64,000 nt of DNA, taken from Elusimicrobiota bacterium. Lineage in GTDB: Bacteria > Elusimicrobiota > UBA5214 > JBBAAG01. The notes beneath the pieces were generated by a model. That model was not told the DNA's origin. It ran no database searches and saw only the letters and a list, made by a program, of their open reading frames with translations. Every line of letters starts with the position of its first letter. Positions within the stretch are counted from its first letter, which is position 1. Of the stretch, positions 1 to 64,000 are shown in pieces. The stretch spans positions 43,386-107,385 of the forward strand of contig JBBAAG010000001.1 in the NCBI GenBank assembly GCA_041658405.1, in the 5' to 3' direction. A program made the translations under genes and the position numbers.

Positions 1-332
1 TAAAGAACAGAAAAATCGGTGTTATAAATACCTATACCAGCTATGAACATGTATTCACCATAGAAGAAATCAAGATTCTCCAGTCAGTGGCTAACCAGGC
101 GGCAGTGGCTATTGAAAATACTAAATTAATGGAAGAAAATATTGCTGCCCGGGAAGCTTTAGAAACACGTAAATTGGTTGAACGCGCTAAAGGAATATTG
201 ATGAAAGAACTTAATATGGATGAAAATGAAGCACATAAGACAATCCATAAAAAGAGTATGGATTCCCGAAAAACAATGAAGGATGTTGCTGAGGCAATTA
301 TATTGAGTAATGAAATAAAAAGGAATATATAA
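1..332 (+). CDS. GAF-ANTAR RNA-binding antitermination regulator, 5'-partial (continues upstream of window)
   Basis: The frame is open from position 3. The upstream part reads ...EEIKILQSVANQAAVAIENTKL, a typical GAF domain C-terminus. It is followed by an ANTAR-like segment (ARE ALETRKLVERAKGILM...HKKSMDSRKTMKDVAEAI). The track ORF 87..332 begins at an internal GTG. Confidence 0.6.
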   Translation, partial: KNRKIGVINTYTSYEHVFTIEEIKILQSVANQAAVAIENTKLMEENIAAREALETRKLVERAKGILMKELNMDENEAHKTIHKKSMDSRKTMKDVAEAIILSNEIKRNI

Positions 333-342
333 GGTTTATACT

Positions 343-422
343 CCTTAACTTTGACAAATGTAAGTTAAGGTAAATATATAAACCGGACTTTGACGTCCTC
401 TGTGTTCCAACTTTGAGGTTGG
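343..422 (+). promoter_or_regulatory. Structured leader with two hairpins between the ANTAR gene and the downstream regulator gene (possible ANTAR target or attenuator)
   Basis: There is a perfect 8-bp inverted repeat ccttaact(343-350)/agttaagg(363-370) with a 12-nt loop. A second hairpin is ccaac(407-411)-tttgag-gttgg(418-422), with a hexaloop that has G at position 4. Both lie in the 168-bp leader upstream of the CDS at 500. Confidence 0.25.
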
Positions 423-499
423 GGTATAGAGGGCTTATCATTTGAGGACATTGATGTTCTCCGTCACAACGATGTAATTATGATAGGAGGTGATGGGGG

Positions 500-1000
500 A
501 TGGAGTTCGAATTTTTTATAGGAAGGGTATATCCTAAATTAGTAGGGATTGCCAAAAAAGTTAATACCAGTTTAATATCTGTCGATGAAGAGGATTTATT
601 ACAGGAAATGCGCCTTCATCTATGGAGGATCTGGCAAAAAGGTGAATTTGAAGATAAAACGGAAAGCTATTTACTTCAAGGTTGCTGGTTTTATATAAAA
701 AACTATTTGCGGGTTGTAGGTGACAAAACAGGTGTCGTCAGCATAGACGAGTTAGTCAGTAATGAACGCCTTTCTCCAGAGAATATATTCTATGATAATT
801 TTCCGTCAATCCACGAATTTGTTATTGGAAAAATAATGATTGAAAATGTTGTTGGTGGTAGCCTGACAAAAAGGGAACAAGAAGTTTTAGGTTTAGCTTC
901 AGACGGATACAACCTCAGGGAAATTGGGACAAGATTAGGTATTTCATTTGTTCGGGTATCAACAATTAAGAAGCATATCTATAAGAAATTTGAAAGTTGA
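500..1000 (+). CDS. Transcription regulator with a LuxR/GerE-type C-terminal HTH (sigma-70 region-4-like); possible ECF-like sigma or response-regulator-less activator
   Basis: The C-terminus LTKREQEVLGLASDGYNLREIGTRLGISFVRVSTIKKHIYKKF is a textbook LuxR-type HTH. A GGAGGTGATGGGGG Shine-Dalgarno sequence sits immediately upstream of the ATG at 500. Confidence 0.55.
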   Translation: MEFEFFIGRVYPKLVGIAKKVNTSLISVDEEDLLQEMRLHLWRIWQKGEFEDKTESYLLQGCWFYIKNYLRVVGDKTGVVSIDELVSNERLSPENIFYDNFPSIHEFVIGKIMIENVVGGSLTKREQEVLGLASDGYNLREIGTRLGISFVRVSTIKKHIYKKFES

Positions 1001-1010
1001 GGGAGCAAAG

Positions 1011-2696
1011 ATGGTGCGGATAGGTTGTGCTCAAATTAACTGTACTGTTGGAGACCTGGAAGGGAATACTAAAAAAATACTTGAATTCATAGAGTTATCC
1101 CGAGAGAAGGACATAGACATTCTTATTTTCCCGGAACTTGCTATTACCGGCTATCCTCCTGAAGACCTGTTGTTTAATCCTGGGTTTATAAAAGAAAATA
1201 TAGCTAAGTTGAAAGAAATTACAAATAATGTCGGGGACTGCGCGGTTTTAGTTGGGTTTGTTGATTCTCAGGGTAAAAAAATATATAACGCGGTGTCTCT
1301 CATACATAAATATGAGATAAAAGGTGTTTATCAAAAGATGCTGCTTCCAAATTACGGTATATTTGATGAAAAACGGTATTTTCAAGCCGGTAACAACCCG
1401 TTGTTGTTTGAAATGCATGGGAATATATTTGGAGTAAATATCTGCGAAGATATCTGGCATGAAGACGGCCCGACTAAAACACAGGTATTGAACGGTGCAC
1501 GGTGTATTCTCAGCCTGAACGCTTCTCCTTATAATATGGGCAAGCTAAAATCAAGGGAGGATATTCTCTGCAGCCAAGCACAAAAGAATGGGGTGTATAT
1601 CGCATACGTTAATCTTGTTGGCGGCCAGGATGAAATTGTATTCGACGGACAGAGTATGGTAATAAACCCATACGGAAAAATTATGTGTAAAGCAGAAGCG
1701 TTTAAGGAAGACCTTATGATAACCGACCTGGAAACAGGTATTGAGAAGATGCCTTTTGTGACTACGAAGAATACGGGATTACCTGTAATCCCGATTAAAA
1801 AAGAAGTTGTTACTAATAAACCAGTTATTCCGGAGAGGAAAACTAAGAAGTTGGAAATACTGGAAGAAGTATACAGTGCGCTTGTGCTTGGATTAAAAGA
1901 TTATGTTACAAAAAACGGTTTTAAGAAAACAGTGCTGGGCTTAAGCGGAGGTATTGATTCATCAATTGTCGCTGCTTTAGCCGTTGATGCGTTAGGTAAG
2001 GATAATGTCACGGGAATATTTATGCCAACGAGATATTCATCGGTTGAATCAAAGACCGATGTCTGCAGCCTCACAGAGAAGCTTGGGATAAAACTGTTAA
2101 ATTTTTCAATTGAACCAATTTATCATCTGTACCTTATGCTGCTTGAACCGTATTTTGGAGGAAATAAAAGAAATGTTGCGGAAGAAAATCTGCAGGCGCG
2201 TATAAGGGCAAATGTATTGATGGCGTTTTCCAATAAATTTGGATGGCTGGTTCTCAGCACTGGCAATAAATCTGAAGTAAGTACCGGTTATGCAACACTA
2301 TACGGCGATATGGCAGGTGGGCTTGCGGTTATCAAGGATGTCCCAAAGACGCTTGTTTATAAACTGGCAGAATACAGGAATACTATCGGCAGTGTAATCC
2401 CTGAAAATGTTTTTGTTAAAGAACCAACTGCGGAATTAAGGTTTAACCAGAAAGATAGTGATGTGCTTCCTCCATATGAAGTCCTTGATGATATTTTAGA
2501 AGGATATGTTGAGCATAATAGAAGTTTAGAAGAAATATTGTTGAAGGGTTACCCCGCAGATGTAGTTGCCCGTGTAATTAGTATGGTTAACAAAAGTGAG
2601 TACAAGAGAAAACAGGCGGCTCCTGGTATTAAAGTTACCACAAAAGCATTCGGGAAAGAGAGAAGAATGCCGATCACAAATAAGTTTAGGGGTTAA
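1011..2696 (+). CDS. nadE: Glutamine-dependent NAD+ synthetase (N-terminal CN-hydrolase domain plus C-terminal NAD synthetase domain)
   Basis: MVRIGCAQINCTVGDLEGN is a nitrilase-type N-terminus. The C-terminal half carries the SGGIDSS PP-loop motif. Total length is typical (about 560 aa). The track ORF 948 is an upstream extension; the ATG at 1011 follows a GAGGGAGCAAAG Shine-Dalgarno sequence. Confidence 0.85.
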   Translation: MVRIGCAQINCTVGDLEGNTKKILEFIELSREKDIDILIFPELAITGYPPEDLLFNPGFIKENIAKLKEITNNVGDCAVLVGFVDSQGKKIYNAVSLIHKYEIKGVYQKMLLPNYGIFDEKRYFQAGNNPLLFEMHGNIFGVNICEDIWHEDGPTKTQVLNGARCILSLNASPYNMGKLKSREDILCSQAQKNGVYIAYVNLVGGQDEIVFDGQSMVINPYGKIMCKAEAFKEDLMITDLETGIEKMPFVTTKNTGLPVIPIKKEVVTNKPVIPERKTKKLEILEEVYSALVLGLKDYVTKNGFKKTVLGLSGGIDSSIVAALAVDALGKDNVTGIFMPTRYSSVESKTDVCSLTEKLGIKLLNFSIEPIYHLYLMLLEPYFGGNKRNVAEENLQARIRANVLMAFSNKFGWLVLSTGNKSEVSTGYATLYGDMAGGLAVIKDVPKTLVYKLAEYRNTIGSVIPENVFVKEPTAELRFNQKDSDVLPPYEVLDDILEGYVEHNRSLEEILLKGYPADVVARVISMVNKSEYKRKQAAPGIKVTTKAFGKERRMPITNKFRG

Positions 2697-2752
2697 CAAA
2701 ACAGCCGGGTTTTTACTTGTATAAGTATGTAGCTAATAAAAGGGGGAGCGTT

Positions 2753-4342
2753 ATGAATCTAAGGAAACCGAATGGTAATGAAGCAACAAAAACATTTAAC
2801 CGTTCAAAAAGTATTGTACCGATGTCAGGTTTGTGTAATACCTGCCTTGATGGTTGCAAAGGCGGGTGTGAAGTCTGGCTTTCATCTTTCAGAGGCAGAG
2901 AAGTTCTTTATCCGGGACCGTTTGGTGAGGTAACCAGTGGCGCTGATAAAGATTATCCTGTTGATTATTCACACCTTAATATTCAGGGTTATGCAAGAGG
3001 AGCAAAAGGATTGCCGGAAGGTGTTGCCGCTAACCCTGATACCACAAAGTTCCATGATGTAAATACGGAGACAGAATACGGGTGGGGTAAGAAAGTTAAG
3101 ATGCGTATCCCTGTTTTTACAGGAGCATTGGGTTCAACGGAAATAGCACGCAAAAACTGGGAACATTTTGCTGTAGGTGCTGCGATATCCGGTATTACCC
3201 TTGTCTGCGGGGAAAATGTCTGCGGGATCGATCCGGAACTAGAACTTGATAGTTTTGGGAAAATAACAAAATGTCCGGATATGGACAGAAGAATAGGTGT
3301 GTATAGAAGATATAACGAAGGATACGGCGAAATTCTTGTGCAGATGAATGTTGAAGATACAAGGTTCGGCGTAGCGGAATATATCCTGAATAAACATAAA
3401 CTTGAAACTATTGAGTTAAAATGGGGGCAAGGCGCAAAATGTATCGGCGGAGAGATAAAGGTTAAATCCCTGGAAAGAGCTATTGAACTAAAAAAAAGAG
3501 GGTATATTGTCACCCCTGACCCGGAACTTCCTGAAATCCAGGCAGCATTTGATGATGGTGCAATTACGGAATTTGAAAGACATTCAAGGTTAGGTTTTAT
3601 TGATAAAGAATCGTTTATGAAGGAAATCGATCGTCTGAGAAAACTGGGGTTTAAGAGGATCACATTAAAGACCGGTGCGTACTCAATGGTAGAACTCGCA
3701 ATGGCGCTACGCTGGGGTTCTGAAGCTGAACTAGACTTGCTTACAATAGACGGCGCTCCCGGGGGTACCGGAATGAGTCCGTGGTCTATGATGAATGAAT
3801 GGGGAATACCGACATTTTACCTTGAAGCTCTTACTTACGAATTTGCTGATAAGTTAACAAAAAAAGGGTTGAGAGTCCCCGATATCGCTATTGCCGGAGG
3901 ATTTTCAAATGAGGAAGGTGTATTTAAAGCACTTGCTATGGGCAGTCCGTACATAAAAGCAGTATGCATGGGAAGGGCAATTATGATTCCCGGGATGGTA
4001 GGGAAAAATATTGAAAATTGGATAAAAGAAAATAATTTGCCGAAAACAGTCTCAAAATACGGTAGTACACCCGAAGAATTGTTTGTATGTTACGAAGAAG
4101 TAAAGAAGAAGTATGGAGATGAAATTAAAAACATGCCTTTGGGTGCAGTCGGGATGTTTACGTTTGCACAGAAATTAAAAGTAGGGCTTCAGCAGTTAAT
4201 GGCGGGAAGCCGAAATTTTAGGATTTCTACTATTTCCCGGAATGATCTTATGTCACTAACAGAGGAGGCAACAAAGATTTCTGGTATTCCGTATGTGATG
4301 CAGGCATACAGGGAAGAAGCTGAGAAATATTTGAATTCATGA
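2753..4342 (+). CDS. Glutamate synthase domain-2-like FMN-dependent oxidoreductase (stand-alone GltB-like protein with N-terminal Cys cluster)
   Basis: LLTIDGAPGGTGMSPWSMMNEWGIPT matches the GltB FMN/substrate-channel region (...IDGHDGGTGASP...). The N-terminus has CNTCLDGCKGGCEV. A strong Shine-Dalgarno sequence AAAGGGGGAGCG precedes the ATG at 2753, so the track ORF 2717 is probably over-extended. Confidence 0.65.
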   Translation: MNLRKPNGNEATKTFNRSKSIVPMSGLCNTCLDGCKGGCEVWLSSFRGREVLYPGPFGEVTSGADKDYPVDYSHLNIQGYARGAKGLPEGVAANPDTTKFHDVNTETEYGWGKKVKMRIPVFTGALGSTEIARKNWEHFAVGAAISGITLVCGENVCGIDPELELDSFGKITKCPDMDRRIGVYRRYNEGYGEILVQMNVEDTRFGVAEYILNKHKLETIELKWGQGAKCIGGEIKVKSLERAIELKKRGYIVTPDPELPEIQAAFDDGAITEFERHSRLGFIDKESFMKEIDRLRKLGFKRITLKTGAYSMVELAMALRWGSEAELDLLTIDGAPGGTGMSPWSMMNEWGIPTFYLEALTYEFADKLTKKGLRVPDIAIAGGFSNEEGVFKALAMGSPYIKAVCMGRAIMIPGMVGKNIENWIKENNLPKTVSKYGSTPEELFVCYEEVKKKYGDEIKNMPLGAVGMFTFAQKLKVGLQQLMAGSRNFRISTISRNDLMSLTEEATKISGIPYVMQAYREEAEKYLNS

Positions 4343-4356
4343 AAGGAGAATGTGTT

Positions 4357-4509
4357 ATGGAGAAAAAAGGATTGTGCTGTACATGTATCAACGATAAAGA
4401 GTGTATGTTCACAAAAAAAGTTGCTGTACTGCAATGCGAAGAATTTTCTGATTATGAAGAGAAGTCTAAAGGAAAAAGAAAATCTGTGAAGAAAGGAAAG
4501 GTAAAATAA
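4357..4509 (+). CDS. 50-aa Cys-rich, Lys-tailed micro-protein (MEKKGLCCTCINDKECMFTKKVAVLQCEEFSDYEEKSKGKRKSVKKGKVK)
   Basis: It is not in the ORF track because it is shorter than 60 aa. A Shine-Dalgarno sequence AAAGGAGAATG lies 7 nt upstream of the ATG. The gene sits in a 180-bp gap between the gltB-like gene and pyrG. It has a CC-x-C-x6-C-x11-C pattern and a basic tail. Confidence 0.35.
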   Translation: MEKKGLCCTCINDKECMFTKKVAVLQCEEFSDYEEKSKGKRKSVKKGKVK

Positions 4510-4521
4510 GTTTTATTATTT

Positions 4522-6120
4522 ATGAATAAATCTAAATACATTTTTGTTACCGGCGGAGTTGTTTCTTCGCTAGGAAAGGGTATCACGGCTGCTTCCATAG
4601 GAAACCTTCTGCAAAGTTGCGGGCTTAAGGTTAATATAATCAAGATCGATCCGTATTTAAATATAGATCCCGGTACTATGAGCCCTTTCCAGCACGGGGA
4701 AGTGTTTGTAACGGATGACGGTGCGGAAACGGATCTTGACCTGGGGCATTATGAGAGGTTCATGGGTATTAATGTAACGAAGGAAAGTAATTTTACCAGC
4801 GGGATAATTTATGACAGTATTATTACAAAAGAGAGAAAAGGCGAGTTTCTCGGAGGTACCGTACAGGTAATTCCTCATGTTACAGATGAAATAAAAGCAC
4901 GGATAAAAAAATCGGGTGAAAACAACGATGTTGTTATAGTTGAAATAGGAGGTACCACCGGTGATATAGAAGGACTGCCGTTTTTGGAAGCAATCAGGCA
5001 GATGAAGATGGACCTCGGTCAGGATAATGTGTGTTATGTCCATGTAACCCTTATACCATACTTGCGCGCATCGGAAGAACTTAAAACAAAACCTACACAG
5101 CAAAGTGTTGCTAAGTTAAGAGAAATTGGTATAGATCCGCAGATAATAGTATGCCGGACTGAAAAAACTATCTCATCTGAGATGAAAAAGAAAATCGCGC
5201 TTTTCTGTAATGTCCAGGAAAAAGCTGTAATTGAAGAAAAAGATGTTGCATACAGTATTTACGAAGTACCGCTTATGCTTTATCACCAGGGCGTAGATAA
5301 ACTGATACTCGATATGCTTCACTTAAAGGGCAGGGTATGTAACTTAACAGAATGGGAAAACCTATTGGATAAAATACAAAGCTGTAAAAATACAGTTAAT
5401 ATTGCTATTGCCGGTAAATATACGCACTTAAAAGATGCATATAAGAGTATATGGGAAGCACTTACACACGGAGCTATAGCTAATGGAGTTAAGATCAATA
5501 TAAAGTATGTGGATGTAGAAAAGGATAACCTCGCAGAGGTATTAAAGAATGTTAGCGGTATACTTGTTCCCGGTGGGTTTGGAGACAGAGGGATTGAGGG
5601 TAAACTTGAAGTAGTCCGGTATGCCCGGGAAAATAAGGTGCCGTATTTTGGCCTTTGCCTGGGAATGCAGTGTGCAGTTATAGAATTCGCAAGGAATGTC
5701 TGTAAATTAAAAAATGCTAATAGTACCGAGTTTAATATAAATACACCGTATCCTGTGATTGACATGATGGAAGAACAAAAAAAATTGTTTAATAAAGGCG
5801 GGACTATGCGGTTGGGGCAGTACCGATGTAAAATCCAGAAAGGCTCTCTAGCATTTAAGGCATACAAAAATGAATTGGTATATGAACGCCACAGGCATAG
5901 GTATGAATTCAATAATACATTTAAAAAACAGTTGATGGATAACGGATTGAATATTACGGGTGAGTATGAAGAAAAACATTTGGCTGAAATTATTGAGTTA
6001 AAAGATCATCCGTGGTTTGTGGGAGTACAGTTCCATCCGGAGTTCAAATCAAGGCCTACTAAACCTCAGCCGTTATTCAGGGATTTTATTAAAGCGTCAG
6101 TTTCTTTCGCTGGTAAATAA
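4522..6120 (+). CDS. pyrG: CTP synthase
   Basis: The N-terminus [23 protein letters not shown] is the PyrG signature. The C-terminus is a glutamine amidotransferase domain (GLCLGMQ). Confidence 0.9.
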
Positions 6121-6129
6121 TAATATGAC

Positions 6130-6927
6130 TTACTTTTTTATTCCCAGTAATGCCTGCGCGTTTTTGTAGTAAATATTTTCGAGCTGGTCTGCTGATAACC
6201 CTAATCCGTCAAAGATGGATTTCATATGTTCCGCAGTTTCCCACGGGGAGTCTGTACCAAAAAGTATTTTATCCGCGCCGTGGTTGAGGATAATACGTTT
6301 CATCTGCACGCGGTCCATTTCCTGGACATACGCGGTATCAAAATACGCGGAGGTGCCAATTAAATGTTTTTCTACATCGTCCCACATACGCCACCCGCCG
6401 AGATGCGCGAGGATAAGTTTTAATCCCTTTATCTCAGTAATAGGTTTTAACCGTTCCGGTGTTCCGTGGACATCAGCATACGCGATGTCTCTTCCTGCGT
6501 GAATAAGGATTATGAGGTTATATTTTACACACGCGTCGTATATTTTGTATAACCGCATATCGTCATCCGGATAAAAGTCCTGGTATTCCGGATGAAGTTT
6601 AATACCTCTAACCCCGTTTTTTGCAATAAATTCAAGTTCCGCTGCAGGGTTCGGGTAGTCGGGATGCATTGCTCCAAAACAGGTGACATTGCTGTGATGG
6701 TGGTTGGTAGTGATCATCTTACGGTTAATCGCTTCAACCTGTTCCGGTGCAGTTGCTACGGGCTGGTTGACTGATAATGTTACACCGTGTGCCTGCATTA
6801 ACTTTTGTAATCCCGTAAGTGTACCGTCGCTGTAATACTTTTCGCCGCCGGTTGCCTGCGAGAGTTTTTCAACTGCCTGTTTTGCTATTTTATCCGGGAA
6901 TATATGCGCGTGGATATCTATCAGCAT
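6130..6927 (-). CDS. Amidohydrolase-2 family TIM-barrel metal-dependent hydrolase
   Basis: It starts MLIDIHAHIFPD (metal-binding HxH) and has a later HAG/HLGG histidine. Length is 265 aa. Confidence 0.6.
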   Translation of the reverse strand: MLIDIHAHIFPDKIAKQAVEKLSQATGGEKYYSDGTLTGLQKLMQAHGVTLSVNQPVATAPEQVEAINRKMITTNHHHSNVTCFGAMHPDYPNPAAELEFIAKNGVRGIKLHPEYQDFYPDDDMRLYKIYDACVKYNLIILIHAGRDIAYADVHGTPERLKPITEIKGLKLILAHLGGWRMWDDVEKHLIGTSAYFDTAYVQEMDRVQMKRIILNHGADKILFGTDSPWETAEHMKSIFDGLGLSADQLENIYYKNAQALLGIKK

Positions 6928-6928
6928 A

Positions 6929-7360
6929 TTACAGGTTTTTTATGATATCTTCCGTAACAATAGAAATACCGTTTTTCTTTAACGTTTCCAGTGCGGATTT
7001 CGGGTTATCAAACCGGAACACCACAATCGCTCTATCACTTTTTTTCTCAACCGTAGCGTACATATACTCAACATTGATCCCCTGTTTATCAAAAAGGGAC
7101 AGCATTTTCGCAAGACCGCCGGGTTGGTCGTCAACTTCAACAGCGGTTACTTCGGTTACTTGCGCAACAAAATTGTTTTTCTTCAGCGTAGCAACGCATT
7201 TTTCCGTATCATTTACAATCAACCGCAGGACACCGAAATCAGCGGTATCCGCCAAAGCTAGTGCGCGGATGTTGATACCATTATCCGCTAAGACTTTTGT
7301 TACTTCCGCGAGCCTGCCTTTTTGGTTCTCAATAAACACCGATACTTGTTTTATGTTCAT
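6929..7360 (-). CDS. Tandem ACT-domain regulatory protein (partner of PaaK-like ligase)
   Basis: It is 143 aa. VFIENQKGRLAEVTKVLADNGINIRALALA is an ACT fold motif, and a second ACT repeat follows. It lies immediately downstream of the PaaK-like gene. Confidence 0.65.
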   Translation of the reverse strand: MNIKQVSVFIENQKGRLAEVTKVLADNGINIRALALADTADFGVLRLIVNDTEKCVATLKKNNFVAQVTEVTAVEVDDQPGGLAKMLSLFDKQGINVEYMYATVEKKSDRAIVVFRFDNPKSALETLKKNGISIVTEDIIKNL

Positions 7361-7397
7361 TTAATCCGTTCTCCTTTTTGTTTTATTGTTCAATTAT

Positions 7398-8702
7398 TTA
7401 TATCGTACGTTTATCTACTATACGCTTTGCTTTGCCTTCACTGCGGGGAATAGATTTTGGTTCCGCAAGTTTTACTTTTGTGTGAATATTCAATGTTTTG
7501 TATAGTTCGGACTCAATTTTTTTCTCTATACCTGCAAGATTTTTTATTTCATCTGAGAAAAGTTTGTCGTTCATCTCGACCTGTACTTCAAGTACGTCAA
7601 GATGCTCCCTGCGGTCAACGATAAGCTGGTAATGCGGTTCAATGCCTTCAAGTTTAAGTAATACTTCCTCGATCTGCGATGGGAAAACGTTTACTCCGCG
7701 GATAATCAGCATATCGTCCGTACGGCCAAGGATACGGTTCATCCGTACAGATGTACGCCCGCATTTACACTTTTCGTGGTTCAAAAACGTGATATCTCTT
7801 GTGCGGTAGCGTATCACCGGGGTACCTTCTTTGGTTAACGTTGTGAACACAAGTTCGCCTTTTTCGCCGTCAGGTAATACTTTACCGGTTTCCGGGTTAA
7901 TTATTTCTGGATAAAAAACGTCTTCAAACAAATGGATGCCGCATTGGTGTATGCACTCATTACCCACACCGGGGCCAATGATTTCGGTCAGGCCAAAGAT
8001 GTCCAAGGCTTTTATATGAAGATTTGCTTCTATCTCTTTTCTCATATTTTCGCTCCACGGTTCCGCACCGAAGAATCCTACCCGCAATGAAGTTTTTTTA
8101 AAGTCCATACCTTCTTCACGTCCGGCTTCCGCTAAGTACAGCGCATAGGATGGTGTGCATGTGAGAACGGTTGGTTTAAAATCGCGAAGTACCTGTAACT
8201 GGCGCTTGGTATTACCTCCGGAAATAGGGATCACAGTTGCGCCTAGGTTTAACCCGCCATGGTGGATCCCAAGCCCGCCGGTGAATAATCCATACCCGTA
8301 CGCGTTTTGGATAATATCGTTTTTTGTTACTTCACCAAGGACAAGAGTACGTGTCATAACCTCTGCCCATAACGCTATGTCGTTACGCGTATAAGCATCC
8401 ACTACTGGCGTTCCCGTTGTCCCTGAAGATGTGTGGATCTCGATAATCTCGGATTTATCCACTGCGAGTAAGCCCCAGGGGTATACTTCGCGCATATCGG
8501 TTTTTGTGGTGAACGGCAATTTTTGGATATCGTCTAATGACTTTATTTGTTCGGGTTTAACTCCGGCAGTATCAAATTTTTTGTGGTAAAACTCTACTTT
8601 GTTATACACGGTGTTGACAATACTTGCCAACCGTTTGCCTTGCAGTTCGGACATCTCCGCCCTTGGCATAGTTTCATGTTTTTCATCCCAAATGGTAGTC
8701 AT
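7398..8702 (-). CDS. Phenylacetate-CoA ligase family (PaaK / F390-synthetase-like aryl-acid--CoA ligase)
   Basis: It is 434 aa. The AMP-binding core and overall length fit the PaaK family. The ACT partner gene lies directly downstream. Confidence 0.8.
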
Positions 8703-8802
8703 AATGTTACAACGCTCCTTTTATACATTGAAAAATATATACGTTCAAGTTTGTCGCGCTATTAAAAAGCATTTTAGTAAATATTTGCGTAAATGTTAAT
8801 AC

Positions 8803-10011
8803 CTATAATGTGCCGCGCTTGCCTTTTTCAAATACTGCAATAACTTTTTGTAGTTCATCAGGTATTTGTATATGCTGCGGGCATTTTGGCACGCATTTGT
8901 TGCAACGGGTACACAACGACGCGCGGCCGTTAGTATCAAATTTCCCGTCTTTTCCCGGCCGTCCGCGTTTTTTTGAGAGTCCGCGGTACTTGCTGTAGAT
9001 AAGCCATTGTGTTATACGGTTGCCGACAGTACCCCGGTGGTCAACTCCGCGGTTGTTGAGCAACGCAAAGTTTTGCGGAATGTTCACTCCTGACGGGCAG
9101 GGCATGCAGTACTGGCATGCGGTACAAGGTACTACGATTTGTTTACGATAAATCGCAGCAAGCTCGGTGATCACCGCGTTTTCTTCTGCTGACAAACTCC
9201 CGATACCCGACGTGTCAGCACATTCACAGTTTTCGTCTACCATTTTTTTGTTACCCATACCACTGAGGACACACGCAACTTCCGGGCGGTTCCACAAAAA
9301 TTGTAGTGCCCAGTCTACCGGCGAACGTTTAATTGTTGAACGGGACATTACATCAACGGCTTCCTTCGGCGGGTTCACCAGCTGTCCGCCTTTGAGAGGT
9401 TCCATCACAACAACAGCAATCCCTTTTTTGTACGCGTACTCCAACCCTTCAGTAGTCGCCTGGATTCCGGTGTCCATATAGTTATACTGTATCTGCGTCA
9501 TATCCCAAGCGTAATGGTCAATAATTTTTTTGAATACCGGTAACGTGTCGTGTATGGAGAACCCTATATGCTTGATTTTGCCCTGTTTCTTCGCTGCTTC
9601 CATTTTATCGAGCAGGTTGAGTTTCTTCATTTTTTCAAACGCGCCGTTGTCCAGCATGTGGAATAAGTAAAGGTCAATACAATCCGTCTGCAACCGTTTA
9701 AGCTGGCTGTTGAGAAACTTGTCGAAATCAGCAGCGGTGTTTGTCATGAACACCGGTAGTTTGGTTGCAATTTTAACTTTTGCGCGGTAACCGTCGCGTA
9801 ACGCTTTCCCCAACACCTGCTCGCTTTGCCCAAAATGGTACAACCACGCGGAATCCACATAGTTTATCCCGAGGTCAATCCCGTGACGGATAATTTCAAT
9901 TGCATACTTTTCGTCTACCCGTTTGAGAAACCCGGAGGTCGGTAAACGCATACATCCGAACCCTAACGCCGATACTTCCCACGGTAAACTTCCAAGCTTG
10001 CGGTATTTCAT
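8803..10011 (-). CDS. Aldo/keto reductase fused to C-terminal 4Fe-4S ferredoxin domain
   Basis: MKYRKLGSLPWEVSALGFGCMRLP is an AKR N-terminus. The C-terminus has CTACQYCMPCP...CTRCNKCVPKCP (2x CxxCxxCxxxCP). Confidence 0.75.
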   Translation of the reverse strand: MKYRKLGSLPWEVSALGFGCMRLPTSGFLKRVDEKYAIEIIRHGIDLGINYVDSAWLYHFGQSEQVLGKALRDGYRAKVKIATKLPVFMTNTAADFDKFLNSQLKRLQTDCIDLYLFHMLDNGAFEKMKKLNLLDKMEAAKKQGKIKHIGFSIHDTLPVFKKIIDHYAWDMTQIQYNYMDTGIQATTEGLEYAYKKGIAVVVMEPLKGGQLVNPPKEAVDVMSRSTIKRSPVDWALQFLWNRPEVACVLSGMGNKKMVDENCECADTSGIGSLSAEENAVITELAAIYRKQIVVPCTACQYCMPCPSGVNIPQNFALLNNRGVDHRGTVGNRITQWLIYSKYRGLSKKRGRPGKDGKFDTNGRASLCTRCNKCVPKCPQHIQIPDELQKVIAVFEKGKRGTL

Positions 10012-10072
10012 ATAGACCTGCCTTTACAAAATGTTTTTCTAATACTACGAATATGCGTTGTTTAGACTTTTG

Positions 10073-10906
10073 TTAATCATTGTTCAATATCTTATCATAC
10101 TTCCTGCGGAGTTTTTCCAATATATCGCGGATCGCATAAGTGATAGCTCCTGGGTTTTGCCGCGGAATGTCGTGCCTACCGGAAAGCCATATCTGCTTGC
10201 TGGTTGGATATAGGCGCGAGAAATCTTTACGTTTATTATTTGTGAACCGAGCGAGCTCGGTGTTCCCCTTGTCTTCAACGCTAAGAATTATAATGGGTAT
10301 GTTGTTTGGTGTTGGTAAACTCAAGACTTCCGTTCCGGTATTTTTGAGTTCTGCAAACTCCGCTTTTGCCGCAGGAGAAAGCCAAAGGTTGAACAATAAC
10401 TGTACGAGTTTCGGTTGGTTTTCTATCGCACCAACGTTTTCAAACTGTGTGGGATGAGTCGGGTCAATGAGAATAAGCCCCGCGATTTCATCGGGATACT
10501 TCCTTGCGAAAAGCTGCATGTACAACCCGCCTACTGAATGGCCAGCCAAAATGTAAGGCGGGTACAATTCTTTATTCTGCAGAAACGCGCGGAGCTCGTC
10601 TACGATTGTTGCTCCGGTACGGGAGGTAGAATGTTTCGCACTTTTCCCGTACCCGGGACGGTTGTACGCGAATACTGTGTTGGTTTTCCCAATTTCGTTG
10701 ACGGTTTTATTAAAACTTTCCATTGTCGCACCCAGGCCGGTTTCAAACACTACGGTGGGAGTGGACCGGTGAATAAGCTTAAATTCTATTCTGGTAGTAG
10801 ATATACCGCCGTTTTGTTTGACAGTTTCAGAAGAAGCGTTGTTTATAAAAACAATAAAGATGTTCAATACTGAAAATAATATAATATTTTTTATTTTATA
10901 CAACAT
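10073..10906 (-). CDS. Secreted alpha/beta-hydrolase (lipase/esterase-like)
   Basis: It has an N-terminal signal peptide and a GHSVGG nucleophile elbow. Confidence 0.6.
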   Translation of the reverse strand: MLYKIKNIILFSVLNIFIVFINNASSETVKQNGGISTTRIEFKLIHRSTPTVVFETGLGATMESFNKTVNEIGKTNTVFAYNRPGYGKSAKHSTSRTGATIVDELRAFLQNKELYPPYILAGHSVGGLYMQLFARKYPDEIAGLILIDPTHPTQFENVGAIENQPKLVQLLFNLWLSPAAKAEFAELKNTGTEVLSLPTPNNIPIIILSVEDKGNTELARFTNNKRKDFSRLYPTSKQIWLSGRHDIPRQNPGAITYAIRDILEKLRRKYDKILNND

Positions 10907-10952
10907 GTTCGTTCATCCCATTGTATATATTATCATATTCCACGTGTTGCAT

Positions 10953-10981
10953 TGACTTTTGGCAACTTGTTGGTTATACTA
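10953..10981 (+). promoter_or_regulatory. Near-consensus sigma-70 promoter (TTGACT-N17-TATACT) for the 11035 gene
   Basis: TTGACT is at 10953-10958, followed by a 17-nt spacer and TATACT at 10976-10981, about 55 nt upstream of the ATG at 11035. Confidence 0.4.
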
Positions 10982-11034
10982 CTTATATCGACAAATGGCC
11001 GGGTTGAGGAAATTTTGGGGAAGGGACGATTACG

Positions 11035-11343
11035 ATGGCGATTGTTAACACTTTGAAAATGTATGAAATGTTGAGCGAAAAAGTTGATGAAAAAACTGCG
11101 CGGGCAGTGTCGGAAGCAATAGAATACGCGTTGGAAGAAAACGAAATGCACCAATTGAATGTATTAGCGACAAAACAAGATCTTAGAGGCCTCGAAGTTC
11201 GGTTTACTACCGAGATGGCTGAGCTGCGGGTTGAACTTAACGACAAAATCAGCGCATCAAAAACCGAGATGATACGCTGGATGTTCCTGTTTTGGATTGG
11301 TCAGGTCGCTGTGATGGCTGCGTTATTCGCGTATTTTAAGTAA
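11035..11343 (+). CDS. Small coiled-coil protein with C-terminal transmembrane anchor (DUF1640-like)
   Basis: It is 102 aa. It has a hydrophobic C-terminus MFLFWIGQVAVMAALFAYF and a predicted coiled coil. Confidence 0.4.
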   Translation: MAIVNTLKMYEMLSEKVDEKTARAVSEAIEYALEENEMHQLNVLATKQDLRGLEVRFTTEMAELRVELNDKISASKTEMIRWMFLFWIGQVAVMAALFAYFK

Positions 11344-11348
11344 ATAAG

Positions 11349-11939
11349 TTACTTAAACTGTTTGTCTACAACATTCCTAACTTCAATCAACCACTTTTTA
11401 CGTTGTTCCAATGTACTATCAACAATCGGGCTGAAGGTTGTACGGTAAAACGTTTTTGCACCGCACAAATCGGTAATACAGTTTTTCCAGGTTAACTGCA
11501 GCGGGTCGCAAAACACAGTGTGTTCCCTCTCGCCCGGCGTGTTTGAGGTGTTGAATATAACCGCAGCGCGGAGTTTGAGTAGTCCTTTTGGCAAGCCCGC
11601 GCCGTTATCTCCTTCAACAAACTCGTACGCTACTCCTGCACGGAGCACGCGGTCAATCCAGCCTTTAACAATTGCCGGGGGTTGGCCCCACCAGTTGGGG
11701 TGTACAACTACGAGGCCGTCTGCGTCAACGATTTCGGTGCAGTACTGTTGAATTTTTGGGTCAACTTTCCCGTGTTTTGGAATTTCGTCTAACGGGAGTA
11801 TGGGGTCGAACTTTTCCGTATATAGGTCGTGGAAAGTGACGGAGTGCCCGGCGGTGATTAATTGTTCTACCGCAGCAGTAGCAATCGCGTGGTTAAAACT
11901 TTCTTTCCCGGGATGGCCAAGGATAACGGTTATTTTCAT
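11349..11939 (-). CDS. Flavodoxin-like fold NAD(P)H dehydrogenase (quinone)/FMN reductase family
   Basis: MKITVILGHPGKESFNHA is the typical N-terminus of the NAD(P)H oxidoreductase family (flavodoxin_2). Confidence 0.65.
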   Translation of the reverse strand: MKITVILGHPGKESFNHAIATAAVEQLITAGHSVTFHDLYTEKFDPILPLDEIPKHGKVDPKIQQYCTEIVDADGLVVVHPNWWGQPPAIVKGWIDRVLRAGVAYEFVEGDNGAGLPKGLLKLRAAVIFNTSNTPGEREHTVFCDPLQLTWKNCITDLCGAKTFYRTTFSPIVDSTLEQRKKWLIEVRNVVDKQFK

Positions 11940-11941
11940 TA

Positions 11942-12520
11942 CTATATTTGTTTTCCAATTTCAAACGCAGCGAGGTTGGCGGCATCAGTACTTTTTGGAA
12001 CCAACGCGGTGATCGCTGACTTCCACGCATCGGAGGTAATACCTTCGAGCATTTCGGCGATTACGCCCAGGATCGCGACGTTAAGATATTTTTGGTTACC
12101 AATTTTTTGTGTCAACTCTTTTGGATCAACTGCCACGACTTTGGCGAACCGTGCGCGTAGTTCCGCGTCAATACCTTCAGGATACTTCTCAATGTTTGCC
12201 GGTAAGACACGGTATTTGACATACACCACCGCAGTTTTTGGTGAAACATACTCAAGCCACCGGAGCGATTCCATTTCTTCCAACGCGACGAGGATATCCG
12301 CCTGTCCTTCGGGGATCACGGGAGAATATACTTTGTTACCGTACCGTACATGTGAGAATACCGACCCGCCGCGTTGCGACATCCCGTGGATTTCGCTTTT
12401 CTTTGCGTCAAACCCGGAGTACATCGCGGCTAACGATATAATATCGCTTCCAAGGATAATCCCTTGCCCGCCAACTCCGGAGAACAGGATATTCGTTACC
12501 TTAATATTTGTGGTTGTCAT
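11942..12520 (-). CDS. iorB: Indolepyruvate:ferredoxin oxidoreductase beta subunit
   Basis: LFSGVGGQGIILGSDII is the pyruvate/ketoisovalerate-oxidoreductase gamma-type motif. Size is typical (192 aa). There is a 4-bp overlap with iorA. Confidence 0.8.
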   Translation of the reverse strand: MTTTNIKVTNILFSGVGGQGIILGSDIISLAAMYSGFDAKKSEIHGMSQRGGSVFSHVRYGNKVYSPVIPEGQADILVALEEMESLRWLEYVSPKTAVVYVKYRVLPANIEKYPEGIDAELRARFAKVVAVDPKELTQKIGNQKYLNVAILGVIAEMLEGITSDAWKSAITALVPKSTDAANLAAFEIGKQI

Positions 12521-14130
12521 ATAGTTTTTCCCGCATCTTTAATGTCTTTATGTTTTGCATGTTTGCGTTTGAGTATCATACACGGATCTTTGACGACAAG
12601 TAACGCCAGTTTTTTCGTTGCGAGCAATGACTGTATTACAGATTTCAGGGTTTTCATGTCATACGCACCAACAATTTTGACGTTACCTTCCCCGATCCCA
12701 ACCGCTTTTCCTAACGCGTGATAGTCAATGGCAACAGTTTCTGTTCCGTCGATCCGCGTCCCTGATAACGGGTTAGGTTGCAGCCCGGTCATCGCAGTAG
12801 TACCGTTGTCCAACACGATGATCAGCAAATGGCGTTTATTATACGCTGCATTCACAAGACCTGTAATTCCGCTATGCGCAAATGTTGAGTCACCCAGGAC
12901 TGCAACAACGCCGGATTCTTTATCCCGCGATTCTACGATTTCAATTCCTTGCGCCACTCCGATACTCGCGCCCATCTCAATGCAAGTGTCCATCGCGTTG
13001 AACGGGGGAAGCACGCCGAGGGTGTAACACCCAATATCGCCTGACACTGTTAACCCCAGTTCGTGTAATACCGTGAACACGCTGCGATGCGGGCATCCCG
13101 GGCATAACTGCGGCGGCCGCGGGGGGATGTTGATTGACACTTGCAGTTTCGCCGGCATTTTCTCGCCGGTAACGCATTGTTTTACCAACGCCGGGCTGTA
13201 CTCGCCAAGTATGGGGAACATGTCTTTTCCAACAACGTTTGTGATACCCCACGCCCGGATTTGCTGTTCAACCACCGGGTCGAGTTCTTCGACGATAAAG
13301 ACTTTTTCCATCTTCGTGCAGAACGCGGTGATAAGTTTTCTTGGTAACGGGTTTACCATCCCGAGTTTGAGGATGGAAACTGTTGGTGGTAAAGAGTCTT
13401 TGACGTATTGGTAACAAATCCCGGAAGTTATGATCCCGATTTTGTTATTGTTAATTTCCTCATGATTAAGTTTACACGTTTCAGCATATTCTGCCAGTGC
13501 GGTTAACCGTTTTTCTACAAGTACATGCCGTGCCCGCGCATATACAGGAATCATCACGTACTTCTTCGGGTTTTTCACAAACCCTGATGGTTTAACCGGT
13601 GTCAACGGGTTGGACAGTGTCGCGACACTTCGCCCGTGTGACAACCGCGTGATACCACGGACTAGTACCGGCGTGTCAAACATTTCGCTTAACTCAAACG
13701 CTTTAAGGATAAATTCTTTCGCTTCCTGTGAATCAGAAGGTTCAAGCATCGGCACTTTCGCAGCAACCGCGTAATGCCGGCTATCCTGCTCGTTTTGCGA
13801 CGAGTGCATGTCAGGATCGTCCGCAACAATGATAACAAGCCCGGCGTTGACGCCGATATAAGCTGAAGTAAACAACGGGTCCGCTGCGACATTAAGCCCG
13901 ACATGCTTCATCGTAACGATGGTCCGTGCGCCGGCTAATGCTGCTCCAATACCTACTTCCATCGCTGTTTTCTCGTTTATAGACCATTCGGTATAAACCC
14001 CGGGGTAGGATTTGAAGTTTTCTAGGATTTCCGTTGATGGTGTACCGGGATAACCAACACCTACTGTCGCACCGGCTTCATACGCGCCCCGCGCAAACGC
14101 TTCATTACCTGACAACAACACTTTTTCCAT
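12517..14130 (-). CDS. iorA: Indolepyruvate:ferredoxin oxidoreductase alpha subunit (TPP-binding)
   Basis: The N-terminus LLSGNEAFARGAYEAGATVGVGYPGTPSTEI is the IorA signature. CPGCPHRS lies in the TPP domain. The gene is coupled to iorB. Confidence 0.8.
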   Translation of the reverse strand: MEKVLLSGNEAFARGAYEAGATVGVGYPGTPSTEILENFKSYPGVYTEWSINEKTAMEVGIGAALAGARTIVTMKHVGLNVAADPLFTSAYIGVNAGLVIIVADDPDMHSSQNEQDSRHYAVAAKVPMLEPSDSQEAKEFILKAFELSEMFDTPVLVRGITRLSHGRSVATLSNPLTPVKPSGFVKNPKKYVMIPVYARARHVLVEKRLTALAEYAETCKLNHEEINNNKIGIITSGICYQYVKDSLPPTVSILKLGMVNPLPRKLITAFCTKMEKVFIVEELDPVVEQQIRAWGITNVVGKDMFPILGEYSPALVKQCVTGEKMPAKLQVSINIPPRPPQLCPGCPHRSVFTVLHELGLTVSGDIGCYTLGVLPPFNAMDTCIEMGASIGVAQGIEIVESRDKESGVVAVLGDSTFAHSGITGLVNAAYNKRHLLIIVLDNGTTAMTGLQPNPLSGTRIDGTETVAIDYHALGKAVGIGEGNVKIVGAYDMKTLKSVIQSLLATKKLALLVVKDPCMILKRKHAKHKDIKDAGKTI

Positions 14131-14135
14131 ATGTA

Positions 14136-14564
14136 TTAAAAACTTTCCAGTTCGTTTTCCGGCAACAGTTTTATCCCGGCGGCTGCTAATACAGTCTCGG
14201 CTTCGGGATACTTCTCAACTTCCATAATAATTGCCGCCTGTTTCTTGTCTTCCAACACAAACCCGTAACAATCCTCGAGGTTAATATTGTTTTTCGACAT
14301 CGCGGATAAGAGGTTGAACATCCCGCCGGGTTGGTCGTCGATTACTGCAATAATAATTTTTCGTTTTGATACCGCAATACTGTTTTGTTTAAGCCTGTCA
14401 TACGCGAGATCGGGATTGTTAACCAACAGTTTTAGCACACCGTACTCGCCCGTACTTGCGAGAGTAATCGCACGGAGGTTGATACCGTTATCCGCAAGAA
14501 CTTTAGTTATTTTTTCAATTTTTCCAGGTTTATTCTCTACGAAGATCGATAAGTGATACGCCAT
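14136..14564 (-). CDS. Tandem ACT-domain regulatory protein (paralog of 6929..7360)
   Basis: It is 142 aa. IFVENKPGKIEKITKVLADNGINLRAITLA parallels the other ACT protein. It lies between the second PaaK-like gene and iorA. Confidence 0.65.
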   Translation of the reverse strand: MAYHLSIFVENKPGKIEKITKVLADNGINLRAITLASTGEYGVLKLLVNNPDLAYDRLKQNSIAVSKRKIIIAVIDDQPGGMFNLLSAMSKNNINLEDCYGFVLEDKKQAAIIMEVEKYPEAETVLAAAGIKLLPENELESF

Positions 14565-14595
14565 AAATGTTTTATTTTACCTCCGATAAATTATT

Positions 14596-15894
14596 TTATA
14601 CACTTTTTTTTCTGAAATCATATACCCGCTGGGCTTTACCTTCCGCTGCGGGTAAACTATTAGGTTCAACCAGCTGGACAATAGGGTTCAACCCGAGCTC
14701 GGACCTAAGTTCTTCCGTCACTTTACGCTGGATTTGTTCAAGTTCTGTCAACGTTCCGCGGAAAATGTTTTCGTTGATCTCAATTTTGATGATAAGTTTA
14801 TCCATAAAACTTTCTTTTGTTAACTCAATAATATAATTATTGCCCACACCGGGTATACGCAGGATTGTGCGTTCAATCTGTATCGGGAAAATGTTTACCC
14901 CGTTGATGATAAGCATATCGTCACTACGCCCGGTAATCCTTGCGATCCTGCGGTGTGTCCGCCCGCAGGAACAGCGGGTAGATATTATATGTGTGAGATC
15001 GCGTGTGCGGTAGCGTATCAGCGGCATTGCCTGGCGCTGAAGCGTGGTTAATACAAGCTCGCCTTCTTCCCCGTCGGGAAGGACTTCGCAGGTATCCGGG
15101 TTAATGATTTCCGGATAAAAATGGTCTTCCCATAGATGCATACCATTTTGATGCGAGCATTCAAATGCAATCCCGGGCCCGCACATTTCGCTTAACCCGT
15201 AGGAGTTATAACATTTTATTTCATAAAGATTCTCAATTTGTTTCCTCATTTCCTCGCTATGCGGTTCTGCGCCGATGAAGGCAATACGTAGTTTAACGTC
15301 TTTCTTTGGGTCGAGGTTGAGTTCTTTAAATACATCAGTTAGCCGTAATGCGTAGGAGGGAAGAATATGCATAACTGTAGTCCCGAACTTTTGCATAAAC
15401 CATATTTGGCGTTTACTATTCCCCGGCCCGATCGGGATTGTAAGCATCCCAATCTTTTCCGCACCGTAATGGAACCCAAGCCCGCCAGTGAATAAACCGT
15501 AACCCATAGTGTTCTGGAACACGTCGGTATCACGTACCCCGGACATGTACATACATCTGGCGATCAGTGTAGCCCAGTTATCTATATCTTTCCGTGTGTG
15601 ATACACGACAGTAGGATTGCCGGTAGTACCTGACGAGGAATGTAACCGAATAACAGATTGAATATTTACCGCAAGCATACCGTAAGGAAAACTGTTCCGC
15701 AGGTCGTCTTTCACGGTGAATGGCAGGGATTGTATTGTTTTAACTGTTTTTATTCCATCTGCCGGGAAGGTTTTGAGTTTATCACGGTAAAACTCTGACT
15801 TCTTTGCGTGTTTTACAGTTTTGTTGAGTAACTGTATCTGTAACGCCTCAAGTTTTTTGCGCGGTATTGTTTCATATTCCTGCTGCCAGTACAT
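14596..15894 (-). CDS. Phenylacetate-CoA ligase family paralog
   Basis: It is 432 aa and collinear with the 7398..8702 protein. Shared motifs include SSGTTG and [17 protein letters not shown]. Confidence 0.8.
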   Translation of the reverse strand: MYWQQEYETIPRKKLEALQIQLLNKTVKHAKKSEFYRDKLKTFPADGIKTVKTIQSLPFTVKDDLRNSFPYGMLAVNIQSVIRLHSSSGTTGNPTVVYHTRKDIDNWATLIARCMYMSGVRDTDVFQNTMGYGLFTGGLGFHYGAEKIGMLTIPIGPGNSKRQIWFMQKFGTTVMHILPSYALRLTDVFKELNLDPKKDVKLRIAFIGAEPHSEEMRKQIENLYEIKCYNSYGLSEMCGPGIAFECSHQNGMHLWEDHFYPEIINPDTCEVLPDGEEGELVLTTLQRQAMPLIRYRTRDLTHIISTRCSCGRTHRRIARITGRSDDMLIINGVNIFPIQIERTILRIPGVGNNYIIELTKESFMDKLIIKIEINENIFRGTLTELEQIQRKVTEELRSELGLNPIVQLVEPNSLPAAEGKAQRVYDFRKKSV

Positions 15895-16006
15895 TTTAAC
15901 AACCCTTCCTTTTGGTTAATAACTTAATATTTTATAAAATATGCGGGTTATTAACAACTTATGCTTTCTTGACAAAAAGCGTACAAAAAGTAGTAAAATT
16001 ATTATT

Positions 16007-16504
16007 ATGAAACGTATTAATCAGCTGTCTGTCTGTACAGTAAAACAAATGTGTACATTATTTCTAACAATAATAATATTGCTGGGTTATACCGGTCTAT
16101 TACCCGCAGTAGAACAAAAACCCGGAATTAAAAAGGTTAAACCCGCTGCAGTAAAAATATCTACATCAACCGTAAAACAGGAAGAACCAAAATATTTTGT
16201 ACGTAAAAGCACAAACACGGATTATTCTCTTACAATGCTTGAACTTGGCTCAACAAATTGTATCCCATGCAAAATGATGGAAAAAGTGTTGTACACACTT
16301 GACGCAAAGTATGGCCGGCAGGTTAATTTTGTCTTTATTGATGTACGTTCAGCAGAAGGTACGCCCTATGCGCATAAGTATAACATTCTCGGTATTCCTA
16401 CCCAGGTATTTCTTGATAAAGACGGGAATGAAGTATTCCGCCACGTAGGATACTTCCCCGCGGACGAAGTTGTGAAAACATTTAAACGGTACGGGGTTAA
16501 GTAA
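16007..16504 (+). CDS. Membrane-anchored/secreted thioredoxin-like protein (CxxC)
   Basis: It has an N-terminal hydrophobic segment and an NCIPCK redox motif. The track ORF 15941 is probably over-extended; the ATG at 16007 gives MKRINQ... Confidence 0.55.
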   Translation: MKRINQLSVCTVKQMCTLFLTIIILLGYTGLLPAVEQKPGIKKVKPAAVKISTSTVKQEEPKYFVRKSTNTDYSLTMLELGSTNCIPCKMMEKVLYTLDAKYGRQVNFVFIDVRSAEGTPYAHKYNILGIPTQVFLDKDGNEVFRHVGYFPADEVVKTFKRYGVK

Positions 16505-16513
16505 GCCGCTACT

Positions 16514-16996
16514 ATGACTACCAACATCCAGTCGCTGTTAGAAGTAATGAATAAAATGAAGGAAGCCGAGATGAAAGTCGGCGAACTGTACCTTCTCTGC
16601 GCCAATAAATGGAAGGAAGATAAACATTTTTGGATTGACATCGCGGGAACAGAGGCTAAGCATGCCGAATACCTTCAGCAGATGATGGATATGATAATAA
16701 CGAATCCCAACAAATTTAGCTACAACCGTCCGTTTAACATTACCGCAGTTGAAACTATGATTAAATTCGTGAAGAAAAACATTGAACGGTTGAACAAGGA
16801 TGAGATTACTAAAGACAATATGCTTTTTATTGCCCGCGATTTTGAAAACTCGGTAATTGAACAAAAATATGTTGAGATTATTGATACGCTAGACCTAAAA
16901 TACAAAGAGTTGATGAACCGTATCGTGGAGGAAACATTTGAACACAGGAAAATGTTGATAGACCGTATAAACATTTCCTGTAAAAGAGGATGCTGA
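16514..16996 (+). CDS. Four-helix-bundle ferritin-like (half di-iron motif E...ExxH) protein, paralog A
   Basis: It is 160 aa. The glutamate in VGELYL and the motif EAKHA are spaced about 27 aa apart. It forms a tandem pair with 16997..17461. Confidence 0.4.
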   Translation: MTTNIQSLLEVMNKMKEAEMKVGELYLLCANKWKEDKHFWIDIAGTEAKHAEYLQQMMDMIITNPNKFSYNRPFNITAVETMIKFVKKNIERLNKDEITKDNMLFIARDFENSVIEQKYVEIIDTLDLKYKELMNRIVEETFEHRKMLIDRINISCKRGC

Positions 16997-17461
16997 ATGG
17001 AAAACTTAAACGCGTTACGTGAGATGATGAAAAAAATGGCGGAAGCTGAAGTAAAAATCGGCGAGCTATACCTTCATTGTGCGAGAGTGTGGAAGGAAGA
17101 TAAGGAATTCTGGATTTCAATCGCGGGTGAAGAAGCTAAACATGCAGCAAATTTAGAAAAAATGTTTCAAATGATAGAACATGAACCGAATAAATATAAA
17201 CTTAAGCATGAATTTAAGATTGAATCGGTTGACTTAATAATAAAAGGGATCAGTAATACAATGGAAAACCTTAAATCCGGTAAAATGATTAGGCATTCTA
17301 TGTACTTCGTTGCACGGAATATTGAAAGTTCGTTACTTGAAAAGAATTATGTGGAAATTATCGAAACTGAAGTTCCGGAATATAACGTAATGATTAACGA
17401 TATTATTAAGCAAACGGTTGATCACCGCAAGATGCTCATAGCAAAAATTGAAAAAGGGTAA
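16997..17461 (+). CDS. Four-helix-bundle ferritin-like protein, paralog B
   Basis: It is 154 aa. The motifs IGELYL and EAKHA are positionally equivalent to paralog A. Its start abuts the stop of paralog A (TGA/ATG). Confidence 0.4.
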   Translation: MENLNALREMMKKMAEAEVKIGELYLHCARVWKEDKEFWISIAGEEAKHAANLEKMFQMIEHEPNKYKLKHEFKIESVDLIIKGISNTMENLKSGKMIRHSMYFVARNIESSLLEKNYVEIIETEVPEYNVMINDIIKQTVDHRKMLIAKIEKG

Positions 17462-17472
17462 CCGTACAAACC

Positions 17473-19200
17473 TTACGCCAGATGCGTCATAATTTCATCT
17501 AATGCCGCACCGGCAGGTACCATCGGGAACACGTTTTCTTCTTTCTCCACCCAGCAATCAATAATTACAGGTTTATCTTTTACTGCTAACGCTTTCTTCA
17601 ATGCTTTTACTACGTCTTCTTTTTTATCTACACGGATACCCACTGCACCATACGCTTCCGCGAGTTTAACAAAATCAGGGACCAGCGCAGGACAGCCGTG
17701 ATTCGGCCCGTCGCATTTGGGGGAACAACTGTCCGTTTTGTGTAAACACACAGCGGAGTAGCGTTTCCCGTAGAATAACTGTTGCCACTGGCGTACCATC
17801 CCGAGATATGTGTTGTTTAGTATTACAACTATAACATTTGTTTTGTTTAATACCGCAGTTGCGAGTTCCTGGATGTTCATCTGAATACTTCCATCCCCTG
17901 CGATATCAATCACGGTTTTGTCAGGTAACGCAAACTTCGCGCCGATCGCTGCGGGAAAACCATAGCCCATAGTCCCTAACCCGCCGGAGGAAATAAATAA
18001 TCTCGGTTTCTTCGCCTGATAAAACTGCGCGGCCCACATTTGGTTCTGCCCGACTTCGGTTGTAACAACAGCTTCGCCGTTGGTAAGTTTTGATATTTGT
18101 TCCACAACATACTGCGGGCGCAGTTTATTGTCTTGTGTATAAGTCAATGGCTGTTCTTTTTTCCATTTATTAATTTGTTTTAACCATTCCACATGCTTTG
18201 TCTTAGCTACGATTTTGTTGAGTTCACTGAGTACAACTTTGCAGTCGCCTACCACAGGGATATCGGTCTTAACATTTTTTGAGATTGATGTAGGATCAAT
18301 GTCAATATGCACAATCTTAGCTTTTTGCGCGAACGCTGTGAGTTTACCCGTACACCGGTCGTCAAATCTTGACCCTACTGCAATTATGAGGTCTGAGTTT
18401 TGCATTGCGTGGTTTGCCCAGTACATCCCATGCATACCAAGCATGCCAAGGGATAGTTCGTGATCCGGAGGGAACGCGCCGATTGCCATCAGTGTTGAGG
18501 TAACCAGGATCTCGCATTTTTCCGCGAGTTCCAATAGTTCAGCGCTTGCATTCGATGCGATGACACCGCCGCCTATATAAAGCACCGGCTGTTTTGATGA
18601 TGCAATCGCATCAGCAACACGTTTTATCTGCACAGGATGGCCTGTATAGTTTGGTTTATACGACCGGAGTTCAACTTTTTCCGGGTATACAAACTTAGTT
18701 TTCTGCCGGGAAACGTCTACTGGTATATCAATCAGCACAGGGCCCGGGCGGCCGGTTTTTGCGATATAGAATGCTTCACGTATAACTCTTGCGAGGTCCG
18801 CTACGTCCTTCACCAGATAATTATGTTTTGTAACAGGCCGTGTTATACCCGTGGTATCAGCTTCCTGGAACGCGTCATTACCAATAAGATTCGTCGCAAC
18901 CTGGCCTGTAATTGCTACCATCGGGATGGAATCCATATACGCCGTAGCAAGCCCGGTTGTAAGATTTGTAGCTCCCGGGCCGGAAGTTGCAATGCAAACA
19001 CCTACTTTTCCTGTTGAACGCGCATAACCGTCCGCCATATGCGCTGCGCCTTGTTCATGACGGGTAAGGATGAGTTTTATTTTGGAACCATAAAGCGCGT
19101 CAAATATCGGAAGTAATACTCCGCCGGGGATACCAAACATTATATCCACGCCTTCTTTTGTTAAGCATTCAACTAAAATCTCTGAGCCAGTTTTTTCCAT
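17473..19200 (-). CDS. ilvB: Acetolactate synthase large subunit (TPP enzyme)
   Basis: The N-terminus GSEILVECLTKEGVDIMFGIPGG and the C-terminal TPP-binding GDGSIQMNIQEL motif match. Confidence 0.85.
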   Translation of the reverse strand: MEKTGSEILVECLTKEGVDIMFGIPGGVLLPIFDALYGSKIKLILTRHEQGAAHMADGYARSTGKVGVCIATSGPGATNLTTGLATAYMDSIPMVAITGQVATNLIGNDAFQEADTTGITRPVTKHNYLVKDVADLARVIREAFYIAKTGRPGPVLIDIPVDVSRQKTKFVYPEKVELRSYKPNYTGHPVQIKRVADAIASSKQPVLYIGGGVIASNASAELLELAEKCEILVTSTLMAIGAFPPDHELSLGMLGMHGMYWANHAMQNSDLIIAVGSRFDDRCTGKLTAFAQKAKIVHIDIDPTSISKNVKTDIPVVGDCKVVLSELNKIVAKTKHVEWLKQINKWKKEQPLTYTQDNKLRPQYVVEQISKLTNGEAVVTTEVGQNQMWAAQFYQAKKPRLFISSGGLGTMGYGFPAAIGAKFALPDKTVIDIAGDGSIQMNIQELATAVLNKTNVIVVILNNTYLGMVRQWQQLFYGKRYSAVCLHKTDSCSPKCDGPNHGCPALVPDFVKLAEAYGAVGIRVDKKEDVVKALKKALAVKDKPVIIDCWVEKEENVFPMVPAGAALDEIMTHLA

Positions 19201-19236
19201 AAAAATAAATTCTTTCCCTGCCTTATTCCATAATTC

Positions 19237-20991
19237 CTATTTCAACACCGCGCCGGTATTTGCTGAAGATACAAGTTTTGCGTACCGCGAAAGATAGCCC
19301 GTGCGTACCTTTGGTTGTAACGGTTTAACTTTTGCTGTACGGATTTTTATATCCGCATCTGTCAGCCGTACAGTAAGCATACGGTTTGGGATATCAATTG
19401 TTATCATATCACCGTCCTCAACCACTGCGATCGGCCCGTTATCCGCAGCTTCCGGAGAAATATGCCCGATACACGGACCGCGGGTACCACCGGAGAATCT
19501 GCCGTCAGTAATTAATGCTACGGATTCAGATAAGCCCATCCCTACAATTGCGGAGGTGGGGGATAACATTTCACGCATACCCGGCCCGCCCTTCGGTCCT
19601 TCATGCCGGATAACTATTACAACGCCTTTATCAATTTTTTTGTCAGTGATAGCTTTCATTGCATCAGCTTCGCTGTTGAACACTTTGGCTTTACCTGTAA
19701 ATGTAAGCATTTTATCTTTAACAGCGGACTGTTTTACTACCGCGCCATCCGGTGCGAGATTGCCATGGAGTATCGCAATCCCGCCTTGTTTACCAAACGG
19801 ATTATTTAATGATCTAATAATCTCGGGATCCAAGACTTTACCACTCGCCGCGATTTCTGTTATATCCCTGCCACTGACAGTAGCTGCGGTGTTTAGTTTA
19901 CTTTTTAAGACTGATAGTACCGCTGAAATACCGCCTGCGCGGTCAAGGTCTTCCATATACACATCCCCCGCGGGTTCAAGACGAACAATATTGGGGGTTG
20001 TTCTTGAGATATCATCAAACTTTTTTAATGGTAACTCTATCCCGCATTCACGCGCGATTGCCGGAAGGTGAAGAACCGTATTTGTTGACCCGCCAAGCGC
20101 CATGTCCGCCATAATAGCGTTATTAAACGCTTTCTCCGTCATTATACGTTTTGGGAGTAACGTTTGTTTTTCTATGAGTTCCACCACACGCATACCGGAA
20201 TCATAGGCAATACGCCGTTTCTTTGCAGAGACCGCCGGCGCTGTTGCGCAACCCGGTAAACTCATACCCATTACTTCAGTTAAACACGCCATAGTATTGG
20301 CAGTGTATAATCCCTGGCATGAGCCCGCACCGGGACATGCACAGATTTCCACTGCGGATAGTGCAGCGTCATCCATTTTCCCGGCGGAGTACAACCCTAC
20401 CGCCTCAAATGTATCGCGTACTAAAGACCTGTGTTTACCCGCATGAAAACCCGCAAGCATCGGCCCGGCAGTAACTACGATTGATGGTATATTCAACCGT
20501 GCAACTGCCATAAGCATACCCGGGGTTATTTTATCACAGTTTGTCAGGAGTATCAGCCCGTCAAGCCCGTGTGCGCGTGCAACGCATTCTATGGAGTCCG
20601 TGATTAATTCACGGCTGGGTAATGAATAACTCATGCCTTCGTGTCCCATGGCAATACCGTCACAGATTGCGGGTAAGCCAAAAATAAAGGGTGTCCCGCC
20701 TGCAGCGGCAACTCCCCGTTCTACCCAGCGTTCAAGATCACGTATGTTTATATGTCCCGGTACGAGGTCACTGAAACTCGACGCTATACCAACAAACGGT
20801 TTATCAATCTGTCCTTTAGTCAATCCTGTAGCATATAATAACGCGCGATGCGGTGCGCGTTGATATCCTTCTTTCACCGCACGGCTGTTAAATGACGGTA
20901 CCAGTTTTTTTTCGTCCTTACCTGTCTGCACAGTACCCGCTTTTTTTGATGACTTAACACTTTTCTTACTATTTTTTCCTGACATTTCCAA
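19237..20991 (-). CDS. ilvD: Dihydroxy-acid dehydratase (with Lys-rich N-terminal extension or later true start)
   Basis: The ILVD/EDD family core is present (CDKITPG, SGGT...). The 23-bp overlap with the upstream gene suggests the real start is slightly internal. Confidence 0.85.
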
Positions 20992-22567
20992 ACTCTCCCC
21001 TCTTCTTCAATAATTTGTATTCAATTGCATCTACTAACGCTATTAAACTCGCTTCAATAATGTTTTCTGATACTCCTATGGTAGTCCAGGTGTCTTTTCT
21101 ATCACGTGATTCTATTAACACACGCACCTTCGCTGCGGTACCGGCTTTTGCGTCAATCACACGTACCTTGAAGTCTGACAGGCTCATATCCGCGAGTTCT
21201 TTATAAAACTTGGCTAATGCTTTCCTCAACGCAGTATCCAGCGCGTTTACCGGCCCGTCGCCATCCGCGGCAGTATGTTCTGTCTGGCCGTTAACTTTAA
21301 CTTTAACCGTAGCTTCCGACCTCCACCCGCCTTTTTCTTCTTTCTCAATGATCACCCGCATGCCTTCCAGGTCAAATAACGGGACATACTGTTTCAATGT
21401 TTTACGCAGTAATAATTCAAACGATTCCTCTGCTGCTTCAAATTGATACCCTTGTTTTTCCAAATTTTTTACGGTATTCAACACTTTTTTTGCGGTATCA
21501 TCATCTTTACCGTTACTCAATTTTAAGTCCGTCATTTTTTGGAGGACATTACTTTTCCCGGAATATTCGGAGATAAGAATTTTTCTTGTATTCCCAACAT
21601 CCTCCGGTTTTATATGTTCATAGGTTCCTGTATGCCGGCTGACCGCGCTCGCGTGGATACCGCCCTTATGCGCAAACGCTGCGGTACCAACATACGGCTG
21701 GTAATCATTGGGGACCATATTTGCTATCTCCGAAACATACCTCGAAAGTTCTGTCAGGTTCATAATTTTTTCGGGGGATACACAGTTATACCCGAGTTTT
21801 ATCTGCAGGTTCGGCAGTATCGCACAGAGATCGGCATTCCCGCAGCGTTCGCCATAACCGTTAATCGTTCCCTGGACAAGCGTTGCGCCTTCCATAACAG
21901 CGGTAACACTGTTCGCTATCCCGCAGCCGGAATCATTATGCGCGTGTATGCCAAGCGGTACACAGCGTACCTGCATGCGTACGTACCGCATAATATCCTG
22001 TATCTGCCCCGGGAGCATACCGCCATTAGTATCACACAAAGTAAGATTTACTGCACCCGCGGATGCCGCGGTTTTAAGGACTTCCACAGCGTACTCGCGG
22101 TTATTGATGAAACCATCAAAAAAATGTTCCGCATCAAAGATAACATCCATACCTTTACTTTTGAGGAACCCGATTGAATCACGGACCATACAAAGGTTGT
22201 TCTCTAATGTAGTCTTTAACGCGTGAGTTACATGCAGCGCCCAGGATTTACCGAATATACTTGCCACCGCAGTTTTGGCGTTCACCGTGGCAATAAGGTT
22301 AGGGTCGTTCTCCGGTTTATTATCCTTATGCCGGGTGGAACAAAACGCAACTACTTTCGCGTGGGTAAGTTTTACCGTCCTTGCACGTACAAAAAATTCG
22401 CTGTCTTTCGGGTTTGAGCCCGGCCATCCGCCTTCTACGTAATCAATCCCGAACTTGTCTAATGCGAGTAATATTTTTATTTTATCTTCTACTGATAACG
22501 ACACCCCCAGAGCCTGTGCGCCGTCACGTAGGGTTACATCAAAGACGGATATCTTGCTGGTTTTCAT
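20969..22567 (-). CDS. cimA: LeuA-family 2-isopropylmalate/(R)-citramalate synthase (CimA-like, with LeuA dimerisation domain)
   Basis: [25 protein letters not shown]...[13 protein letters not shown] resembles Geobacter-type citramalate synthase. It has a HMGL-like barrel and a C-terminal regulatory domain. Confidence 0.7.
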
Positions 22568-22587
22568 ATATCAAATAATTCCCTGTT

Positions 22588-23811
22588 TCATCCCTGGCGT
22601 TTAGCAAGGCCAAATGCTTCATGCAAAACTCTCACTGCGTGTATAATATCCGCGCTGTCTACCATACACGAAATCTTTATCTCGCTGGTGGAGATCATTT
22701 CAATATTAATCTTTTCTTTTGCCAGGGCACTGAACATCTTTGCAGCGACACCCGCATGGCTGCGCATGCCAACCCCTACGATTGAAACTTTTGCAACGTC
22801 TTTATCACAGAGAACATCTTTTGCACCGATTTCTTTTTTTAATTTCGCGAGTATCGGTAAAACTTTATCCAAATCATGTTTTGATACCGTAAACGATATA
22901 TCGTTAGAACGGTCCTGTGCGGCAGATTGTATGATCATATCTACCATAATATTAGCTTTCCCAAGCTCGCTAAAAATCTTAGCTGCAACACCGGGTTTAT
23001 CCGGTAAGTCAGTGATTGACAGTTTTGCCTGGTCTTTATCAAACGCAACGCTGGAGACTACTACTTCTTCCATATTATTTACCTCCCTGCGAACAATTGT
23101 ACCTTTCTCCGTAGAAAATGTTGAGCGTATATGCAGAACAACATTATATTTTTTTGCTACTTCAATTGACCGTGCCTGCATTACCTGCGCGCCGGAACCT
23201 GCCATCTCAAGCATTTCGTCATAACTTATAGCATCAATCTTCCGCGCGTCAGGTACTACCCGCGGGTCGGTGGTATACACGCCTTTGACGTCAGTAAATA
23301 TTTCGCATTCATCCGCTTTCAATGCCGCGGCTAATGCTACAGCCGTAAGGTCAGAACCTCCCCGTCCAAGAGTTGTTATATCGCGGTTGGGGTTTTGTCC
23401 CTGGAAACCTGCAACTATGACAATTTTATTTTTTTGTAATTCCTTATAAATTTTTGTGGGTATAATCCGCGTAATCCTTGCTTTTGTATGAGTACGGTCC
23501 GCATAAATACCTGCTTGCGGGCCGGTTAATGAGATTGATTCCTGCCCGAGTTCACGGATTGCCATCGCTAATAATGCGATTGATACTTGTTCACCCGTTG
23601 CAAGCAGCATATCCATCTCACGGTCGGACGGGTTCTCTGTAATCTCCTTCGCTTTTGCGATAAGGTCGTCTGTCATGTCTCCCGGAGCGGAAACTACAAC
23701 TACTACCTTATTTCCGCGTTTTTGTACTTCAATAACCCGTGATGCTACATGTTTTACTTTAACAGTATCCGCGACGGATGAACCGCCGAATTTCATTACA
23801 ATAAGTGCCAT
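22588..23811 (-). CDS. lysC: Aspartate kinase (with C-terminal ACT domains)
   Basis: MALIVMKFGGSSVADTVKV is the AAK-family N-terminus. Length is 407 aa. Confidence 0.85.
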   Translation of the reverse strand: MALIVMKFGGSSVADTVKVKHVASRVIEVQKRGNKVVVVVSAPGDMTDDLIAKAKEITENPSDREMDMLLATGEQVSIALLAMAIRELGQESISLTGPQAGIYADRTHTKARITRIIPTKIYKELQKNKIVIVAGFQGQNPNRDITTLGRGGSDLTAVALAAALKADECEIFTDVKGVYTTDPRVVPDARKIDAISYDEMLEMAGSGAQVMQARSIEVAKKYNVVLHIRSTFSTEKGTIVRREVNNMEEVVVSSVAFDKDQAKLSITDLPDKPGVAAKIFSELGKANIMVDMIIQSAAQDRSNDISFTVSKHDLDKVLPILAKLKKEIGAKDVLCDKDVAKVSIVGVGMRSHAGVAAKMFSALAKEKINIEMISTSEIKISCMVDSADIIHAVRVLHEAFGLAKRQG

Positions 23812-23847
23812 AATCTTTTAACGGTACTCCTGATAAATAAAATAATC

Positions 23848-24801
23848 CTAAACTTTTTCCACCCTATACCCTGTATCATCTATCTCCAACACTTTATACG
23901 ACGCAAGAACATTATACTTTTTCCACGCTGATACCATACGCTCACCGATGATACTCCCTGTTTTCTTACTTTCCGTTACTGCCAGCATTGTCGGGCCAGC
24001 GCCGCTGAGCGCGACACCCATTGCGCCGGCACGTTTTGCTGCAGCATAAACTTTATAAAAACCGGGGATAAGTTTTGAACGGTATGGTTGGTGTAGTTTG
24101 TCTCTCATCCCAAAATCCAGTAATCGCAGATTACCAGTTATAAACGCTGTGGTTACCATACCTACTCTTGCACAGTTATACACAGCGTTACGCATAGGTA
24201 TATTTTTTGGTAATACCGCCCGTGCTTTCTTCGTCGTGAGTTCAAATCCCGGTATACACGTTATGGCATAAATTTTACTTTTTATTTTGTCAAACTTTAT
24301 GTACCCGATCTTTTTGTCTTCTATATATGACAAACACACTCCTCCGACAATTGCAGGGACAACATTATCCGGATGCCCTTCAAGTTTAGATGCCATATTA
24401 ATAATATCTTCAGTTGTAAACCTGTCATTCAACACCGCGTTTACCGCGGTAATACCGCCTACTCTTGCCGCAGCGCTGCTGCCTAACCCGCGGGTTACCG
24501 GTATGTTATTCACAAGCTTAAGGCTTACCCCTGCAGAATGTATCCCCGCTTTTTTTAGTGCAACTTTGATAGCGGTGAATACCACGTTATCCTGTGTCTT
24601 CGAAATGCTTTCACAACCCTCACCCAGGATATGGATATTCTTAAGCACCACTCCACCTTTTTTCACGGAGGGGGATAAAGTATCGATCTCCACATCAACG
24701 GTATTATATAAGCCCACCGCCATGCCCAGACAGTCAAACCCTGACCCGAGATTACCGCTGGTTGCGGGGATTGTAACTCTTACCGCACGTTTAAATCCCA
24801 T
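23848..24801 (-). CDS. thrB: Homoserine kinase (GHMP kinase)
   Basis: IPATSGNLGSGFDCLG is the GHMP motif. Size is 317 aa. Confidence 0.8.
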   Translation of the reverse strand: MGFKRAVRVTIPATSGNLGSGFDCLGMAVGLYNTVDVEIDTLSPSVKKGGVVLKNIHILGEGCESISKTQDNVVFTAIKVALKKAGIHSAGVSLKLVNNIPVTRGLGSSAAARVGGITAVNAVLNDRFTTEDIINMASKLEGHPDNVVPAIVGGVCLSYIEDKKIGYIKFDKIKSKIYAITCIPGFELTTKKARAVLPKNIPMRNAVYNCARVGMVTTAFITGNLRLLDFGMRDKLHQPYRSKLIPGFYKVYAAAKRAGAMGVALSGAGPTMLAVTESKKTGSIIGERMVSAWKKYNVLASYKVLEIDDTGYRVEKV

Positions 24802-26071
24802 ACTTGCTTATTTCCCGCATTGCACAAAATGTGCCGCACATTGTGCAGACTTCTTTATCCTTCGGTACCGACTTACTGCGTTCCTCATGTACTTTACGCG
24901 GATCTATCGCTAACCTTTCCTGGGTTGCCCAGTCAAGGTTTTTCCGTGCTTTAGAAAATTTTTTGTCCCACTCAAATGCCGGTTTTAATCCTTTTGCTAT
25001 ATCACCTGCGTGGCCGGCAATACGCGCAGCTATGATACCGTTATGTACATCCTGAATATCAGGCAACCGCAGATGTTCCGCCGGAGTTACATAACAAATA
25101 AAATCCGCACCTGCTGCAGCGGCTACAGTACCGCCGATAGCTGCAGTTATATGATCATACCCCGGTGCGATGTCTGTTACTAACGGTCCCAGAAGATAAT
25201 ATGGCGCGTTATGCGTAAGGCGTTTTTGTAGTTTCACGTGTGGAACTATTTTATCTAATTGCATATGCCCCGGGCCTTCAACTATGACACTCACTCCTTC
25301 TTTCCTCGCGGCAGTAACCATTCCCGCTAAAATGTGTAGTTCAGATAGTTGAGCATTATCATCAGCATCCGCTAATGCACCCGGGCGTAAACCGTCACCC
25401 AGGCTCAGGGTAACATTATATTTCTTCGCAATTTCAAGTACTCGTTCAAAGTTCTGGTATAACGGATTCTCTTTATTATTCGCAAGCATCCATCCTGCGA
25501 GAAACGCACCGCCACGGCTTACTATCCCGCAGATACGTTTATGTTTTCTCAACCTCTTCACAGTTGAGAGTGTAACCCCGCAATGTACCGTCATAAAATC
25601 TACGCCGTCACTCGCATGGCGTTCAAGCGCGGAAAATAAGGTTTCCGGATCCATTTTGTGGACGGGTAAACCTCTGCGTGATGTCTCAACAATTGCCTGG
25701 TAAACCGGGACTGTACCTACAGGAATCGGTGATTCTTTTATTACCATAGCACGGATTTTGTTGAGGTTACCCCCGCAGGAAAGATCCATCACGGCATCAG
25801 CTTTTGCTGCAACAACCGCTGCGAGTTTCTCGCGTTCTTTTTCAATTGATGAACAATCAGTCGAAGTTCCGATATTGGCATTAACCTTTGTACTCATCCC
25901 TTCACCTACTGCGGAAGGAGTTTTCATTTTTCTTTTAATATTGTTGGTTATAACCACAGTCCCGCGGTTAATACGCGAGATTAGTGTTTTTACGTCAATG
26001 TTTTCCGTTTTTGCAACGGCAGTAAGGTTTACTTTACATTTTTTACTGAGTATATCAGATATTTTTTCCAT
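24791..26071 (-). CDS. thiC: Phosphomethylpyrimidine synthase (radical-SAM ThiC)
   Basis: It has the ThiC core. The C-terminal CTMCGTFCAMREI (Cx2Cx4C) cluster motif is present. Confidence 0.85.
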   Translation of the reverse strand: MEKISDILSKKCKVNLTAVAKTENIDVKTLISRINRGTVVITNNIKRKMKTPSAVGEGMSTKVNANIGTSTDCSSIEKEREKLAAVVAAKADAVMDLSCGGNLNKIRAMVIKESPIPVGTVPVYQAIVETSRRGLPVHKMDPETLFSALERHASDGVDFMTVHCGVTLSTVKRLRKHKRICGIVSRGGAFLAGWMLANNKENPLYQNFERVLEIAKKYNVTLSLGDGLRPGALADADDNAQLSELHILAGMVTAARKEGVSVIVEGPGHMQLDKIVPHVKLQKRLTHNAPYYLLGPLVTDIAPGYDHITAAIGGTVAAAAGADFICYVTPAEHLRLPDIQDVHNGIIAARIAGHAGDIAKGLKPAFEWDKKFSKARKNLDWATQERLAIDPRKVHEERSKSVPKDKEVCTMCGTFCAMREISKYGI

Positions 26072-26092
26072 ATTATTACAACCAATCCTTCC

Positions 26093-26545
26093 CTATATTA
26101 CCTTGCTTTTTTTACGCCGCCGGGGTTTAACTTTATTAATGTTAATAAGTTTCACCACCTGTTTCTCTAGGCTGTAAAGCCTGAACCTTATTCTTTGCAG
26201 GTCACTCACTGCGTCACGAGATAATAACCTGCTGTACTCTTCTAAAACACGAACCGCTTCCTGTGCACGGCGAAAATTGCTGGTCACCAGTTCGTGCAGC
26301 GTTTCAAATCCTGTTGATGTAAATTCTTTACCAACATCACCATCGCTATCCCGCGTGGTGATTAACAGGTTATACACCGCAGAACCTATCCTGCTAACCC
26401 TGTGCCTTAACCTGCGGAGATCATTCACAACCTTTTTGTTATCCGCCAGAAACCGTACTGTATCTTCCACCACGCGTAAGCCTTCTCTCGCGCGGTTAAA
26501 GTTTGCGTCAATTAATCGGTAATACTTACTACTTTTTTTTCCCAT
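26093..26545 (-). CDS. Conserved hypothetical protein (YYRLIDANFNRAREGLRVVED...), possibly thiamine-related accessory domain
   Basis: It is 150 aa, directly upstream of thiC with a 21-bp gap. I cannot assign a family without a search. Confidence 0.35.
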   Translation of the reverse strand: MGKKSSKYYRLIDANFNRAREGLRVVEDTVRFLADNKKVVNDLRRLRHRVSRIGSAVYNLLITTRDSDGDVGKEFTSTGFETLHELVTSNFRRAQEAVRVLEEYSRLLSRDAVSDLQRIRFRLYSLEKQVVKLININKVKPRRRKKSKVI

Positions 26546-27014
26546 ATGCGTTCAGTATTTTTTTAATAATGCCAGTGGTGGATTTCCCGGCAATAACTTT
26601 TATCCGTACAGTTTCCCCTGCAATATCATGGCCTATAATGTCGTTATACTTCCAGTCCCCGCCTTTTACCAGGATATCCGGTACCAATGCGCGGATAACT
26701 TTCTCCGGTGTGTCTTCGTTATATACCACCACGTGATCCACGGGGGTTAGTGCGGCAAGCATTTTTGCGCGGTCAAGTTCCGGAACTACAGGCCGCTTCG
26801 GGCCTTTTATCCTGCAGACTGATTTATCTGAGTTCAAACCGACTACCAGGATATCGCCTAATTGCTTGCACCGGTAAAAAATCTGTAAATGCCCGGTATG
26901 CAGTATATCAAAACATCCGTTTGTAAACACTACCCGCTTCCCCGCGCGTTTATACCGCCGGGTAAGCGTTACCATTTCCCGCAGGGGGATAAGTTTACTT
27001 TTCCACCAGTTCAT
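26529..27014 (-). CDS. rfaE: D-glycero-beta-D-manno-heptose-1-phosphate adenylyltransferase (RfaE domain II / HldE C-terminal-like cytidylyltransferase)
   Basis: VVFTNGCFDILHTGHLQIF is the cytidylyltransferase HxGH motif. Length is 161 aa. Confidence 0.75.
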   Translation of the reverse strand: MNWWKSKLIPLREMVTLTRRYKRAGKRVVFTNGCFDILHTGHLQIFYRCKQLGDILVVGLNSDKSVCRIKGPKRPVVPELDRAKMLAALTPVDHVVVYNEDTPEKVIRALVPDILVKGGDWKYNDIIGHDIAGETVRIKVIAGKSTTGIIKKILNAYGKKK

Positions 27015-27588
27015 CTTCTACCAACTGGCAAATAATATGCCCCGCTGCAATATGCCCTTCCTGTATCCTTGCTGTTACATCTGACGGGATTTTCAGGCAG
27101 ACATCCACCATTGAACCAATTTTTCCGCCGGACTTACCAGTAAATCCTACCGTCACAGCACCCTGTTTCCGTGCCTGTTTCAGCCCGTGAATAACGTTAA
27201 CAGAATTGCCGCTGGTGGAAAGGCCGATCACAACATCGCCTTTCTCTGCTAGAGCTTCAACCTGGCGGGCAAACATTTGTTTTATTCCCAGGTCGTTCAC
27301 CAGTGCGGTAAGTACTGCGGTGTTGCAGTTTAAAGCCAAAGCCGGTAACCCGCGACGCGTGCGCTGGAACCGCCCGACAAGTTCTGCGGATAGATGCTGA
27401 GAATCACACGCTGACCCGCCGTTACCGAAAAACATGACTTTACGCTTGTTCTTTAAGCAACACGAGATCAACCCGGCTATACGCACAATGTCATCCACAC
27501 AATTGTCCTGTGTATGCTTGAATACATCAATACTTGAGGAAAGACTTGTTAGCACAACTTTTTTCTTTTCTTTAACTGTTAACCGCAT
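26995..27588 (-). CDS. gmhA: Phosphoheptose isomerase (SIS domain)
   Basis: FFGNGGSACDSQHLSAELVGRF is a SIS-domain GmhA motif. Length is 197 aa. Confidence 0.75.
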   Translation of the reverse strand: MRLTVKEKKKVVLTSLSSSIDVFKHTQDNCVDDIVRIAGLISCCLKNKRKVMFFGNGGSACDSQHLSAELVGRFQRTRRGLPALALNCNTAVLTALVNDLGIKQMFARQVEALAEKGDVVIGLSTSGNSVNVIHGLKQARKQGAVTVGFTGKSGGKIGSMVDVCLKIPSDVTARIQEGHIAAGHIICQLVEDELVEK

Positions 27589-27620
27589 AAAAATAATATT
27601 TATTCCTTCCGGCGCAGTGT

Positions 27621-28970
27621 TTACTGCGAAAGTATACGTTTTTGTACAAAGTCTGTACTGACCTTCCCTGCCTGAAACTTTTCGTCATTCATGACTTTTA
27701 TATGGAACGGAATCGTGGTCTTTACGTTTTCAATCACAAACTCGCCTAACGCGCGGCGCATCCGGTCAATTGCGCGTTTACGGTCTTTATCAATAACAAT
27801 AAGTTTTGCGAGTAAACTGTCATAGAAAGACGGTATGGTGTACCCGCTGTATAGGTGCGTATCAACTCTTACCCCAGGACCGCCGGGGGGGATAAACTGC
27901 GTAACTTTACCCGGTGACGGTATAAAATCAAGGTCAGGGTCTTCAGCGTTAATCCTGCATTCAATCACGTGCCCTAGCATACGTGTATTTAAACTTCCAA
28001 CTTCCAGTTTTTCACCTGCAGCGAGACGGATCTGCATCCTTACAAGATCAAGCCCGGTGATCATCTCAGTGACAGTATGTTCCACCTGTATCCTGGTGTT
28101 CATTTCAAGAAAATAAAAGTTTTTTTCTTTATCCAATAAAAACTCTATTGTCCCGACGGTTGTGTACCCCACGGTTTTTGCGCAGCGTATCGCCGCGTGG
28201 CCCATACGTTCCCTGAGCTTGCTGTCCACCGCGGGACACGGTGATTCTTCCACTAATTTCTGGTGCCGACGCTGGATTGAACAATCGCGTTCCGGGAGAT
28301 ATCTTGTCTCCCCGAATTTATCTGCAACAATCTGGAACTCCACATGCCGTGGTTCTTCAATATATTTTTCAAGGTATACCTGAGAATTACCAAAACTTGA
28401 CTTTGCTTCCGCCTGGGCAGTAAGTAATGCGTTATTCAACGCTTCTTCATTTTGAACGACACGCATACCCTTTCCGCCGCCGCCTGCACGGGCTTTCACC
28501 ATTAATGGGAACCCAATCTTTTTCGCGATCTTCAAAAGATTGGGGTCGTCAGCATTAATCGGGCCATCAGTCCCTGGTACTACCGGTACACCTGCTTTTT
28601 TTACGGTTTCACGTGCTTGAATCTTATCACCCATCTTAAGTATCGCGTCTTTTGACGGGCCAATAAATTTGATATTACAGTCCGCGCAGATACCGGCAAA
28701 CTGCGTATTCTCCGCAAGAAAACCGTAGCCCGGATGAATAGCATCCGCACCACTGATCTCCGCAGCTGAGATTATACTCGGGTAATTAAGATAACTTTCA
28801 GTTACAGGTGCCGGGCCTATGCAAATAGATTCATCCGCAAGTTTTACATGCAACGACTCGCGGTCGGCATCGGAATGTATTGCCACGGTCTTTATCCCCA
28901 ACTCCTTACACGCACGGATGATTCGTACTGCTATTTCTCCGCGGTTGGCTATTAACACTTTTTTAAACAT
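27621..28970 (-). CDS. accC: Acetyl-CoA carboxylase, biotin carboxylase subunit
   Basis: [26 protein letters not shown] is the canonical AccC N-terminus. An ATP-grasp domain is present. Confidence 0.9.
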
Positions 28971-29003
28971 AATAGGTTCCTTTTAGTTTGTTTTGGGATA
29001 CTA

Positions 29004-29498
29004 TCACTTTTTATCGTCAATCTTATCACCGTTATCCGCGGTGAATTCTACTTCGAACAGATCCTGCCCGTACTCCACAGGACTGCTGTTTTCTACCATA
29101 ATTTTAATGATTTTACCTTTTACATTCGACATAACGTCTTTATTAAGCTTCATTGTTTCTATGATACCAACCTTTTGCCCCGGGGTTATATGGTCGCCTT
29201 CAAGTACCATCGGGGGACGGTCAGTGAGTGACCGGAAAAACCGGCCGACAATCGGTGATTTTATCATCCCGCTTTTCGGGGATTCAACCTTTTCTTCCGC
29301 AGCTTCTTCCGCTTTATCCTTGTCTTTCTGCTGCCGCGCTTTTTCGTCTAACTCTCTCTCCAGAGCTTCCGCCGCAAGAGCTGCGGAATCTTTTGCACGG
29401 CGGAAGTTTATCTTTGTACTCCCATTTTCCCAGCGCAATTCTTCAATATCAGTATTTTTTACGAGCTCCACAAACTTTTTTACGTTGTCTAATTCCAT
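29004..29498 (-). CDS. accB: Biotin carboxyl carrier protein
   Basis: It has the biotinyl-lysine motif IETMKL and lies immediately downstream of efp and upstream of accC. Confidence 0.8.
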   Translation of the reverse strand: MELDNVKKFVELVKNTDIEELRWENGSTKINFRRAKDSAALAAEALERELDEKARQQKDKDKAEEAAEEKVESPKSGMIKSPIVGRFFRSLTDRPPMVLEGDHITPGQKVGIIETMKLNKDVMSNVKGKIIKIMVENSSPVEYGQDLFEVEFTADNGDKIDDKK

Positions 29499-29526
29499 AA
29501 AAATATTTTTGCTCCTATTAAAAAAA

Positions 29527-30087
29527 TTATCCGCGTTCTACGTACTCGCCGGTAGTTGTATCAATAACAACGTATTCATCTTCTTTGATAAACAACGGTA
29601 CCTGGATTTCGTATCCGGTTTCCAGTGTCGCAGGTTTTGTGGCATTCGCTACGGTATCACCGCGCGCGCCGGGTGCGGTGCTTGTGATTTTTAGCCTTAC
29701 CTTCGGAGGTAATTCCACACCGATAATTTTGTCATCTAAATACAAAACGTCAAGCGTTGCGTTCTCAACAATAAAGTTCAACGCGTTAGTTATCATCTCT
29801 TTATTGATCGGCACCTGTTCATACGTTTCCTGGTCCATAAAATAGTACATACCGTTTTCTACGTATAAGTACGTTTTGGGACGTTTTTCTAGGGATAATT
29901 CGCGGAAACGTTCCCCTGACTTAAACGAACGCTCAACCGTTGAACCTGTACGGAGATTACGCATTTTTGTGCGCATAATCCCGCCACCTTTCCCAGGTTT
30001 ATGATGCTGGAACCATACTACGGTATACGGTTCTCCTTCCACTTCAATGTTTAAACCATTATGAAAATCTGATGTATCTACTGCCAT
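29527..30087 (-). CDS. efp: Elongation factor P
   Basis: FQHHKPGKGGGIMRTKMRNLRTG is the KOW-like region of EF-P. Length is 186 aa. Confidence 0.9.
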   Translation of the reverse strand: MAVDTSDFHNGLNIEVEGEPYTVVWFQHHKPGKGGGIMRTKMRNLRTGSTVERSFKSGERFRELSLEKRPKTYLYVENGMYYFMDQETYEQVPINKEMITNALNFIVENATLDVLYLDDKIIGVELPPKVRLKITSTAPGARGDTVANATKPATLETGYEIQVPLFIKEDEYVVIDTTTGEYVERG

Positions 30088-30138
30088 CTTTGCGTTCTAC
30101 TCCTTTATCTATCCCTATACATCCCTGTCTTCGATTTT

Positions 30139-31203
30139 TTAAGTTAACCGTTTACACCCGGTTTTTGTGATGATTACGGTATTCTCAATCCTTACCCCGC
30201 CACGGTTGGGGATATATACACCCGGTTCTACGGTTATCACATTACCTTTGACCAGAAGATCCGCGCTTTTTGCGCTTACCGTCGGAGCTTCATGAACTTC
30301 TAAACCCACCCCGTGACCTGTTCCGTGTATAAACCGTTTACCGTACCCGCTGTGTTCCACAACCTGCCGTACCGCGGTATCCACATTTTTTGCGGGGATG
30401 CTTGGTCTTACAGATTCTATCCCTGCGTTATACGCGGTATCAACAACCTTATATAGTTTATTAAACAGTTTATTAAGTTTACCTATAAAAACCGTCCTTG
30501 TCAAGTCACAACAATACCCCTGGTATTTAACGCCAAAATCAAGTATTACGGGTTCATTTTCCCGGATTTTACGTTTTCCTGGTACGTGGTGCGGGTACGC
30601 GGAGTTCGGGCCGGACGCTATAATAGTTTCAAACGCGGGGATACAGTAGTATGAAAGTATCAAAGTATCAAGTTCCTTTGCAAGTTCGTGTTCGGTCTTC
30701 CCTGCACGGAAGAAGGTTCTTGTCCATTCAGTAAATACCTTATCCGCAATACGGCCTGCGGTACGGATAAAGCCGGCTTCCACACTATCTTTCACTGACC
30801 GGATCTCACGGATAACTTTTGTACAATCTTCAACTGGTATCTCGGGGCCTAGTTTCTCAATAATTGCGCGTGCCTGCGAATGAGTGGTACACCCGAAATC
30901 CAGCATTACCCCGCGAAGATTATCGCGTGATGCAATCTCCGCTACTCCCGCTATGATATCTTTTGTGCATTTAAAAAATAATCCGCGTTGCCGCCCTGCG
31001 GTATTGCGTATCTGTTCATATAGCAGCTGCGGGGTCAGGACATACCATTTATCAGAAGACAAAAACAGCCAGTATCCCGAAAAAGTTATGCCCGTGAAAT
31101 AGGAAGTTAGTACCGGTGAAGTGAATAATACACCGCGTAAAGTGTCACCATAATACTCAGCTATCTTATTCCTGCGGGATAATAATGATTTCAAGTTTTT
31201 CAT
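30139..31203 (-). CDS. pepP: M24 family Xaa-Pro aminopeptidase/creatinase-like metallopeptidase
   Basis: The C-terminal pita-bread fold has conserved HGTGHGVGLEVHE. Length is 354 aa. Confidence 0.75.
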   Translation of the reverse strand: MKNLKSLLSRRNKIAEYYGDTLRGVLFTSPVLTSYFTGITFSGYWLFLSSDKWYVLTPQLLYEQIRNTAGRQRGLFFKCTKDIIAGVAEIASRDNLRGVMLDFGCTTHSQARAIIEKLGPEIPVEDCTKVIREIRSVKDSVEAGFIRTAGRIADKVFTEWTRTFFRAGKTEHELAKELDTLILSYYCIPAFETIIASGPNSAYPHHVPGKRKIRENEPVILDFGVKYQGYCCDLTRTVFIGKLNKLFNKLYKVVDTAYNAGIESVRPSIPAKNVDTAVRQVVEHSGYGKRFIHGTGHGVGLEVHEAPTVSAKSADLLVKGNVITVEPGVYIPNRGGVRIENTVIITKTGCKRLT

Positions 31204-31253
31204 AATTATTTTTTTATGTTTTCCTAATACTTTTAATGGATTTATTATAGTTC

Positions 31254-32354
31254 TTATCTGGAAGGTACCAGTACTCGGGTTAAGATTTTTTTGTCAATAA
31301 CAATCCCGGTTATTACATTCCCGATTTTTGTCGGTAAAACCGCTTTTATCTTACCATCAGAAACTTTTTTATCGCGTGCCATTGCGGATATCACAGCCTC
31401 AACCCCTAATTCCTTAGGCCAGGAGGTAGGTAAGCCATACGCGTGAAGTAAACGTTCAATCCTCACCGCAAGGCCTTTAACGGTATAGCCCATGGATTCC
31501 GCAGTTTTTGCAGCAACAACTGTCCCGATTGCCACTGCCTCGCCGTGGGTATACTTTTTGTACCCGGTTAAGGTTTCTACTGCATGGCCAAACGTATGCC
31601 CGAGATTAAGTTTTGCACGGAGGCCGTAACGTTCATACTCATCCTTCTCAACGATCCCGGCTTTAATTTTAACGCAGCGGTATACTATTTGTTCCAAAAC
31701 ACCGGAGTTATAACCCATAACCTTCCCGATGGTTAATTCCAGAATCCTGAATAACCCGGCATCCGCGAGGACACCGTATTTCACTACTTCCGCAAGGCCG
31801 CCCCGCAGTTCGCGTAATGGTAAAGTTTTTAGTACCTCAGTATCCGCTACTACCGCCGCGGGTTGATAAAACGCACCGACAAGGTTTTTCCCAACCGCAA
31901 GATCAACCCCTGTTTTCCCGCCAACCGACGAATCTACCTGCGCAAGTAATGTCGTGGGAACGTGTATCACGGGTACACCCCTGAGATACGTCGCAGCAGC
32001 AAATCCCGCAGTATCACCGACAACACCGCCGCCTACCGCAATGACCGCTGTACGGCGTTCAACAAAATGCGCTGCAAAGAAAGCGTATATTTTTTTTATA
32101 GTATCAAGGTTCTTGTATTTCTCACCCGCAGGTATGACACTTTTTCCGGTAATCCCGGCAGTTTTTAGAGCTGATTCCACTTTTTTCCCGTAAAGTTTGT
32201 TTACATTACCGTCAGTAATAACGGTTACTCTATTAATACTACGGTTCTTCAATACACAGGGTAGTGACTCAAGAGTATTTTTGCCGATAATAATGTCGTA
32301 CCCGCGTGAAGCGGGGAGATTGAGTTTCACAACTTTATTTGTCATACCTGCCAT
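31254..32354 (-). CDS. aroB: 3-dehydroquinate synthase
   Basis: VIAVGGGVVGDTAGFAAATYLRGV matches the GGGxxxD NAD-binding motif. It is adjacent to aroK. Confidence 0.85.
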   Translation of the reverse strand: MAGMTNKVVKLNLPASRGYDIIIGKNTLESLPCVLKNRSINRVTVITDGNVNKLYGKKVESALKTAGITGKSVIPAGEKYKNLDTIKKIYAFFAAHFVERRTAVIAVGGGVVGDTAGFAAATYLRGVPVIHVPTTLLAQVDSSVGGKTGVDLAVGKNLVGAFYQPAAVVADTEVLKTLPLRELRGGLAEVVKYGVLADAGLFRILELTIGKVMGYNSGVLEQIVYRCVKIKAGIVEKDEYERYGLRAKLNLGHTFGHAVETLTGYKKYTHGEAVAIGTVVAAKTAESMGYTVKGLAVRIERLLHAYGLPTSWPKELGVEAVISAMARDKKVSDGKIKAVLPTKIGNVITGIVIDKKILTRVLVPSR

Positions 32355-32367
32355 CTTTTTCTTAACA

Positions 32368-32868
32368 TTATTTTTTTAAGTACTCCGCTATTTTATCAAC
32401 TACTTCTTTTACCGTTAGCTCCGATGTGTCAACCATAGTACGGCAGCGTTTATAATAACTTTCCCGGGCGGATAATAAACGTGTAATTTCCGCTAACGGG
32501 TCAGGTTTCTGTAATAACGGCCGAGCAGTATCATTTTTTATGCGGTTATATATAACCTCCGCCCGGGCGGTAAGGCATACCACTACGCCGTTGTACTCAA
32601 GATTATACATATTTTCCGCACGGAGGACAGCTCCACCGCCGAGGGTAATCACCTGGGTATCGCGTTGCGCAAGGTCAAATATAACCTCGGATTCAAGTTT
32701 ACGGAATTCCGGTTCGCCTTTTGACGCAAAAATATTGGAGACCGTCATCCCTGCGCGTTGTTCAATAACAGTATCCGTATCAACCACTATCATATTCAAA
32801 CGTTTACCCAGTTCTTTCCCTACCGCTGTCTTACCGGTACCCATAAATCCGGATAACACTATATTCAT
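32368..32868 (-). CDS. aroK: Shikimate kinase
   Basis: MNIVLSGFMGTGKTAVGKEL contains a Walker A motif. Length is 166 aa. Confidence 0.85.
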   Translation of the reverse strand: MNIVLSGFMGTGKTAVGKELGKRLNMIVVDTDTVIEQRAGMTVSNIFASKGEPEFRKLESEVIFDLAQRDTQVITLGGGAVLRAENMYNLEYNGVVVCLTARAEVIYNRIKNDTARPLLQKPDPLAEITRLLSARESYYKRCRTMVDTSELTVKEVVDKIAEYLKK

Positions 32869-32900
32869 GGCCTTACAACAACTCCATTCGTTTAGTAGAT

Positions 32901-34100
32901 TTAAACAAAATCGCTTGACGCTATATAAAAGTCTAAAGGAAATATTATAGATAAAAACTTGTATATTTGCGAACTAATCCTGTACCTGCACAACTCATGC
33001 GCTGTGGAAGTGTAGTTAAACACCAACCGTACAGCCCCGCAACGGGTAAGAGTTAATGTTTCCGCACCGGGGATGTTTTTCCGTGTGACAACAACATTTT
33101 TACCGTTATAACATAAGCTCGTGATTTCGTTATCAATTCTGAAATTAACGCTTACCTTTGAGGAGAATCCTGCTGTGCGTAACCGCTGTTCTATCTGCGG
33201 GATAAAACCTTCCAGTACCGCTGTTAAATCATTGATCCTCACCTTACCTAGAGAATGCACACCCCAGTCCGCTGCGTAGTCTATAAAACAACGGTTATCT
33301 TCATGCACGGTAAACTGGCGTTTTACAACAATGCTGTTTACATGTTTATACTTTTTAAATAACCACCGCAGTGTCTGGATAACCGTCATGGAATCACCCG
33401 CAGCGTCGTAAACGTTGATATTTGAAGAATCTTTACTTTCGCGGTAGTTAATATAAGCACTCCCACGGGAATGTGTATTGTTCTCCGCATACACTGTCTT
33501 CAGATGTATCCGTTGCCCGAACTGTTTTGTATAATCCTCGCTCTGGCGGAGAACCCTTAACTGCCTGGTGTTATGTAACGCTTCCATCTTGGGATTGAAC
33601 TTTGGATTATACTTTGATACTTTCAACCCTTTGATTGATTGGCGGTCTATATCCAGTGACCTGCGGGTAAAGGAGTATGATACTACACGCCCGCCGGTTT
33701 CCCAGCCGTAATGGCTGTACCTCAACCGTTCACCCCAGAGGATTGACATTGCAACCCCGCGGAGTGTCATTTCGTCAATACAATGGTTCAATAACGCGGT
33801 CATATACCCTTTACCTCGGGTACTTGGATGCGTTGCTACCGCGCCAATACCTCGGCAGGTAACTGTTTTTGAGCCAATACGCAAGTCCAGCGGGTACAAT
33901 CCTATATGCGCGAGAAATTCGTGGGATGGGGAATACATCGCATAATTATCTTTTAACATCCCATTCTCTGTACGGTACATATGCGTATACTCTTTATACA
34001 TTGCCCCCGGTGTTTTCGGGCGAAATATAGCGTCAAGAAAGGCAATAAGTTTTTTTCGTTCAGTTTGTTTTACTATCACGACTTCTAATTCATTACTCAT
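32901..34100 (-). CDS. GNAT-family acetyltransferase (long, Eis-like architecture)
   Basis: RGIGAVATHPSTRGKGYMTALL is a GNAT motif A (acetyl-CoA binding). Length is 399 aa. Confidence 0.5.
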   Translation of the reverse strand: MSNELEVVIVKQTERKKLIAFLDAIFRPKTPGAMYKEYTHMYRTENGMLKDNYAMYSPSHEFLAHIGLYPLDLRIGSKTVTCRGIGAVATHPSTRGKGYMTALLNHCIDEMTLRGVAMSILWGERLRYSHYGWETGGRVVSYSFTRRSLDIDRQSIKGLKVSKYNPKFNPKMEALHNTRQLRVLRQSEDYTKQFGQRIHLKTVYAENNTHSRGSAYINYRESKDSSNINVYDAAGDSMTVIQTLRWLFKKYKHVNSIVVKRQFTVHEDNRCFIDYAADWGVHSLGKVRINDLTAVLEGFIPQIEQRLRTAGFSSKVSVNFRIDNEITSLCYNGKNVVVTRKNIPGAETLTLTRCGAVRLVFNYTSTAHELCRYRISSQIYKFLSIIFPLDFYIASSDFV

Positions 34101-34217
34101 ATTATCCGTCCTTACAAAAACTTCTTGTTTTTAATATAAAAAATGATATAATTAATTGCGTAAACAAGTCAATCATTAAGGTTTTTTCAGAAGGAAGGGA
34201 TAGGTATTTACCGGCAA

Positions 34218-35006
34218 ATGAAAACTGCAACCGCAGTATTATCAGCATTATTAGCCGTAACCCTCGCAAACTCCTTATGTTTTTGCGAGGATACGTATGT
34301 CTCAAAAAAAGTTCTGGCATTAAAATGGACATCCTCACGTCAAACCGCTACCGAATGCAAAGTACCGAAAACCGCACGGAAGGAATACACCGGAAGTTAT
34401 ACCTTCGCAATCGCACCGGATAATAAAACATACTTCTACGATCTGGAAGGTAACAGAGTTATGATCTTTAACAAGGGAAATTATGTGGATGAGATAAAAA
34501 TACCGTTCCATGCACTGGTGTACGCGCTATGTGTTGACCCTAAAAACCAGGTGTATGTGGTATACAAAAAACAAGACCTCGCGGATCCTTTAAAAATGTC
34601 TACTATGATGAACATCTACGACCAGGCATCACCCGGGGCGGTTATCTCCACAAAACTTACTGATTCAACTACCGCGTTTTACGCAGTAGAACTCGATGGT
34701 GAGTGTAATATGTGGCTTGAAGACGGTGTGTACCGTTATGACGTGTTTAAATCCGGGAAATTTGTCAACGCAAAAACCAGGAATATAAATAAAACAAAGG
34801 TTATCGCACAGCAGATAAGTTATCCCGCGGAAGTAAAAGTTCTGGCGGATAAAACTGATCCGAAGTATCAGCCAATGATATCCCGCGGTATACAGAAACA
34901 CAACCTGCCCGCAGAATTTGAGTACGCGGTACTGACACTAACCTCGACGGGGGCAGAGATCACAGGTTTTGCTAAATCCAGTGATAAACCAAAGAATAGT
35001 AAATAA
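34218..35006 (+). CDS. Secreted hypothetical protein
   Basis: It has the signal peptide MKTATAVLSALLAVTLANS. I recognised no family. Confidence 0.4.
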   Translation: MKTATAVLSALLAVTLANSLCFCEDTYVSKKVLALKWTSSRQTATECKVPKTARKEYTGSYTFAIAPDNKTYFYDLEGNRVMIFNKGNYVDEIKIPFHALVYALCVDPKNQVYVVYKKQDLADPLKMSTMMNIYDQASPGAVISTKLTDSTTAFYAVELDGECNMWLEDGVYRYDVFKSGKFVNAKTRNINKTKVIAQQISYPAEVKVLADKTDPKYQPMISRGIQKHNLPAEFEYAVLTLTSTGAEITGFAKSSDKPKNSK

Positions 35007-35026
35007 TATAAAGGAGAATTTTAACA

Positions 35027-35467
35027 ATGAACGGTTTTAAATGCACGGTATGCGGTTATATGTCAATCACAGGTACAGCGCCGGATAAGTGTCCCGTCTG
35101 CGGAGCTAGTAAAGATAAGTTTGTCAGCCAAACAATCCAGCGCCCGGTTGATCCCAATAATTTAACGGAAGCTGAGAAAAAACATACTCCTGTTATCATA
35201 GTAGAAAAAAAGTGCGGGCTACTCCCCGATAGCGGGTGTACGGATGTACACACAAAAATCGGTGCGATAACGCATCCAATGACACCTGAACATTTTATAG
35301 GGTATATCTTGTTTTATGTGGATAAAGAGTACGTCGGGAAAATGTCGTTAGCTCCCGGGAAAACTAATCCCGCTGCGGCAATTCATTTAAAAGTTAATAC
35401 CGGAACAGTCTCCGTGGTTAACTGGTGTAACCTCCACGGGTACTGGATGGCTGACGCTGCGTTATAA
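35027..35467 (+). CDS. dfx: Desulfoferrodoxin-type superoxide reductase (2Fe-SOR)
   Basis: It has an N-terminal rubredoxin-like CxxC...CxxC (CTVCGYM...CPVCGA). The EKKHTPV motif equals the EKHVP centre-II motif of SOR. A C-terminal CN..HG Fe ligand is present. Confidence 0.75.
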
Positions 35468-35491
35468 AATAACGCAGGAGTTCCGTTATTT
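35467..35491. terminator. Hairpin terminator between convergent dfx and the 934-aa gene
   Basis: The perfect 8-bp inverted repeat aaataacg/cgttattt has a 9-nt loop and is followed by ttgcaattt. It overlaps the last codons of the minus-strand gene. Confidence 0.35.
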
Positions 35492-38290
35492 TTGCAATTT
35501 CAGTATAAGCTCCGCGACCTTCCGCCGCATTGCGTATAATGTTTCCGGATCATGCGTAAAGTCCGTCAACGTTTTCACAACTTTATCATCCACCGCGAGT
35601 GCAGCTTCGATCTCCGCTACGAGTTTAGTGTCAAGTTTACGTTTAGACTTAGCTTTTTCATACAAGTTTCTTAACATATAAAAATACTCATAATCCTCAA
35701 GGCCGTCACGTATATTTTCAAACCGTATCGTCGATAACGGCCCCTTAGGACCGGGGCAAAGAATACTGCCGTCACCGTTTGAGGTATCAAAACTTGCGGG
35801 GTTCCAGTCGGTATACGGCCCGGATTCAATCGGGTGCGTATTATTCGGCCACCGTGTCATCGCATAGTATAGATATCCGTCAGTTTTGTACTTAAACGAC
35901 ATCGCACCAAGTAAGAGCCGTGCTTCAATCGCGGGGTATTCCACAAACCAGTTGGCATAGGGATGTTTCGGCCCTATACACGTGTACCACCACACTTTCT
36001 TACCTTTTGCCCTAACCTTTTCCGCAAGGTCAAGGTTATACTTCGGTGTCAGCGGTACCCAGATATCCACGCAGTCAAGCCCGGTTTCCAGCCCAAATGA
36101 ATGGTCATACGCAGTTGTCATGGTCGGTACTTCCGGGGCAATAGTTTTGAGGTACCCAAAAATGTCTTTCATAATAGGAAATGTTTCTTTATTAATCTCG
36201 TCAAACCCGTAGAAACATATGCGGTCCATAGCGTTTAGACGGCGGAGAACCGGTAGCATTGCTTCATACTCCGATTTAGTTTTTTGCCTGAATTCGTCAG
36301 TAAAAACTTTTTTGGGATCATAAATATATTTCAGGTTACACATTGTCATCCCGCGGGGCATAGAGTATTCCAGAATTTCCTGATCCATAAAAGTTCTGCG
36401 GTATAAATAGTCCGGGCTCACGCGGTGGTCAAGGATAAACCCGCGGTAGGAAAAGTCTAGTTCTTTAGTCCACGAACTTTTGTATATGTTTTTAACGAAA
36501 CTATCGTAATAACTGAACGCCGTGGGTAACGACGGCTGCTGGGGTAACTCAAAATTCCAGACGGTTATTTCCAGTCCGAGAACAATACTGCCCTGCCCTT
36601 CGGTATTAACCGTGAGTTTGCCTTTGTAAACACCAGCCGGGGTATCCGTCCCCGCGTGAATGTTGACCCAGAAACAACCGGTTTCTTCTTTTTCATAACT
36701 CGCTGAGGCCAGAAAGTCGAGGATAGGATCCGGCCACCACCCCACGAAGTCCACTCTGTAATGCCGTGACGGATCCGCTGTGTGTACGTACCCCATAATG
36801 CCGGTAGTGATATCTTTCCCGGGCTTAAGCACACTTTTTTTGTCTGCACTCAATAAATCGGATACTGTCACGGACACGTTAACCAGTTTTTCAGTAATCG
36901 GTATCACTACTACCTGGAACGCTTCAGATTCATTTTTTGCAAGTTCCACTTTGATATTATCACGGAATTCCGCAGTTACCGGCCGGCTTGAGATAAACAC
37001 TTTCCGCATTGGCGGTTCGTACCCCACAGCGAACTTCGCGTCGGGATACACGGATAAGGTGTTGACATACAACACCGCTTTCCTGCACTGTAACCCAATA
37101 GATTCAAGCCGGGTGATTGCGGTATCCCAGAGTTCACCCGTAAGTTCCTCATAATCCTTCAACCGCTGTTCAATTGACAGTATTTCATCGTCAAGGCCAG
37201 AGAGTGACCTCATAACTTTTTCGTACGTCTCAGGAGAGGATTTCTCAAGTTTAGCAGCGTATTGTTTTACGGTATTTAGTTCCGCACGGATACCGTCAAC
37301 ACTGTAAGCCGGGGAGGAAAGTGTCACGGAATACCAAGTACGGTATATAGGGTTCCGCCCTTCATCACGTATCGTAATTTCTATATCCGTCACCTCGTTG
37401 GATAATATCCAGTACTTAACCTCTGACCAATAATCGGTAGTGATCAATGGTGTCGGCGGTGTCTTTACCGCCATATTACCCGCTACCTGTGTTACACGGC
37501 CACGGAAGCCCGAAGGGAACGGGGTAAAACTAATTACGTTCTTACCCCAATAAGGTTTTGGTACATCGGTTACCTGTACACAAGTGTTTGTACTATTAAA
37601 TATCAACTGCCCGAACTGGTCCGGTTGGTGGTAGTCCGGGTCAGTTTTTGCCCACATAGTGTAATCCTTACGTTTAACCGCATTTCTTGCGAAGTTACAC
37701 CAGATATACGATCCCGGGACAGGGGTTGAGGATATACCGATATCGTTAAACGGAAGTTTTAGTTCTGTAATCCAGGAATAGGTTGTACGGGTAACTGCAA
37801 GGGTTAATCCCTGTGCATTCCAGGTTTTCCCGCCCTTACCGGTCTCATCGTATACCGTACCGGAAGAGTTTATAACGAAATGATAGTAAGACTGGTAAGT
37901 GGATTGTTCCGTAAAAAATAGTTCGATACTTTCATTCTCCCATACATGTCCGTCACGCTTGGCAACTGTAGAAACTATTTTACTTATCTGCGGTTCGTAA
38001 CACTCAATCCCGGCATATACCGCTTCCGGCGTATAGTACATTTTTACCTTGGTTTGATGGTTAACCCAGTTTTTAGTATTAAACGAAACAAAGCCGGTAA
38101 TCCACGTAGCCTTACCCCATTGCGGATCATCAAGCATGCCGTCAATTTTTGTATCACCTTCAACCATTGGGATTGCGAGGATATTGTTCAGCGGATACGC
38201 GGAGTGCAGGGTTTGGGTTAATCCTGAAATTAACAGTGCGGATAGTACGGTTACCAATACAAGTAACGGTTTTACATTTCTTAACATCAT
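35486..38290 (-). CDS. Large secreted protein: N-terminal CBM9/DOMON-like carbohydrate-binding domain plus C-terminal glycoside-hydrolase-like region
   Basis: It has a signal peptide. IDGMLDDPQWGKATW...ENESIELFF matches the CBM9-like pattern that recurs in the 39405, 41070 and 59961 genes. Length is 934 aa. Confidence 0.5.
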   Translation of the reverse strand: MMLRNVKPLLVLVTVLSALLISGLTQTLHSAYPLNNILAIPMVEGDTKIDGMLDDPQWGKATWITGFVSFNTKNWVNHQTKVKMYYTPEAVYAGIECYEPQISKIVSTVAKRDGHVWENESIELFFTEQSTYQSYYHFVINSSGTVYDETGKGGKTWNAQGLTLAVTRTTYSWITELKLPFNDIGISSTPVPGSYIWCNFARNAVKRKDYTMWAKTDPDYHQPDQFGQLIFNSTNTCVQVTDVPKPYWGKNVISFTPFPSGFRGRVTQVAGNMAVKTPPTPLITTDYWSEVKYWILSNEVTDIEITIRDEGRNPIYRTWYSVTLSSPAYSVDGIRAELNTVKQYAAKLEKSSPETYEKVMRSLSGLDDEILSIEQRLKDYEELTGELWDTAITRLESIGLQCRKAVLYVNTLSVYPDAKFAVGYEPPMRKVFISSRPVTAEFRDNIKVELAKNESEAFQVVVIPITEKLVNVSVTVSDLLSADKKSVLKPGKDITTGIMGYVHTADPSRHYRVDFVGWWPDPILDFLASASYEKEETGCFWVNIHAGTDTPAGVYKGKLTVNTEGQGSIVLGLEITVWNFELPQQPSLPTAFSYYDSFVKNIYKSSWTKELDFSYRGFILDHRVSPDYLYRRTFMDQEILEYSMPRGMTMCNLKYIYDPKKVFTDEFRQKTKSEYEAMLPVLRRLNAMDRICFYGFDEINKETFPIMKDIFGYLKTIAPEVPTMTTAYDHSFGLETGLDCVDIWVPLTPKYNLDLAEKVRAKGKKVWWYTCIGPKHPYANWFVEYPAIEARLLLGAMSFKYKTDGYLYYAMTRWPNNTHPIESGPYTDWNPASFDTSNGDGSILCPGPKGPLSTIRFENIRDGLEDYEYFYMLRNLYEKAKSKRKLDTKLVAEIEAALAVDDKVVKTLTDFTHDPETLYAMRRKVAELILKLQK

Positions 38291-38307
38291 AAAAAAACGG
38301 TTCTCCT

Positions 38308-39408
38308 TTATCTATTTTCTATTAACTTCAACGCTTGACTAATATAATCCGGCACGGATGACGATGGGGTGGGGGGATATACAGTAAGCATACGCCGACA
38401 TTCTTCAATTGCTGCGGTATATGATATTTTTTTAGGAACTTTACCGAATATTTTATCCGCATTTGATGAGTATATCTTCCTCAAAACTTCTTCCGGGAGG
38501 TTAAGCCCGTGCAGGACATACTTCCCAGCTTCCCAACGGTCATCGGATTCCATCAACCGCCGGATATGGAGTATATGGTTCACTGATTTCTCAACGCTAA
38601 ACTTACCTCCGCGCAAAGCGTTATCACTGCCGAAAACTATGCGTTCGCTGTATTTGACAAACATTTCCCGGGTTGTATCCAAGTTTTTTGCGATATCAAA
38701 ATACACCCAACTCCCCGGAGTGATATCCATATAAAAATTCGGGTATTCTTCGAATATCCGTGATAACCTCGGGATGTTGTGTGTCATAAAAAACATATGC
38801 GCAAAAACGAAATTTACACGGGGATGGCGTTTAACCACGCTTAATGCATCCTGCCACAAAAATTCCAAGGTCGGATAAGTATTGTCGTATACCCATCCTT
38901 TGGCTTTCAAATGTTCCGGCGCATTGATGAGGTCCCAGTATATAAGCGGGTCTCCTACGTGCCAGAGAACCGGGAGGTTATTGGTTTCTAACGATTTAAA
39001 AAACGGGGTGAATACCGGCGAACCGATTTTGTGTTTATAGCTAACATAATATTCTGGCTTGGATTCAATAAGTTTGACACCATCAAATCCCAGTGCGTGT
39101 ATCCGTTCCGCCTGGTGTTCCAAGGCTTTCGCTGCAGAAGGTTCGTCCATATCAAACACTTCAACATCATCCGGTGCGCCAAGGCCGTAAACTTTATCCG
39201 GATACAACACTTTTGCGGCAAGTACCACGGGGTTAGAGTTCACCCGTGACATTACTTCACTCCCGGGTTTCATATGCCCGAGAGTAAGCATCCCGAACTT
39301 TGTTACACCACACGCTGAGGATGATAGTCCGTCAACACAGGTGCGGATGTCCCCGGGTACATCGCAGTGTATATGCGTATCAAAAATATTTGTATTATTT
39401 ATTTTCAT
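38308..39408 (-). CDS. Amidohydrolase-2 family TIM-barrel hydrolase
   Basis: DTHIHCD is an HxH metal site, and HVGDP is present. Length is 366 aa. There is a 4-bp overlap with the upstream gene. Confidence 0.55.
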   Translation of the reverse strand: MKINNTNIFDTHIHCDVPGDIRTCVDGLSSSACGVTKFGMLTLGHMKPGSEVMSRVNSNPVVLAAKVLYPDKVYGLGAPDDVEVFDMDEPSAAKALEHQAERIHALGFDGVKLIESKPEYYVSYKHKIGSPVFTPFFKSLETNNLPVLWHVGDPLIYWDLINAPEHLKAKGWVYDNTYPTLEFLWQDALSVVKRHPRVNFVFAHMFFMTHNIPRLSRIFEEYPNFYMDITPGSWVYFDIAKNLDTTREMFVKYSERIVFGSDNALRGGKFSVEKSVNHILHIRRLMESDDRWEAGKYVLHGLNLPEEVLRKIYSSNADKIFGKVPKKISYTAAIEECRRMLTVYPPTPSSSVPDYISQALKLIENR

Positions 39409-41051
39409 TTGAAATACAGTTTAATAAACTTTTCCGGGCTGTGATACGTACGGTCAACTTTAGCTAATGAAACTGCCAGTTTACCCTCAGAAATATTATG
39501 CCCCAGGTTTATGCCCCATACATTCGTTGCGCCTATGGTGTTAATCGGTACCACAAATTCTGTACTCCAGAACTTATCCCCGGTATACGCTGCGGTTTTC
39601 CAGCCGGTTGCGTCCCATACAGTGTCATGTGTCTTCCCGCGGGAAGCTGACCTGTCATCAAATACGGTATTATTTGTATTAACTACAATACGATAATACA
39701 TATTCCCGTCAGCTGAGGGGTCGATATATAGTTCTATACTATCATCTTCCCAGACTTTACCGTCATGTGTGACTGCATCTTTTTTTATGCTATCCTTCAC
39801 TTTGATATCACACATTACTCCAATGTACAAGTTTTTGTCATCATACGCGAAGTATGCGGTGGTACCATATAGAACAGGCGCGTTATTTACTTCATTAAAA
39901 TCTGAGACGGTAACAACCGAGGTTGATATCCAAACTTTATCATCGAGACGGCCGTCGAGGATAATACTGCTATCCCCCGGGTTTTTGCTTAACGTCAACG
40001 TTTTCTCCTGTGCAGCAGCTATACTCGAACCAGCAGATGATATTTCGTCTCTCATCTGGTAAGTTGTTTGGATATAGAATTCAGGTTTTATGGTTAATGG
40101 TATAACAAACTCCTGTTCTTCTTTAATGCCTTCATGATAAATCCGGACATCCGAATGGATGGAATCCACGTTCTTCGGTGAGTTCCATTTTGGCGCTGGT
40201 AATTTATCAATGGGAAGCATGTATACTGTCCGTACCTCTATACGGTCTTTGTAAACCTTGAAGTATCTATAGCATACCGAGTTCACCAGTGCACTGGTAT
40301 TTACCTGATGAAAATTGTTATTGCGGGTATACGCGTTTATATGGTTATGCCCGTTAATGAAAACCACCGGGCGTGTAATGCCTTCCTGTGTAAGCCACTG
40401 TGTAAAACTTGCCGGGATAAAGTCCAGCCCGCGTTTTTTCATTGCACCGCCATCACGGCATGATACCGCAGGATAGTGTGTCGCAATAACCACCGGGAGG
40501 TTGCTATGTGCCTCCGCGTTTTTTATGATCCAGTCAGTCCATTCCCGCGCATCGGATTTTCTGAACGTAGCACCAATGAAGTATACCCCGGATTTTTCAA
40601 ATTCGTAGTTAAGCGCAGGTGTGCCAAAAACTATCGCGTAATTCGTTTGTTCCAGCGGTAATGCCACAACAGCTGTACTGGTTGCAACGTCGTGGTTTCC
40701 TCCCAGAATGAAGAGTTTGGTGTTAAGTTTTGACATTATTGACTTAAACTTTTCCATACTTTTAACATCGCCGTAGTTCGCAATATCGCCGGTCACTACC
40801 ACAAAATCAGGGACTGAATGATATGTTTTATTATTTATTGCATTAACAAACATTGTGAGGTACTTAATATTTTCCTGGTACGGGTTCCGTAACGCAGGGT
40901 CAGGGTTGTCGTCAGACATTATATGGACATCCGTTATTTGCGCAAATGAACATAACGGCGTTTCTGCTGCTGACTTTACAGGCTTTCCCGCACTGTACGC
41001 CTGCGGAGAAAATGTTAGAAAAACCAGTACCGCCATTAATAACCTTAACAT
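39405..41051 (-). CDS. Secreted calcineurin-like metallophosphoesterase fused to C-terminal CBM9/DOMON-like domain
   Basis: It has a signal peptide. ITDVHIMSD, VVTGDIANYG and GGNHD are phosphoesterase motifs. The C-terminus GRLDDKVWIS...EDDSIELYIDP is CBM9-like. Confidence 0.65.
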   Translation of the reverse strand: MLRLLMAVLVFLTFSPQAYSAGKPVKSAAETPLCSFAQITDVHIMSDDNPDPALRNPYQENIKYLTMFVNAINNKTYHSVPDFVVVTGDIANYGDVKSMEKFKSIMSKLNTKLFILGGNHDVATSTAVVALPLEQTNYAIVFGTPALNYEFEKSGVYFIGATFRKSDAREWTDWIIKNAEAHSNLPVVIATHYPAVSCRDGGAMKKRGLDFIPASFTQWLTQEGITRPVVFINGHNHINAYTRNNNFHQVNTSALVNSVCYRYFKVYKDRIEVRTVYMLPIDKLPAPKWNSPKNVDSIHSDVRIYHEGIKEEQEFVIPLTIKPEFYIQTTYQMRDEISSAGSSIAAAQEKTLTLSKNPGDSSIILDGRLDDKVWISTSVVTVSDFNEVNNAPVLYGTTAYFAYDDKNLYIGVMCDIKVKDSIKKDAVTHDGKVWEDDSIELYIDPSADGNMYYRIVVNTNNTVFDDRSASRGKTHDTVWDATGWKTAAYTGDKFWSTEFVVPINTIGATNVWGINLGHNISEGKLAVSLAKVDRTYHSPEKFIKLYFK

Positions 41052-41069
41052 TAAAACGCCTCCTGTTTG

Positions 41070-43199
41070 TTATAATACCTTTTTTAGTAAATAAGTTACA
41101 ACCTTACCCGGCTGGATAACAACTTCAGCGTCAATACTTTTACCTGCCAGGCAGGAGTACCACAATGATTCTGTATTGTTCTGGTAATCATATTTATACA
41201 ATGCATACCCGTTACTTTGTTGTAATGAATACTCCGCAGGGTTAATATTAAACTTAACCGAAACTGGTTCATTAACCGCGCAGTTTGTCAAAATAACGCA
41301 TACCGTATCATCATTTTTGTTATACCACGCAGAAGATTGTATTACCGCCATTTTGTGGGTTAACGTATTAGCCCAGATTTTGCGGGTTACTTCCACCTGC
41401 AGGACCGTATCCTCAATCCTTACAGGCATAGCGTACTCACCGGAGACAATATATTTTGATAATGCCCTCCGCGCCTGTGCAAGGGTTTTTAGGTACTCAC
41501 CTGCCGGGGTGGGTGATGGAAAAAAGAGTTCTGATGGTAGATCCCACGCAAGCTGCGCGCCAAAAGTAAAACATTCCGCTACGCGCGCACGAAAAGATTG
41601 GTGATCGCCTTTAAGTTCATGTTCCGCTATGTAATACATTCCGAAAGTAGAGGTGTACCCGCTGTACACCGCGGAAAACAGGGGGGCCATATCGTCACCG
41701 CAGCAGTTTACCATTAACTGGTTATCTATAAAATCAATATACGGTTCCGCATTACCTTCGGAAGTAATAAAAAACTGCGGATTTTCTTTTTGTCCATAAG
41801 TTTTTACCTGTTCCAGTAACTTACGGTAACTGCGTACCCATGCGTCACGCCCGCCTACAGGATGGGCGTGTGAGGCGTCATAACACAGTTTTGGGGGTGC
41901 AATCGCGATCTGGTCAATATAAATACCGTCTATACTGTAGTCTTTAATAAGTTTTTTTACGAGGTTAAGCACAATTTTTCTCCAACCCGGTGCGGTGGGG
42001 CACATAACACAGAGTTTACGTTTTGATGCGTAAAGTTCAATACTGACTTCACCGGTACTATCCTTCACGGCAAGAGGTTTGCCTGTGGTTTCAAACTCAG
42101 GGTTCTCACTGTCATACAACCGGCCGTTGATATACGGCATCACAGGGATATTGTTATCCTTCAATGTTTTAACTTCACCCGCAAACTCCGCTTTCGCTGG
42201 GAAGTAGTGCGGGTACGTATGGTCAAACGGTATCTGATGCCAATAATAGTAGTGGCACGCCAGAGGGATACCCAGGTACTGCGCTTTTTTTACGACATCC
42301 GCTGCCTGGGTACGTGTAGGACGAGGGGAGTTAAGCCCGGCGTTTGACCAGATAACGGTATCCAGCATTACCGGTGAATAATCTTTACGTTCATCAATCC
42401 TGCCTTTTGAACACCACAGTTGTTTTACCGCCCAGGAACGGTACTCTTTCCCTGCAGTATACCACCCGCCGGAGAGAGGTTTAAGAATAAACGCGTACTC
42501 GAGGTTCACCGTTTTTGGCTGGTTAACAAAATCTTTTGGGAAGTTTGTTATCGAATACTTTATTGTATGTTTAACTTTATCAGTCTCAAGGTTGAACTGT
42601 TTAATCCCGGCATTCCCGTCACACGCAGCGAGGTATACACTTTTTTCATTGCCTTGTAATGCATCACTATGATCTGTCTGCCCGATAAACTGCATAACAT
42701 AATGACCCGGATAGTATGGTGATAGGGTTTTATAGCGGTCACATGCATTTTTAATAACACGGCCCCAGCCGTCGCATAAGATAGTTTTTGAATCCTTACC
42801 CGCGGATACAGTGATTACCGGGAAATGCAGTTTGTTTAGTTTCCACATACCGTCATCAGGACGGGCAAGTTTTATTTTCCATAAAACATTACCGGCATCG
42901 TTGTCGTACTCAAGCCGGACAGTAACGTCAATACTTAACGTTTTACTTTCTTCAAACACTTTCCGCCACTTAAGCGTTACGCTATCCGGCGTATCCTGTT
43001 TAAGCGAATACTTACCCGGTAAAAGGTTGGTGAATACAGCTGTAGTTTTAGTTTCAGCATTAACAAATTCTGCATGCCATAACACTGTCCCGGGGATAAA
43101 GTTATAGGTTAGTCCCTGAATCCCGGTATTACCCATGTGTTCAATTGACCCGGTCTTATCATTAAATACGTGTAAAAGATTCTGTATCTGTATTTTCAT
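41070..43199 (-). CDS. Hypothetical 709-aa protein, possible glycoside-hydrolase-like TIM barrel (GHL)
   Basis: It is collinear with the neighbouring secreted-protein genes. The central region has YYYWHQ, GIYIDQIA and CYDASHAH-type motifs. I recognised no clear family. Confidence 0.35.
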   Translation of the reverse strand: MKIQIQNLLHVFNDKTGSIEHMGNTGIQGLTYNFIPGTVLWHAEFVNAETKTTAVFTNLLPGKYSLKQDTPDSVTLKWRKVFEESKTLSIDVTVRLEYDNDAGNVLWKIKLARPDDGMWKLNKLHFPVITVSAGKDSKTILCDGWGRVIKNACDRYKTLSPYYPGHYVMQFIGQTDHSDALQGNEKSVYLAACDGNAGIKQFNLETDKVKHTIKYSITNFPKDFVNQPKTVNLEYAFILKPLSGGWYTAGKEYRSWAVKQLWCSKGRIDERKDYSPVMLDTVIWSNAGLNSPRPTRTQAADVVKKAQYLGIPLACHYYYWHQIPFDHTYPHYFPAKAEFAGEVKTLKDNNIPVMPYINGRLYDSENPEFETTGKPLAVKDSTGEVSIELYASKRKLCVMCPTAPGWRKIVLNLVKKLIKDYSIDGIYIDQIAIAPPKLCYDASHAHPVGGRDAWVRSYRKLLEQVKTYGQKENPQFFITSEGNAEPYIDFIDNQLMVNCCGDDMAPLFSAVYSGYTSTFGMYYIAEHELKGDHQSFRARVAECFTFGAQLAWDLPSELFFPSPTPAGEYLKTLAQARRALSKYIVSGEYAMPVRIEDTVLQVEVTRKIWANTLTHKMAVIQSSAWYNKNDDTVCVILTNCAVNEPVSVKFNINPAEYSLQQSNGYALYKYDYQNNTESLWYSCLAGKSIDAEVVIQPGKVVTYLLKKVL

Positions 43200-43211
43200 A
43201 GTGTCTATATT

Positions 43212-44558
43212 TTATAAAACCGCGTGTTGTTGTTTCAATACCTGTCTTAACTCTTCCACCCGTGTAATCAACCCGCGGGGGGTAATTTTGTTTTTTATGC
43301 ATAACGCTGCAGCTGCGCCTGCTGCGTGTCCTACCACCGCAACGATCGGCATTATCCGCATTGCACCCTGTCCCTCCCGGGTAGAGGATATACACCGCCC
43401 GGCAATTAGCATATTATCAATTTTCAATGGGACAAGGCAACGGTAGGGTATATGGTAATAATCCCCGGGTTTTGGCCCGCCGGACATAAACGTTTGTGAT
43501 TCTTCATCATGGAGGTCAATCGGGTAATTCCCGCAGGCAATACCGTCATCAAACTTTTTTGCGTTTATAACATCCTGCCCGGAGAATACGTACTCACCGG
43601 TTATCCTCCGTGTTTCACGTACGCCAATCTGCGGAGCGGTAGTCGTGATAAATGAGTTTTTGAACCCCGCAACGTTATCCCTCAAAAAATTCCATACCAT
43701 CCATGCCTGGTACCGCGCGTCTACCTCCGCGGTGGTTAATCCTTCACCGGTGGAACCATCCAGCCCGGGTACATGCGTGGTATTGAGTTCAACCTCACCC
43801 GGGATAAGCGTGGAATAAAAAAATATGTGCTGGTGGATAGGTTTTGGGTAGGTGCCTTCCTCCTGGCCTTTTTTTGTTAGGTCAAAATATCCGGCAATTG
43901 ATGCACGGGATGCACCTTTTGTTTTGGTTGACCACTTAAAAAACTGTTCCGGTGCTGCAGCTACGTCATCAATAGTTTTGTCAATCTCCACCCCGCCGAT
44001 ACGGAACATCAGCGTCATTGCCTGAAGTTCACCGGTTGGGTGCTTACCTTTTTCATAAGGTACTCCGGAATAGTATGCAACATCACCGTCACCCGTGGCG
44101 TCCACCACAATTTTTGGGGTTATAGCAAACAATTTTGATTTCCCTGAAAATATGAGTGCGTCCACCCTGTTATTTTCTACTACAGCATCCACTACCTGTG
44201 AATGAAAGACAAGTTGTACTTTTGAGTCAACCAGCATCTCAAGCAGCACCTGTTTCATTCCTTCCGGATGGAATGCGTTTTGTATAATCGCATTCTTTTT
44301 TGCCAGCCGGTCAAGGATTTCCTGAAACAATCCGCCGCATAAAGATTTCTCGCCGGATTTCCAGTTCATAAATATACTTACCCCGCCGGCTGTACCGTCA
44401 CCGCCAAGCATACCCAGGCGTTCTACGAGTAAAGTCTTCGCGCCGGTACGCGCTGCAGCTACTGCTGCGCAAACTCCGGCAATCCCGCCCCCGGTTACCA
44501 GTACCTCAGGCGACTGGGTTACTTCCACACTTGTTTTGTACTCAATAGTTTTTGGCAT
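43212..44558 (-). CDS. FAD-dependent oxidoreductase (FAD_oxidored family)
   Basis: VLVTGGGIAGVCAAVAAARTGAKTLLVER is a Rossmann GxGxxG FAD-binding N-terminus. Length is 448 aa. Confidence 0.7.
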   Translation of the reverse strand: MPKTIEYKTSVEVTQSPEVLVTGGGIAGVCAAVAAARTGAKTLLVERLGMLGGDGTAGGVSIFMNWKSGEKSLCGGLFQEILDRLAKKNAIIQNAFHPEGMKQVLLEMLVDSKVQLVFHSQVVDAVVENNRVDALIFSGKSKLFAITPKIVVDATGDGDVAYYSGVPYEKGKHPTGELQAMTLMFRIGGVEIDKTIDDVAAAPEQFFKWSTKTKGASRASIAGYFDLTKKGQEEGTYPKPIHQHIFFYSTLIPGEVELNTTHVPGLDGSTGEGLTTAEVDARYQAWMVWNFLRDNVAGFKNSFITTTAPQIGVRETRRITGEYVFSGQDVINAKKFDDGIACGNYPIDLHDEESQTFMSGGPKPGDYYHIPYRCLVPLKIDNMLIAGRCISSTREGQGAMRIMPIVAVVGHAAGAAAALCIKNKITPRGLITRVEELRQVLKQQHAVL

Positions 44559-44592
44559 AATAAATGTACTGCGCTCCTCCTTACCTTAAAAC

Positions 44593-45480
44593 TCATAACG
44601 CCACAAGTACTACTGCTGTAAAGAAAAATAGCATACTGACAAACCCCGGGACCGTGGGTTTCTCTCCCAGGAATAACATACCAATGATAAACGTAAACGG
44701 TATCATACTGGAGGTTAGTAATGCTGCCTGTGATGCTGCGATGTTTTTTAGGGATACCATAAAAAATATTTCTCCGGTGATAAGACATAAACCGGAGATT
44801 ATACTGTACACCACACCATGTTTTGTGTAGCCCGGTTTTGTGAAATAAGATAATATCAATAATCCGATCACCGCGAAGATAGCTTTATAAAACATTGCAT
44901 TAAACGGCATGTAGAGAGTTAATACGTATTTAGTAAATACCGTACTTGACCCCCAGGATAATGCAACAAGGACTGCGCCAATCATTGCTACCACCGCGGT
45001 AGTAAGTTTGTTGTTACTCTTACTATTGTTTTTCTCTTCCCCGTTCCCGCTGAACATAGTCATAATCACTAACCCGGTAATAACGCAGAGTAGAGCAAGG
45101 AAGCTTAACAGCGTAAGTTTTTCATGTAAAAAAAGTACCGCCAGAACAACAGTCCATACCGGTGAGGATGAGGATACCGGCCCGACACGGTGTAGGCTAT
45201 CAAGTTTGAGAACATAAAAGTATAGTGTTGCACCGACAATCCAGCCGGTAAGGCTTGCCATAAAGATAGGGAATATCATCCGCGGTTCTATCGGCTGAAG
45301 CCCTTCGATCCCCAGTGTGGCAATAAAGATTAATACTACAAACACGATAAACCGTATGGTATTGAGTCCCACAGTCGTAGTGTCCCGCATTGCAATCTTA
45401 CCGAAATACATTGCCAGAGTCCAGAATACCGCGGCTAATATACACAAAATACTGTAGATAAACATATTTACGGCTAACAA
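44593..45480 (-). CDS. EamA/DMT-superfamily permease (10 TM)
   Basis: It has two repeated 5-TM halves with the EamA pattern and is highly hydrophobic. Length is 295 aa. Confidence 0.7.
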   Translation of the reverse strand: MLAVNMFIYSILCILAAVFWTLAMYFGKIAMRDTTTVGLNTIRFIVFVVLIFIATLGIEGLQPIEPRMIFPIFMASLTGWIVGATLYFYVLKLDSLHRVGPVSSSSPVWTVVLAVLFLHEKLTLLSFLALLCVITGLVIMTMFSGNGEEKNNSKSNNKLTTAVVAMIGAVLVALSWGSSTVFTKYVLTLYMPFNAMFYKAIFAVIGLLILSYFTKPGYTKHGVVYSIISGLCLITGEIFFMVSLKNIAASQAALLTSSMIPFTFIIGMLFLGEKPTVPGFVSMLFFFTAVVLVAL

Positions 45481-45591
45481 CTACTTTCTAAAGATAAACC
45501 ATATCCGCTGATCATATTTGTTTACATTATACAATATCGCGCAATTGCTTGACTTCTTATTTCAAGTATAGTAACATTTTGAGTATTATTT

Positions 45592-46083
45592 ATGACGGAT
45601 AAAAAAGATCCCAAAACGTGTTTAATACTCATAGTCGATGACGACTCCACAGTTGTAGATTTCTTCAGTACTACAATGGAGATTGAAGGGTTTACTACAG
45701 AAATTGCGTTCGACGGCGGTGAAGCTTTGGCAAGTATGCGTAAGTCCAAACCTTCACTCATCCTGCTTGACCTCATGCTCCCAACCAAAGGCGGGTACGA
45801 AGTATTACGGGAAATGCAGTCGGATAAAGAACTTAAGGATATCCCGGTAATCGTTATTACCGCTAAGAGTTTGGAAGCTGAATCAAAAAAGTTTTTGGCG
45901 GAAGGCGTTAATATCCTTGAAATTATTGAGAAACCGATTAATCCTACCATCCTCGCGCATAAGGTTCATAAAGCTCTTAATACACTGACAATGGAAGATA
46001 AAATTATTGAACGCGGGAAAAAACAGCTTGAACAGCTTAACATTAAACCTGAACAGTTAAAGAAAAAGTTATGGGATTACTGA
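45592..46083 (+). CDS. Stand-alone response-regulator receiver (REC) domain protein
   Basis: LILIVDDDSTVVDFF...ILLDLMLPTKGGYEV...ITAKS is a CheY-like fold with conserved D/D/K. It has no output domain. Confidence 0.75.
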   Translation: MTDKKDPKTCLILIVDDDSTVVDFFSTTMEIEGFTTEIAFDGGEALASMRKSKPSLILLDLMLPTKGGYEVLREMQSDKELKDIPVIVITAKSLEAESKKFLAEGVNILEIIEKPINPTILAHKVHKALNTLTMEDKIIERGKKQLEQLNIKPEQLKKKLWDY

Positions 46084-46469
46084 AGGACCGTCTGATACTT
46101 GTCGTAGATGACGACCTTATGGTTGCTGACCTGTTCAAACTTACCGTTGAATCCGAAGGCCTCCGTGCGGAGGTTGCTGGTGACGGAAAAATTGCGTTAC
46201 AAAAAATTGCTGACCTCAAACCCGACCTCGTGATACTAGACCTTATGATGCCCAATATGGGCGGGTACGAGGTACTGCGTAAACTTCAAGCTGATCCTGA
46301 ACTAAATAAAATGCCGGTGATCGTTGCTACCGCTAAAATAATGGATCCCGGGACTAAGGCGGTGCTCACAGAAGGGGTTAATGTCCCTGAAATTATTGAA
46401 AAACCCGTGGATATTGAAGCGTTAATGAAACTTGTCCACCGTATGCTTCCGCAGGAGGGGAGGAAATGA
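46071..46469 (+). CDS. Stand-alone REC domain protein (tandem paralog)
   Basis: LILVVDDDLMVADLF...VILDLMMPNMGGYEV...ATAK is present. It overlaps the previous gene by 13 bp. Confidence 0.75.
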   Translation: MGLLKDRLILVVDDDLMVADLFKLTVESEGLRAEVAGDGKIALQKIADLKPDLVILDLMMPNMGGYEVLRKLQADPELNKMPVIVATAKIMDPGTKAVLTEGVNVPEIIEKPVDIEALMKLVHRMLPQEGRK

Positions 46470-46975
46470 ACATATTTACAAAAGTATTTACTAAAAAGTG
46501 GGTGCAGATAGTATCAGCAGTTATTGTTTTTATCCTCACCGTCTACACAGTCGTATATTTTGATATAACCTCCCGTGCGAAGGAAGCGTATCTTGAAGCT
46601 GAGAAATACCAGGCATGGCATACCGATCCGCAGTTAAAGGTTAAACAACTTGAGGAACAGTATACCACCGAAAAAAAAGCGCTGGAGAAACGGTTAAACC
46701 CGTCACTCATCAATACAATCCTCGGGGTGAAGAAACTTACGAAAGAAGAACTTGCGCAGCAGGTTGATGCTATTGAGTTTGAACATACCCGCAGATTAAA
46801 CGAGTCATCTATCAAGTACGCGTATGTATGGTACCAAACCTGTGTAGAACTATTTTCTCCGCCGGAATCTAAATGGGTAAAACTTTCCCGTGAAAAAATG
46901 CCGGCAGCCAAGGAGTTGTGGAAAGCAGAACTCCGTGCGAAGAAAATTCCGTTTGAAGACTATATGCTTGACTGA
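46466..46975 (+). CDS. N-terminally membrane-anchored coiled-coil protein
   Basis: It has one N-terminal TM helix (VQIVSAVIVFILTVYTVVYF) and a charged helical remainder. It overlaps the previous gene by 4 bp. Confidence 0.4.
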   Translation: MNIFTKVFTKKWVQIVSAVIVFILTVYTVVYFDITSRAKEAYLEAEKYQAWHTDPQLKVKQLEEQYTTEKKALEKRLNPSLINTILGVKKLTKEELAQQVDAIEFEHTRRLNESSIKYAYVWYQTCVELFSPPESKWVKLSREKMPAAKELWKAELRAKKIPFEDYMLD

Positions 46976-46989
46976 CCTCAGAAAAAGAT

Positions 46990-47715
46990 ATGCCGGGATT
47001 CCTGAACTTTTTATTCAAAACATTAGTAACCATCCTCTTATTCCCGTTATCGATTGGCGCGGTATACGCACTGGCGCGGGTATTAACCGCTCCGCAGGCA
47101 CGGAATACCGCCTATTTCTGGTACCTCGCGGGGGGTACACTCGCGTATCCTGTCCTCCAAATCTTTATCCCGAAACCTATGTGGATATACACACTTGCGC
47201 ATGAGGTTACCCACGCGATTACGTCAATATTATTCGGGGGTAAAGTGTTAAGCATGAAAGTAACCGCCCGGGGGGGTAAGGTGGTGGTAACAAAATCCAA
47301 TTTTCTGGTAGCCCTGGCACCGTATGTATTCCCGTTCTACGCTGCAATACTTATGCTCCTATGGTATATTCTTACATTAACCTATGGCCCGGAGGTTGGA
47401 TTGTACTACCACTGGTTTTTACTGGTACTGGGATTACTTACAGGATTCCATCTCACACTTACATGGTACGCCATAAGTCTTGGCCAGACTGACCTAAAGC
47501 AAACAGGGGTTATGTTTTCATTATTCTTTGTGTTATTCACTAACTGCGTATTCATAGTGCTGATAATGAAAGCCGCAGCGCCGGGTAGTGTTGATACAAA
47601 AACTTTTTTTACAGACCTTGCAGCGTTCCAGGGAACCTTCTGGGTCTATGCGTACATCTACGCCATTAAACTATGGCAGTACATCATACTATTGACACGT
47701 TCCCTTACTCAATAA
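46990..47715 (+). CDS. Polytopic membrane zinc metalloprotease-like protein (HExxH within TM; Peptidase_M50B-like)
   Basis: YTLAHEVTHAITSILFGG has HExxH embedded in a hydrophobic segment. There are about 6 TM helices. Length is 241 aa. Confidence 0.5.
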   Translation: MPGFLNFLFKTLVTILLFPLSIGAVYALARVLTAPQARNTAYFWYLAGGTLAYPVLQIFIPKPMWIYTLAHEVTHAITSILFGGKVLSMKVTARGGKVVVTKSNFLVALAPYVFPFYAAILMLLWYILTLTYGPEVGLYYHWFLLVLGLLTGFHLTLTWYAISLGQTDLKQTGVMFSLFFVLFTNCVFIVLIMKAAAPGSVDTKTFFTDLAAFQGTFWVYAYIYAIKLWQYIILLTRSLTQ

Positions 47716-47720
47716 TAAGA

Positions 47721-48728
47721 TTACAAAATTGTATATTCCTCTGCGTGTATCGCCACAGGTTTTCCTATCGCGATTGATTCATTCGCGCGGTAACTCAATA
47801 ACGCGCCACGGATTGCTTTATTCACACCATTCGGCGGTTCTTTTTTGTTTAACACAGCATCCGCAAACGCATGAAGTTCGTACTCCCAGCCCTTATCACC
47901 CTTAGCAAGTTTTTCGGTAATAGTTTCCGTAGCGAAGCCATAAGCGTTAAGTTCAGTGAAGTCGTTGATATACACGGCCTTGCGGTTACTATAGATTTCA
48001 GTAACCTCCTTCGGCATTTTGTCATTACCTCTACTGGTGATAAGCGTAGTTCCCACAGATCCATCCGCAAAAGTTAGGGTTACACTCGCGGTATCCGGAA
48101 CCTCAACTTTTTCGTCAGTGATAAACACCCCGCCTGCAGCGTAGATTGTTATGGGTTCAGCGTTTATGAGTTCGCATAACAAGTCAAGGATATGCACGCC
48201 TTCCCCGATAATCCGTCCCCCTCCAAAAGTTTTATCGTGGAGCCAGTGGTTAGGTTTTGTTGTGTTCTGCAGACGGTGATAAATTATGCGTTTCGAGTTT
48301 TCAGTGGATAACATTTCCTTTGCTTTCCTCACCAGTGGAGCTAACCCGCGGTTATACCCAACAGTATATTTTATGCCAGATTTTTTCACGGCTTCCGCGA
48401 TACGCAGGCAGTCCGCGTAGTTTAACGCCATCGGCTTTTCGCAGACCACGTGTTTGCCCGCTTCCGCTGCTTTAACTGACAAGTCAGCGTGGGTATCATG
48501 ACGTGTGGTGATAAACACGGCATCAATGTTTTTGTCATCCAAAACTTTCTCCGCATCAGTTGTAGCGTACTCCGCGCCGGTAATATTTTTTAAATTATCC
48601 GCTGCGGGCTGTACAACATCGCAGGTAGCTATGACTTTGAATAATTGCGGTGCGTTCTTGATTATTGGTGAGTAAATCGTTTTCGCGAACCCTCCGCAGC
48701 CGATCATGCCGATCTTTAGTAATGACAT
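47721..48728 (-). CDS. Gfo/Idh/MocA-family NAD(P)-dependent oxidoreductase
   Basis: MSLLKIGMIGCGGFAKTIY is a Rossmann motif. A C-terminal alpha/beta domain is present. Length is 335 aa. Confidence 0.8.
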   Translation of the reverse strand: MSLLKIGMIGCGGFAKTIYSPIIKNAPQLFKVIATCDVVQPAADNLKNITGAEYATTDAEKVLDDKNIDAVFITTRHDTHADLSVKAAEAGKHVVCEKPMALNYADCLRIAEAVKKSGIKYTVGYNRGLAPLVRKAKEMLSTENSKRIIYHRLQNTTKPNHWLHDKTFGGGRIIGEGVHILDLLCELINAEPITIYAAGGVFITDEKVEVPDTASVTLTFADGSVGTTLITSRGNDKMPKEVTEIYSNRKAVYINDFTELNAYGFATETITEKLAKGDKGWEYELHAFADAVLNKKEPPNGVNKAIRGALLSYRANESIAIGKPVAIHAEEYTIL

Positions 48729-48828
48729 AAAGTATAAAACTCCTTCTCCAAATATTTTGTGTTTCCAGATACAATTATACTATTTTTGCTCATTCTATGA
48801 ATATCAGCTTGCTACCCATATCGTACAA

Positions 48829-49767
48829 TCAACTTAAGAAAATATTTTCATTGTGCCAAGAAAGGTAGTTTATTGAAGGCTTATTCTTTTCTTCGGGTAC
48901 ACTTTTTAATGAACTACCATGCACTGCATAATAATCTCTTCCATTCTCAAACTCCTCACGAATTCTTCTGCTGACTTCAACTTTTAAATCCGGTGTTATA
49001 GTAATATATCCCGTATCAAATAGCTTATGCAGATCCGAACGTAGTAATAAACCATTGGTGATTATATTGGGGCCGTTTTTAGAAATTGGCTGTATATGTG
49101 CCGCTTCTAAAACAGGTAACGTTCTTTCACCAGTAATCGCACATTTTTTATAATAAATATCTGTTACTATTAACCTGAATCCACCCTGACCTAATCTAGA
49201 TTTCGTTAGATAAGGATTTCCATATATTGCGGTCGAATCTGGCATTTCGTATTTACTTATTGTAAGTAAGGGATTGTATTTCACTAATCTTTCTGAAATC
49301 ATTTTAAACAAATTAAATCCTTCTGCTTCTTCAGTCTTATATATTTTTCCTCTAACTATATTTGAACTCCAACTTTGTGGTATATCAATCCAATCTTCTC
49401 TTTTAAAGAAAAATGGTGTTGAAAGCACGTTACATACTATTGATAGAGTGTGAATATTTTTGTTGTTAATTTCTTTGTTATATTTTTTTAAAACTGGTAG
49501 AAAATCATCTAATGCTTTTACACCATTTTTTTCTCCAAACGTTTCCCATGCTAATGCAATTGGAATTATAGTACTTGTTTCAAAAAAGCCACCACCAACA
49601 ATAAAATCTAATGGGCTATGCAATTTAAAAAGAAAAAGTTCTTTTGAAGACAATGCTTTAAAGGAGGTTAGTGATGGCTGCCAAAAATTTACTTCGTCGG
49701 GTAATGGATTTTGAGATGACAAATATTCAAACCATCTATTATCTGTTACACCTATCCAAATTTTCAC
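48829..49767 (-). CDS. HNH-family endonuclease (HNH_2-type) with N-terminal PUA/EVE-like domain; putative type IV (modification-dependent) restriction enzyme
   Basis: The C-terminus CAITGERTLPVLEAAHIQPISKNGPNIITNGLLLRSDLHKLFDTGYITITPD is the C...C...AHI.P....N.GL.L....H..FD.G pattern of HNH_2 nucleases. The N-terminal approximately 200 aa (KIWIGVTDNRWFEYL...FLFKLHSPLDFIVGGGFFE) resembles PUA-like/EVE folds. Confidence 0.65.
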   Translation of the reverse strand: MKIWIGVTDNRWFEYLSSQNPLPDEVNFWQPSLTSFKALSSKELFLFKLHSPLDFIVGGGFFETSTIIPIALAWETFGEKNGVKALDDFLPVLKKYNKEINNKNIHTLSIVCNVLSTPFFFKREDWIDIPQSWSSNIVRGKIYKTEEAEGFNLFKMISERLVKYNPLLTISKYEMPDSTAIYGNPYLTKSRLGQGGFRLIVTDIYYKKCAITGERTLPVLEAAHIQPISKNGPNIITNGLLLRSDLHKLFDTGYITITPDLKVEVSRRIREEFENGRDYYAVHGSSLKSVPEEKNKPSINYLSWHNENIFLS

Positions 49768-49964
49768 ATATTCACCTTTTTACTTTAAAGATTTAGATAA
49801 TATGATAATTCAAACGAGGCTTAACTTAACAAAAACCGATTACGGGCGCGATTACTAGCTTTTAAATTAATGATACTAAACAACAACTTATCAATCAATA
49901 AATATGTTTATGTTGTTATCATCATCTTTTTTGTATAATTGTAAGTATATTCGGATATAAAGAA

Positions 49965-51962
49965 GTGGATAAATATCAAGAAATAATTATGAAAAGATCT
50001 TACTATTCTGACTCTATTGAGCGTTTTCTTAATACAAATACTGACGAAATTCTTGGAAAACTAACAAAAAACAGCGATTTTGATTTAGGACAAGCTCAAA
50101 GAGATTCATGGATAGAAGAAATTAGTATTTTAAAGTCAGTTCTTTCTTATTATACGGGCGCGATATATTTTGAATATTCTATCCCTCGAATGGGGAAACG
50201 CATAGACGTAGTACTTCTTATTGATTCCATAATCTTCGTTCTTGAATTTAAGATTGGCGAAAAACAATTTACTTCATATGCAATAGACCAAGTATATGAT
50301 TACGCACTAGACTTAAAGAATTTTCACGAAACGAGTCATAACCAACCTATTGCACCAATTCTCATAGCAACAGGCGTTAAAAATTGTGATTTAGCTGATC
50401 CAATAATACGCATAGATGATAATTTGTTTTCACCTATACGAACCAATGATAAATTTTTAAATACTGTCATTAAATATGTTCTACAATTTTCTCCCGAACA
50501 CAAAATAGACCAACTGGCATGGGAAAAAGGGAGATATTGCCCTACACCTACCATTATAGAAGCAGCTATGGCCCTCTATAATAGCCATTCCGTTAATGAT
50601 ATATCTCGAAACGATGCTAGCGCAAAAAATCTGAGCATAACGTCAGAATCGATATCAGAAATTATTAGTTATTCAAAAACGAAATACAGAAAATCTATAT
50701 GTTTTGTAACCGGCGTACCTGGGGCCGGGAAAACTTTAGTTGGACTTAATATTGCAACCAAATATATTGATAAATCGAGTGATCTCCATAGTGTATTTCT
50801 ATCCGGAAACGGTCCGTTGGTATCAATACTACGGGAAGCTCTTGCACGTGATAAGGTTCAACAATCAAAAGAACGTGGAATACGAATAAGAAAAGGTATT
50901 GCAATGAGTGAAGTAAAGATGTTTATTCAAAATGTGCACAATTTTCGTGATGATTGTCTTGATAACTTAAAACCCCCATTGGAACATGTTGTTCTTTTTG
51001 ATGAAGCGCAACGCGCGTGGAATAAAGAACAGACAACAAATTTTATGCGTCGAAAAAAGAATAAGCCTAATTTTAACCGTTCAGAATCAGAATTTCTAAT
51101 TTCATGCTTGGATCGACATACAGATTGGGCAGTTATCGTATGTCTAGTTGGTGGAGGTCAGGAAATTAATACAGGTGAGGCAGGAATTAGTGAATGGTTA
51201 GCATCCTTGAATAACTCGTTTAAAGATTGGGATATTTATATATCCGCCCATCTTACCGATAGCGAATATAACACAAATGACGTTCTAGATAAATTAAAAT
51301 CACGAATAAATATTAACTTAAAAAATGACTTACATCTTGCAGTATCAATGCGTTCTTTCCGAGCTGAACATGTTTCGTTATTAGTAAAGCAATTACTCGA
51401 TCTTGAAAATGCCGAGGCATATAGAACTTTGATAGAAATTCAGGAAAAGTATCCTATTGTTTTGACTCGTAACTTGGCTAAAGCAAAACAGTGGCTCAGG
51501 TCGAAAGCACGAGGTTCAGAACGTTATGGCCTTGTCGTGTCTTCTCAAGCCGAACGACTAAAACCGTATGCAATAGATGTTAAATCACCAATGGAGCCAA
51601 TTCATTGGTTTCTTGATGGAAAAGAAGATGTTCGTTCTTCCTATTATTTAGAAGACGTTGCAACAGAGTTTGATATCCAAGGCCTCGAACTTGATTGGGC
51701 AGGGATTATCTGGGATGCCGATTTCCGACATTCAAATGAAGGTTGGAACCACTGGTCTTTTTGCGGTGATAGATGGAATCACATTAGGAAACCAGAAAGA
51801 CAAAGTTACCAAAAGAATGCCTATCGCGTACTTTTAACTCGTGCACGCCAAGGAATGGTGATTGTTGTACCAGAAGGAGATGCTGGTGATCCAACTCGAA
51901 AAAAAGAATATTATGACCCTACTTATGAATATTTAAAGGAAATTGGTTTTACGGAGATATAA
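49965..51962 (+). CDS. PD-(D/E)xK nuclease fused to DUF2075-type SF1-helicase-like P-loop ATPase (Schlafen/Nhi-like nuclease-helicase)
   Basis: The N-terminus [22 protein letters not shown] has the D...ExK nuclease motif. Walker A is [13 protein letters not shown] and Walker B is VVLFDEAQ. The C-terminus [13 protein letters not shown] is a helicase motif VI-like. An alternative start is the ATG at 49989. Confidence 0.65.
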
Positions 51963-51965
51963 AAC

Positions 51966-52778
51966 ATGTTTGACAACAACGTCCTCTTTGCATTCGGGCT
52001 GACCTTGCTCGCAGGGTTATCTACCGGGATAGGTAGTATCCTGGCGTTACTCTCAAAAAAGGTTAACCCCAAATATTTATCCGCAGCATTAGGTTTCTCC
52101 GCAGGGGTTATGCTCTACGTATCATTCGTAGAAATCCTGGCTGACGCACGGAAATCGTTAGTTGTTCTCTATGGTAACAAGCCGGGGTTCTGGATTGCAA
52201 CCGCTGCTTTTTTCGCGGGGATCGGGTTAATCGCATTGATTGATAAACTAGTTCCCGAGTATGAGAACCCGCATGAACTTAAGAATATTAGTGATAAAAC
52301 TGATGGCACTGCACCAGCCTGTGATCCGCGGTTAATGCGGGTGGGAGTGTTCACCGCACTGGCGATCGGTATACATAATTTCCCTGAGGGTATTGCCACG
52401 TTTATCAGTGCGTTACACACACCCGCTTTGGGGATAAGTATTGCCGTGGCGGTTGCTATCCACAACATCCCGGAAGGCCTTGTGGTATCGGTACCGATAT
52501 ACTGCGCAACAGGTAGTAGAAGAAAAGCGTTTATTTACTCGTTTCTTTCCGGGTTATCAGAACCCGTTGGCGCGATTATTGGTTACCTGTTGTTACGCAC
52601 ATTCCTTAACCCTGCAATGTTCGGTATAATTTTTGCTCTCGTAGCGGGAATTATGGTATATATTTCTCTGGATGAACTGTTCCCCACTGCGGAAAAGTAT
52701 GGGGAACATCATATCGTTATCACCGGCTTTATTGCCGGGATGGCGGTTATGGCGGTAAGTTTATTGTTATTGATGTAA
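51966..52778 (+). CDS. zupT: ZIP-family zinc transporter
   Basis: HNFPEGIAT and HNIPEGL histidine-rich TM motifs are present. There are 8 TM helices. Length is 270 aa. Confidence 0.8.
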
Positions 52779-52860
52779 ACTCTTCCTCCCTTGCGGATAA
52801 TGACGTTAAAAAAGTATACTTATGTCACTCTAAGATGAACGGGATGGGGATATTTAATAT

Positions 52861-53580
52861 ATGATAAAAACCGTAGGGTTAACAAAACAGTTCAACCGCA
52901 CATTAGCCGTGGATAATCTTAACCTCGAGATCGCGGATGGCGAAATTTTTGCCTACCTCGGCCCGAACGGCGCGGGGAAAACTACTACCCTGAAAATGCT
53001 GCTGGGGTTACTAAAACCTACTAAAGGATACGCTTTGGTAGGCGGGCTTGACCCGCAAAAAGATCCAATGAAGGTTAAGCATATGACCGGCCTTGTGCCG
53101 GAGTACCCGTACTTATACCGTAAACTCACAGGGTTTGAGTACCTTAACTTTGTTGCTGACCTTTATCATTTACCAAAAAACGATATTGACCGTATCCCCG
53201 AAGTACTGAAAACGTTTGGGCTCGAGGATTGGATGTATGACATGGTGGAATCATACTCTCATGGGATGCAGCAAAAACTTGCGCTCTCCGCGATTGTCCT
53301 GCGCCAACCGAAGTTTATATTCCTGGATGAACCACTGATCGGGCTTGATCCTCTTAGCCAGCGTAAGATGCGCGAGATACTAGTTGGGCTAGCAAAAAAG
53401 GGTGCGACAATTCTTATCTGCACACACATCCTTGAGATTGCAGAGAAAGTGTGTACCCGGGTAGGGATTATTAATAAAGGACAGTTGACGCATATAGGTA
53501 CTATCGACGAACTACGGAAGAAAGCTGATACCGACGCAGCAAGCGGGCTGGAAGATATTTTCTTCAAACTTACGGAATGA
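52861..53580 (+). CDS. ABC transporter ATP-binding protein
   Basis: Walker A is GPNGAGKTT, the signature is SHGMQQKL and Walker B is FIFLDEP. Confidence 0.8.
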   Translation: MIKTVGLTKQFNRTLAVDNLNLEIADGEIFAYLGPNGAGKTTTLKMLLGLLKPTKGYALVGGLDPQKDPMKVKHMTGLVPEYPYLYRKLTGFEYLNFVADLYHLPKNDIDRIPEVLKTFGLEDWMYDMVESYSHGMQQKLALSAIVLRQPKFIFLDEPLIGLDPLSQRKMREILVGLAKKGATILICTHILEIAEKVCTRVGIINKGQLTHIGTIDELRKKADTDAASGLEDIFFKLTE

Positions 53581-55283
53581 CGGGGATACCGGGAAATACT
53601 ATTATGCCGAACGACTTATTGATATTCCTCAGGATAAGTAATCAGACACGTAAGAACAGCCTCCGTGCTGCGACAAAGCTTGAATGGGGTGTCGGCATAT
53701 TTTTTTCTACGCTAACCCTCTTATTTTTTGCGGGAATCGGTGCGGGCTTATGGCGGTTCTTCGGGTACCTCGAGAATGTGCCGTATATCGGTGAAGCACT
53801 GGCTATCAAAGTTATCTCCATGGCATTTCTTTCATTATTTTCAATGCTTATATTTTCAAGTATGGTGACGTCGTTCACCACAATTTTTTTTGCGCGTGAC
53901 CTCCCGTTTTTGTTATCCACCCCGCTGGAGTACGGGACGGTGTTCACTTATAAGTTTATCGAGACCGCGTTTTATTCGTCATGGATGGTAATCGTAGCGA
54001 TGATACCCGTGATCGTATCCTACGGTATTGTAAAACATATGAACATATTGTTTTATTTCACAACCTTCGGGGTGATGATACCTTACTGCCTGGTTGCATC
54101 CGGACTTGGGGTGCTTATCAGCATGGTATTGATGTACTTATTCCCGACTGCAAAAACTAAGGATGCTGTAATGGTACTCTCGGTAGTGGTGGGATGCGGG
54201 ATGTACGTGTTCCTGAGATTCCTCGAGCCGGAACAGTTTATGAAACCTGATAAACTTACCGAGATTGTGCAGTACCTGAATTTTATACAGGCACCGACGG
54301 CGGTATATCTTCCCAGCTGGTGGATGACCGGTGTGGTGAAAGGGTTTGCGTTACACCAGCCGGTAGAATTATGGTTTTATTCTTTATTACTGATATCCTC
54401 GGGGTTATTGACCATAGCGTTGATTACCAAACTATCAGAAGTTACCTACTTCACATCATGGGCACGGGCACAGGAATCTGTTGGTAAACGTCCGGTGGTG
54501 GGCGGGTGGGGTGACCGCACAGTGGACTTACTGCTTCACTTATTCCCGCAGTCATGGCGCGCGTTGGCAAAAAAGGACCTCAAACTTTTCTTCCGGGATC
54601 CTAACCAGTGGACACAATTGTTACTCCTGGGCGCGTTGATTGTGGTGTACATCTTTAATATCGACAAACTTCCGTTGGATAATTATTATCTCAAGAACAT
54701 AGCAGCATTTTTTAATATCGGCCTAGCGGGGTTTGTTATCTCCGCAGTGGCGTTAAGGTTTGTGTATCCCGCGTTGAGTATTGAAGCGGAAAGTTTTTGG
54801 GTGCTCCGCAGTGCACCGTTGTCCTCACGGCAGATTGTGTGGTCAAAATATTGGCTGACATTCTTACCGGTATTTGTTCTGGGGCTTGCGATATCCGTGG
54901 TATCAAACCTACTCCTGCGGGTGGATACGTTTGTGTTTTGGTTATCCACCGGTGCTGTGATCGTGAGTATCTTTGCGTTAACCGGGCTGGCGATGGGTAT
55001 GGGCGCGGTGTATCCCCGGTTCCGTGTCGAGAACGTTGCACAGGTGGAATCCTCTTTTGGCGGGATTATGTATATGGTATACTCTTTGTTTTATAACGGT
55101 TTTGTTCTGGCAGTGTTAGCATGGCCGTTGATTATGCATTTTAAGGTTTTGTCCGGTATGGGGAAGTACAGCGCGCAGGTAACCGTTTCTGCAGTCCTTA
55201 CCGTCGCGGGGGTTAGTGTGCTGGTGTTTATCATACCTTTAATAATCGGCGTGAAACGTGTTGAGTTAATGGAGAATGAGTAG
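53577..55283 (+). CDS. Polytopic ABC-exporter-type permease (putative ABC-2/ABC_export family)
   Basis: It overlaps the ATPase gene by 4 bp. It has 10 or more TM helices and is 568 aa. Confidence 0.5.
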   Translation: MTGIPGNTIMPNDLLIFLRISNQTRKNSLRAATKLEWGVGIFFSTLTLLFFAGIGAGLWRFFGYLENVPYIGEALAIKVISMAFLSLFSMLIFSSMVTSFTTIFFARDLPFLLSTPLEYGTVFTYKFIETAFYSSWMVIVAMIPVIVSYGIVKHMNILFYFTTFGVMIPYCLVASGLGVLISMVLMYLFPTAKTKDAVMVLSVVVGCGMYVFLRFLEPEQFMKPDKLTEIVQYLNFIQAPTAVYLPSWWMTGVVKGFALHQPVELWFYSLLLISSGLLTIALITKLSEVTYFTSWARAQESVGKRPVVGGWGDRTVDLLLHLFPQSWRALAKKDLKLFFRDPNQWTQLLLLGALIVVYIFNIDKLPLDNYYLKNIAAFFNIGLAGFVISAVALRFVYPALSIEAESFWVLRSAPLSSRQIVWSKYWLTFLPVFVLGLAISVVSNLLLRVDTFVFWLSTGAVIVSIFALTGLAMGMGAVYPRFRVENVAQVESSFGGIMYMVYSLFYNGFVLAVLAWPLIMHFKVLSGMGKYSAQVTVSAVLTVAGVSVLVFIIPLIIGVKRVELMENE

Positions 55284-55301
55284 TTGAGGGGGTAACGGAA
55301 G

Positions 55302-56003
55302 TTGAGAGTTAAGAGTTTAGGGTTACTGGTTTTAGCAACACTTTTATTTGCAGCAGGTACTGCGGAATGCAGGTTTTATACTAACGGCCCGAAGGATGGC
55401 GGTAGATTTGTAGCGTTAACGTTTGATGACGGGCCTGGGCAGATGACTCCTGACTTTCTTGCGGTACTTGAGAAACAAAAGGTTAAAGCAACCTTCTTTA
55501 TGTCAGGCAGCCAGGTTAAGTATCATCCGGAAGAAGCTAAGTTGGTAGCAAAAGCCGGGCATGAGATCGGGTCGCACACCACAGTCCACCGGGGGTATCA
55601 TAAGATAAAAGTTATTGATGAGAAAGCCATAAAAATCCTTACTGACGATATCAAACAAACCGAGGCGGTACTCAGCACTACGATCGGTATAAAACCGCAT
55701 CTTCTGCGGTTTCCCTATGGGTACTGCAAAAAATGGGCGATTGATGTATGCGCAAAACTGGGATACGACGTTATCAACTGGTCCTATGGGTATGACTGGA
55801 CAAAATTGTCTGATCAGCAGTTATTGGATTACTACGTAAAAAATTCTGCACCCGGTGCAATAATTCTTATGCATGACGGGTGGAAGGTAAACCGTGTTCT
55901 CGCGTTATTACCAAAAATTATTGAAGATATCCGCGCGAAAGGGTATGAGTTCGTTACCGTAAGCGAGTTATTGAAGTTAGAAGATAAAGGGAAGGGTAAG
56001 TAA
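55302..56003 (+). CDS. Secreted polysaccharide deacetylase (NodB homology domain, CE4)
   Basis: It has a signal peptide. LTFDDGP and HTTVH are catalytic motifs. Confidence 0.75.
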   Translation: MRVKSLGLLVLATLLFAAGTAECRFYTNGPKDGGRFVALTFDDGPGQMTPDFLAVLEKQKVKATFFMSGSQVKYHPEEAKLVAKAGHEIGSHTTVHRGYHKIKVIDEKAIKILTDDIKQTEAVLSTTIGIKPHLLRFPYGYCKKWAIDVCAKLGYDVINWSYGYDWTKLSDQQLLDYYVKNSAPGAIILMHDGWKVNRVLALLPKIIEDIRAKGYEFVTVSELLKLEDKGKGK

Positions 56004-56008
56004 CCGGG

Positions 56009-56275
56009 ATGAGTATATTTGAGATCATAATGCTTCTCTGTTTTGGTGCGGCATGGCCGGTCTCAATCTACAAATCGTGGGTATCAAAGAATAACAGCGG
56101 GAAAAGTGTTACTTTTTTATATATCATTGTCATAGGATATGCCGCAGGGGTAATACATAAACTGCTCTACAGTTGTGACTGGGTGGTATATCTTTACGTT
56201 TTAAACGGAATAATGGTTCTCATAGATATTGCGTTGTATTATCGTAATAAAAACAGTGCTAAAGGGAATGCGTGA
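56009..56275 (+). CDS. Small 3-TM membrane protein, PQ-loop/SemiSWEET- or LAB_N-like
   Basis: It is 88 aa. The pattern CFGAAWPVSIYKSWVSKNNSGKSVTFLYIIVIGYAAGVIHKLLY resembles the LAB_N / PQ-loop repeat. Confidence 0.3.
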   Translation: MSIFEIIMLLCFGAAWPVSIYKSWVSKNNSGKSVTFLYIIVIGYAAGVIHKLLYSCDWVVYLYVLNGIMVLIDIALYYRNKNSAKGNA

Positions 56276-56934
56276 TGGTTGAACCCAATATTTTTGAAGC
56301 GCAGATAAACGAACACGCGGTATTCCAGGATGAACTCCTGGAACGTGAACGTGTTGTATGGACCGGTAAGCCTGATCCTAATATAATCTTCGGTGCAGAG
56401 GATTGGTTTATGATACCGTTCTCCATTTTTTGGACCGGATTCAGTCTTGTATGGGAAGCTGCTGCATGCGGAATGTTTTTTGTTAATAAACACAGCGGGA
56501 CTAACACCATACCGTCAGGGATTGATTTATTCACATACATATTCCCGTTGTTTGGATTACCCTTTGTCCTTATCGGCCTATACCTTTTATTTGGACGGTT
56601 TATATATAAACACTACCTCCGCAAGAAAACGTTCTACGCTGTAACTGACCAGCGGGTTATTATCGTCACCACGCTTGGGAATAAAAATATGAGAGCGCTA
56701 GAGCTTGATAAAATTGAGGAGATCAGCAAAACAGTTAATTCTACCGGACGGGGTACGCTGGTTTTTGGTATCAGTACTTCATTTATTAACTATGACTCAC
56801 GAAAACAGCAGGTGGGCGGGGTGGTACAGGGTAATAGTTTCAATGATATCCCTGATGCTACAGGTGTGCATAAAGAAATCCTTACCCTGCGCGAAACAGT
56901 TATTGCCCGGAAAAAAACGGATCCGCAGGTATGA
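56272..56934 (+). CDS. Membrane protein with bacterial PH domain (YdbS/YdbT-like, DUF304)
   Basis: It has two TM helices followed by a beta-rich domain. VVWTGKPDPNIIFGAEDWFMIPFSIFW and YAVTDQRVIIV are bPH signatures. Confidence 0.5.
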   Translation: MMVEPNIFEAQINEHAVFQDELLERERVVWTGKPDPNIIFGAEDWFMIPFSIFWTGFSLVWEAAACGMFFVNKHSGTNTIPSGIDLFTYIFPLFGLPFVLIGLYLLFGRFIYKHYLRKKTFYAVTDQRVIIVTTLGNKNMRALELDKIEEISKTVNSTGRGTLVFGISTSFINYDSRKQQVGGVVQGNSFNDIPDATGVHKEILTLRETVIARKKTDPQV

Positions 56935-56935
56935 T

Positions 56936-57565
56936 ATGACGGATAAATACAATAATACTTTCGGGTATGACAGTAAAACTGAAACATGGATGCTGTTGAA
57001 AGACGTAATAACCGCCAGTGAGCGTGTTTTGTGGTCCGGTAAACCTGATGCCAGTGTTATCTTCGAAAAACTTGACTACCTGTTTATCCCTCTGGGGATT
57101 GGCTATACCTGGGTTTGTACCTCGTGGTGTGTGGGTGTGACAGAAAAAGTTGTGGAGTTATACCTGGACACAAGATTCGCGAATCCCGCGAACTGGCTCT
57201 CGCTTTTGTTTCCGTTAATCGGTGCGGTACTGATATTATCAGGATTGTATCTCACCATCGGACGGTTTGTGTATAAAACGTACAAACGTAAACGCACGTT
57301 TTATGCGCTTACTGACAAACGCGTAATCATTGTTCATGCAACTGGAGAAAAAAAGGTTACCTCAGCTGAATACAGGATTATTGATAGCATACAAAAAGTG
57401 GCAACTGCAGAGGCACGGGGAACTGTTGTATTTAGTTTATCCAGTGAAATGTTTGACCCTGAACACAACAAGGATAATATACCTGAATATTTTGTATTTG
57501 CAGATTTACCGGACTACGAACTAGTGTACAATCTTGCAGAGCCGTATTTAAAATCACAGAAATAA
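56936..57565 (+). CDS. Membrane bPH-domain protein, tandem paralog
   Basis: VLWSGKPDASVIFEKLDYLFIPLGIGY and YALTDKRVIIV are bPH signatures. It starts 1 nt after the stop of the preceding paralog. The track ORF 56705 is an out-of-context upstream extension. Confidence 0.5.
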   Translation: MTDKYNNTFGYDSKTETWMLLKDVITASERVLWSGKPDASVIFEKLDYLFIPLGIGYTWVCTSWCVGVTEKVVELYLDTRFANPANWLSLLFPLIGAVLILSGLYLTIGRFVYKTYKRKRTFYALTDKRVIIVHATGEKKVTSAEYRIIDSIQKVATAEARGTVVFSLSSEMFDPEHNKDNIPEYFVFADLPDYELVYNLAEPYLKSQK

Positions 57566-57692
57566 ACGGTTAAGTAACCTTTACACGTTAAGTGTTATCC
57601 ATTATCTCAAGATATATTTAAGATTATTATGTTTAAATAATATCATAAAAGGCTTGATATTGAATTCATAAATTATATATATTGGTGTAAAC

Positions 57693-59792
57693 ATGATGAA
57701 AATATTTTTGTCTACCTTTTTGTTAAGCCTGGCTGGTTATCTGAGTAATGCTGACTGTGCAAACCTGCAAAATAATTCTTTATACGACCCGTCATTGGAT
57801 ATTACTTCAGTTGAAGCTATGGAAAAGAGTTTAATAATAAAATTAACGGGTATCCTCAAAACACCGGTAAAATTGATTGAACTTAAACCTTACCAAAAAT
57901 ATACGCTTGACTCAAAACTGAGTATCGCCTGGCAGGGGATCCCCGAAAATAACCGTATCGAAATACCCAGGTTTGCGGGTACACAGGACAGGTTATTTTC
58001 AAAATTTCAAATAATTGATTCTAAGTCCAGGCAACGGGCCGGGAAATCTCATTATGTAAACGACTTATCGTCGGTATCATTACGTAACTTCGATTTTCTC
58101 CGGCCTGCAAGTATTAAAGGGCTTCAGGTGCAGGATGTAGAAGATGCGGTTCTTCTAGGGGTTAAACATGCGGCAATAAATATTTCGGTCTCAAGTATAA
58201 TTAATTGGTCTACCGGTACCCCTAGCGAAACATGGGAAGTAGACGGTGAAAATATACCGATTAATACTAAGTATATAAGTAGATTAGACACTACCTGCAA
58301 AAACCTGACTGCTGCAGGAATTGATATTACCGGAATTCTTCTTAACCATGTGCCGGATAGCCCAAACCCGCAAAATTATTTAATTCATCCAAAAACGGAT
58401 TTAGCTAACGCACCGAATCATTTAGGAGCATTTAATACGGCTACTGACCCCGGGTTACGTTACTATCATGCAGTAATTGAATATCTGGCTAACCGTTACT
58501 CTGATCCAACGGGTAAATTCGGCTGGGTTTCCGGTTACATTATTGGTAATGAAGTTCAGTCACACCTGGAATGGTATAATATCGGTAAAATCACGTTATC
58601 TGATTTTGTTGAAGATTACGGGATTGCTTTACGGATTGCCGATCTTGCAGCAAGAAAATTTCATTCTAAAATCCGGATTTACGTATCCTTAGACCATCAT
58701 TGGAGTACAGCCCTTCGCCCTGATCCGTTAACGGCATTTAATGGTAAAGAATTTGTGGAACAATTAACTATTTGGTCAAAAAACAGCGGTGATTTCCCCT
58801 GGCATATTGCTTTTCATCCGTACCCGGAGAACCTTTTCGAACCGCGGTTCTGGAATGACCGGATGGCAGTATTAAGTTTTGACACACCCAAGATTACTTT
58901 TAAAAATATTGAAGTATTACCTGCGTTTCTAAACCAGGATATTTTATTGTACCGAGGTCAGCCGCGACGGATTATTCTCTCAGAGCAGGGATTTCATACA
59001 CCAGCGGGGATAGACGGCGAAAAAGTTCAGGCAGCTGCTTATGCATATGCTTTCCATAAACTCAGCCATCTGCCGGGGATAGACGCATTTATTCTTCATC
59101 GGCATGTAGACCATAAAGGAGAGGGTAACCTGAGGTTAGGTCTTTGGACCTGGACAGAAAATGATCCTAATGCTTCTAAGCCTGATAAGAAAAAATATAT
59201 ATATGACGTGTTCCGTCTGGCAGATACCGCACAGCGGGAAAGTGTATTCGAGTTCGCCAAACCAATCATTGGAATAAAAGATTGGGCTGAAACATTACCC
59301 GTACTTTCTACAAGTACTTATACTAAACTATCCTGGAATCCGGTCCCGGAGGAAACAGAATCTGTTGTTATCAATTTAACTGACAATATAAACAATGCCG
59401 TACTTACAAACTGTTTATCCTGGCGTAGTGAAGTTGTACTTTATAACGAAACCCTAAAAAAATCTATTTTCCATCATCCTAAGGAACTAGCTGATAGTGA
59501 CGCTACTTTTACGATTAAGCTCCCTGTTCTGAAGTCAGGAAAAAAGTTGAGTTTCGTATTTGGTACCGGTTTAACTCATGAAAGTGTTGATGGTGCACGG
59601 TTTTCTGTCTTGATTGACGGTAAAGAATTATGGGATGTTTCTGATAAAAATACGGTAATAAACGAATACAAAATTGATTTAACACCATGGGCTGGGAAAA
59701 CTGTTTTATTAACCCTCCGGGTAAACCCGCTGGAAAACACTCAATATGACTGGCTGGTCTGGGTGTATCCGCTGATAATCACAGAAAAATAA
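57693..59792 (+). CDS. Secreted 699-aa hypothetical protein, possible clan GH-A-like glycoside hydrolase
   Basis: It has a signal peptide. The IIGNEVQ (NEP-like acid/base) motif lies in a TIM-barrel-like region. I recognised no firm family. Confidence 0.35.
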   Translation: MMKIFLSTFLLSLAGYLSNADCANLQNNSLYDPSLDITSVEAMEKSLIIKLTGILKTPVKLIELKPYQKYTLDSKLSIAWQGIPENNRIEIPRFAGTQDRLFSKFQIIDSKSRQRAGKSHYVNDLSSVSLRNFDFLRPASIKGLQVQDVEDAVLLGVKHAAINISVSSIINWSTGTPSETWEVDGENIPINTKYISRLDTTCKNLTAAGIDITGILLNHVPDSPNPQNYLIHPKTDLANAPNHLGAFNTATDPGLRYYHAVIEYLANRYSDPTGKFGWVSGYIIGNEVQSHLEWYNIGKITLSDFVEDYGIALRIADLAARKFHSKIRIYVSLDHHWSTALRPDPLTAFNGKEFVEQLTIWSKNSGDFPWHIAFHPYPENLFEPRFWNDRMAVLSFDTPKITFKNIEVLPAFLNQDILLYRGQPRRIILSEQGFHTPAGIDGEKVQAAAYAYAFHKLSHLPGIDAFILHRHVDHKGEGNLRLGLWTWTENDPNASKPDKKKYIYDVFRLADTAQRESVFEFAKPIIGIKDWAETLPVLSTSTYTKLSWNPVPEETESVVINLTDNINNAVLTNCLSWRSEVVLYNETLKKSIFHHPKELADSDATFTIKLPVLKSGKKLSFVFGTGLTHESVDGARFSVLIDGKELWDVSDKNTVINEYKIDLTPWAGKTVLLTLRVNPLENTQYDWLVWVYPLIITEK

Positions 59793-59798
59793 CATATT

Positions 59799-59884
59799 TG
59801 GGCAAGGAGGGAATCGAACCCTCAAGACCTGTAAGGGTCATAGGTTTTTGAGACCTACGTGTCTGCCAGTTCCACCACTTGCCC
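59799..59884 (-). tRNA. tRNA-Leu (anticodon CAA), class II with long variable arm; CCA not encoded
   Basis: The reverse complement reads GGGCAAG-TG-GTGGAACTGGCAGAC..TAGGT-CTCAAAA-ACCTA..long V-arm..GAGGG-TTCGATT-CCCTC-CTTGCCC-A. It has a 7-bp acceptor stem, a GGTTCGATTCC T-loop and a CAA anticodon in a 7-nt loop. Confidence 0.75.
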
Positions 59885-59960
59885 AGGCTTGTTAATTTCC
59901 GCTTATTATATATAATTTAGTGCGAGTCCGTCAATTTATATGGAAACAGGGGTACTTTAA

Positions 59961-62327
59961 ATGCGTAAATTGTTAATCGCCATTGCCGTTACCGTCGCCA
60001 CTGCGATCTCATCAAGCTTGCAAGGAGCTAACATTGTGTATCCAAACTACATTGGCAAGATAATCCCCGCACCAAAAGAGGTTGTGTACTACCCGGACTT
60101 TTTGATGGTATACAAAAAAAGCGCAGTGGCGTCTTCGCTGTTAATAGTAACTTCGTCGACAGTTGCTCCGGCGGTAGAGTATGCCATTGAATTATTCAAC
60201 GGTAAATTACAGTTTGTTTCTAGCACAACCTCTGTCGTTGACGTTATCTCCGCTCCGTTGAAGGATTACGGGAAGTATGACACTATTATCTCCTTGGGAG
60301 ATAATGGATTAACCGAAGAGCTTGAGAATAAATATAACCTTACCTACAGCACAACAGCACTGGCGAATAGCGAAGGGTATGTTGTCAAAACGGTAAAACA
60401 TAACAATAAAAACGTAATTATCTGTAAAAGCAATACATCCCGCGGGCTGGCATACTCATTGATATCGTTGATTCACATGATGACTACGGATAAGGACGGT
60501 AATGTTGTGCTTCAAAAAGTTGAGGTTACCGACTGGCCATCATACAAAGTTCGTACTGTCAGCGGAACTACGCAATTCGCTAAGATGAAAGAGTATGCGC
60601 GGTGGATGCCGTTGTACAAGCTCAATATGATCGACATAAACTACAACACGCACGATTGGCGAAACCCGGATCAACGATACACCGAGTTTGTTAAAGATGT
60701 GTGTAACAATAGCCGTGATATCGGGTTAGTTGATATCATGCAGTTCGTCAACCCGTACTACTCTGTGAAGGTAACAACATCGTCAAGGATCGTGGTATCC
60801 GACCCCGCAGAACGTGACCGGTTGTTTGCCGATTTTGAGAACAGCCTCGCGCAGGGAGGGAAGTATATAATGCTTTGCGCTGATGACTATACGCATTACA
60901 AAGATAAAGAGTTTATCCTGTTTTACGAAGGGGATAAACAAATGTTTAAAACTGTCGCTGATGCCCAGGCATTCCTTGTGAACGACGTATACCGCCGGGT
61001 GAAAGCTAAATATCCTGAGACAACAATTATTTTCTGCGCACCGCATTATAGCAACGGACACGTGTACGGGTGGAGCCGCGAGCCAAAACTTGCAATTGAT
61101 TATTTTAAAGAACTCGCGGATAAAATACCGTTGGACGTTCCTATCGTATGGACCGGCCCAACGGTGCGGTCGTTCAAGATTACGGAAGATGATGTTAAAG
61201 TTTTTTCCGGTTTCATCAACGGGCGGATACCGTTCCTCTGGGATAATACGTCATACGCGCATCATAAACCATTGATTTGTTTTTTTGATGCCTACGAAAT
61301 CGACTTACCTGCAAACTTTTATGAACTTACCAACCCAAGCGGGATTCATATGAACGGAACTGTTAGTGAAATTTACAAACTTACGCATGTTACCGGCGGT
61401 GACTATATGTGGAACCCAGGGAAGTATAACGCTAACCAGTCAACAAAAGATACGCTAGCGTCTTTACTTGGCCCATCCTGTGCAGAACCGGTATTGGATT
61501 TGAAAAACCAGTATTTTGAAACGTTAAACGTTGTGTTGACCACCCCGAGGAACAAAAGTTACCAATCAACTGTATCCTCGAGCCTCTCAATCCTTGACGC
61601 TAAACTTGACAGCGTTGCAAAAGTGTGCAATGATACCGCGATGATGTCTGAGATACGCAACACCATCCGCACCCCGCGGGTGGAGTACCAAAAGGTGCTG
61701 GACATAAAAAAAGTTGTAGTCAAGAAACTTATGTCCGGAGCGAAGCTTGACCCGGCCATATCTTTTACCGACGAAAAGTGGGAAACGCTTACCCGTACTT
61801 CACAATTTATTCCGATGGATAACAGCGGTAAAATACCGCCTACCTACGCGTATGTAGGGTATGACAATAACAATTTGTATATCGCCGTCGTTGCGGAAGA
61901 ACCCTATGTAAACAAGCTCGGCGGAAAGGTTACCAAGCGTGACAGCGGGGTGTACAACGAAGATAGTATCGAACTGTTTATCGACCCGAAACTTACACGC
62001 GATACTTACTGGCACCTAGGGGTTAATAGTATCAACACACAGTACGATAGCCAGGTGAAACCGGGGACTTCAAAAACCGCGGAAGCAAATATTGAATGGA
62101 TGTCAAACGTAGAAAAAGATTATAATAAGTCGCGCTGGATTGCAAAGTTTGTTATCCCGTTTAAGTCGTTAGGCATGGTACCCGTAGCTGGGGATACCTG
62201 GGGATTGAACTTAAACCGCCAACGGTATATTGATATCGCCGACCCGCAGGAACTATCTACGTGGGCAGGCCTTACCGGTCGGATGTTTTTCCAGCCCAAA
62301 CTGTTTGGAGAGCTGGTATTTGAATAA
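59961..62327 (+). CDS. Secreted glycoside hydrolase-like protein (GH84/GH20-like N-terminal region) with C-terminal CBM9/DOMON-like domain
   Basis: It has a signal peptide. The N-terminus VYPNYIGKIIPAPKEVVYY resembles the hexosaminidase N-domain. The C-terminus NEDSIELFIDP...YWHLGVNS is CBM9-like. Confidence 0.45.
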   Translation: MRKLLIAIAVTVATAISSSLQGANIVYPNYIGKIIPAPKEVVYYPDFLMVYKKSAVASSLLIVTSSTVAPAVEYAIELFNGKLQFVSSTTSVVDVISAPLKDYGKYDTIISLGDNGLTEELENKYNLTYSTTALANSEGYVVKTVKHNNKNVIICKSNTSRGLAYSLISLIHMMTTDKDGNVVLQKVEVTDWPSYKVRTVSGTTQFAKMKEYARWMPLYKLNMIDINYNTHDWRNPDQRYTEFVKDVCNNSRDIGLVDIMQFVNPYYSVKVTTSSRIVVSDPAERDRLFADFENSLAQGGKYIMLCADDYTHYKDKEFILFYEGDKQMFKTVADAQAFLVNDVYRRVKAKYPETTIIFCAPHYSNGHVYGWSREPKLAIDYFKELADKIPLDVPIVWTGPTVRSFKITEDDVKVFSGFINGRIPFLWDNTSYAHHKPLICFFDAYEIDLPANFYELTNPSGIHMNGTVSEIYKLTHVTGGDYMWNPGKYNANQSTKDTLASLLGPSCAEPVLDLKNQYFETLNVVLTTPRNKSYQSTVSSSLSILDAKLDSVAKVCNDTAMMSEIRNTIRTPRVEYQKVLDIKKVVVKKLMSGAKLDPAISFTDEKWETLTRTSQFIPMDNSGKIPPTYAYVGYDNNNLYIAVVAEEPYVNKLGGKVTKRDSGVYNEDSIELFIDPKLTRDTYWHLGVNSINTQYDSQVKPGTSKTAEANIEWMSNVEKDYNKSRWIAKFVIPFKSLGMVPVAGDTWGLNLNRQRYIDIADPQELSTWAGLTGRMFFQPKLFGELVFE

Positions 62328-62344
62328 AGAAGGTAAACAGAACC

Positions 62345-64000
62345 ATGAAAAACAAATGTGCTTACTTAAGGATGCTGGTCGTATTATTACTATCGTCCCC
62401 CGCTTGGATTACCTGTACAAATGTTATGGGAGAAAATACTAAAGTGTTATTATCGCAAAAACAACGGCCGTATATTATCGTTAATAAAGACAAAGTCGCG
62501 GAGATAAAAGAACGTATACAAAAGTATGAATGGGCAAAAACCATTGCGGACCGGTTAATAAAACAGGCGAATAACATTGTTGCAACGCCAGTTAACATAC
62601 CGGATACCGGCGGGGAGTGGACACACTACTATGCGTGTCGGCAATGCGGCCGTACGCTGGATTATGTTGACGGTAAAAACTGGTGCCCTGTCTGTAAACT
62701 TGACCATCCCGGGATGCCGTATGATGGTGTTGTTGTCTCGCGTAAGCATCACGCTATTTTAGACAACCTTTTCAACGTTTCTATCGTATATGCACTTACC
62801 AGCGATACACGGTATGCTAAGCACGTGCGGGATGTTTTAACTGGTTATGCGGAGAGATATCGTAACTATCCTCTACACGGGGTGAGGTCAAGAACGAATG
62901 ATAAATCATGGGGTCATGTGTTTTCACAAACACTGGACGAAGCCGTAACGTTTATCTCCGTGGTATGGGCATACGATATTATCTGTAGTAATACGGTTTT
63001 CTCTGATATTGATAAACAAAATATTGAACAAAACCTTTTTCTTGAAGTAGCGAAGAATATTATGCGTAACAATTCGGGACGTAGTAACTGGCAGTCGTGG
63101 CATAATGGATTGCTTACTGCTGTGGGGTTGTGTTTAAACGATTCCAAGATGGTAAGCGATGCGTTGTACGGTGATAGCGGGTTACAGTTTCAACTAAATA
63201 ACTCTGTCCTCCCCGACGGTTTCTGGTATGAAAGTTCGCCGTCATACCATTTTTATGCGTTAAAGCCTATCAGAGAAACCGTAGAGATGGCTTCTCTGGC
63301 AGGTATTACAGAGTTTGTGGATAATAAACAGTACCGTTCATTATTCGCTGCACCGCTGGAATATGTCCAGCCGAACCTGCGGTTCCCGGGGGTAAGCGAT
63401 GCGGCAGAGTTTTCGCTTTCCGGGGAAAGCGCTAATTACGAGTACGCATACGCAAAGTTTCGTGATCCAAACTACGCGACAGCAATAAAATCGCGGGGAC
63501 GGAATTCAATGGAAGCGTTACTTTACGGCGTAGAACCGTTACCCGAAACCGCGGGGTTAGTCCTTACCAGCAAGAATTTTGGCGGCTTAGGCGCAGCTGT
63601 ATTACGTGAAGGTACAGGGTCAGATCAGCTTTATCTCCACTTCGACTACGGCCCTTATGGGTCAGGCCACGGGCATCCGGATAAACTCGCTATACATTTA
63701 TACGGATACGGGAAAGTGTTGGCGCCGGATCCTGGGGTACTCAATTACGGTGCAGCACAGTTTACTTGGTGGTACAAACAAACGTTGTCTCATAATACAG
63801 TTTTGATTAATGAAAAAAGCCAGGCAAAGGTAGACGGGATACTTGAGTTTTTCCATACTGAACCCGGCTTCCACGTGGCACGCGGTATGTGTGATAATTT
63901 ATACCCTGGTGTGGCTATGCGGAGAACCGTAGTGCTTACCGACAAATACGTGGTTGATATTTTTGATATCGACTGCGGTACTGTTCCTGTGACAATCGAT
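62345..64000 (+). CDS. Secreted heparinase II/III-like / alginate-lyase-like polysaccharide lyase, 3'-partial (runs off window)
   Basis: The frame is open from the ATG at 62345 to the window end, so the track does not list it. It has a signal peptide. WQSWHNGLLTAVGL, FWYESSPSYHFYAL and GHGHPDKLAIHLYGYG are heparinase II/III-family motifs. It has an inserted Zn-ribbon (CRQC...CPVC). Confidence 0.6.
   Translation, partial: MKNKCAYLRMLVVLLLSSPAWITCTNVMGENTKVLLSQKQRPYIIVNKDKVAEIKERIQKYEWAKTIADRLIKQANNIVATPVNIPDTGGEWTHYYACRQCGRTLDYVDGKNWCPVCKLDHPGMPYDGVVVSRKHHAILDNLFNVSIVYALTSDTRYAKHVRDVLTGYAERYRNYPLHGVRSRTNDKSWGHVFSQTLDEAVTFISVVWAYDIICSNTVFSDIDKQNIEQNLFLEVAKNIMRNNSGRSNWQSWHNGLLTAVGLCLNDSKMVSDALYGDSGLQFQLNNSVLPDGFWYESSPSYHFYALKPIRETVEMASLAGITEFVDNKQYRSLFAAPLEYVQPNLRFPGVSDAAEFSLSGESANYEYAYAKFRDPNYATAIKSRGRNSMEALLYGVEPLPETAGLVLTSKNFGGLGAAVLREGTGSDQLYLHFDYGPYGSGHGHPDKLAIHLYGYGKVLAPDPGVLNYGAAQFTWWYKQTLSHNTVLINEKSQAKVDGILEFFHTEPGFHVARGMCDNLYPGVAMRRTVVLTDKYVVDIFDIDCGTVPVTID

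Follow-up and report, generated by a model that had tools for sequence, protein, structure and literature searches.

Two paralogous PaaK-type ligase genes, each followed by the gene of its own small tandem-ACT protein, were found beside the genes of an indolepyruvate:ferredoxin oxidoreductase (IOR), and this ligase-ACT pairing proved to be conserved and type-specific across related loci. The DNA analysed, referred to here as the window, is a stretch of 64,000 nucleotides from the MAG of a strictly anaerobic bacterium, labelled Elusimicrobiota. We put forward, with about even confidence, that the module salvages aryl acids to aromatic amino acids and that each ligase is controlled by its own ACT end-product sensor.

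Organization of the locus

The features of the region are collected in Table 1. All four ORFs of the two paralogous ACT and ligase pairs were recovered on the minus strand exactly where the sequence-only reading had placed them, with the ACT gene downstream of its ligase in both cases (gaps of 37 nt for LIG1-ACT1 and 31 nt for LIG2-ACT2). Only 5 nt separate the ACT2 stop from the iorA start, and the LIG2-ACT2 pair lies directly upstream of iorA-iorB and in line with them, as had been proposed. The iorA and iorB genes overlap by 4 nt, and the Flavodoxin_2 gene begins 2 nt beyond the end of iorB. The plus-strand ORF divides the region into two transcription units. The description of the pairs as flanking iorAB is loose: LIG2-ACT2 abuts these genes, and LIG1-ACT1 is located 3.2 kb downstream of iorB in the separate unit. 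The genes that had been listed were all confirmed; the alpha/beta-fold hydrolase, the plus-strand ORF and the Amidohydro_2 gene had been left out. Genes of amino-acid biosynthesis are abundant in the window (ilvB, ilvD, cimA, aspartate kinase, thrB, aroB and aroK). No paa or pad catabolic genes were found within it.

Table 1 Features of the region, in the order of minus-strand reading
Feature	Position	Strand	Length (aa)	Domain or family evidence
LIG2, PaaK-family AMP-forming arylacetate-CoA ligase, BT_0428 type	14596..15894	-	432	Pfam AMP-binding + AMP-binding_C_2
ACT2, stand-alone tandem-ACT protein, cognate partner of LIG2	14136..14564	-	142	Pfam ACT_8 (71.6 bits)
iorA, indolepyruvate/arylpyruvate:ferredoxin oxidoreductase alpha subunit	12517..14130	-	537	POR_N + TPP_enzyme_C, NCBIfam IOR_alpha
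iorB, IOR beta subunit	11942..12520	-	192	Pfam POR
Flavodoxin_2 / NQO-like flavoprotein	11349..11939	-	196	Pfam Flavodoxin_2 (109.8 bits)
Small ORF, convergent to its neighbours	11035-11343	+		
Alpha/beta-fold hydrolase, hydrophobic N-terminus, secreted-looking	10073..10906	-	277	Pfam Abhydrolase_1
Aldo/keto reductase with C-terminal 4Fe-4S dicluster domain	8803..10011	-	402	Pfam Aldo_ket_red + Fer4_9
LIG1, PaaK-family AMP-forming arylacetate-CoA ligase, canonical PaaK-like pocket	7398..8702	-	434	Pfam AMP-binding + AMP-binding_C_2
ACT1, stand-alone tandem-ACT protein, cognate partner of LIG1	6929..7360	-	143	Pfam ACT_8 (95.5 bits)
Amidohydro_2 metal-dependent hydrolase/decarboxylase-family protein	6130..6927	-	265	Pfam Amidohydro_2 (94.8 bits)

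The aldo/keto reductase and flavodoxin-like genes lie between the pairs as had been described, but the survey of 160 related loci showed that they are not parts of the conserved module. No homologue of the Flavodoxin_2 protein was found in these loci and none of the alpha/beta hydrolase, and the aldo/keto reductase gave a single weak match (27% identity, locus L128). The PDB relatives of the flavoprotein are NAD(P)H:quinone oxidoreductases, and those of the reductase are generic AKRs only. These three genes are lineage-specific insertions, and the Flavodoxin_2 gene, although co-transcribed with iorB here, stands outside the module. The Amidohydro_2 start follows the ACT1 stop at 1 nt, and the gene is coupled in translation to ACT1. 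In six Nitrospirota loci its homologues adjoin iorA or a ligase gene, and it is possibly an accessory part of the module.

The IOR subunits were identified with NCBIfam models. IorA matched IOR_alpha with 616.2 bits (cut-off 650.9) over model positions 2-542 of 595, and the top matches of IorB were all IorB models (211.9 bits, cut-off 237). IorA is the short form of the subunit, lacking the C-terminal ferredoxin-like domain; the CPGCPH motif is present, and a sequence motif check found no CxxCxxCxxxC motif. The connection of the ligases to IOR was borne out by the related loci, in which iorB is directly upstream of a LIG1-type ligase in 32 of 55. LIG2-ACT2 rarely adjoins iorAB (1 of 30 long loci), and compact operons with the order LIG2-ACT2-iorA-iorB-LIG1-ACT1 are found elsewhere. 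Related loci also carry a Liv-type ABC transporter, a sodium:solute symporter and a class I/II aminotransferase beside the pairs.

The two ligases and their aryl pockets

LIG1 and LIG2 share 46% identity over 429 aa (E 3e-139). The NCBIfam PaaK model scored 573 bits with LIG1 and 487.6 bits with LIG2, both below the equivalog cut-off of 646.3 bits, against 148 and 147.7 bits for the F390 synthetase model. On these scores the two proteins belong to the PaaK-type arylacetate-CoA ligases and not to coenzyme F390 synthetase, the competing identity that had been named. Both retain intact adenylation motifs (SSGTTG, YG/FGL(S/T)E, YRTRD, GR(T/S)DDM and the C-terminal GKA lysine). The closest solved structures of LIG1 are the Burkholderia PaaK1/2 (PDB 2Y27/2Y4O, 420/415 bits), whereas LIG2 is closest to B. 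thetaiotaomicron BT_0428 (4R1L/4RVN, 521 bits) and is the nearest window protein to it.

Six pocket positions were compared by PaaK1 residue numbers, which we take to be those of Law & Boulanger 2011 and which fit the 2Y27 sequence. The residues are Y-F-I-A-I-P in LIG1 and M-F-F-A-S-P in LIG2. At the positions of PaaK1 Y136, A147 and I236, LIG1-type ligases have fixed Y, A/V/I and I, and LIG2-type ligases fixed M, F and S. These clade-fixed differences at three of the six positions support the suggestion that the duplication provides two substrate specificities. The LIG1-type pocket agrees with that of Burkholderia PaaK. The B. cenocepacia PaaK1/PaaK2 and the PadJ-type phenylacetate-CoA ligases share fold and motifs with the window ligases, and LIG1-type enzymes have about 52% identity to them with all six pocket positions the same in kind; unlike these catabolic systems, both window ligases fall under the PaaK cut-off and have an ACT partner. 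The LIG2-type pocket agrees with BT_0428 in the common pattern x-F-F-A-S-P, although the mean identity is only about 54% and the position of PaaK1 Y136 is Met in LIG2 and Ser in BT_0428. BT_0428 was recently shown to form indoleacetyl-, phenylacetyl- and hydroxyphenylacetyl-CoA (PMC13285125). Judged by pocket residues, the substrate of LIG1 is probably phenylacetate, and an acid of greater bulk or polarity, for example indole-3-acetate or 4-hydroxyphenylacetate, is probably preferred by LIG2.

The ACT proteins and their pairing with the ligases

Amino-acid biosynthesis is the typical setting of regulatory subunits with ACT domains. ACT1 and ACT2, both assigned to the Pfam family ACT_8 ('ACT domain pair'), share 37% identity over 134 aa (E 3e-33), and the DxPGGL loop is invariant in their alignment. 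The AlphaFold model of ACT1 (pLDDT 89.7) was superposed on 2F06, the B. thetaiotaomicron protein BT0572, with a TM of 0.94 and 40% identity; ACT2 matches the same entry (E 1.5e-17). This structural-genomics 'conserved hypothetical' has the same tandem-ACT fold, with NVPGAL in place of DxPGGL in its second domain, and is likewise encoded after a LIG1-type ligase, whose pocket, read from sequence, is PaaK-like (Y/F/A/A/I). In contrast to the window, the BT0572 pair is isolated, iorAB being absent up to a distance of 8 kb. The next whole-protein structural match of ACT1 is the uncharacterised YdjB (9VP8, TM 0.76), and among proteins of known function the nearest are the regulatory beta subunits of aspartate kinase, in which two ACT domains are arranged alike (TM 0.62-0.65). 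The latter (2ZHO, 2DT9, 2DTJ) and the AHAS small subunit (IlvN/IlvH; 2F1F, 6VZ8) are also separate small ACT-domain proteins, whose genes adjoin that of the catalytic subunit for a committed step dependent on ATP or TPP. Sequence identity to the window proteins is only 16-22%, the IlvN models gave 29.5 and 19.4 bits, far under the 56.9 cut-off, and the proposed partner here is an adenylate-forming ligase. The literature searched described no ACT regulatory subunit for such a ligase and contained no paper connecting PaaK-type ligases with ACT domains.

The ACT genes had been taken as dedicated partners of the ligases, and conservation of the pairs agrees with this. Immediately upstream of ACT1 orthologues, in the same orientation, a ligase is present in 65 of 76 assessable genome loci, which represent at least 10 phyla; for ACT2 orthologues a LIG2-type ligase takes this position in 55 of 58 assessable metagenome loci. 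Seen from the ligases, an ACT1-type gene comes next in 59 of the 62 members of the LIG1-type clade and an ACT2-type gene in 52 of the 54 of the LIG2-type clade; in two further ligase clades, one of 21 members and one of 11, an ACT partner is lacking throughout. The types do not mix in the related loci, ACT1-type genes always coming after LIG1-type ligases and ACT2-type genes after LIG2-type ones. Ligase and ACT distance matrices are correlated with r = 0.92 overall, and with 0.73 and 0.93 when each type is taken by itself, although adjacency and correlated divergence can also arise by co-inheritance alone. LIG1-ACT1 and LIG2-ACT2 are separate, co-diverged lineages. Since pairs without iorAB are also found, for instance in B. 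thetaiotaomicron, the partner of the ACT protein appears to be the ligase. No ligase-ACT fusion was found among the related loci or among the best 150 family representatives.

Proposed function and alternatives

In the proposed salvage route, two ligases with different pockets would convert free aryl acids to CoA thioesters (ATP to AMP + PPi), the short-form two-subunit IOR would carboxylate aryl-acetyl-CoA reductively to arylpyruvate with low-potential electrons, and an aminotransferase encoded elsewhere would yield Phe, Trp or Tyr. By analogy with aspartate kinase and acetohydroxyacid synthase, each tandem-ACT protein may bind the end-product amino acid and inhibit its cognate ligase, presumably through physical interaction. 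Every part of the aromatic-module interpretation that could be examined computationally held. The proposed chemistry, from aryl acid through aryl-acetyl-CoA and arylpyruvate to the amino acid by way of IOR, is that of Methanococcus maripaludis, in which aryl acids are reported to enter aromatic amino-acid synthesis through IOR (Porat et al., cited in PMC4162585); that organism is an archaeon, the host of the window a bacterium. In B. thetaiotaomicron iorA-iorB-BT_0428 (PMC13285125) a two-subunit IOR is likewise encoded beside a PaaK-family AMP-forming ligase; in the window the ligase gene lies ahead of iorAB and is paired with an ACT gene of its own, and a second ligase-ACT pair is nearby. Because AMP-forming ligases favour thioester synthesis, an anabolic Bacteroides IOR was proposed by the authors of that study. 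An anabolic direction is further suggested by the uptake systems and aminotransferase of related loci, the AK-beta-like ACT fold and the biosynthetic surroundings. IOR is reversible, and this counts against salvage, as do the scarcity of LIG2-ACT2 beside iorAB and the missing ferredoxin-like domain of IorA. Salvage would not be obligatory, since aroB and aroK show a de novo shikimate route.

The host phylum includes fermenters, and the module could instead serve oxidative aromatic amino-acid fermentation, which we consider doubtful. An aminotransferase and IOR would then take Phe, Tyr and Trp oxidatively to aryl-acetyl-CoA, the ligases would run in reverse (aryl-acetyl-CoA + AMP + PPi to acid + ATP + CoA) or re-capture lost acids, and the ACT proteins would sense amino-acid supply and turn the pathway on. 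IOR was first described in peptide fermentation by P. furiosus, and the B. thetaiotaomicron enzyme contributes to phenylacetate formation from phenylalanine, the oxidative direction (both as cited in PMC13285125); two-subunit IOR/PPFOR of gut acetogens also oxidise aromatic 2-oxoacids to acyl-CoA. However, fermentative IOR clusters normally include Pta and an acyl kinase or an ADP-forming acyl-CoA synthetase, conserving ATP (PMC13285125; PMC5817080), and no such gene was found in the module or related loci. The preference of AMP-forming ligases for synthesis argues in the same direction, and the pairs are accompanied by uptake transporters, not exporters. Anaerobic degradation of aryl acids to benzoyl-CoA in the style of the Pad pathway is extremely improbable. 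PaaK/PadJ homologues do begin the anaerobic breakdown of phenylacetate in denitrifiers and sulfate reducers, but padBCD, padEFGHI, benzoyl-CoA reductase and beta-oxidation genes were not found in the window or related loci, and the module is present in many non-degraders, including Bacteroides.

It is unlikely that the ACT protein is a mere neighbour of the ligase that controls IOR, a transporter or an aminotransferase, or that buffers or carries a small molecule. The lack of fusions, the silence of the literature searched and the fact that 2F06 has had no assigned function since 2005 would fit such a role, but the ligase is the sole constant neighbour (iorAB, transporters and aminotransferase are each missing from many loci) and the pairing is type-specific and co-diverged. 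Non-aromatic substrates, for example branched-chain fatty acids that the ligases and the IOR-like enzyme would turn into branched-chain 2-oxoacids by reductive carboxylation, with ACT sensing Val, Leu or Ile, are very unlikely. The ACT proteins do match the AHAS small-subunit ACT model, the cluster adjoins ilvB, ilvD and cimA, ilvB has no adjacent ilvN, and PaaK-family enzymes can accept aliphatic acids (2-hydroxyisobutyryl-CoA synthetase, 6HDW). Nevertheless, the IlvN scores are below cut-off and the ACT genes follow ligases, not ilvB, across loci; the LIG1-type pocket is of the Burkholderia PaaK1/2 kind, BT_0428-type enzymes activate aryl-acetates, and tested IorAB-type enzymes prefer aromatic 2-oxoacids.

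The salvage pathway is already known and the module itself is ordinary. The ligase-ACT pairing that it carries is widespread and uncharacterised, and would represent a widely conserved, putatively regulatory association of sensor and enzyme.

Organization of the locus

All genes named in the sequence-only reading were present at the positions that it had assigned, on the minus strand. The two PaaK-family ligases, LIG1 and LIG2, were 46% identical (E 3e-139), and the small proteins encoded next to them, ACT1 and ACT2, shared 37% identity (E 3e-33). The coordinates are collected in the table.

Features of the ligase, ACT and indolepyruvate:ferredoxin oxidoreductase (IOR) locus, with positions in the window
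Feature	Position	Strand	Description
LIG1	7398-8702	-	434 aa; Pfam AMP-binding + AMP-binding_C_2
LIG2	14596-15894	-	432 aa; Pfam AMP-binding + AMP-binding_C_2
ACT1	6929-7360	-	Pfam ACT_8 ('ACT domain pair')
ACT2	14136-14564	-	Pfam ACT_8 ('ACT domain pair')
iorA	12517-14130	-	IOR alpha subunit
Flavodoxin_2, NQO/MdaB-like flavoprotein	11349-11939		start 2 nt past iorB stop
Small ORF	11035-11343	+	weak CCDC90-like match; convergent
Amidohydro_2 protein	6130-6927		1-nt spacer after ACT1

The gene spacing suggests two transcription units, parted by the small plus-strand ORF. The first runs LIG2, 31 nt, ACT2, 5 nt, iorA, a 4-nt overlap, iorB, 2 nt and the Flavodoxin_2 gene. The second comprises an alpha/beta hydrolase gene, an aldo/keto reductase gene with an Fe-S domain (AKR-FeS) and, after a 100-nt gap, LIG1, 37 nt, ACT1, 1 nt and the Amidohydro_2 gene. 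Scans with consensus motifs gave 18 promoter matches (20.5 expected from shuffled sequence) and 6 terminator matches (13 expected), an excess in neither case, so the units are drawn from the gene spacing alone. An Rfam scan of the whole window returned one tRNA only, and no T-box or riboswitch close to the cluster.

Beyond the module, an ilvB gene (acetohydroxyacid synthase, AHAS, large subunit; 17473-19200) was found with no ilvN downstream, the next genes lying on the opposite strand. Between a thioredoxin-like gene and ilvB there are two tandem paralogous ORFs, 16514-16996 (160 aa) and 16997-17461 (154 aa), neither of which gave a Pfam match at E <= 0.001. A biosynthetic run on the minus strand (20969-34100) carries citramalate synthase, aspartate kinase, thrB, thiC, accC/BCCP, efp, aroB and aroK. 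A desulfoferrodoxin gene (35027-35467) fits a strict anaerobe. The large genes at 35486-44558, with GH123, CBM9, metallophosphoesterase, a second Amidohydro_2, DUF6259 and FAD_oxidored domains, are probably a glycan-degradation locus unrelated to the ligase-ACT module.

Identity of the ligases

In both ligases an N-terminal AMP-binding domain is followed by a short C-terminal AMP-binding_C_2 domain. The top-scoring NCBIfam model for each was PaaK (TIGR02155, an equivalog model), with 573 bits for LIG1 and 487.6 bits for LIG2; the curated cut-off of 646.3 was not reached, and by these scores the two proteins are members of the PaaK family and not equivalogs. Coenzyme F390 synthetase (TIGR03335) was rejected, at 148.1 and 147.7 bits against a cut-off of 458.7. 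By score the ligases do not group with F390 synthetase, the outcome that would have told against the earlier interpretation (573/488 bits for PaaK against 148 for F390). The adenylation motifs are intact in LIG1 and LIG2 (SSGTTG P-loop, YGxTE, YRTRD, GRxDD and the catalytic Lys of the C-terminal GKA) and align with those of the Burkholderia phenylacetate-CoA ligases PaaK1/2 and of the Bacteroides thetaiotaomicron arylacetate-CoA ligase BT_0428. Invariant residues were derived from 163 ligases.

The closest solved relatives differ between the two proteins. LIG1 matched best to PaaK1/2 (420 and 415 bits) and is not of the BT_0428 type, whereas LIG2 matched best to 4R1L/4RVN (521 bits, against 375 bits to PaaK1), which is BT_0428 (PMC9516798). 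LIG2 and BT_0428 share N98, H104, T157, S165, I211, H216, N234, S235, R291, G355 and N357 (LIG1 numbering) as well as the F/S pocket positions. They are also alike in adjoining iorAB, LIG2-ACT2 being directly upstream of iorA in the window. The LIG2-type clade as a whole is rarely found beside iorAB (1/30 long loci, plus loci L082 and L161).

The aryl pocket of PaaK1, reportedly described by Law & Boulanger 2011, was taken to comprise Y136, F141, A147, A214, I236 and P245; all six fitted the right residue type in the crystal chain 2Y27, with a uniform offset of +5. At these presumed pocket positions LIG1 reads Y-F-I-A-I-P, which fits the PaaK1/2 pattern (Y or F at 136, A or I at 147), and LIG2 reads M-F-F-A-S-P, which departs from it at three. 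The pocket is fixed as Y-F-(A/V/I)-A-I-P, the same as in PaaK1/2, throughout the LIG1-type clade and as M-F-F-A-S-P throughout the LIG2-type clade, as compared with S-F-F-A-S-P in BT_0428. This difference between clades is consistent with the earlier suggestion of two substrate specificities. Two further ligase clades that lack an ACT neighbour have F-F-L-A-N-P and F-F-F-A-N-P.

The ACT proteins

ACT1 and ACT2 scored 95.5 and 71.6 bits on Pfam ACT_8 (PF19571; gathering cut-off 23.5), and each holds two ACT domains in a chain of roughly 140 aa. The AlphaFold model of ACT1 (pLDDT 89.7) has a doubled beta-alpha-beta-beta-alpha-beta fold and superposes onto 2F06, protein BT0572 of B. thetaiotaomicron, with a TM of 0.94. 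The next whole-chain matches were YdjB (TM 0.76) and, at TM 0.62-0.65, the beta subunits of aspartate kinase, which are stand-alone regulatory proteins; AHAS small subunits were also among the structural matches. Glycine loops of the ACT ligand-site type follow beta1 of each ACT domain: G15 and D78-x-P80-G81-G82 are invariant in the alignment A1, which includes ACT2, and no member of the ACT2 family departs from G14 and G80.

The ACT_8 family counts about 3,960 representatives (50% identity clusters, E <= 1e-10); in the best 150 of them the protein always stands alone, at about 140 aa. An identity as AHAS small subunits (IlvN/IlvH, TIGR00119) was rejected at 29.5 and 19.4 bits against a cut-off of 56.9, and on synteny as well, as the ACT genes follow ligases and not ilvB. 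In the literature searched, no published function was found for ACT_8 proteins, 2F06 included; the one paper found to cite 2F06 names it in a list and says no more of it.

Pairing of ligase and ACT genes across related loci

An ACT1-like profile search of representative genomes gave at least 598 confirmed relatives, and the best 80 loci were examined. These span Spirochaetota, Planctomycetota, Lentisphaerota, Verrucomicrobiota, Nitrospirota, Desulfobacterota, Bacillota, Rokubacteria, NC10, Endomicrobiales and others. The gene immediately upstream, in the same orientation, was a PaaK-like ligase in 65/76 assessable loci, at a median gap of 36 nt; iorB was directly upstream of that ligase in 32/55 loci, and a second ligase followed the ACT1-like gene in 12/69. 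Among 80 metagenome loci collected with an ACT2-like profile, 55 of the 58 assessable had a ligase directly upstream, which was LIG2-type every time. The ACT-PaaK adjacency, proposed earlier as a check, is thus conserved across the loci of both profiles.

Clustering of the 163 ligases gave four clades. An ACT1-type gene came next in 59/62 members of the LIG1-type clade and an ACT2-type gene in 52/54 of the LIG2-type clade, while an ACT gene was never next in the other two (n=21 and n=11). Distances among the ligases correlated strongly with those among the ACT proteins, at r = 0.92 for the whole set and 0.73 and 0.93 inside the two types (Mantel p <= 0.001), which indicates inheritance as a unit and does not by itself prove physical contact. 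Compact operons were seen with the orders LIG2-ACT2-iorA-iorB-LIG1-ACT1 (L161) and iorA-iorB-LIG1-ACT1-LIG2-ACT2 (L159). No ligase-ACT fusion of the Rosetta-stone kind occurred in the 1,834 ORFs of the loci, nor in the best 150 of the 3,960 family representatives, the longest of which had 293 aa.

In B. thetaiotaomicron, the gene immediately before that for BT0572 encodes a LIG1-type PaaK-like ligase (L162, 6584-8426). This ligase is 55% identical to LIG1, and no iorAB is nearby.

The two ACT-less PaaK-like clades, found beside ligase-ACT pairs, have Asn at the pocket position of PaaK1 I236. Their loci are L100, L104, L106, L114-L116, L122, L140, L142-L145, L147, L150-L152, and further L007, L016, L026, L030, L032, L036, L042, L049, L061 and L068. 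Some loci therefore hold three differently pocketed arylacetate-type ligases.

The oxidoreductase and neighbouring genes

IorA has POR_N and TPP_enzyme_C domains and IorB a POR domain, the layout of a two-subunit IOR. Their best NCBIfam matches were to IorA or IorB models only, and both fell narrowly short of the curated cut-offs (IorA 616.2 bits against 650.9, TIGR03336; IorB 211.9 against 237). For IorA the shortfall may come from an absent C-terminal domain: the 2x[4Fe-4S] ferredoxin-like domain is missing, the model match stopping at 542/595 with no CxxCxxCxxxC, and the CPGCPH motif is kept. The short form also occurs in the closest relatives (L161 4911-6536, L159 3704-5323, L014 4396-5994), and 29 other IorA proteins of related loci carry a tail of 53-89 aa with CxxCxxCxxxC. 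The Flavodoxin_2 gene, from its start so close to the iorB stop, is probably co-translated with this IOR, and its product could be an alternative electron partner; it is particular to this lineage, with no counterpart in any of the 160 related loci.

The recurrent neighbours in related loci were components of a Liv-type ABC transporter, a sodium:solute symporter and a class I/II aminotransferase. For the Flavodoxin_2, AKR-FeS and alpha/beta hydrolase genes, no conserved homologue was found in 160 related loci, and the PDB relatives of the Flavodoxin_2 and AKR-FeS proteins were generic; the three were rejected as parts of the module. The AKR-FeS and flavodoxin-like genes do lie between the pairs, as had been read from the sequence. 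Judged by the compact operons of L161 and L159, the flavoprotein, hydrolase and AKR genes are insertions into a six-gene core.

The Amidohydro_2 gene is predicted to be translationally coupled to ACT1 through its 1-nt spacer, and the sole PDB relative of its product is the uncharacterised 3IRS (E 7.5e-4). Nitrospirota loci carry homologues with 32-36% identity that adjoin iorA or a ligase (L011, L012, L015, L045, L054, where it is upstream of iorA, and L033), a recurrence which implies that the association arose in two phyla.

Proposed function

As far as sequence analysis reaches, the aromatic-module interpretation is supported. The reading favoured here is that the module salvages aryl acids and that each ACT protein senses the end product on behalf of its ligase; taken as a whole, it is given about an even chance. 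An aryl acid would be taken up and activated by LIG1 or LIG2 at the expense of ATP, IOR would carboxylate the product reductively, and transamination would yield the amino acid. This reading draws on the ligases being AMP-forming, on the anabolic role proposed for the Bacteroides IOR (PMC13285125), on a methanogen precedent cited in PMC4162585, and on the uptake transporters and aminotransferase at related loci. The preferred substrate is probably phenylacetate for LIG1 and, for LIG2, an aryl-acetate that is bulkier or more polar, to judge from the clade-fixed pockets and from the IOR-co-localised AMP-forming ligase of B. thetaiotaomicron, which makes indoleacetyl-, phenylacetyl- and hydroxyphenylacetyl-CoA (PMC13285125). 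Set beside these pockets and products, non-aromatic substrates appear improbable.

Against salvage stand the presence of a shikimate route for de novo synthesis and the reversibility of IOR, which is oxidative in B. thetaiotaomicron in vivo according to work cited in PMC13285125. Oxidative fermentation, with the ligases reversed or idle, is considered unlikely. Fermentative IORs come with Pta/kinase or ADP-forming synthetase genes (PMC5817080, PMC13285125), and the absence of both from the module and the related loci favours salvage. So does the biosynthetic character of the ACT subunits and of the nearby ilvB, ilvD, cimA, aspartate kinase, thrB, aroB and aroK. Catabolism of aryl acids is the least probable reading of all. 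It is slightly less likely than fermentation that the ACT proteins act on a target other than the ligase; the BT0572 pair, having no iorAB, marks the ligase as the partner that the ACT gene always keeps.

A more specific proposal, made tentatively and with chances somewhat short of even, is that ACT_8 proteins act in trans, as allosteric subunits dedicated to PaaK-family arylacetate-CoA ligases. Each of the co-evolved pairs LIG1/ACT1 and LIG2/ACT2 would serve an aryl acid of its own, together with the matching aromatic amino acid, and would provide end-product feedback on salvage. Crystal structures exist for a partner ACT protein (2F06) and for a related ligase (4R1L), which makes the proposal directly testable. 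In Syntrophorhabdus aromaticivorans, a 15-kDa protein, SynarDRAFT_0374, is encoded beside the PaaK-like isophthalate-CoA ligase and induced together with it; it has no ligase activity and no known function (PMC9516798). This is a possibly related case, as the protein recalls an ACT partner in size and position.

The association of IOR with arylacetate-CoA ligase is already published, its chemistry is textbook for anaerobes, and the locus itself is ordinary. What the literature searched does not describe is that PaaK-family ligases pair with tandem-ACT proteins by type and across phyla: no work was found there on 'ACT domain' together with 'phenylacetate-CoA ligase', or on any three of iorA, iorB, paaK and ACT domain. 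The pairing is widespread, at about 3,960 cluster representatives, and occurs in the genetically tractable B. thetaiotaomicron.

The route joins aromatic amino acids to phenylacetate, indoleacetate and 4-hydroxyphenylacetate, and its metabolites matter for gut-host signalling (phenylacetylglutamine, auxin-like indoles, p-cresol precursors) and for anaerobic carbon cycling. Whether it makes or uses up aryl acids in a given organism is still debated. An amino-acid sensor dedicated to an ATP-consuming ligase would favour feedback-controlled biosynthesis, and would also help to predict direction and substrate from sequence. If the proposal is true, this would be the first ACT regulatory subunit to control an adenylate-forming enzyme, and aryl-acid salvage would be feedback-gated in anaerobes of more than 10 phyla, human-gut Bacteroides included.

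Follow-up and report, generated by a model that had tools for sequence, protein, structure and literature searches.

A predicted exported metallophosphoesterase joined to a CBM9-family module in a probable glycan-degradation operon of an Elusimicrobiota bacterium

Introduction

What might a phosphoesterase do when it is exported, joined to a putative sugar-binding module and encoded among glycosidase-like proteins? This question is raised by a 64,000-nucleotide stretch of DNA (hereafter, the window) from an uncultured, anaerobic Elusimicrobiota genome. An initial annotation, made from the sequence, had proposed that a CBM9/DOMON-like module recurs in four proteins of the window, that one copy is unusually fused to a calcineurin-like phosphoesterase, and that this fusion cleaves phosphodiester-linked glycans such as teichoic acids. 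We examined the module, the catalytic domain, their gene neighbourhood and their relatives (Table 1).

Table 1. Coordinates of the features discussed, in window positions
Feature	Residues	Position	Strand	Basis
DMT-superfamily membrane transporter, EamA x2, 295 aa, first gene of the cluster		44593..45480	-	Pfam EamA 111.4 bits
p448, cytoplasmic FAD-dependent oxidoreductase (PF12831), 448 aa		43212..44558	-	Pfam FAD_oxidored E 1e-116
p709, cytoplasmic DUF6259 protein, 709 aa		41070..43199	-	Pfam DUF6259 E 3e-77
p548, metallophosphoesterase + CBM9_1, two domains, secreted, 548 aa		39405..41051	-	Pfam, AF2
p548 predicted signal peptide, MLRLLMAVLVFLTFSPQAYS|AG	1-20	40992..41051	-	inferred directly from sequence
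p548 metallophosphoesterase catalytic domain	~30-290	40182..40964	-	
p548 CBM9_1-family module	~360-548	39408..39974	-	
p366, cytoplasmic Amidohydro_2 enzyme, 366 aa		38308..39408	-	Pfam 70.1 bits
p934, secreted, CBM9_1 + GH123-like beta-N-acetylgalactosaminidase		35486..38290	-	Pfam
p934 N-terminal CBM9_1 module	~40-240	37571-38173	-	
p934 GH123-like region	~430-880	35651-37003	-	
Genes upstream of p788, second cluster		55302..59792	+	
Secreted CE4 polysaccharide deacetylase		55302-56003	+	Pfam Polysacc_deac_1 108.7 bits
Secreted DUF5722 protein, 699 aa		57693-59792	+	DUF5722 399 bits
p788, secreted, GH84-like beta-N-acetylglucosaminidase + CBM9_1		59961..62327	+	Pfam NAGidase 76.6 bits
p788 GH84-like region	~104-510	60270-61490	+	
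p788 C-terminal CBM9_1 module	595-788	61743-62324	+	

Results

Three proteins of the window carry a CBM9-family module

In Pfam searches, CBM9_1 (PF06452) exceeded its gathering cut-off of 23.4 bits in three of the four proposed carriers, namely p934 (residues 49-231, 35.9 bits), p548 (residues 365-509, 40.5 bits) and, consistently with the claim of a further copy 20 kb away, p788 (residues 604-786, 37.5 bits). The G-x-LDD-x-W ... SIEL pattern on which the initial annotation had relied stood in part: p934 and p548 carry a G-x-LDD-x-x-W motif, but its position is degenerate in p788 (SFTDEKW), and a search of the entire window in all six frames gave exactly three instances of [EDN][EDN]SIEL[FY], one in each of the three proteins.

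A profile of the window modules together with their relatives matched Thermotoga maritima CBM9-2 (TmCBM9-2, 1i82) at E 4e-15. Trp71 and Trp175 of TmCBM9-2, which form its aromatic sugar clamp and whose roles are documented (PMC8280721), correspond to W/W/Y and Y/Y/F in p548/p934/p788, and the polar sugar contacts Gln96 and Asn172 are replaced by R/H/H and D/D/G, respectively. CkCBM9.3, a proven sugar binder, likewise has His in place of Gln96, as do p934 and p788, and Gly in place of Asn172, as does p788. In p548, the candidate clamp is formed by Trp434 and Tyr536, with an invariant E440, and the modelled C-terminal module superposes on TmCBM9-2, 7nwo and 4jpq. The module common to the three proteins is a genuine CBM9-family fold with its aromatic clamp positions kept, rather than the generic Ig domain without sugar-binding residues that had been named as a possible flaw, and is presumably a sugar binder. 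The window modules are only 20-25% identical to TmCBM9-2 of Xyn10A (1I8A/1I82/1I8U) and CkCBM9.3 (7NWN-7NWQ), which sit on GH10 xylanases, whereas those of the window sit on a phosphoesterase and on HexNAc-ases; since the polar ligand contacts have changed, specificity for cellulose or xylan reducing ends cannot be assumed.

The CBM9-tagged phosphoesterase has an intact catalytic site

The proposed fusion was borne out in p548, which matched Pfam Metallophos (36.7 bits) alongside CBM9_1. This protein, present in NCBI as MFA5857497.1 with the label 'sugar-binding protein', is 100% identical to P0001, a protein of an Elusimicrobiota MAG, and its AF2 model had a pLDDT of 76. All seven metal ligands (D41, H43, D89, N119, H192, H235 and H237) and the catalytic His of calcineurin-like phosphoesterases (H120) are present, so that the loss of catalytic His/Asp that would have undermined the initial annotation was not seen; these motifs are also conserved in the paralogue P0042. 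The predicted signal peptide has no lipobox Cys and, with a Sec signal alone in a diderm bacterium, p548 may be periplasmic rather than exposed at the cell surface. Taken with the module, these features make it very probable that p548 is exported with a catalytically competent metallophosphoesterase domain and a true CBM9-family module.

Like the glycerophosphodiesterase GpdQ of Enterobacter aerogenes (2DXL/3D03), p548 has a binuclear metallophosphoesterase fold with D-x-H / GD / GNH(D/E) / H / GH-x-H ligands, a fold and ligand set that are also those of the cyclic-nucleotide phosphodiesterases Rv0805 (M. tuberculosis) and Lmo2642 (Listeria). Unlike all three, it is exported, bears a C-terminal CBM9-like module and falls below the curated CpdA/SpdA cut-offs.

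p548 lies in a compact cluster of six genes

Six co-directional genes on the minus strand run from 45480 to 35486 with gaps of at most 34 bp, the value found between the transporter gene and the next one, and a single 4-bp overlap (ATGA) between the p548 stop and the p366 start codon, which suggests translational coupling. As promoter and terminator scans of the cluster were at chance level, we infer co-transcription from spacing alone; the six genes are a probable operon, set among housekeeping genes, for degradation of a GalNAc/HexNAc-containing glycan. The amidohydrolase and the flavoprotein of the initial annotation were recovered as p366 (Amidohydro_2, N-terminal metal motif DTHIH) and p448 (FAD_oxidored, with an N-terminal GxGxxG dinucleotide fold). 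The EamA gene exists too, just past the end of the interval described there, but its designation as an exporter found no support: the protein also matches Sugar_transport (PF06800; 30.6 bits, cut-off 26.3), which makes a sugar importer as plausible. Judged from their N-termini, only the CBM9-bearing proteins and the CE4 and DUF5722 proteins of the second cluster have signal peptides or signal-peptide-like N-termini; p709, p448 and p366 have none.

The fourth proposed module carrier, p709, was rejected as such. The initial annotation had counted this ORF twice, as a GH-like protein and as a CBM9 carrier, and the first description is the one that held. In its model (pLDDT 88, pTM 0.91), a beta-sandwich at either terminus flanks a (beta/alpha)8 barrel, which is the architecture of alpha-glycosidases of families GH129, GH36, GH101 and GH31, and Foldseek against the PDB retrieved ZgGH129 (8rzk, E 8.5e-24) together with FpGalNase (9awt), NagBb (5wzn) and GH36 alpha-galactosidases. 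Pfam assigned DUF6259 only; an unfiltered hmmsearch of all six-frame window segments with the CBM9 profile found nothing in p709 even at E<=10, and hhalign of the DUF6259 and CBM9 families gave a probability of 0.3%. The CBM9-like peptides INGRLYD (residues 357-363) and SIELY (residues 386-390) are just 27 residues apart inside the TIM barrel, where N358, G359, R360, D363, E388 and Y390 are invariant in DUF6259, so that they mimic the pattern as that family's own conserved peptides. DUF6259 homologues occur in unrelated gene contexts.

The neighbours of p548 are HexNAc-directed glycosidase relatives

The neighbours of p548 are GH123-like, GH84-like and DUF6259 proteins, the last with an alpha-GalNAc/alpha-Gal enzyme fold. 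In p934, Pfam detected Glyco_hydro_123_N_2 (36 bits) and GH123_cat (82.5 bits), and the catalytic part matched GH123 and related beta-N-acetylgalactosaminidases, NgaCa, NgaDssm and NgaAt (8K2F-8K2M), at E 2e-28 to 1e-15, the nearest being the oligosaccharide-releasing beta-GalNAcases 8k2f (E 2e-28) and 8k2j; it is too distant from these enzymes for assignment of a group or linkage specificity and, unlike them, carries a CBM9_1 module at its N-terminus plus ~190 additional residues. Its segment FYGFDEIN places a DE dyad where the catalytic DE motif of the GH123-related family lies (PMC11087588), in a weak sub-alignment to 8k2h.

The third CBM9-tagged exported enzyme, p788, lies 20 kb from the six-gene cluster and matched NagJ (6pv5, E 8e-15), BT_4395 and human OGA among PDB sequences. 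Upstream of it, the second cluster also contains two ORFs with no annotation.

The fusion is uncommon but not unique

A search of 185,579 species genomes yielded no full-length p548 orthologue, and the only full-length relative among 1.84 billion representatives was P0042, a 32%-identical paralogue from the same genome. The P0042 gene divergently adjoins a gene for a 1300-residue NAGPA 'phosphodiester glycosidase', and another CBM9_1 protein, GH43 and GH106 are encoded nearby. The metallophosphoesterase subfamily of p548 is also joined to dockerin (P0049) and to fn3 plus 3keto-disac_hyd (P0160), and CBM9_1 to Exo_endo_phos and PhoD_N (PhoD-type) domains.

A second, metagenomic Metallophos+CBM9_1 lineage comprises P0002-P0004 and P0015, with similar proteins of ~570-640 residues (P0051, P0074-P0076). 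As in p548, Metallophos is N-terminal, CBM9_1 C-terminal, signal peptides are present and the neighbourhoods are of the glycan-degradation type, theirs with sulfatases (L017), beta-helix proteins and GH78-like genes (Beta_helix and Bac_rhamnosid6H at L020). These proteins are not closely related to p548 in the catalytic domain, aligning with it over the CBM9 third only, and the fusion thus arose at least twice; we found no experimental study of these proteins in the literature. The architecture, described at first as unusual, is therefore uncommon without being singular.

Discussion

Our reading of the whole locus, which we hold tentatively, is that p548 would dock on a glycan and hydrolyse phosphate esters on behalf of HexNAc-ases within a glycan operon. 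The CBM9-like module would bind a glycan chain or oligosaccharide end; the dimetal centre would then hydrolyse a phosphate ester that decorates a sugar residue or links two of them, either a diester or the monoester left once a diester had been opened; and removal of the phosphate would clear a charged block impassable to exo-acting HexNAc-ases. The DMT-type transporter would presumably follow by importing the released sugars, to be finished in the cytoplasm by the DUF6259 (GH129/GH36-like) enzyme, the Amidohydro_2 enzyme and the FAD oxidoreductase. A phosphorylated glycan is a possible physiological substrate of p548, to be regarded with some reserve: the only context that favours it is the NAGPA neighbour of P0042, which, as both proteins come from one genome, is a single observation and not independent phylogenetic support. 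No evidence points specifically to teichoic acid, and it is very unlikely to be the phosphorylated glycan in question.

Alternatively, although we find this rather unlikely, p548 might be a broad-specificity periplasmic or extracellular phosphodiesterase scavenging phosphate or nucleotides from glycerophosphodiesters, cyclic or linear nucleotides, or eDNA; its position in a glycan cluster would be incidental, and its module would merely tether it to a polysaccharide matrix, particle or envelope. Consistently with this, GpdQ is the closest solved sequence (E 0.002), the nearest folds are the phosphodiesterases Lmo2642, GpdQ and Rv0805, and the best NCBIfam matches are SpdA/CpdA cyclic-nucleotide phosphodiesterases, but across the fold p548 shares only 14-19% identity with the three solved enzymes, and the curated cut-offs were all missed by about tenfold. 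Relatives of the catalytic domain are mostly ~300-residue single-domain 'CpdA/Icc' proteins, yet dockerin, lectin-like and CBM9 modules are all found attached to members of the subfamily, and the architecture reappears in sulfatase/rhamnosidase loci. The nearest characterised relatives use cyclic nucleotides and glycerophosphodiesters, none of the close ones acting on a glycan, and the six-gene operon was not conserved elsewhere in the genomic contexts compared; against this stand the tight glycan cluster, the suggested coupling to p366, and a set of annotated neighbours among which no pst/pho genes were seen.

It is improbable that the CBM9_1-like module is a general-purpose beta-sandwich of exported enzymes, serving folding or stability, envelope anchoring, oligomerisation or a non-carbohydrate ligand as other DOMON-clan domains do, in which case its recurrence would say nothing about substrate. 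Among representative proteins, 1,126 contain the module at E<1e-10, and their partner domains differ greatly, many of the proteins having no recognisable catalytic domain; DUF5916 proteins carry it too. Even so, the identifiable partners are mostly glycosidases (GH123, GH42, GH39, GHL10, GH84). The polar contacts that TmCBM9-2 makes are lost, in P0042 the second of the clamp residues is Leu, and CkCBM9.1 is a true CBM9 with neither aromatic and no clear binding role (PMC8280721); both clamp positions are nevertheless aromatic in all three window copies. Heme-binding DOMON-type subunits (2ivf_C, 7b04_C) are among the fold matches of p548, ranking below CBM9 structures with bound sugar and a protein of putative carbohydrate-binding function.

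GlpQ belongs to the GDPD family, and the PhoD/GlpQ teichoicases of Bacillus subtilis offer a further comparison, in which no CBM9-like module is among the Pfam matches recorded for the PhoD-type protein. That p548 is itself a teichoicase or phosphoglycan depolymerase, cutting phosphodiesters in the backbone of teichoic-acid-like polymers made by nearby Gram-positive bacteria, together with HexNAc-ases acting on GlcNAc/GalNAc-substituted or HexNAc-1-P polymers, would fit the HexNAc-directed neighbours, the nearby CE4 deacetylase and the NAGPA gene beside P0042, but is highly improbable given that p548 has no Pfam match to the GDPD (GlpQ) or PhoD families, that PhoD ranks below many other metallophosphoesterases by fold, that the locus holds nothing specific to ribitol- or glycerol-phosphate catabolism, and that, for the GH123-like and GH129/36-like neighbours, the closest relatives of solved structure work on GalNAc/Gal-type (host-type) glycans rather than teichoic acids.

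For the preferred reading, in which p548 would remove phosphate for the HexNAc-ases, a phosphatase within a glycan-degradation system has a precedent in BT3783 of a Bacteroides mannan PUL, whose fold is tyrosyl-DNA phosphodiesterase-like (PMC4978465); the resemblance of p548 to BT3783, as to PhoD/GlpQ, is functional analogy only. Compared with known enzyme designs, the CBM9-tagged phosphoesterase departs only modestly.

Organization of the gene cluster

ORF listing and Pfam scans revealed six co-directional minus-strand genes running from 45480 to 35486 and separated, in order, by 34, 12, 18, -4 (an ATGA overlap) and 17 bp; the six are probably co-transcribed. Housekeeping genes occupy the flanks (EF-P, shikimate pathway, ilv/leu, CTP and NAD synthases, and a desulfoferrodoxin whose sequence assignment points to an anaerobic host). 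Since no SusC/SusD pair accompanies the cluster (no TonB-dependent receptor or SusD family among the ORFs scanned, 29.5-62.3 kb), it is not a Bacteroidota-type polysaccharide utilization locus. Promoter and terminator scanning of the cluster gave counts at shuffle level, and operon conservation, followed through DUF6259 homologues, led to unrelated contexts (BrxC/D-like genes, GH38, housekeeping). At its stop codon p548, the phosphoesterase gene with an exported product, runs into the start of the gene for the cytoplasmic Amidohydro_2 protein, which implies translational coupling although the two products end in different compartments. Upstream of the transporter, a minus-strand ORF with no family match and an un-protein-like composition was not counted as a gene; a plus-strand ORF, also upstream of the transporter, overlaps it.

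Coordinates and assignments of the features discussed
Feature	Position	Strand	Length	Assignment
Cluster gene 1		minus	295 aa	DMT/EamA transporter; Sugar_transport cut-off also exceeded
Cluster gene 2		minus	448 aa	PF12831 FAD oxidoreductase (flavoprotein)
Cluster gene 3 (p709)	41070-43199	minus	709 aa	DUF6259 protein
Cluster gene 4 (p548)	39405-41051	minus	548 aa	Metallophos+CBM9_1
Cluster gene 5	38308-39408	minus	366 aa	Amidohydro_2 protein
Cluster gene 6 (p934)	35486-38290	minus	934 aa	CBM9_1+GH123-like
ORF not counted as a gene	45522-45950	minus	142 aa	
ORF overlapping the preceding one	45592-46083	plus		
Low-GC island	48829-51962			HNH endonuclease (minus strand), Schlafen-type helicase (665 aa)
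ABC-type and CE4 region	52861-57565			ABC_tran ATPase, ABC_tran_2 protein (568 aa), then CE4 deacetylase
Overlapping ORF	56272-56934			
Overlapping ORF	56705-57565			
p788	59961-62327	plus	788 aa	GH84-like+CBM9_1

p548 carries an intact metallophosphoesterase domain

At 100% identity, the p548 protein matches the NCBI record MFA5857497.1 ("MAG: sugar-binding protein [Elusimicrobiota bacterium]"), which lies on a 256-kb contig, and it begins with a putative Sec-type signal peptide. Its Metallophos domain (PF00149) scored 36.7 bits in Pfam against a cut-off of 21.5, and residues ~30-290 hold all five metallophosphoesterase motif blocks (D41-x-H43, G-D89, G-N119-H120-D, H192 and G-H235-x-H237), comprising the seven metal ligands and the histidine of GNH(D/E); the set of catalytic His/Asp residues on which the initial annotation depended is therefore complete. 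These blocks align with those of >20 relatives and are invariant in P0042, a paralogue described below. GpdQ was the closest solved sequence, and the AF2 model (pLDDT 76, mostly >90 in the catalytic domain) matched both Rv0805 and GpdQ (Foldseek E ~1e-10), with an alpha/beta sandwich that superposes on solved phosphodiesterases. Judged by its sequence and modelled fold, the catalytic domain is an intact, very divergent phosphodiesterase-type metallophosphoesterase, whose specificity is unassigned because matches to the NCBIfam cyclic-nucleotide phosphodiesterases were partial and sub-threshold (CpdA, NF008359, 27.6 bits vs a curated 225; SpdA, NF050112, 29.1 bits vs a curated 400). Such a domain would also suit a scavenging phosphodiesterase that is merely tethered by its CBM; set beside the glycosidase affinities of the neighbouring genes, we regard this role as possible but somewhat unlikely, and lean towards an enzyme directed at glycans. 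A phage-defence role is unlikely, the only PADLOC match being a 22-bit partial one to a generic phosphoesterase model.

Three CBM9 modules keep an aromatic clamp

The initial annotation had placed a CBM9/DOMON-like module in four proteins. Three of them, p934, p548 and p788, exceeded the Pfam gathering cut-off for CBM9_1 (PF06452, 23.4 bits) with 35.9, 40.5 and 37.5 bits, but the 709-aa protein did not, and in a six-frame translation of the whole window the pattern [EDN][EDN]SIEL[FY] occurred exactly three times, once in each of these three proteins. Pairwise identity among the three modules was only 26-30%, as expected of old family members, and argues against recent duplication. TmCBM9-2 (1i82, E 4e-15) and CkCBM9.3 (2e-8) were both matched by a profile of the window modules and short relatives, and the beta-sandwich modelled for p548 superposes on TmCBM9-2.

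In TmCBM9-2 the terminal sugar is clamped between Trp71 and Trp175 and hydrogen-bonded by Gln96 and Asn172, while CkCBM9.3 clamps with Tyr and Trp and still binds sugars with His and Gly in place of the two polar residues (PMC8280721). HMMER and MAFFT alignments placed W434 of p548, a Trp of p934 and a Tyr of p788 at the position of Trp71, and Y536, a Tyr and a Phe, respectively, at that of Trp175, so that an aromatic clamp is kept in all three; W434 is the Trp of "VWEDDSIEL", the motif that had first drawn attention to the module. The sugar-binding residues are thus retained in part only, since the polar contacts are not kept (Gln96 replaced by R/H/H and Asn172 by D/D/G in p548/p934/p788). 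The paralogue P0042 has a Leu at the second clamp position. A changed polar shell would be compatible with a non-lectin role for the module, which, with the clamp in place, we consider doubtful. At the level of residues, a kept clamp within a changed polar shell fits sugar binding directed at something other than glucan/xylan ends, and we infer that the window modules may bind sugars.

The 709-aa protein is a DUF6259 member with a glycosidase-like fold

Pfam, unfiltered hmmsearch, hhalign and the AF2 model all led us to reject a CBM9 module in p709. DUF6259 was its only Pfam family, an unfiltered CBM9 profile search of every six-frame segment of the window returned nothing in it, and hhalign gave a probability of 0.3% between the DUF6259 and CBM9 families. 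Its "INGRLYD" and "SIELY" stretches, which probably misled the initial annotation, lie 27 aa apart vs ~70 aa between true CBM9 motifs and consist of residues invariant in DUF6259. The AF2 model (pLDDT 88, pTM 0.91) placed a TIM barrel between two beta-sandwiches, one N-terminal and one C-terminal, and matched GH129 (ZgGH129, NagBb), GH36 (alpha-galactosidases, FpGalNase), GH101 and GH31; the fold predicted for DUF6259 is shared with enzymes acting on alpha-GalNAc, alpha-Gal and alpha-GalN. Unlike p709, one DUF6259 homologue (P0216) does carry CBM9_1. In the literature searched we found no mention of DUF6259, to which Pfam assigns no function; its members, ~1,100-aa forms among them, are widespread across Planctomycetota, Verrucomicrobiota, Lentisphaerae, Armatimonadota and Chloroflexi.

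Hexosaminidase affinities and export signals of the CBM9-bearing proteins

p934 scored 82.5 bits with GH123_cat in Pfam, and its catalytic part was nearest to recently described beta-GalNAc-targeting glycosidases, the best match being the oligosaccharide-releasing beta-NGA 8k2f (E 2e-28). The catalytic motif of GH123-type beta-N-acetylgalactosaminidases is a consecutive Asp-Glu (DE) (PMC11087588); consistently with this GH123_cat/DUF4091 assignment, p934 has a DE dyad at the corresponding site, where its "GFDEIN" aligns with "LWDEPLN" of 8k2h in a weak sub-alignment (i-E 2.6). p788 is a distant GH84 relative and belongs to a second small cluster at 52.9-62.3 kb, together with two ABC-type genes, a CE4 deacetylase and a DUF5722 protein. 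Putative signal peptides were found in exactly the CBM9-bearing proteins plus the CE4 and DUF5722 proteins, and were absent from the DUF6259, Amidohydro_2 and flavoprotein products.

The metallophosphoesterase-CBM9 fusion is uncommon but recurrent

An exhaustive search of 1.84 billion representatives with p548 gave 1,126 proteins at E<1e-10. Almost all were matched through the CBM9 module alone and just one over the full length, namely P0042 (539 aa, 32% identity, E 3e-81), while 185,579 GTDB species genomes yielded CBM9-only matches and no p548 orthologue. P0042 corresponds to NCBI MFA5858375.1 ("Elusimicrobiota bacterium"), from the same sequencing run and an adjacent accession series, and the tetranucleotide correlation between its contig and the window was 0.949 (similar-GC controls, 0.71-0.73). 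It is thus a paralogue from the same MAG and not independent evidence.

A separate Metallophos+CBM9_1 lineage of roughly 570-640 aa (P0002-4, P0015 and others) has catalytic domains that are not close to that of p548, and its genes sit among sulfatases or adjoin beta-helix and GH78-like genes. In a sample of 51 relatives, Pfam found CBM9_1 in 47, Metallophos in 8, Laminin_G_3 in 6, F5/8-type C in 4, GH123 in 3 and GH42 in 2, with GH39, GHL10, DUF4838, Exo_endo_phos and PhoD_N once each. The fusion, described at first as unusual, is therefore uncommon and uncharacterised but not unique, having arisen at least twice; no metallophosphoesterase+CBM9 fusion, nor any calcineurin-like enzyme with a carbohydrate-binding module in polysaccharide utilization, was found in the literature. 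Relatives of the p548 catalytic domain were also fused to a type I dockerin (P0049), to PQQ beta-propellers (P0013/P0017), or to fn3, 3keto-disac_hyd and Pur_ac_phosph_N/PhoD_N-like domains (P0160), which suggests that extracellular phosphoesterases associated with polymers form a wider class. CBM9_1 is also fused to DUF5916 in many 630-850-aa proteins (metagenomic P0009-P0011, P0014), an uncharacterised architecture.

On its 60-kb contig (L001, region 1-15436), P0042 has five neighbouring genes. Four of them encode a GH43+DUF7402 protein, a DHDPS-family lyase, GH106, and a protein of 824 aa whose N-terminal match to CBM9_1 is weak (23.2 bits, slightly below the 23.4 cut-off). The fifth, divergently adjacent to P0042, encodes a 1300-aa protein combining a NAGPA "phosphodiester glycosidase" domain (106.7 bits) with fn3 and CHU_C. 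The CHU_C (type IX secretion) signal is itself unexpected in an Elusimicrobiota genome.

A candidate glycan-dephosphorylating enzyme

Many glycans carry phosphate esters as decorations or linkages, for instance phosphomannan, Man-6-P N-glycans, teichoic acids and capsular phosphoglycans. Such esters block exo-glycosidases, and to our knowledge very few accessory enzymes dedicated to "de-phosphorylating" glycans during their catabolism have been described. Taken together, the affinities of p934, p788 and DUF6259, the signal-peptide pattern and the NAGPA neighbourhood of P0042 make a HexNAc/GalNAc-glycan catabolic operon the most economical model for the six genes. The CBM9-tagged exported enzymes would act on the polymer or oligosaccharide, p548 would cleave or remove phosphate esters that would otherwise halt exo-glycosidases, and the transporter and three cytoplasmic enzymes would finish catabolism. 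Direct observation covers only the assigned domains, the residues, the topology signals and the order of the genes; a phosphoglycan substrate for p548 is our tentative inference. Functional analogues are BT3783 of a Bacteroides mannan PUL (PMC4978465) and the PhoD/GlpQ enzymes acting on teichoic acids (PMC7086022). The initial annotation holds in part, both in what it observed and in how it read this. The catalytic residues and the aromatic clamp are intact, but the teichoic-acid-specific version of the interpretation is without direct support and improbable, p548 having no sequence membership in the GDPD (GlpQ) or PhoD-like teichoicase families.

Within the phosphoglycan model, a bolder proposal, to which we give little credence, is that p548 and P0042 are lineage-restricted glycan-targeted phosphodiesterases/phosphomonoesterases that, with the NAGPA-type protein, provide a two-step "uncovering" route for HexNAc-1-phosphate-linked glycans. 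The capping HexNAc would be removed and then the exposed phosphate (or the reverse), the CBM9-like module recognising the sugar beside the phosphate; if true, no metallophosphoesterase that a CBM guides to a polysaccharide or glycoconjugate would have been characterised before it.

p548 joins two known kinds of protein, the CBM-appended exported enzyme and the GpdQ/Rv0805-type metallophosphoesterase, and offers a concrete, easily expressed candidate for a glycan-dephosphorylating enzyme; the Metallophos+CBM9_1 architecture occurs at loci for glycan degradation in several uncultured phyla. Even if the glycan link fails, CBM9_1 emerges as a tag that has been widely shuffled among exported enzymes, far outside the xylanases, and the DUF6259 fold is documented, as modelled, to be GH129/GH36-like.

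The low-GC island and the second cluster

In the second cluster, neither of the two overlapping ORFs within the ABC-type and CE4 region matched a family, which leaves the gene calls at that point uncertain. The low-GC island (36% vs ~44%) carries a helicase whose end-to-end match with the PADLOC candidate defence family PDC-S41 reached E 5e-290; this small island, situated between the two glycan clusters, probably serves defence or is mobile.

Follow-up and report, generated by a model that had tools for sequence, protein, structure and literature searches.

The DNA analyzed here – a stretch of 64,000 nucleotides from an uncultured Elusimicrobiota bacterium, referred to as the window – contains an AT-rich island (48729-51965) situated between a Gfo/Idh/MocA oxidoreductase gene and zupT. 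Two genes are arranged divergently within it, about a common AT-rich intergenic region. The leftward gene (gene A; 48829..49767, minus strand) encodes a 312-aa protein with a PUA (ASCH-like) domain and an HNH_2 domain, and the rightward gene (gene B; 49965..51962, plus strand) encodes a 665-aa protein of the Nhi-like/PADLOC PDC-S41 family, or 657 aa if translation starts at an ATG at 49989. These are the only ORFs of substance in the island, in agreement with an earlier note on this DNA, made from the sequence alone, which counted just two proteins there.

The AT-rich island and its borders

The island has a GC content of 33.9%, relative to 43.7% for the remainder of the 64-kb window, and is a clear outlier (z = -4.9) when set against all 3237-bp windows outside it (mean 43.7%, sd 2.0%, minimum 38.8%). 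The lowest values, 27-29% in 400-bp windows, are near 49200-50200. An abrupt drop in GC had been estimated by eye in the earlier note, and the drop is confirmed, although the flanks are 41-48% GC and not the 45-50% given there. GC3 is 0.215 for gene A and 0.248 for gene B, the two lowest values among the 54 ORFs of the window (mean 0.44, sd 0.066). The same note regarded this profile as unique in the window, and this applies to GC at the length of the island and to GC3, but not at smaller scale, because GC also falls to 32-34% in short stretches of 500 bp near ~15.8 kb and ~57.3 kb. The housekeeping genes at 1-6 kb of the window are 39-41% GC.

Two-boundary maximum-likelihood segmentation of the 44-56 kb region put the changes in GC at 48711 and 51490. 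On the left, the transition is sharp and falls at the start codon of the Gfo/Idh/MocA gene (48728), whereas on the right it is not abrupt, with the final ~475 bp of gene B already at ~40% GC; of the two sharp borders claimed previously, only the left one is therefore retained. The gene border on the right is nonetheless where it had been placed, 3 bp before the zupT ATG, with the gene B stop codon ending at 51962 and the ATG at 51966.

The Gfo/Idh/MocA oxidoreductase gene (47721..48728, minus strand), identified from Pfam and NCBIfam matches, is of normal GC composition. It is separated from the gene A stop codon by an AT-rich spacer of 100 bp (48729..48828, minus strand) that probably contains the native Gfo promoter; a promoter-like TTCATA-16-TATAAT sequence with 10/12 matches runs from 48801 to 48774 on the minus strand, as a consensus match only. 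The divergent intergenic region (49768..49988) is 197 bp long when measured to the GTG at 49965 and 221 bp to the likelier ATG at 49989, and presumably carries the promoters of both genes. It has promoter-like sites on both strands that are not enriched over shuffled sequences, and the scan showed no excess of either promoter-like sites (compared with shuffles) or terminator-like sites. There is no ORF of 42 aa or longer and no Rfam match in this region, and the island borders likewise yielded no Rfam family. To the right, zupT (51966..52778, plus strand; NCBIfam ZupT equivalog, E = 1.8e-114) has its GGAG Shine-Dalgarno sequence within the last codons of gene B (ACGGAGATATAAAACATG).

The composition of the island makes a horizontal origin plausible. 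The earlier note proposed a horizontally acquired anti-phage module, and the GC and GC3 outliers, together with the defense record of both families, are consistent with this, but the island borders lack an integrase, a tRNA, and convincing repeats, whether direct or inverted. The only tRNA (59798-59885) is 8 kb away. Searches with Gfo/Idh/MocA gave no close relative of the locus: the closest homologue in a protein search is 57% identical and without synteny, two of the closest homologues show no synteny with zupT, and in a metagenome scan the matches listed were all paralogues at no more than 35% identity. Exact-sequence matches of gene A, gene B, and zupT came from the source contig and from a single duplicate assembly, and from nowhere else.

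Alternatively, the low GC could be an intrinsic property of both gene families, or the genes could be old residents, with no recent insertion into the interval between Gfo/Idh/MocA and zupT. PDC-S41 orthologues are indeed lower in GC than their flanks in 59/65 loci (by 7 points on average), housekeeping genes of the window are as low as 39% GC, and the lack of an integrase, att-like repeats, and a tRNA fits such an explanation. Moreover, zupT is apparently tied translationally or transcriptionally to gene B, through the 3-nt gap and the Shine-Dalgarno sequence inside gene B, which suggests a settled arrangement. We nevertheless consider this improbable, because the GC3 values of the two genes are 3 sd or more under the window mean and below those of every other ORF, and because both families are scattered over more than ten phyla with identity maintained (63-77% for PDC-S41 orthologues and 51-66% for HNH homologues), which requires frequent transfer. 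Members of both are also known from plasmids and from viral contigs in IMG/VR. Horizontal acquisition thus remains the favored reading of the island.

Gene A, a PUA-HNH protein

The start codon of gene A is a GTG with AAGGTG in front of it, in keeping with the homologue consensus MKFWVGV. Its N-terminal domain (residues ~1-165; 49273..49767, minus strand) has a PUA-superfamily fold and is a predicted modified-base reader, and is followed by an HNH_2 (beta-beta-alpha-Me) nuclease domain (residues 209-257; 48997..49143, minus strand; Pfam HNH_2, E = 1.8e-12). The description of gene A in the earlier note as a PUA/EVE-like plus HNH_2 protein is therefore upheld, with the refinement that the best fold match of the N-terminal domain is ASCH and not EVE. 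The catalytic triad is intact, with H224, N238, and H247 invariant across 36 homologues and aligning with the VcaM4I motifs ASHIKP, NGLLL, and HLFDKG. VcaM4I and TagI are the PDB sequence matches of gene A, and the phmmer alignment to the VcaM4I/TspA15I EVE-HNH group is limited to residues 186-272, the HNH part. Among the structural neighbors of gene A are domains that read 5mC- or 6mA-DNA (in McrB, THYN1, and VcaM4I) and PD-T4-3, which is specific for 5hmC. The N-terminal domain has no sequence similarity to any characterized DNA-modification sensor.

There are more than 8000 homologues of gene A, and they are found in defense islands together with GmrSD, pPIWI, Type ISP R-M, and AbiE. No methyltransferase domain is present among the genes within ±10 kb of gene A. 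Type IV enzymes of the VcaM4I/TspA15I-group (EVE-HNH) and of the TagI/ScoA3IV type (SRA-HNH) likewise join a PUA-superfamily reader to HNH_2 in a protein of ~310 aa, and also lack a methyltransferase neighbor (Lutz et al. 2019; Pastor et al. 2021), and PUA-HNH enzymes cleave DNA unaided in vitro, also with no accompanying methyltransferase (PMC6765204). We therefore describe gene A as a putative modification-dependent (Type IV) restriction endonuclease of known PUA-HNH architecture. Two narrower assignments were rejected. Membership in the VcaM4I/TspA15I EVE-HNH group is not warranted, as the sensor lacks sequence-level similarity and its fold is ASCH-like, and the score against the phosphorothioate-dependent restriction endonuclease model (NCBIfam NF045808) is 66.1 bits relative to a curated cutoff of 180, with only the C-terminal/HNH part matching.

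By this description, the PUA/ASCH-like domain would bind a modified base in incoming DNA, and the HNH domain would then nick or cut close by. Gene A could act without a methyltransferase because the host DNA would not carry the mark. A quite different role is conceivable, with gene A being a homing or otherwise selfish nuclease, a DNA repair protein, or an RNA-directed protein as are some with ASCH domains. The closest fold is after all ASCH, of which some members act on RNA or ac4C (ZmASCH, YqfB), and with no sequence-level likeness to a characterized modification sensor the PDB match extends over the HNH part alone. We think there is little chance of this, given that HNH_2 is the domain of VcaM4I, TagI, and ScoMcrA-type Type IV enzymes, that modified-DNA readers (McrB, THYN1, VcaM4I, PD-T4-3) are among the structural neighbors, that homologues reside in defense islands, and that gene A interrupts neither a host gene nor an intron. 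A restriction function is the better fit to these features.

Gene B, a member of the PDC-S41/Nhi-like family

In most homologues of gene B, the protein begins at the position of M9, which corresponds to the ATG at 49989. The PADLOC PDC-S41 profile matches residues 9-665 almost completely (profile positions 1-653 of 657; E = 5.1e-290). PDC-S41 has the status of a candidate in PADLOC, and a literature search for this name found nothing. Gene B is also related to the verified single-gene defense protein Nhi-like (system SG141 of Bacillus cereus FSL H8-0482; Millman et al. 2022), with 27% identity over 370 aa by BLASTP (E = 2e-38) against the 399 residues of its sequence recovered from the supplement of that study. 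A B. mycoides protein, serving as a proxy for the verified one at 88% identity, can be aligned with 96% of gene B and also belongs to PDC-S41 (4e-113).

The N-terminal part of gene B contains a NERD-like PD-(D/E)xK nuclease core (residues ~13-142; 50001..50390, plus strand), recognized from its motifs and profile homology. The motif residues D81 (50205-50207), E94 (50244-50246), and K96 (50250-50252) are invariant in 30 close homologues, and among 18 homologues that are 38-47% identical to gene B, E94 and K96 are invariant and D81 is conserved in at least 90%. A structural model has an alpha-beta-beta-beta-alpha-beta order in which D81 starts one strand (81-86) and E94 and K96 are in another (89-97); the full-length model is poor (mean pLDDT 55), the alignment being shallow in diversity, and a Foldseek search of it against the PDB gave no match with E <= 0.001. 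Alignment of the N-terminal domain with the NERD-bearing N-termini of 800-aa paralogues, which carry a Pfam NERD match, gave a probability of 96.9% (hhalign, E = 1.7e-10). Direct matches are weak: one to HSDR_N (E = 0.096), and one to the PD-(D/E)xK-like PDB entry 3dnx (E = 0.27), the sole and sub-threshold result of a PDB profile search with a diverse alignment of the N-terminal domain. A Zeta toxin P-loop match in a single-sequence PDB search is spurious. Motifs and transitive profile homology together thus point to a PD-(D/E)xK nuclease at the N-terminus.

Gene B further contains a DUF2075 / SLFN-g3 helicase-type P-loop NTPase (residues 243-636; 50691..51872, plus strand), matching PF09848 over profile positions 1-353 of 354 (E = 2.4e-83). 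It includes the Walker A sequence GVPGAGKT (50712-50735, plus strand), in which G250, V251, P252, G253, G255, K256, and T257 are invariant in homologues and A254 is conserved in at least 90%, and a DEAQ box (residues 346-349) in which D346-Q349 are conserved. The conserved D...ExK residues, the NERD homology, and the PF09848 match all bear out the prior assignment of gene B as a PD-(D/E)xK plus DUF2075 protein. The accompanying label 'Schlafen-like' is only partly appropriate: Pfam names the DUF2075 domain 'Schlafen group 3 helicase', but identifies no Schlafen RNase core – the domain that defines the bacterial Schlafens described in PMC13056530 – and the N-terminus is instead PD-(D/E)xK/NERD-like. 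With just the SLFN-g3 helicase domain in common, 'Schlafen-like nuclease' was discarded as a name for gene B.

The closest characterized counterpart is the Nhi-like protein of SG141, with which gene B shares full-length homology, including the N-terminal D...ExK nuclease, a PTPTIIEAA-type linker, and the DUF2075 P-loop NTPase. Both are also single genes, in that the gene B family has no conserved partner: there is no conserved neighbor across 80 genomic PDC-S41 loci, and the commonest specific one, a MazG-like gene together with an 800-aa paralogue, is present in 6-7 of these. The verified Bacillus protein is, however, only 27-28% identical to gene B, which belongs to a highly conserved candidate subclade with 63-77% identity across many phyla. 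Gene B has the same PD-(D/E)xK nuclease plus DUF2075 helicase logic as Nhi itself (SERP2475 of Staphylococcus epidermidis; Bari et al. 2022), but the PADLOC Nhi profile matches the P-loop only (residues 235-365, profile positions 196-288 of 470, E = 1.3e-6), and gene B was not accepted as a member of Nhi sensu stricto at the sequence level. Nhi combines sensing and effector action in a single protein, which degrades the replication intermediates of phages (bioRxiv 10.1101/776245). By analogy, the DUF2075 ATPase/helicase of gene B may engage intermediates of phage DNA replication and the NERD-like domain may degrade them, such that sensor and effector would be combined in one protein. We regard gene B as a single-gene anti-phage candidate of the PDC-S41/Nhi-like family.

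Association of the two genes

The earlier note proposed that genes A and B form one uncharacterized two-gene system, and added that they would be two independent single-gene systems if they do not co-occur elsewhere. Pairing is rare. The HNH family of gene A is present in 2/80 genomic PDC-S41 loci (L004 and L011), with a different HNH_2 protein in one other (L071), 43 bp upstream of the PDC-S41 orthologue; it is absent from all nine viral PDC-S41 loci, and none of 22 HNH-anchored loci contains a PDC-S41 relative. Gene order and orientation vary in every co-occurrence, and in L004 the pair is split by another gene. The few co-occurrences (the window, L004, L011, and L071) do exceed random genomic expectation, and a weak functional coupling is thus possible, but such rare pairing indicates two independent single-gene systems. 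As both genes belong to families already catalogued, the locus is an ordinary mini defense islet and the proposal of a new two-gene system is not sustained.

A cooperative system would operate by the PUA-HNH protein marking or nicking modified phage DNA, and the DUF2075 nuclease-helicase loading at the nick and degrading processively. There is a precedent of sorts in the McaZI-group DUF3427 enzymes, for which Lutz et al. (2019) saw the gene for a modification-dependent nuclease beside a DUF2075 NTPase gene, as here, and proposed testing them jointly. That pairing is an observation only, known from gene adjacency, and in the McaZI group DUF3427 is combined with PD-(D/E)xK, whereas gene A combines PUA with HNH. 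Genes A and B are adjacent and divergent about one intergenic region, both families are within a few kb of each other in L004 and L011, and L071 has its other HNH_2 gene close upstream. However, the co-occurrence data – 2-3 of 80 genomic, none of nine viral, and none of 22 HNH-anchored loci, never in the same order and orientation, and with the intervening gene in L004 – argue against cooperation of genes A and B. In addition, a gene B homologue (Nhi-like) is protective alone and PUA-HNH enzymes cut DNA alone in vitro (PMC6765204), and we view cooperation as very unlikely. We give equally little credence to the window being a minimal form of a larger module – MazG-like, PUA-HNH, NERD-DUF2075-S24, and PDC-S41, with HNH nicks as entry sites for the helicase-nuclease – which is complete in L004 and L011 and present in parts elsewhere.

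The islet is thus likely to represent two independent single-gene anti-phage systems, probably horizontally acquired, that diverge from one AT-rich intergenic region. Genes A and B would cover different phage classes, and may be neighbors only because defense genes cluster.

For this uncultured Elusimicrobiota lineage, the locus places a Type IV-like PUA-HNH nuclease and an Nhi-like nuclease-helicase on record, which has little weight beyond annotation. Were genes A and B to cooperate, this would extend the older idea of modification-dependent nucleases working with DUF2075 NTPases. For the gene B family, the unpublished PADLOC candidate PDC-S41 is tied to the verified Nhi-like protein, and moves from a candidate to a probable defense family. 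The PDC-S41 subclade stands out for its conservation, with 63-77% identity in many phyla, and is nearly always AT-richer than its host; it is therefore well suited to experimental validation, which should be easy.

Composition and edges of the AT-rich island

The island (48729-51965) lies in a contig of 256 kb, ENA ERZ27247322 k141_631253, from an uncultured member of the Elusimicrobiota. This contig was also assembled from SRR8449812 and is found in JGI data. The drop in base composition described in an earlier note is real: the island is 33.9% GC and the remainder of the window 43.7% (z = -4.9), with a low of 27-29% around 49.2-50.2 kb (400-bp windows), and its two genes have the lowest GC3 (0.215 and 0.248) among 54 ORFs (mean 0.44, sd 0.066). 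The flanks are 41-48% GC rather than the 45-50% originally estimated, and the housekeeping genes for NAD synthase and CTP synthase at 1-6 kb have 39-41%. At the island's own length the profile is unique, every other 3237-bp stretch of the window being at 38.8% or above. Short patches dip to 32-34% at two places, near 15.8 kb (15751-16350), at a thioredoxin-like ORF (15941-16501), and near 57.3 kb (57251-58100), upstream of and into a DUF5722-family gene (57693-59789). The latter gene ends beside a tRNA-Leu(CAA) (59798-59885).

Both edges had been described as sharp, and this applies to the left one, which maximum-likelihood segmentation places at 48711, adjoining the Gfo/Idh/MocA start codon at 48728. 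Segmentation places the right edge at 51490, and because the final ~475 bp of gene B, the rightward of the two genes, are already ~40% GC, this end marks a boundary between genes without an abrupt change in composition. The composition points to acquisition from an AT-richer donor; no integrase, tRNA target or flanking repeats were found at the island, and the families of both genes occur on plasmids and viral contigs. The nearest Gfo/Idh/MocA homologue found is 57% identical, and none of the genomes searched is related closely enough to reveal an empty site.

As noted earlier, the island ends 3 bp before zupT, with the gene B stop ending at 51962 and the zupT ATG at 51966 (region 51951-51968). 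Given this 3-nt gap, a zupT GGAG Shine-Dalgarno within the final codons of gene B (ACGGAGATATAAAACATG), and no plus-strand promoter-like site immediately upstream, zupT probably shares a transcript with gene B or is expressed by read-through from it. A GC-rich 12-mer, TACGGGCGCGAT, is present in exactly two copies in the 64-kb window, both in the island and 312 bp apart, at 49841-49852 in the divergent intergenic region and at 50153-50164 (codons 62-66 of gene B). Shuffles predict 0.3 matches, and 3 of 100 reach two; the repeated 12-mer may be an operator or may have arisen by chance.

Family assignment of the two predicted nucleases

The proposal that both genes encode nucleases is borne out at the level of prediction, although neither is unnamed or uncharacterised as a type. 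Gene A (48829-49767, minus strand, 312 aa) has a Pfam HNH_2 domain at residues 209-257, with H224, N238 and H247 unchanged in 36/36 homologues. In the PDB, its only sequence relatives are two Type IV restriction enzymes, the EVE-HNH protein VcaM4I and the SRA-HNH protein TagI, both aligned over the HNH part. The N-terminal ~165 residues are confidently predicted by AlphaFold2 and were assigned to the PUA superfamily by two structure-search programs (Foldseek: VcaM4I, 1.8e-5; Zymomonas ASCH, 4e-5, TM 0.66-0.70); this domain is nearest to ASCH and is a predicted reader of a DNA modification. No methyltransferase lies within 10 kb, as is also the case for PUA-HNH modification-dependent enzymes (Lutz et al. 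2019, PMC6765204). The family is large (>8000 matches, including on plasmids and IMG/VR viral contigs), and its members adjoin GmrSD, pPIWI, UvrD-helicase and PIN genes, and a Type ISP R-M system with AbiE. Together, the HNH_2 domain, VcaM4I and TagI matches, PUA fold, lack of a methyltransferase and defence-gene neighbours place gene A in the PUA-HNH Type IV class, as a new putative restriction endonuclease. A phosphorothioate-restriction identity was rejected, as the NCBIfam model aligns with no more than the HNH part, at a score far under its cutoff.

Gene B (49965-51962, plus strand) matches the PADLOC candidate PDC-S41 end to end (E = 5.1e-290). Its ORF opens at GTG 49965, but ATG 49989 is the likelier start, since the PADLOC profile and the majority of homologues (658 aa) start at that residue. 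Residues 243-636 form a DUF2075/'Schlafen group 3 helicase' domain (Pfam, E = 2.4e-83), and D81, E94, K96, a Walker A motif (GVPGAGKT) and a DEAQ box are conserved. Direct matches of the N-terminal domain are weak (HSDR_N, E = 0.096; PDB chain 3dnx, E = 0.27), and both span the D...ExK segment. The N-terminal profile shows homology to the N-termini of ~800-aa paralogues (hhalign probability 96.9%, E = 1.7e-10), which exceed Pfam's NERD threshold, and the predicted strand/helix order is compatible with a PD-(D/E)xK core. A fold search with the full-length model, itself poor, was uninformative.

The label 'Schlafen-like' fits only the helicase domain of gene B because the Schlafen RNase core is absent. 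Similarly, gene B shares its architecture with Staphylococcus Nhi, but the sequence match is confined to the P-loop region, ruling out membership at the sequence level. A verified relative is SG141 of B. cereus FSL H8-0482 (611 aa), a single-gene 'Nhi-like' system described as an N-terminal nuclease plus DUF2075 (Millman et al. 2022). Gene B aligns with the recovered part of the SG141 sequence in the supplement (27% identity, 370 residues, E = 2e-38), and a B. mycoides plasmid protein 88% identical to SG141 matches PDC-S41 at 4e-113 and aligns with 96% of gene B, which by these alignments belongs to the Nhi-like family. By analogy with the published mechanism of Nhi (bioRxiv 10.1101/776245), in which one enzyme both senses and degrades phage replication intermediates, gene B would do so as a single enzyme.

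Neighbours and spread of the two families

The two genes had been proposed to form one defence system, with failure to co-occur elsewhere indicating two single-gene systems. Co-location was examined in 80 genomic PDC-S41 loci (up to 10 kb each side), nine viral PDC-S41 loci and 22 HNH-anchored loci, of which 9 are genomic or plasmid and 13 viral. A gene A homologue is present in only one genomic locus (L011), and a further metagenomic contig (L004) has both families on the same strand with another gene between; the gene A HNH family is found in 0/9 viral loci, and a PDC-S41 or DUF2075 relative in 0/22 HNH-anchored loci. An Acidobacteriota MAG (L071:8694-9668) encodes a distinct 324-aa HNH_2 endonuclease 43 bp upstream of its PDC-S41 orthologue, of which the HNH part alone aligns with gene A (28% identity), the N-terminal domain being unrelated. 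A Fic-domain gene lies just downstream in L071. Clustering of all neighbours revealed no conserved partner across PDC-S41 loci. Moreover, SG141, a homologue of gene B, acts alone (Millman et al. 2022), and PUA-HNH enzymes cleave DNA by themselves (PMC6765204). Pairing is rare, the co-location seen fits defence-island clustering and not an obligate pair, and the novel two-gene system is not supported.

Other neighbours do recur. An ~800-aa paralogue (NERD, DUF2075 and Peptidase_S24) directly precedes the PDC-S41 orthologue in 6-7 of the 80 genomic loci (L004:3057-8791; L011:1572-7313; L018, L040, L045, L053, L076), with a MazG-like gene before the paralogue in six of these. L004 and L011 have the full set of four (MazG-like, PUA-HNH, NERD-DUF2075-S24 and PDC-S41), in differing order. 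Compared with the named PADLOC systems, the paralogue and the MazG-like protein give no match apart from a weak one to PDC-S41/AbiO/Nhi. A MazG-like gene (PF12643, ~115 aa) is also directly beside gene A homologues in at least four independent loci, upstream in L004:3057-4357 and 15-20 bp downstream in L166:6001-7312, L167:6001-7312 and L181:10001-11274. The window itself has none, and PUA-HNH plus MazG-like may be a genuine two-gene module.

More than ten phyla, including Nitrospirota, Bacteroidota, Chloroflexota, Planctomycetota, Acidobacteriota and Omnitrophota, carry PDC-S41 orthologues at 63-77% identity. Of the 65 loci with enough flank (among L005-L084), 59 have an orthologue lower in GC than its surroundings (mean over the 65 -7 points, down to -21). 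IMG/VR viral contigs (L188-L196) and a human-faecal record of 12.7 kb titled 'Bacteriophage sp.' (MT836127.1, 10060-12015) encode relatives that are 41-55% identical; the family is also phage- or prophage-borne. The island is a mini defence islet of a putative Type IV restriction endonuclease and an Nhi-like/PDC-S41 nuclease-helicase, of low interest as a finding. Both genes are additions to already known families, and PDC-S41 is a defence candidate of unusual conservation and wide transfer.
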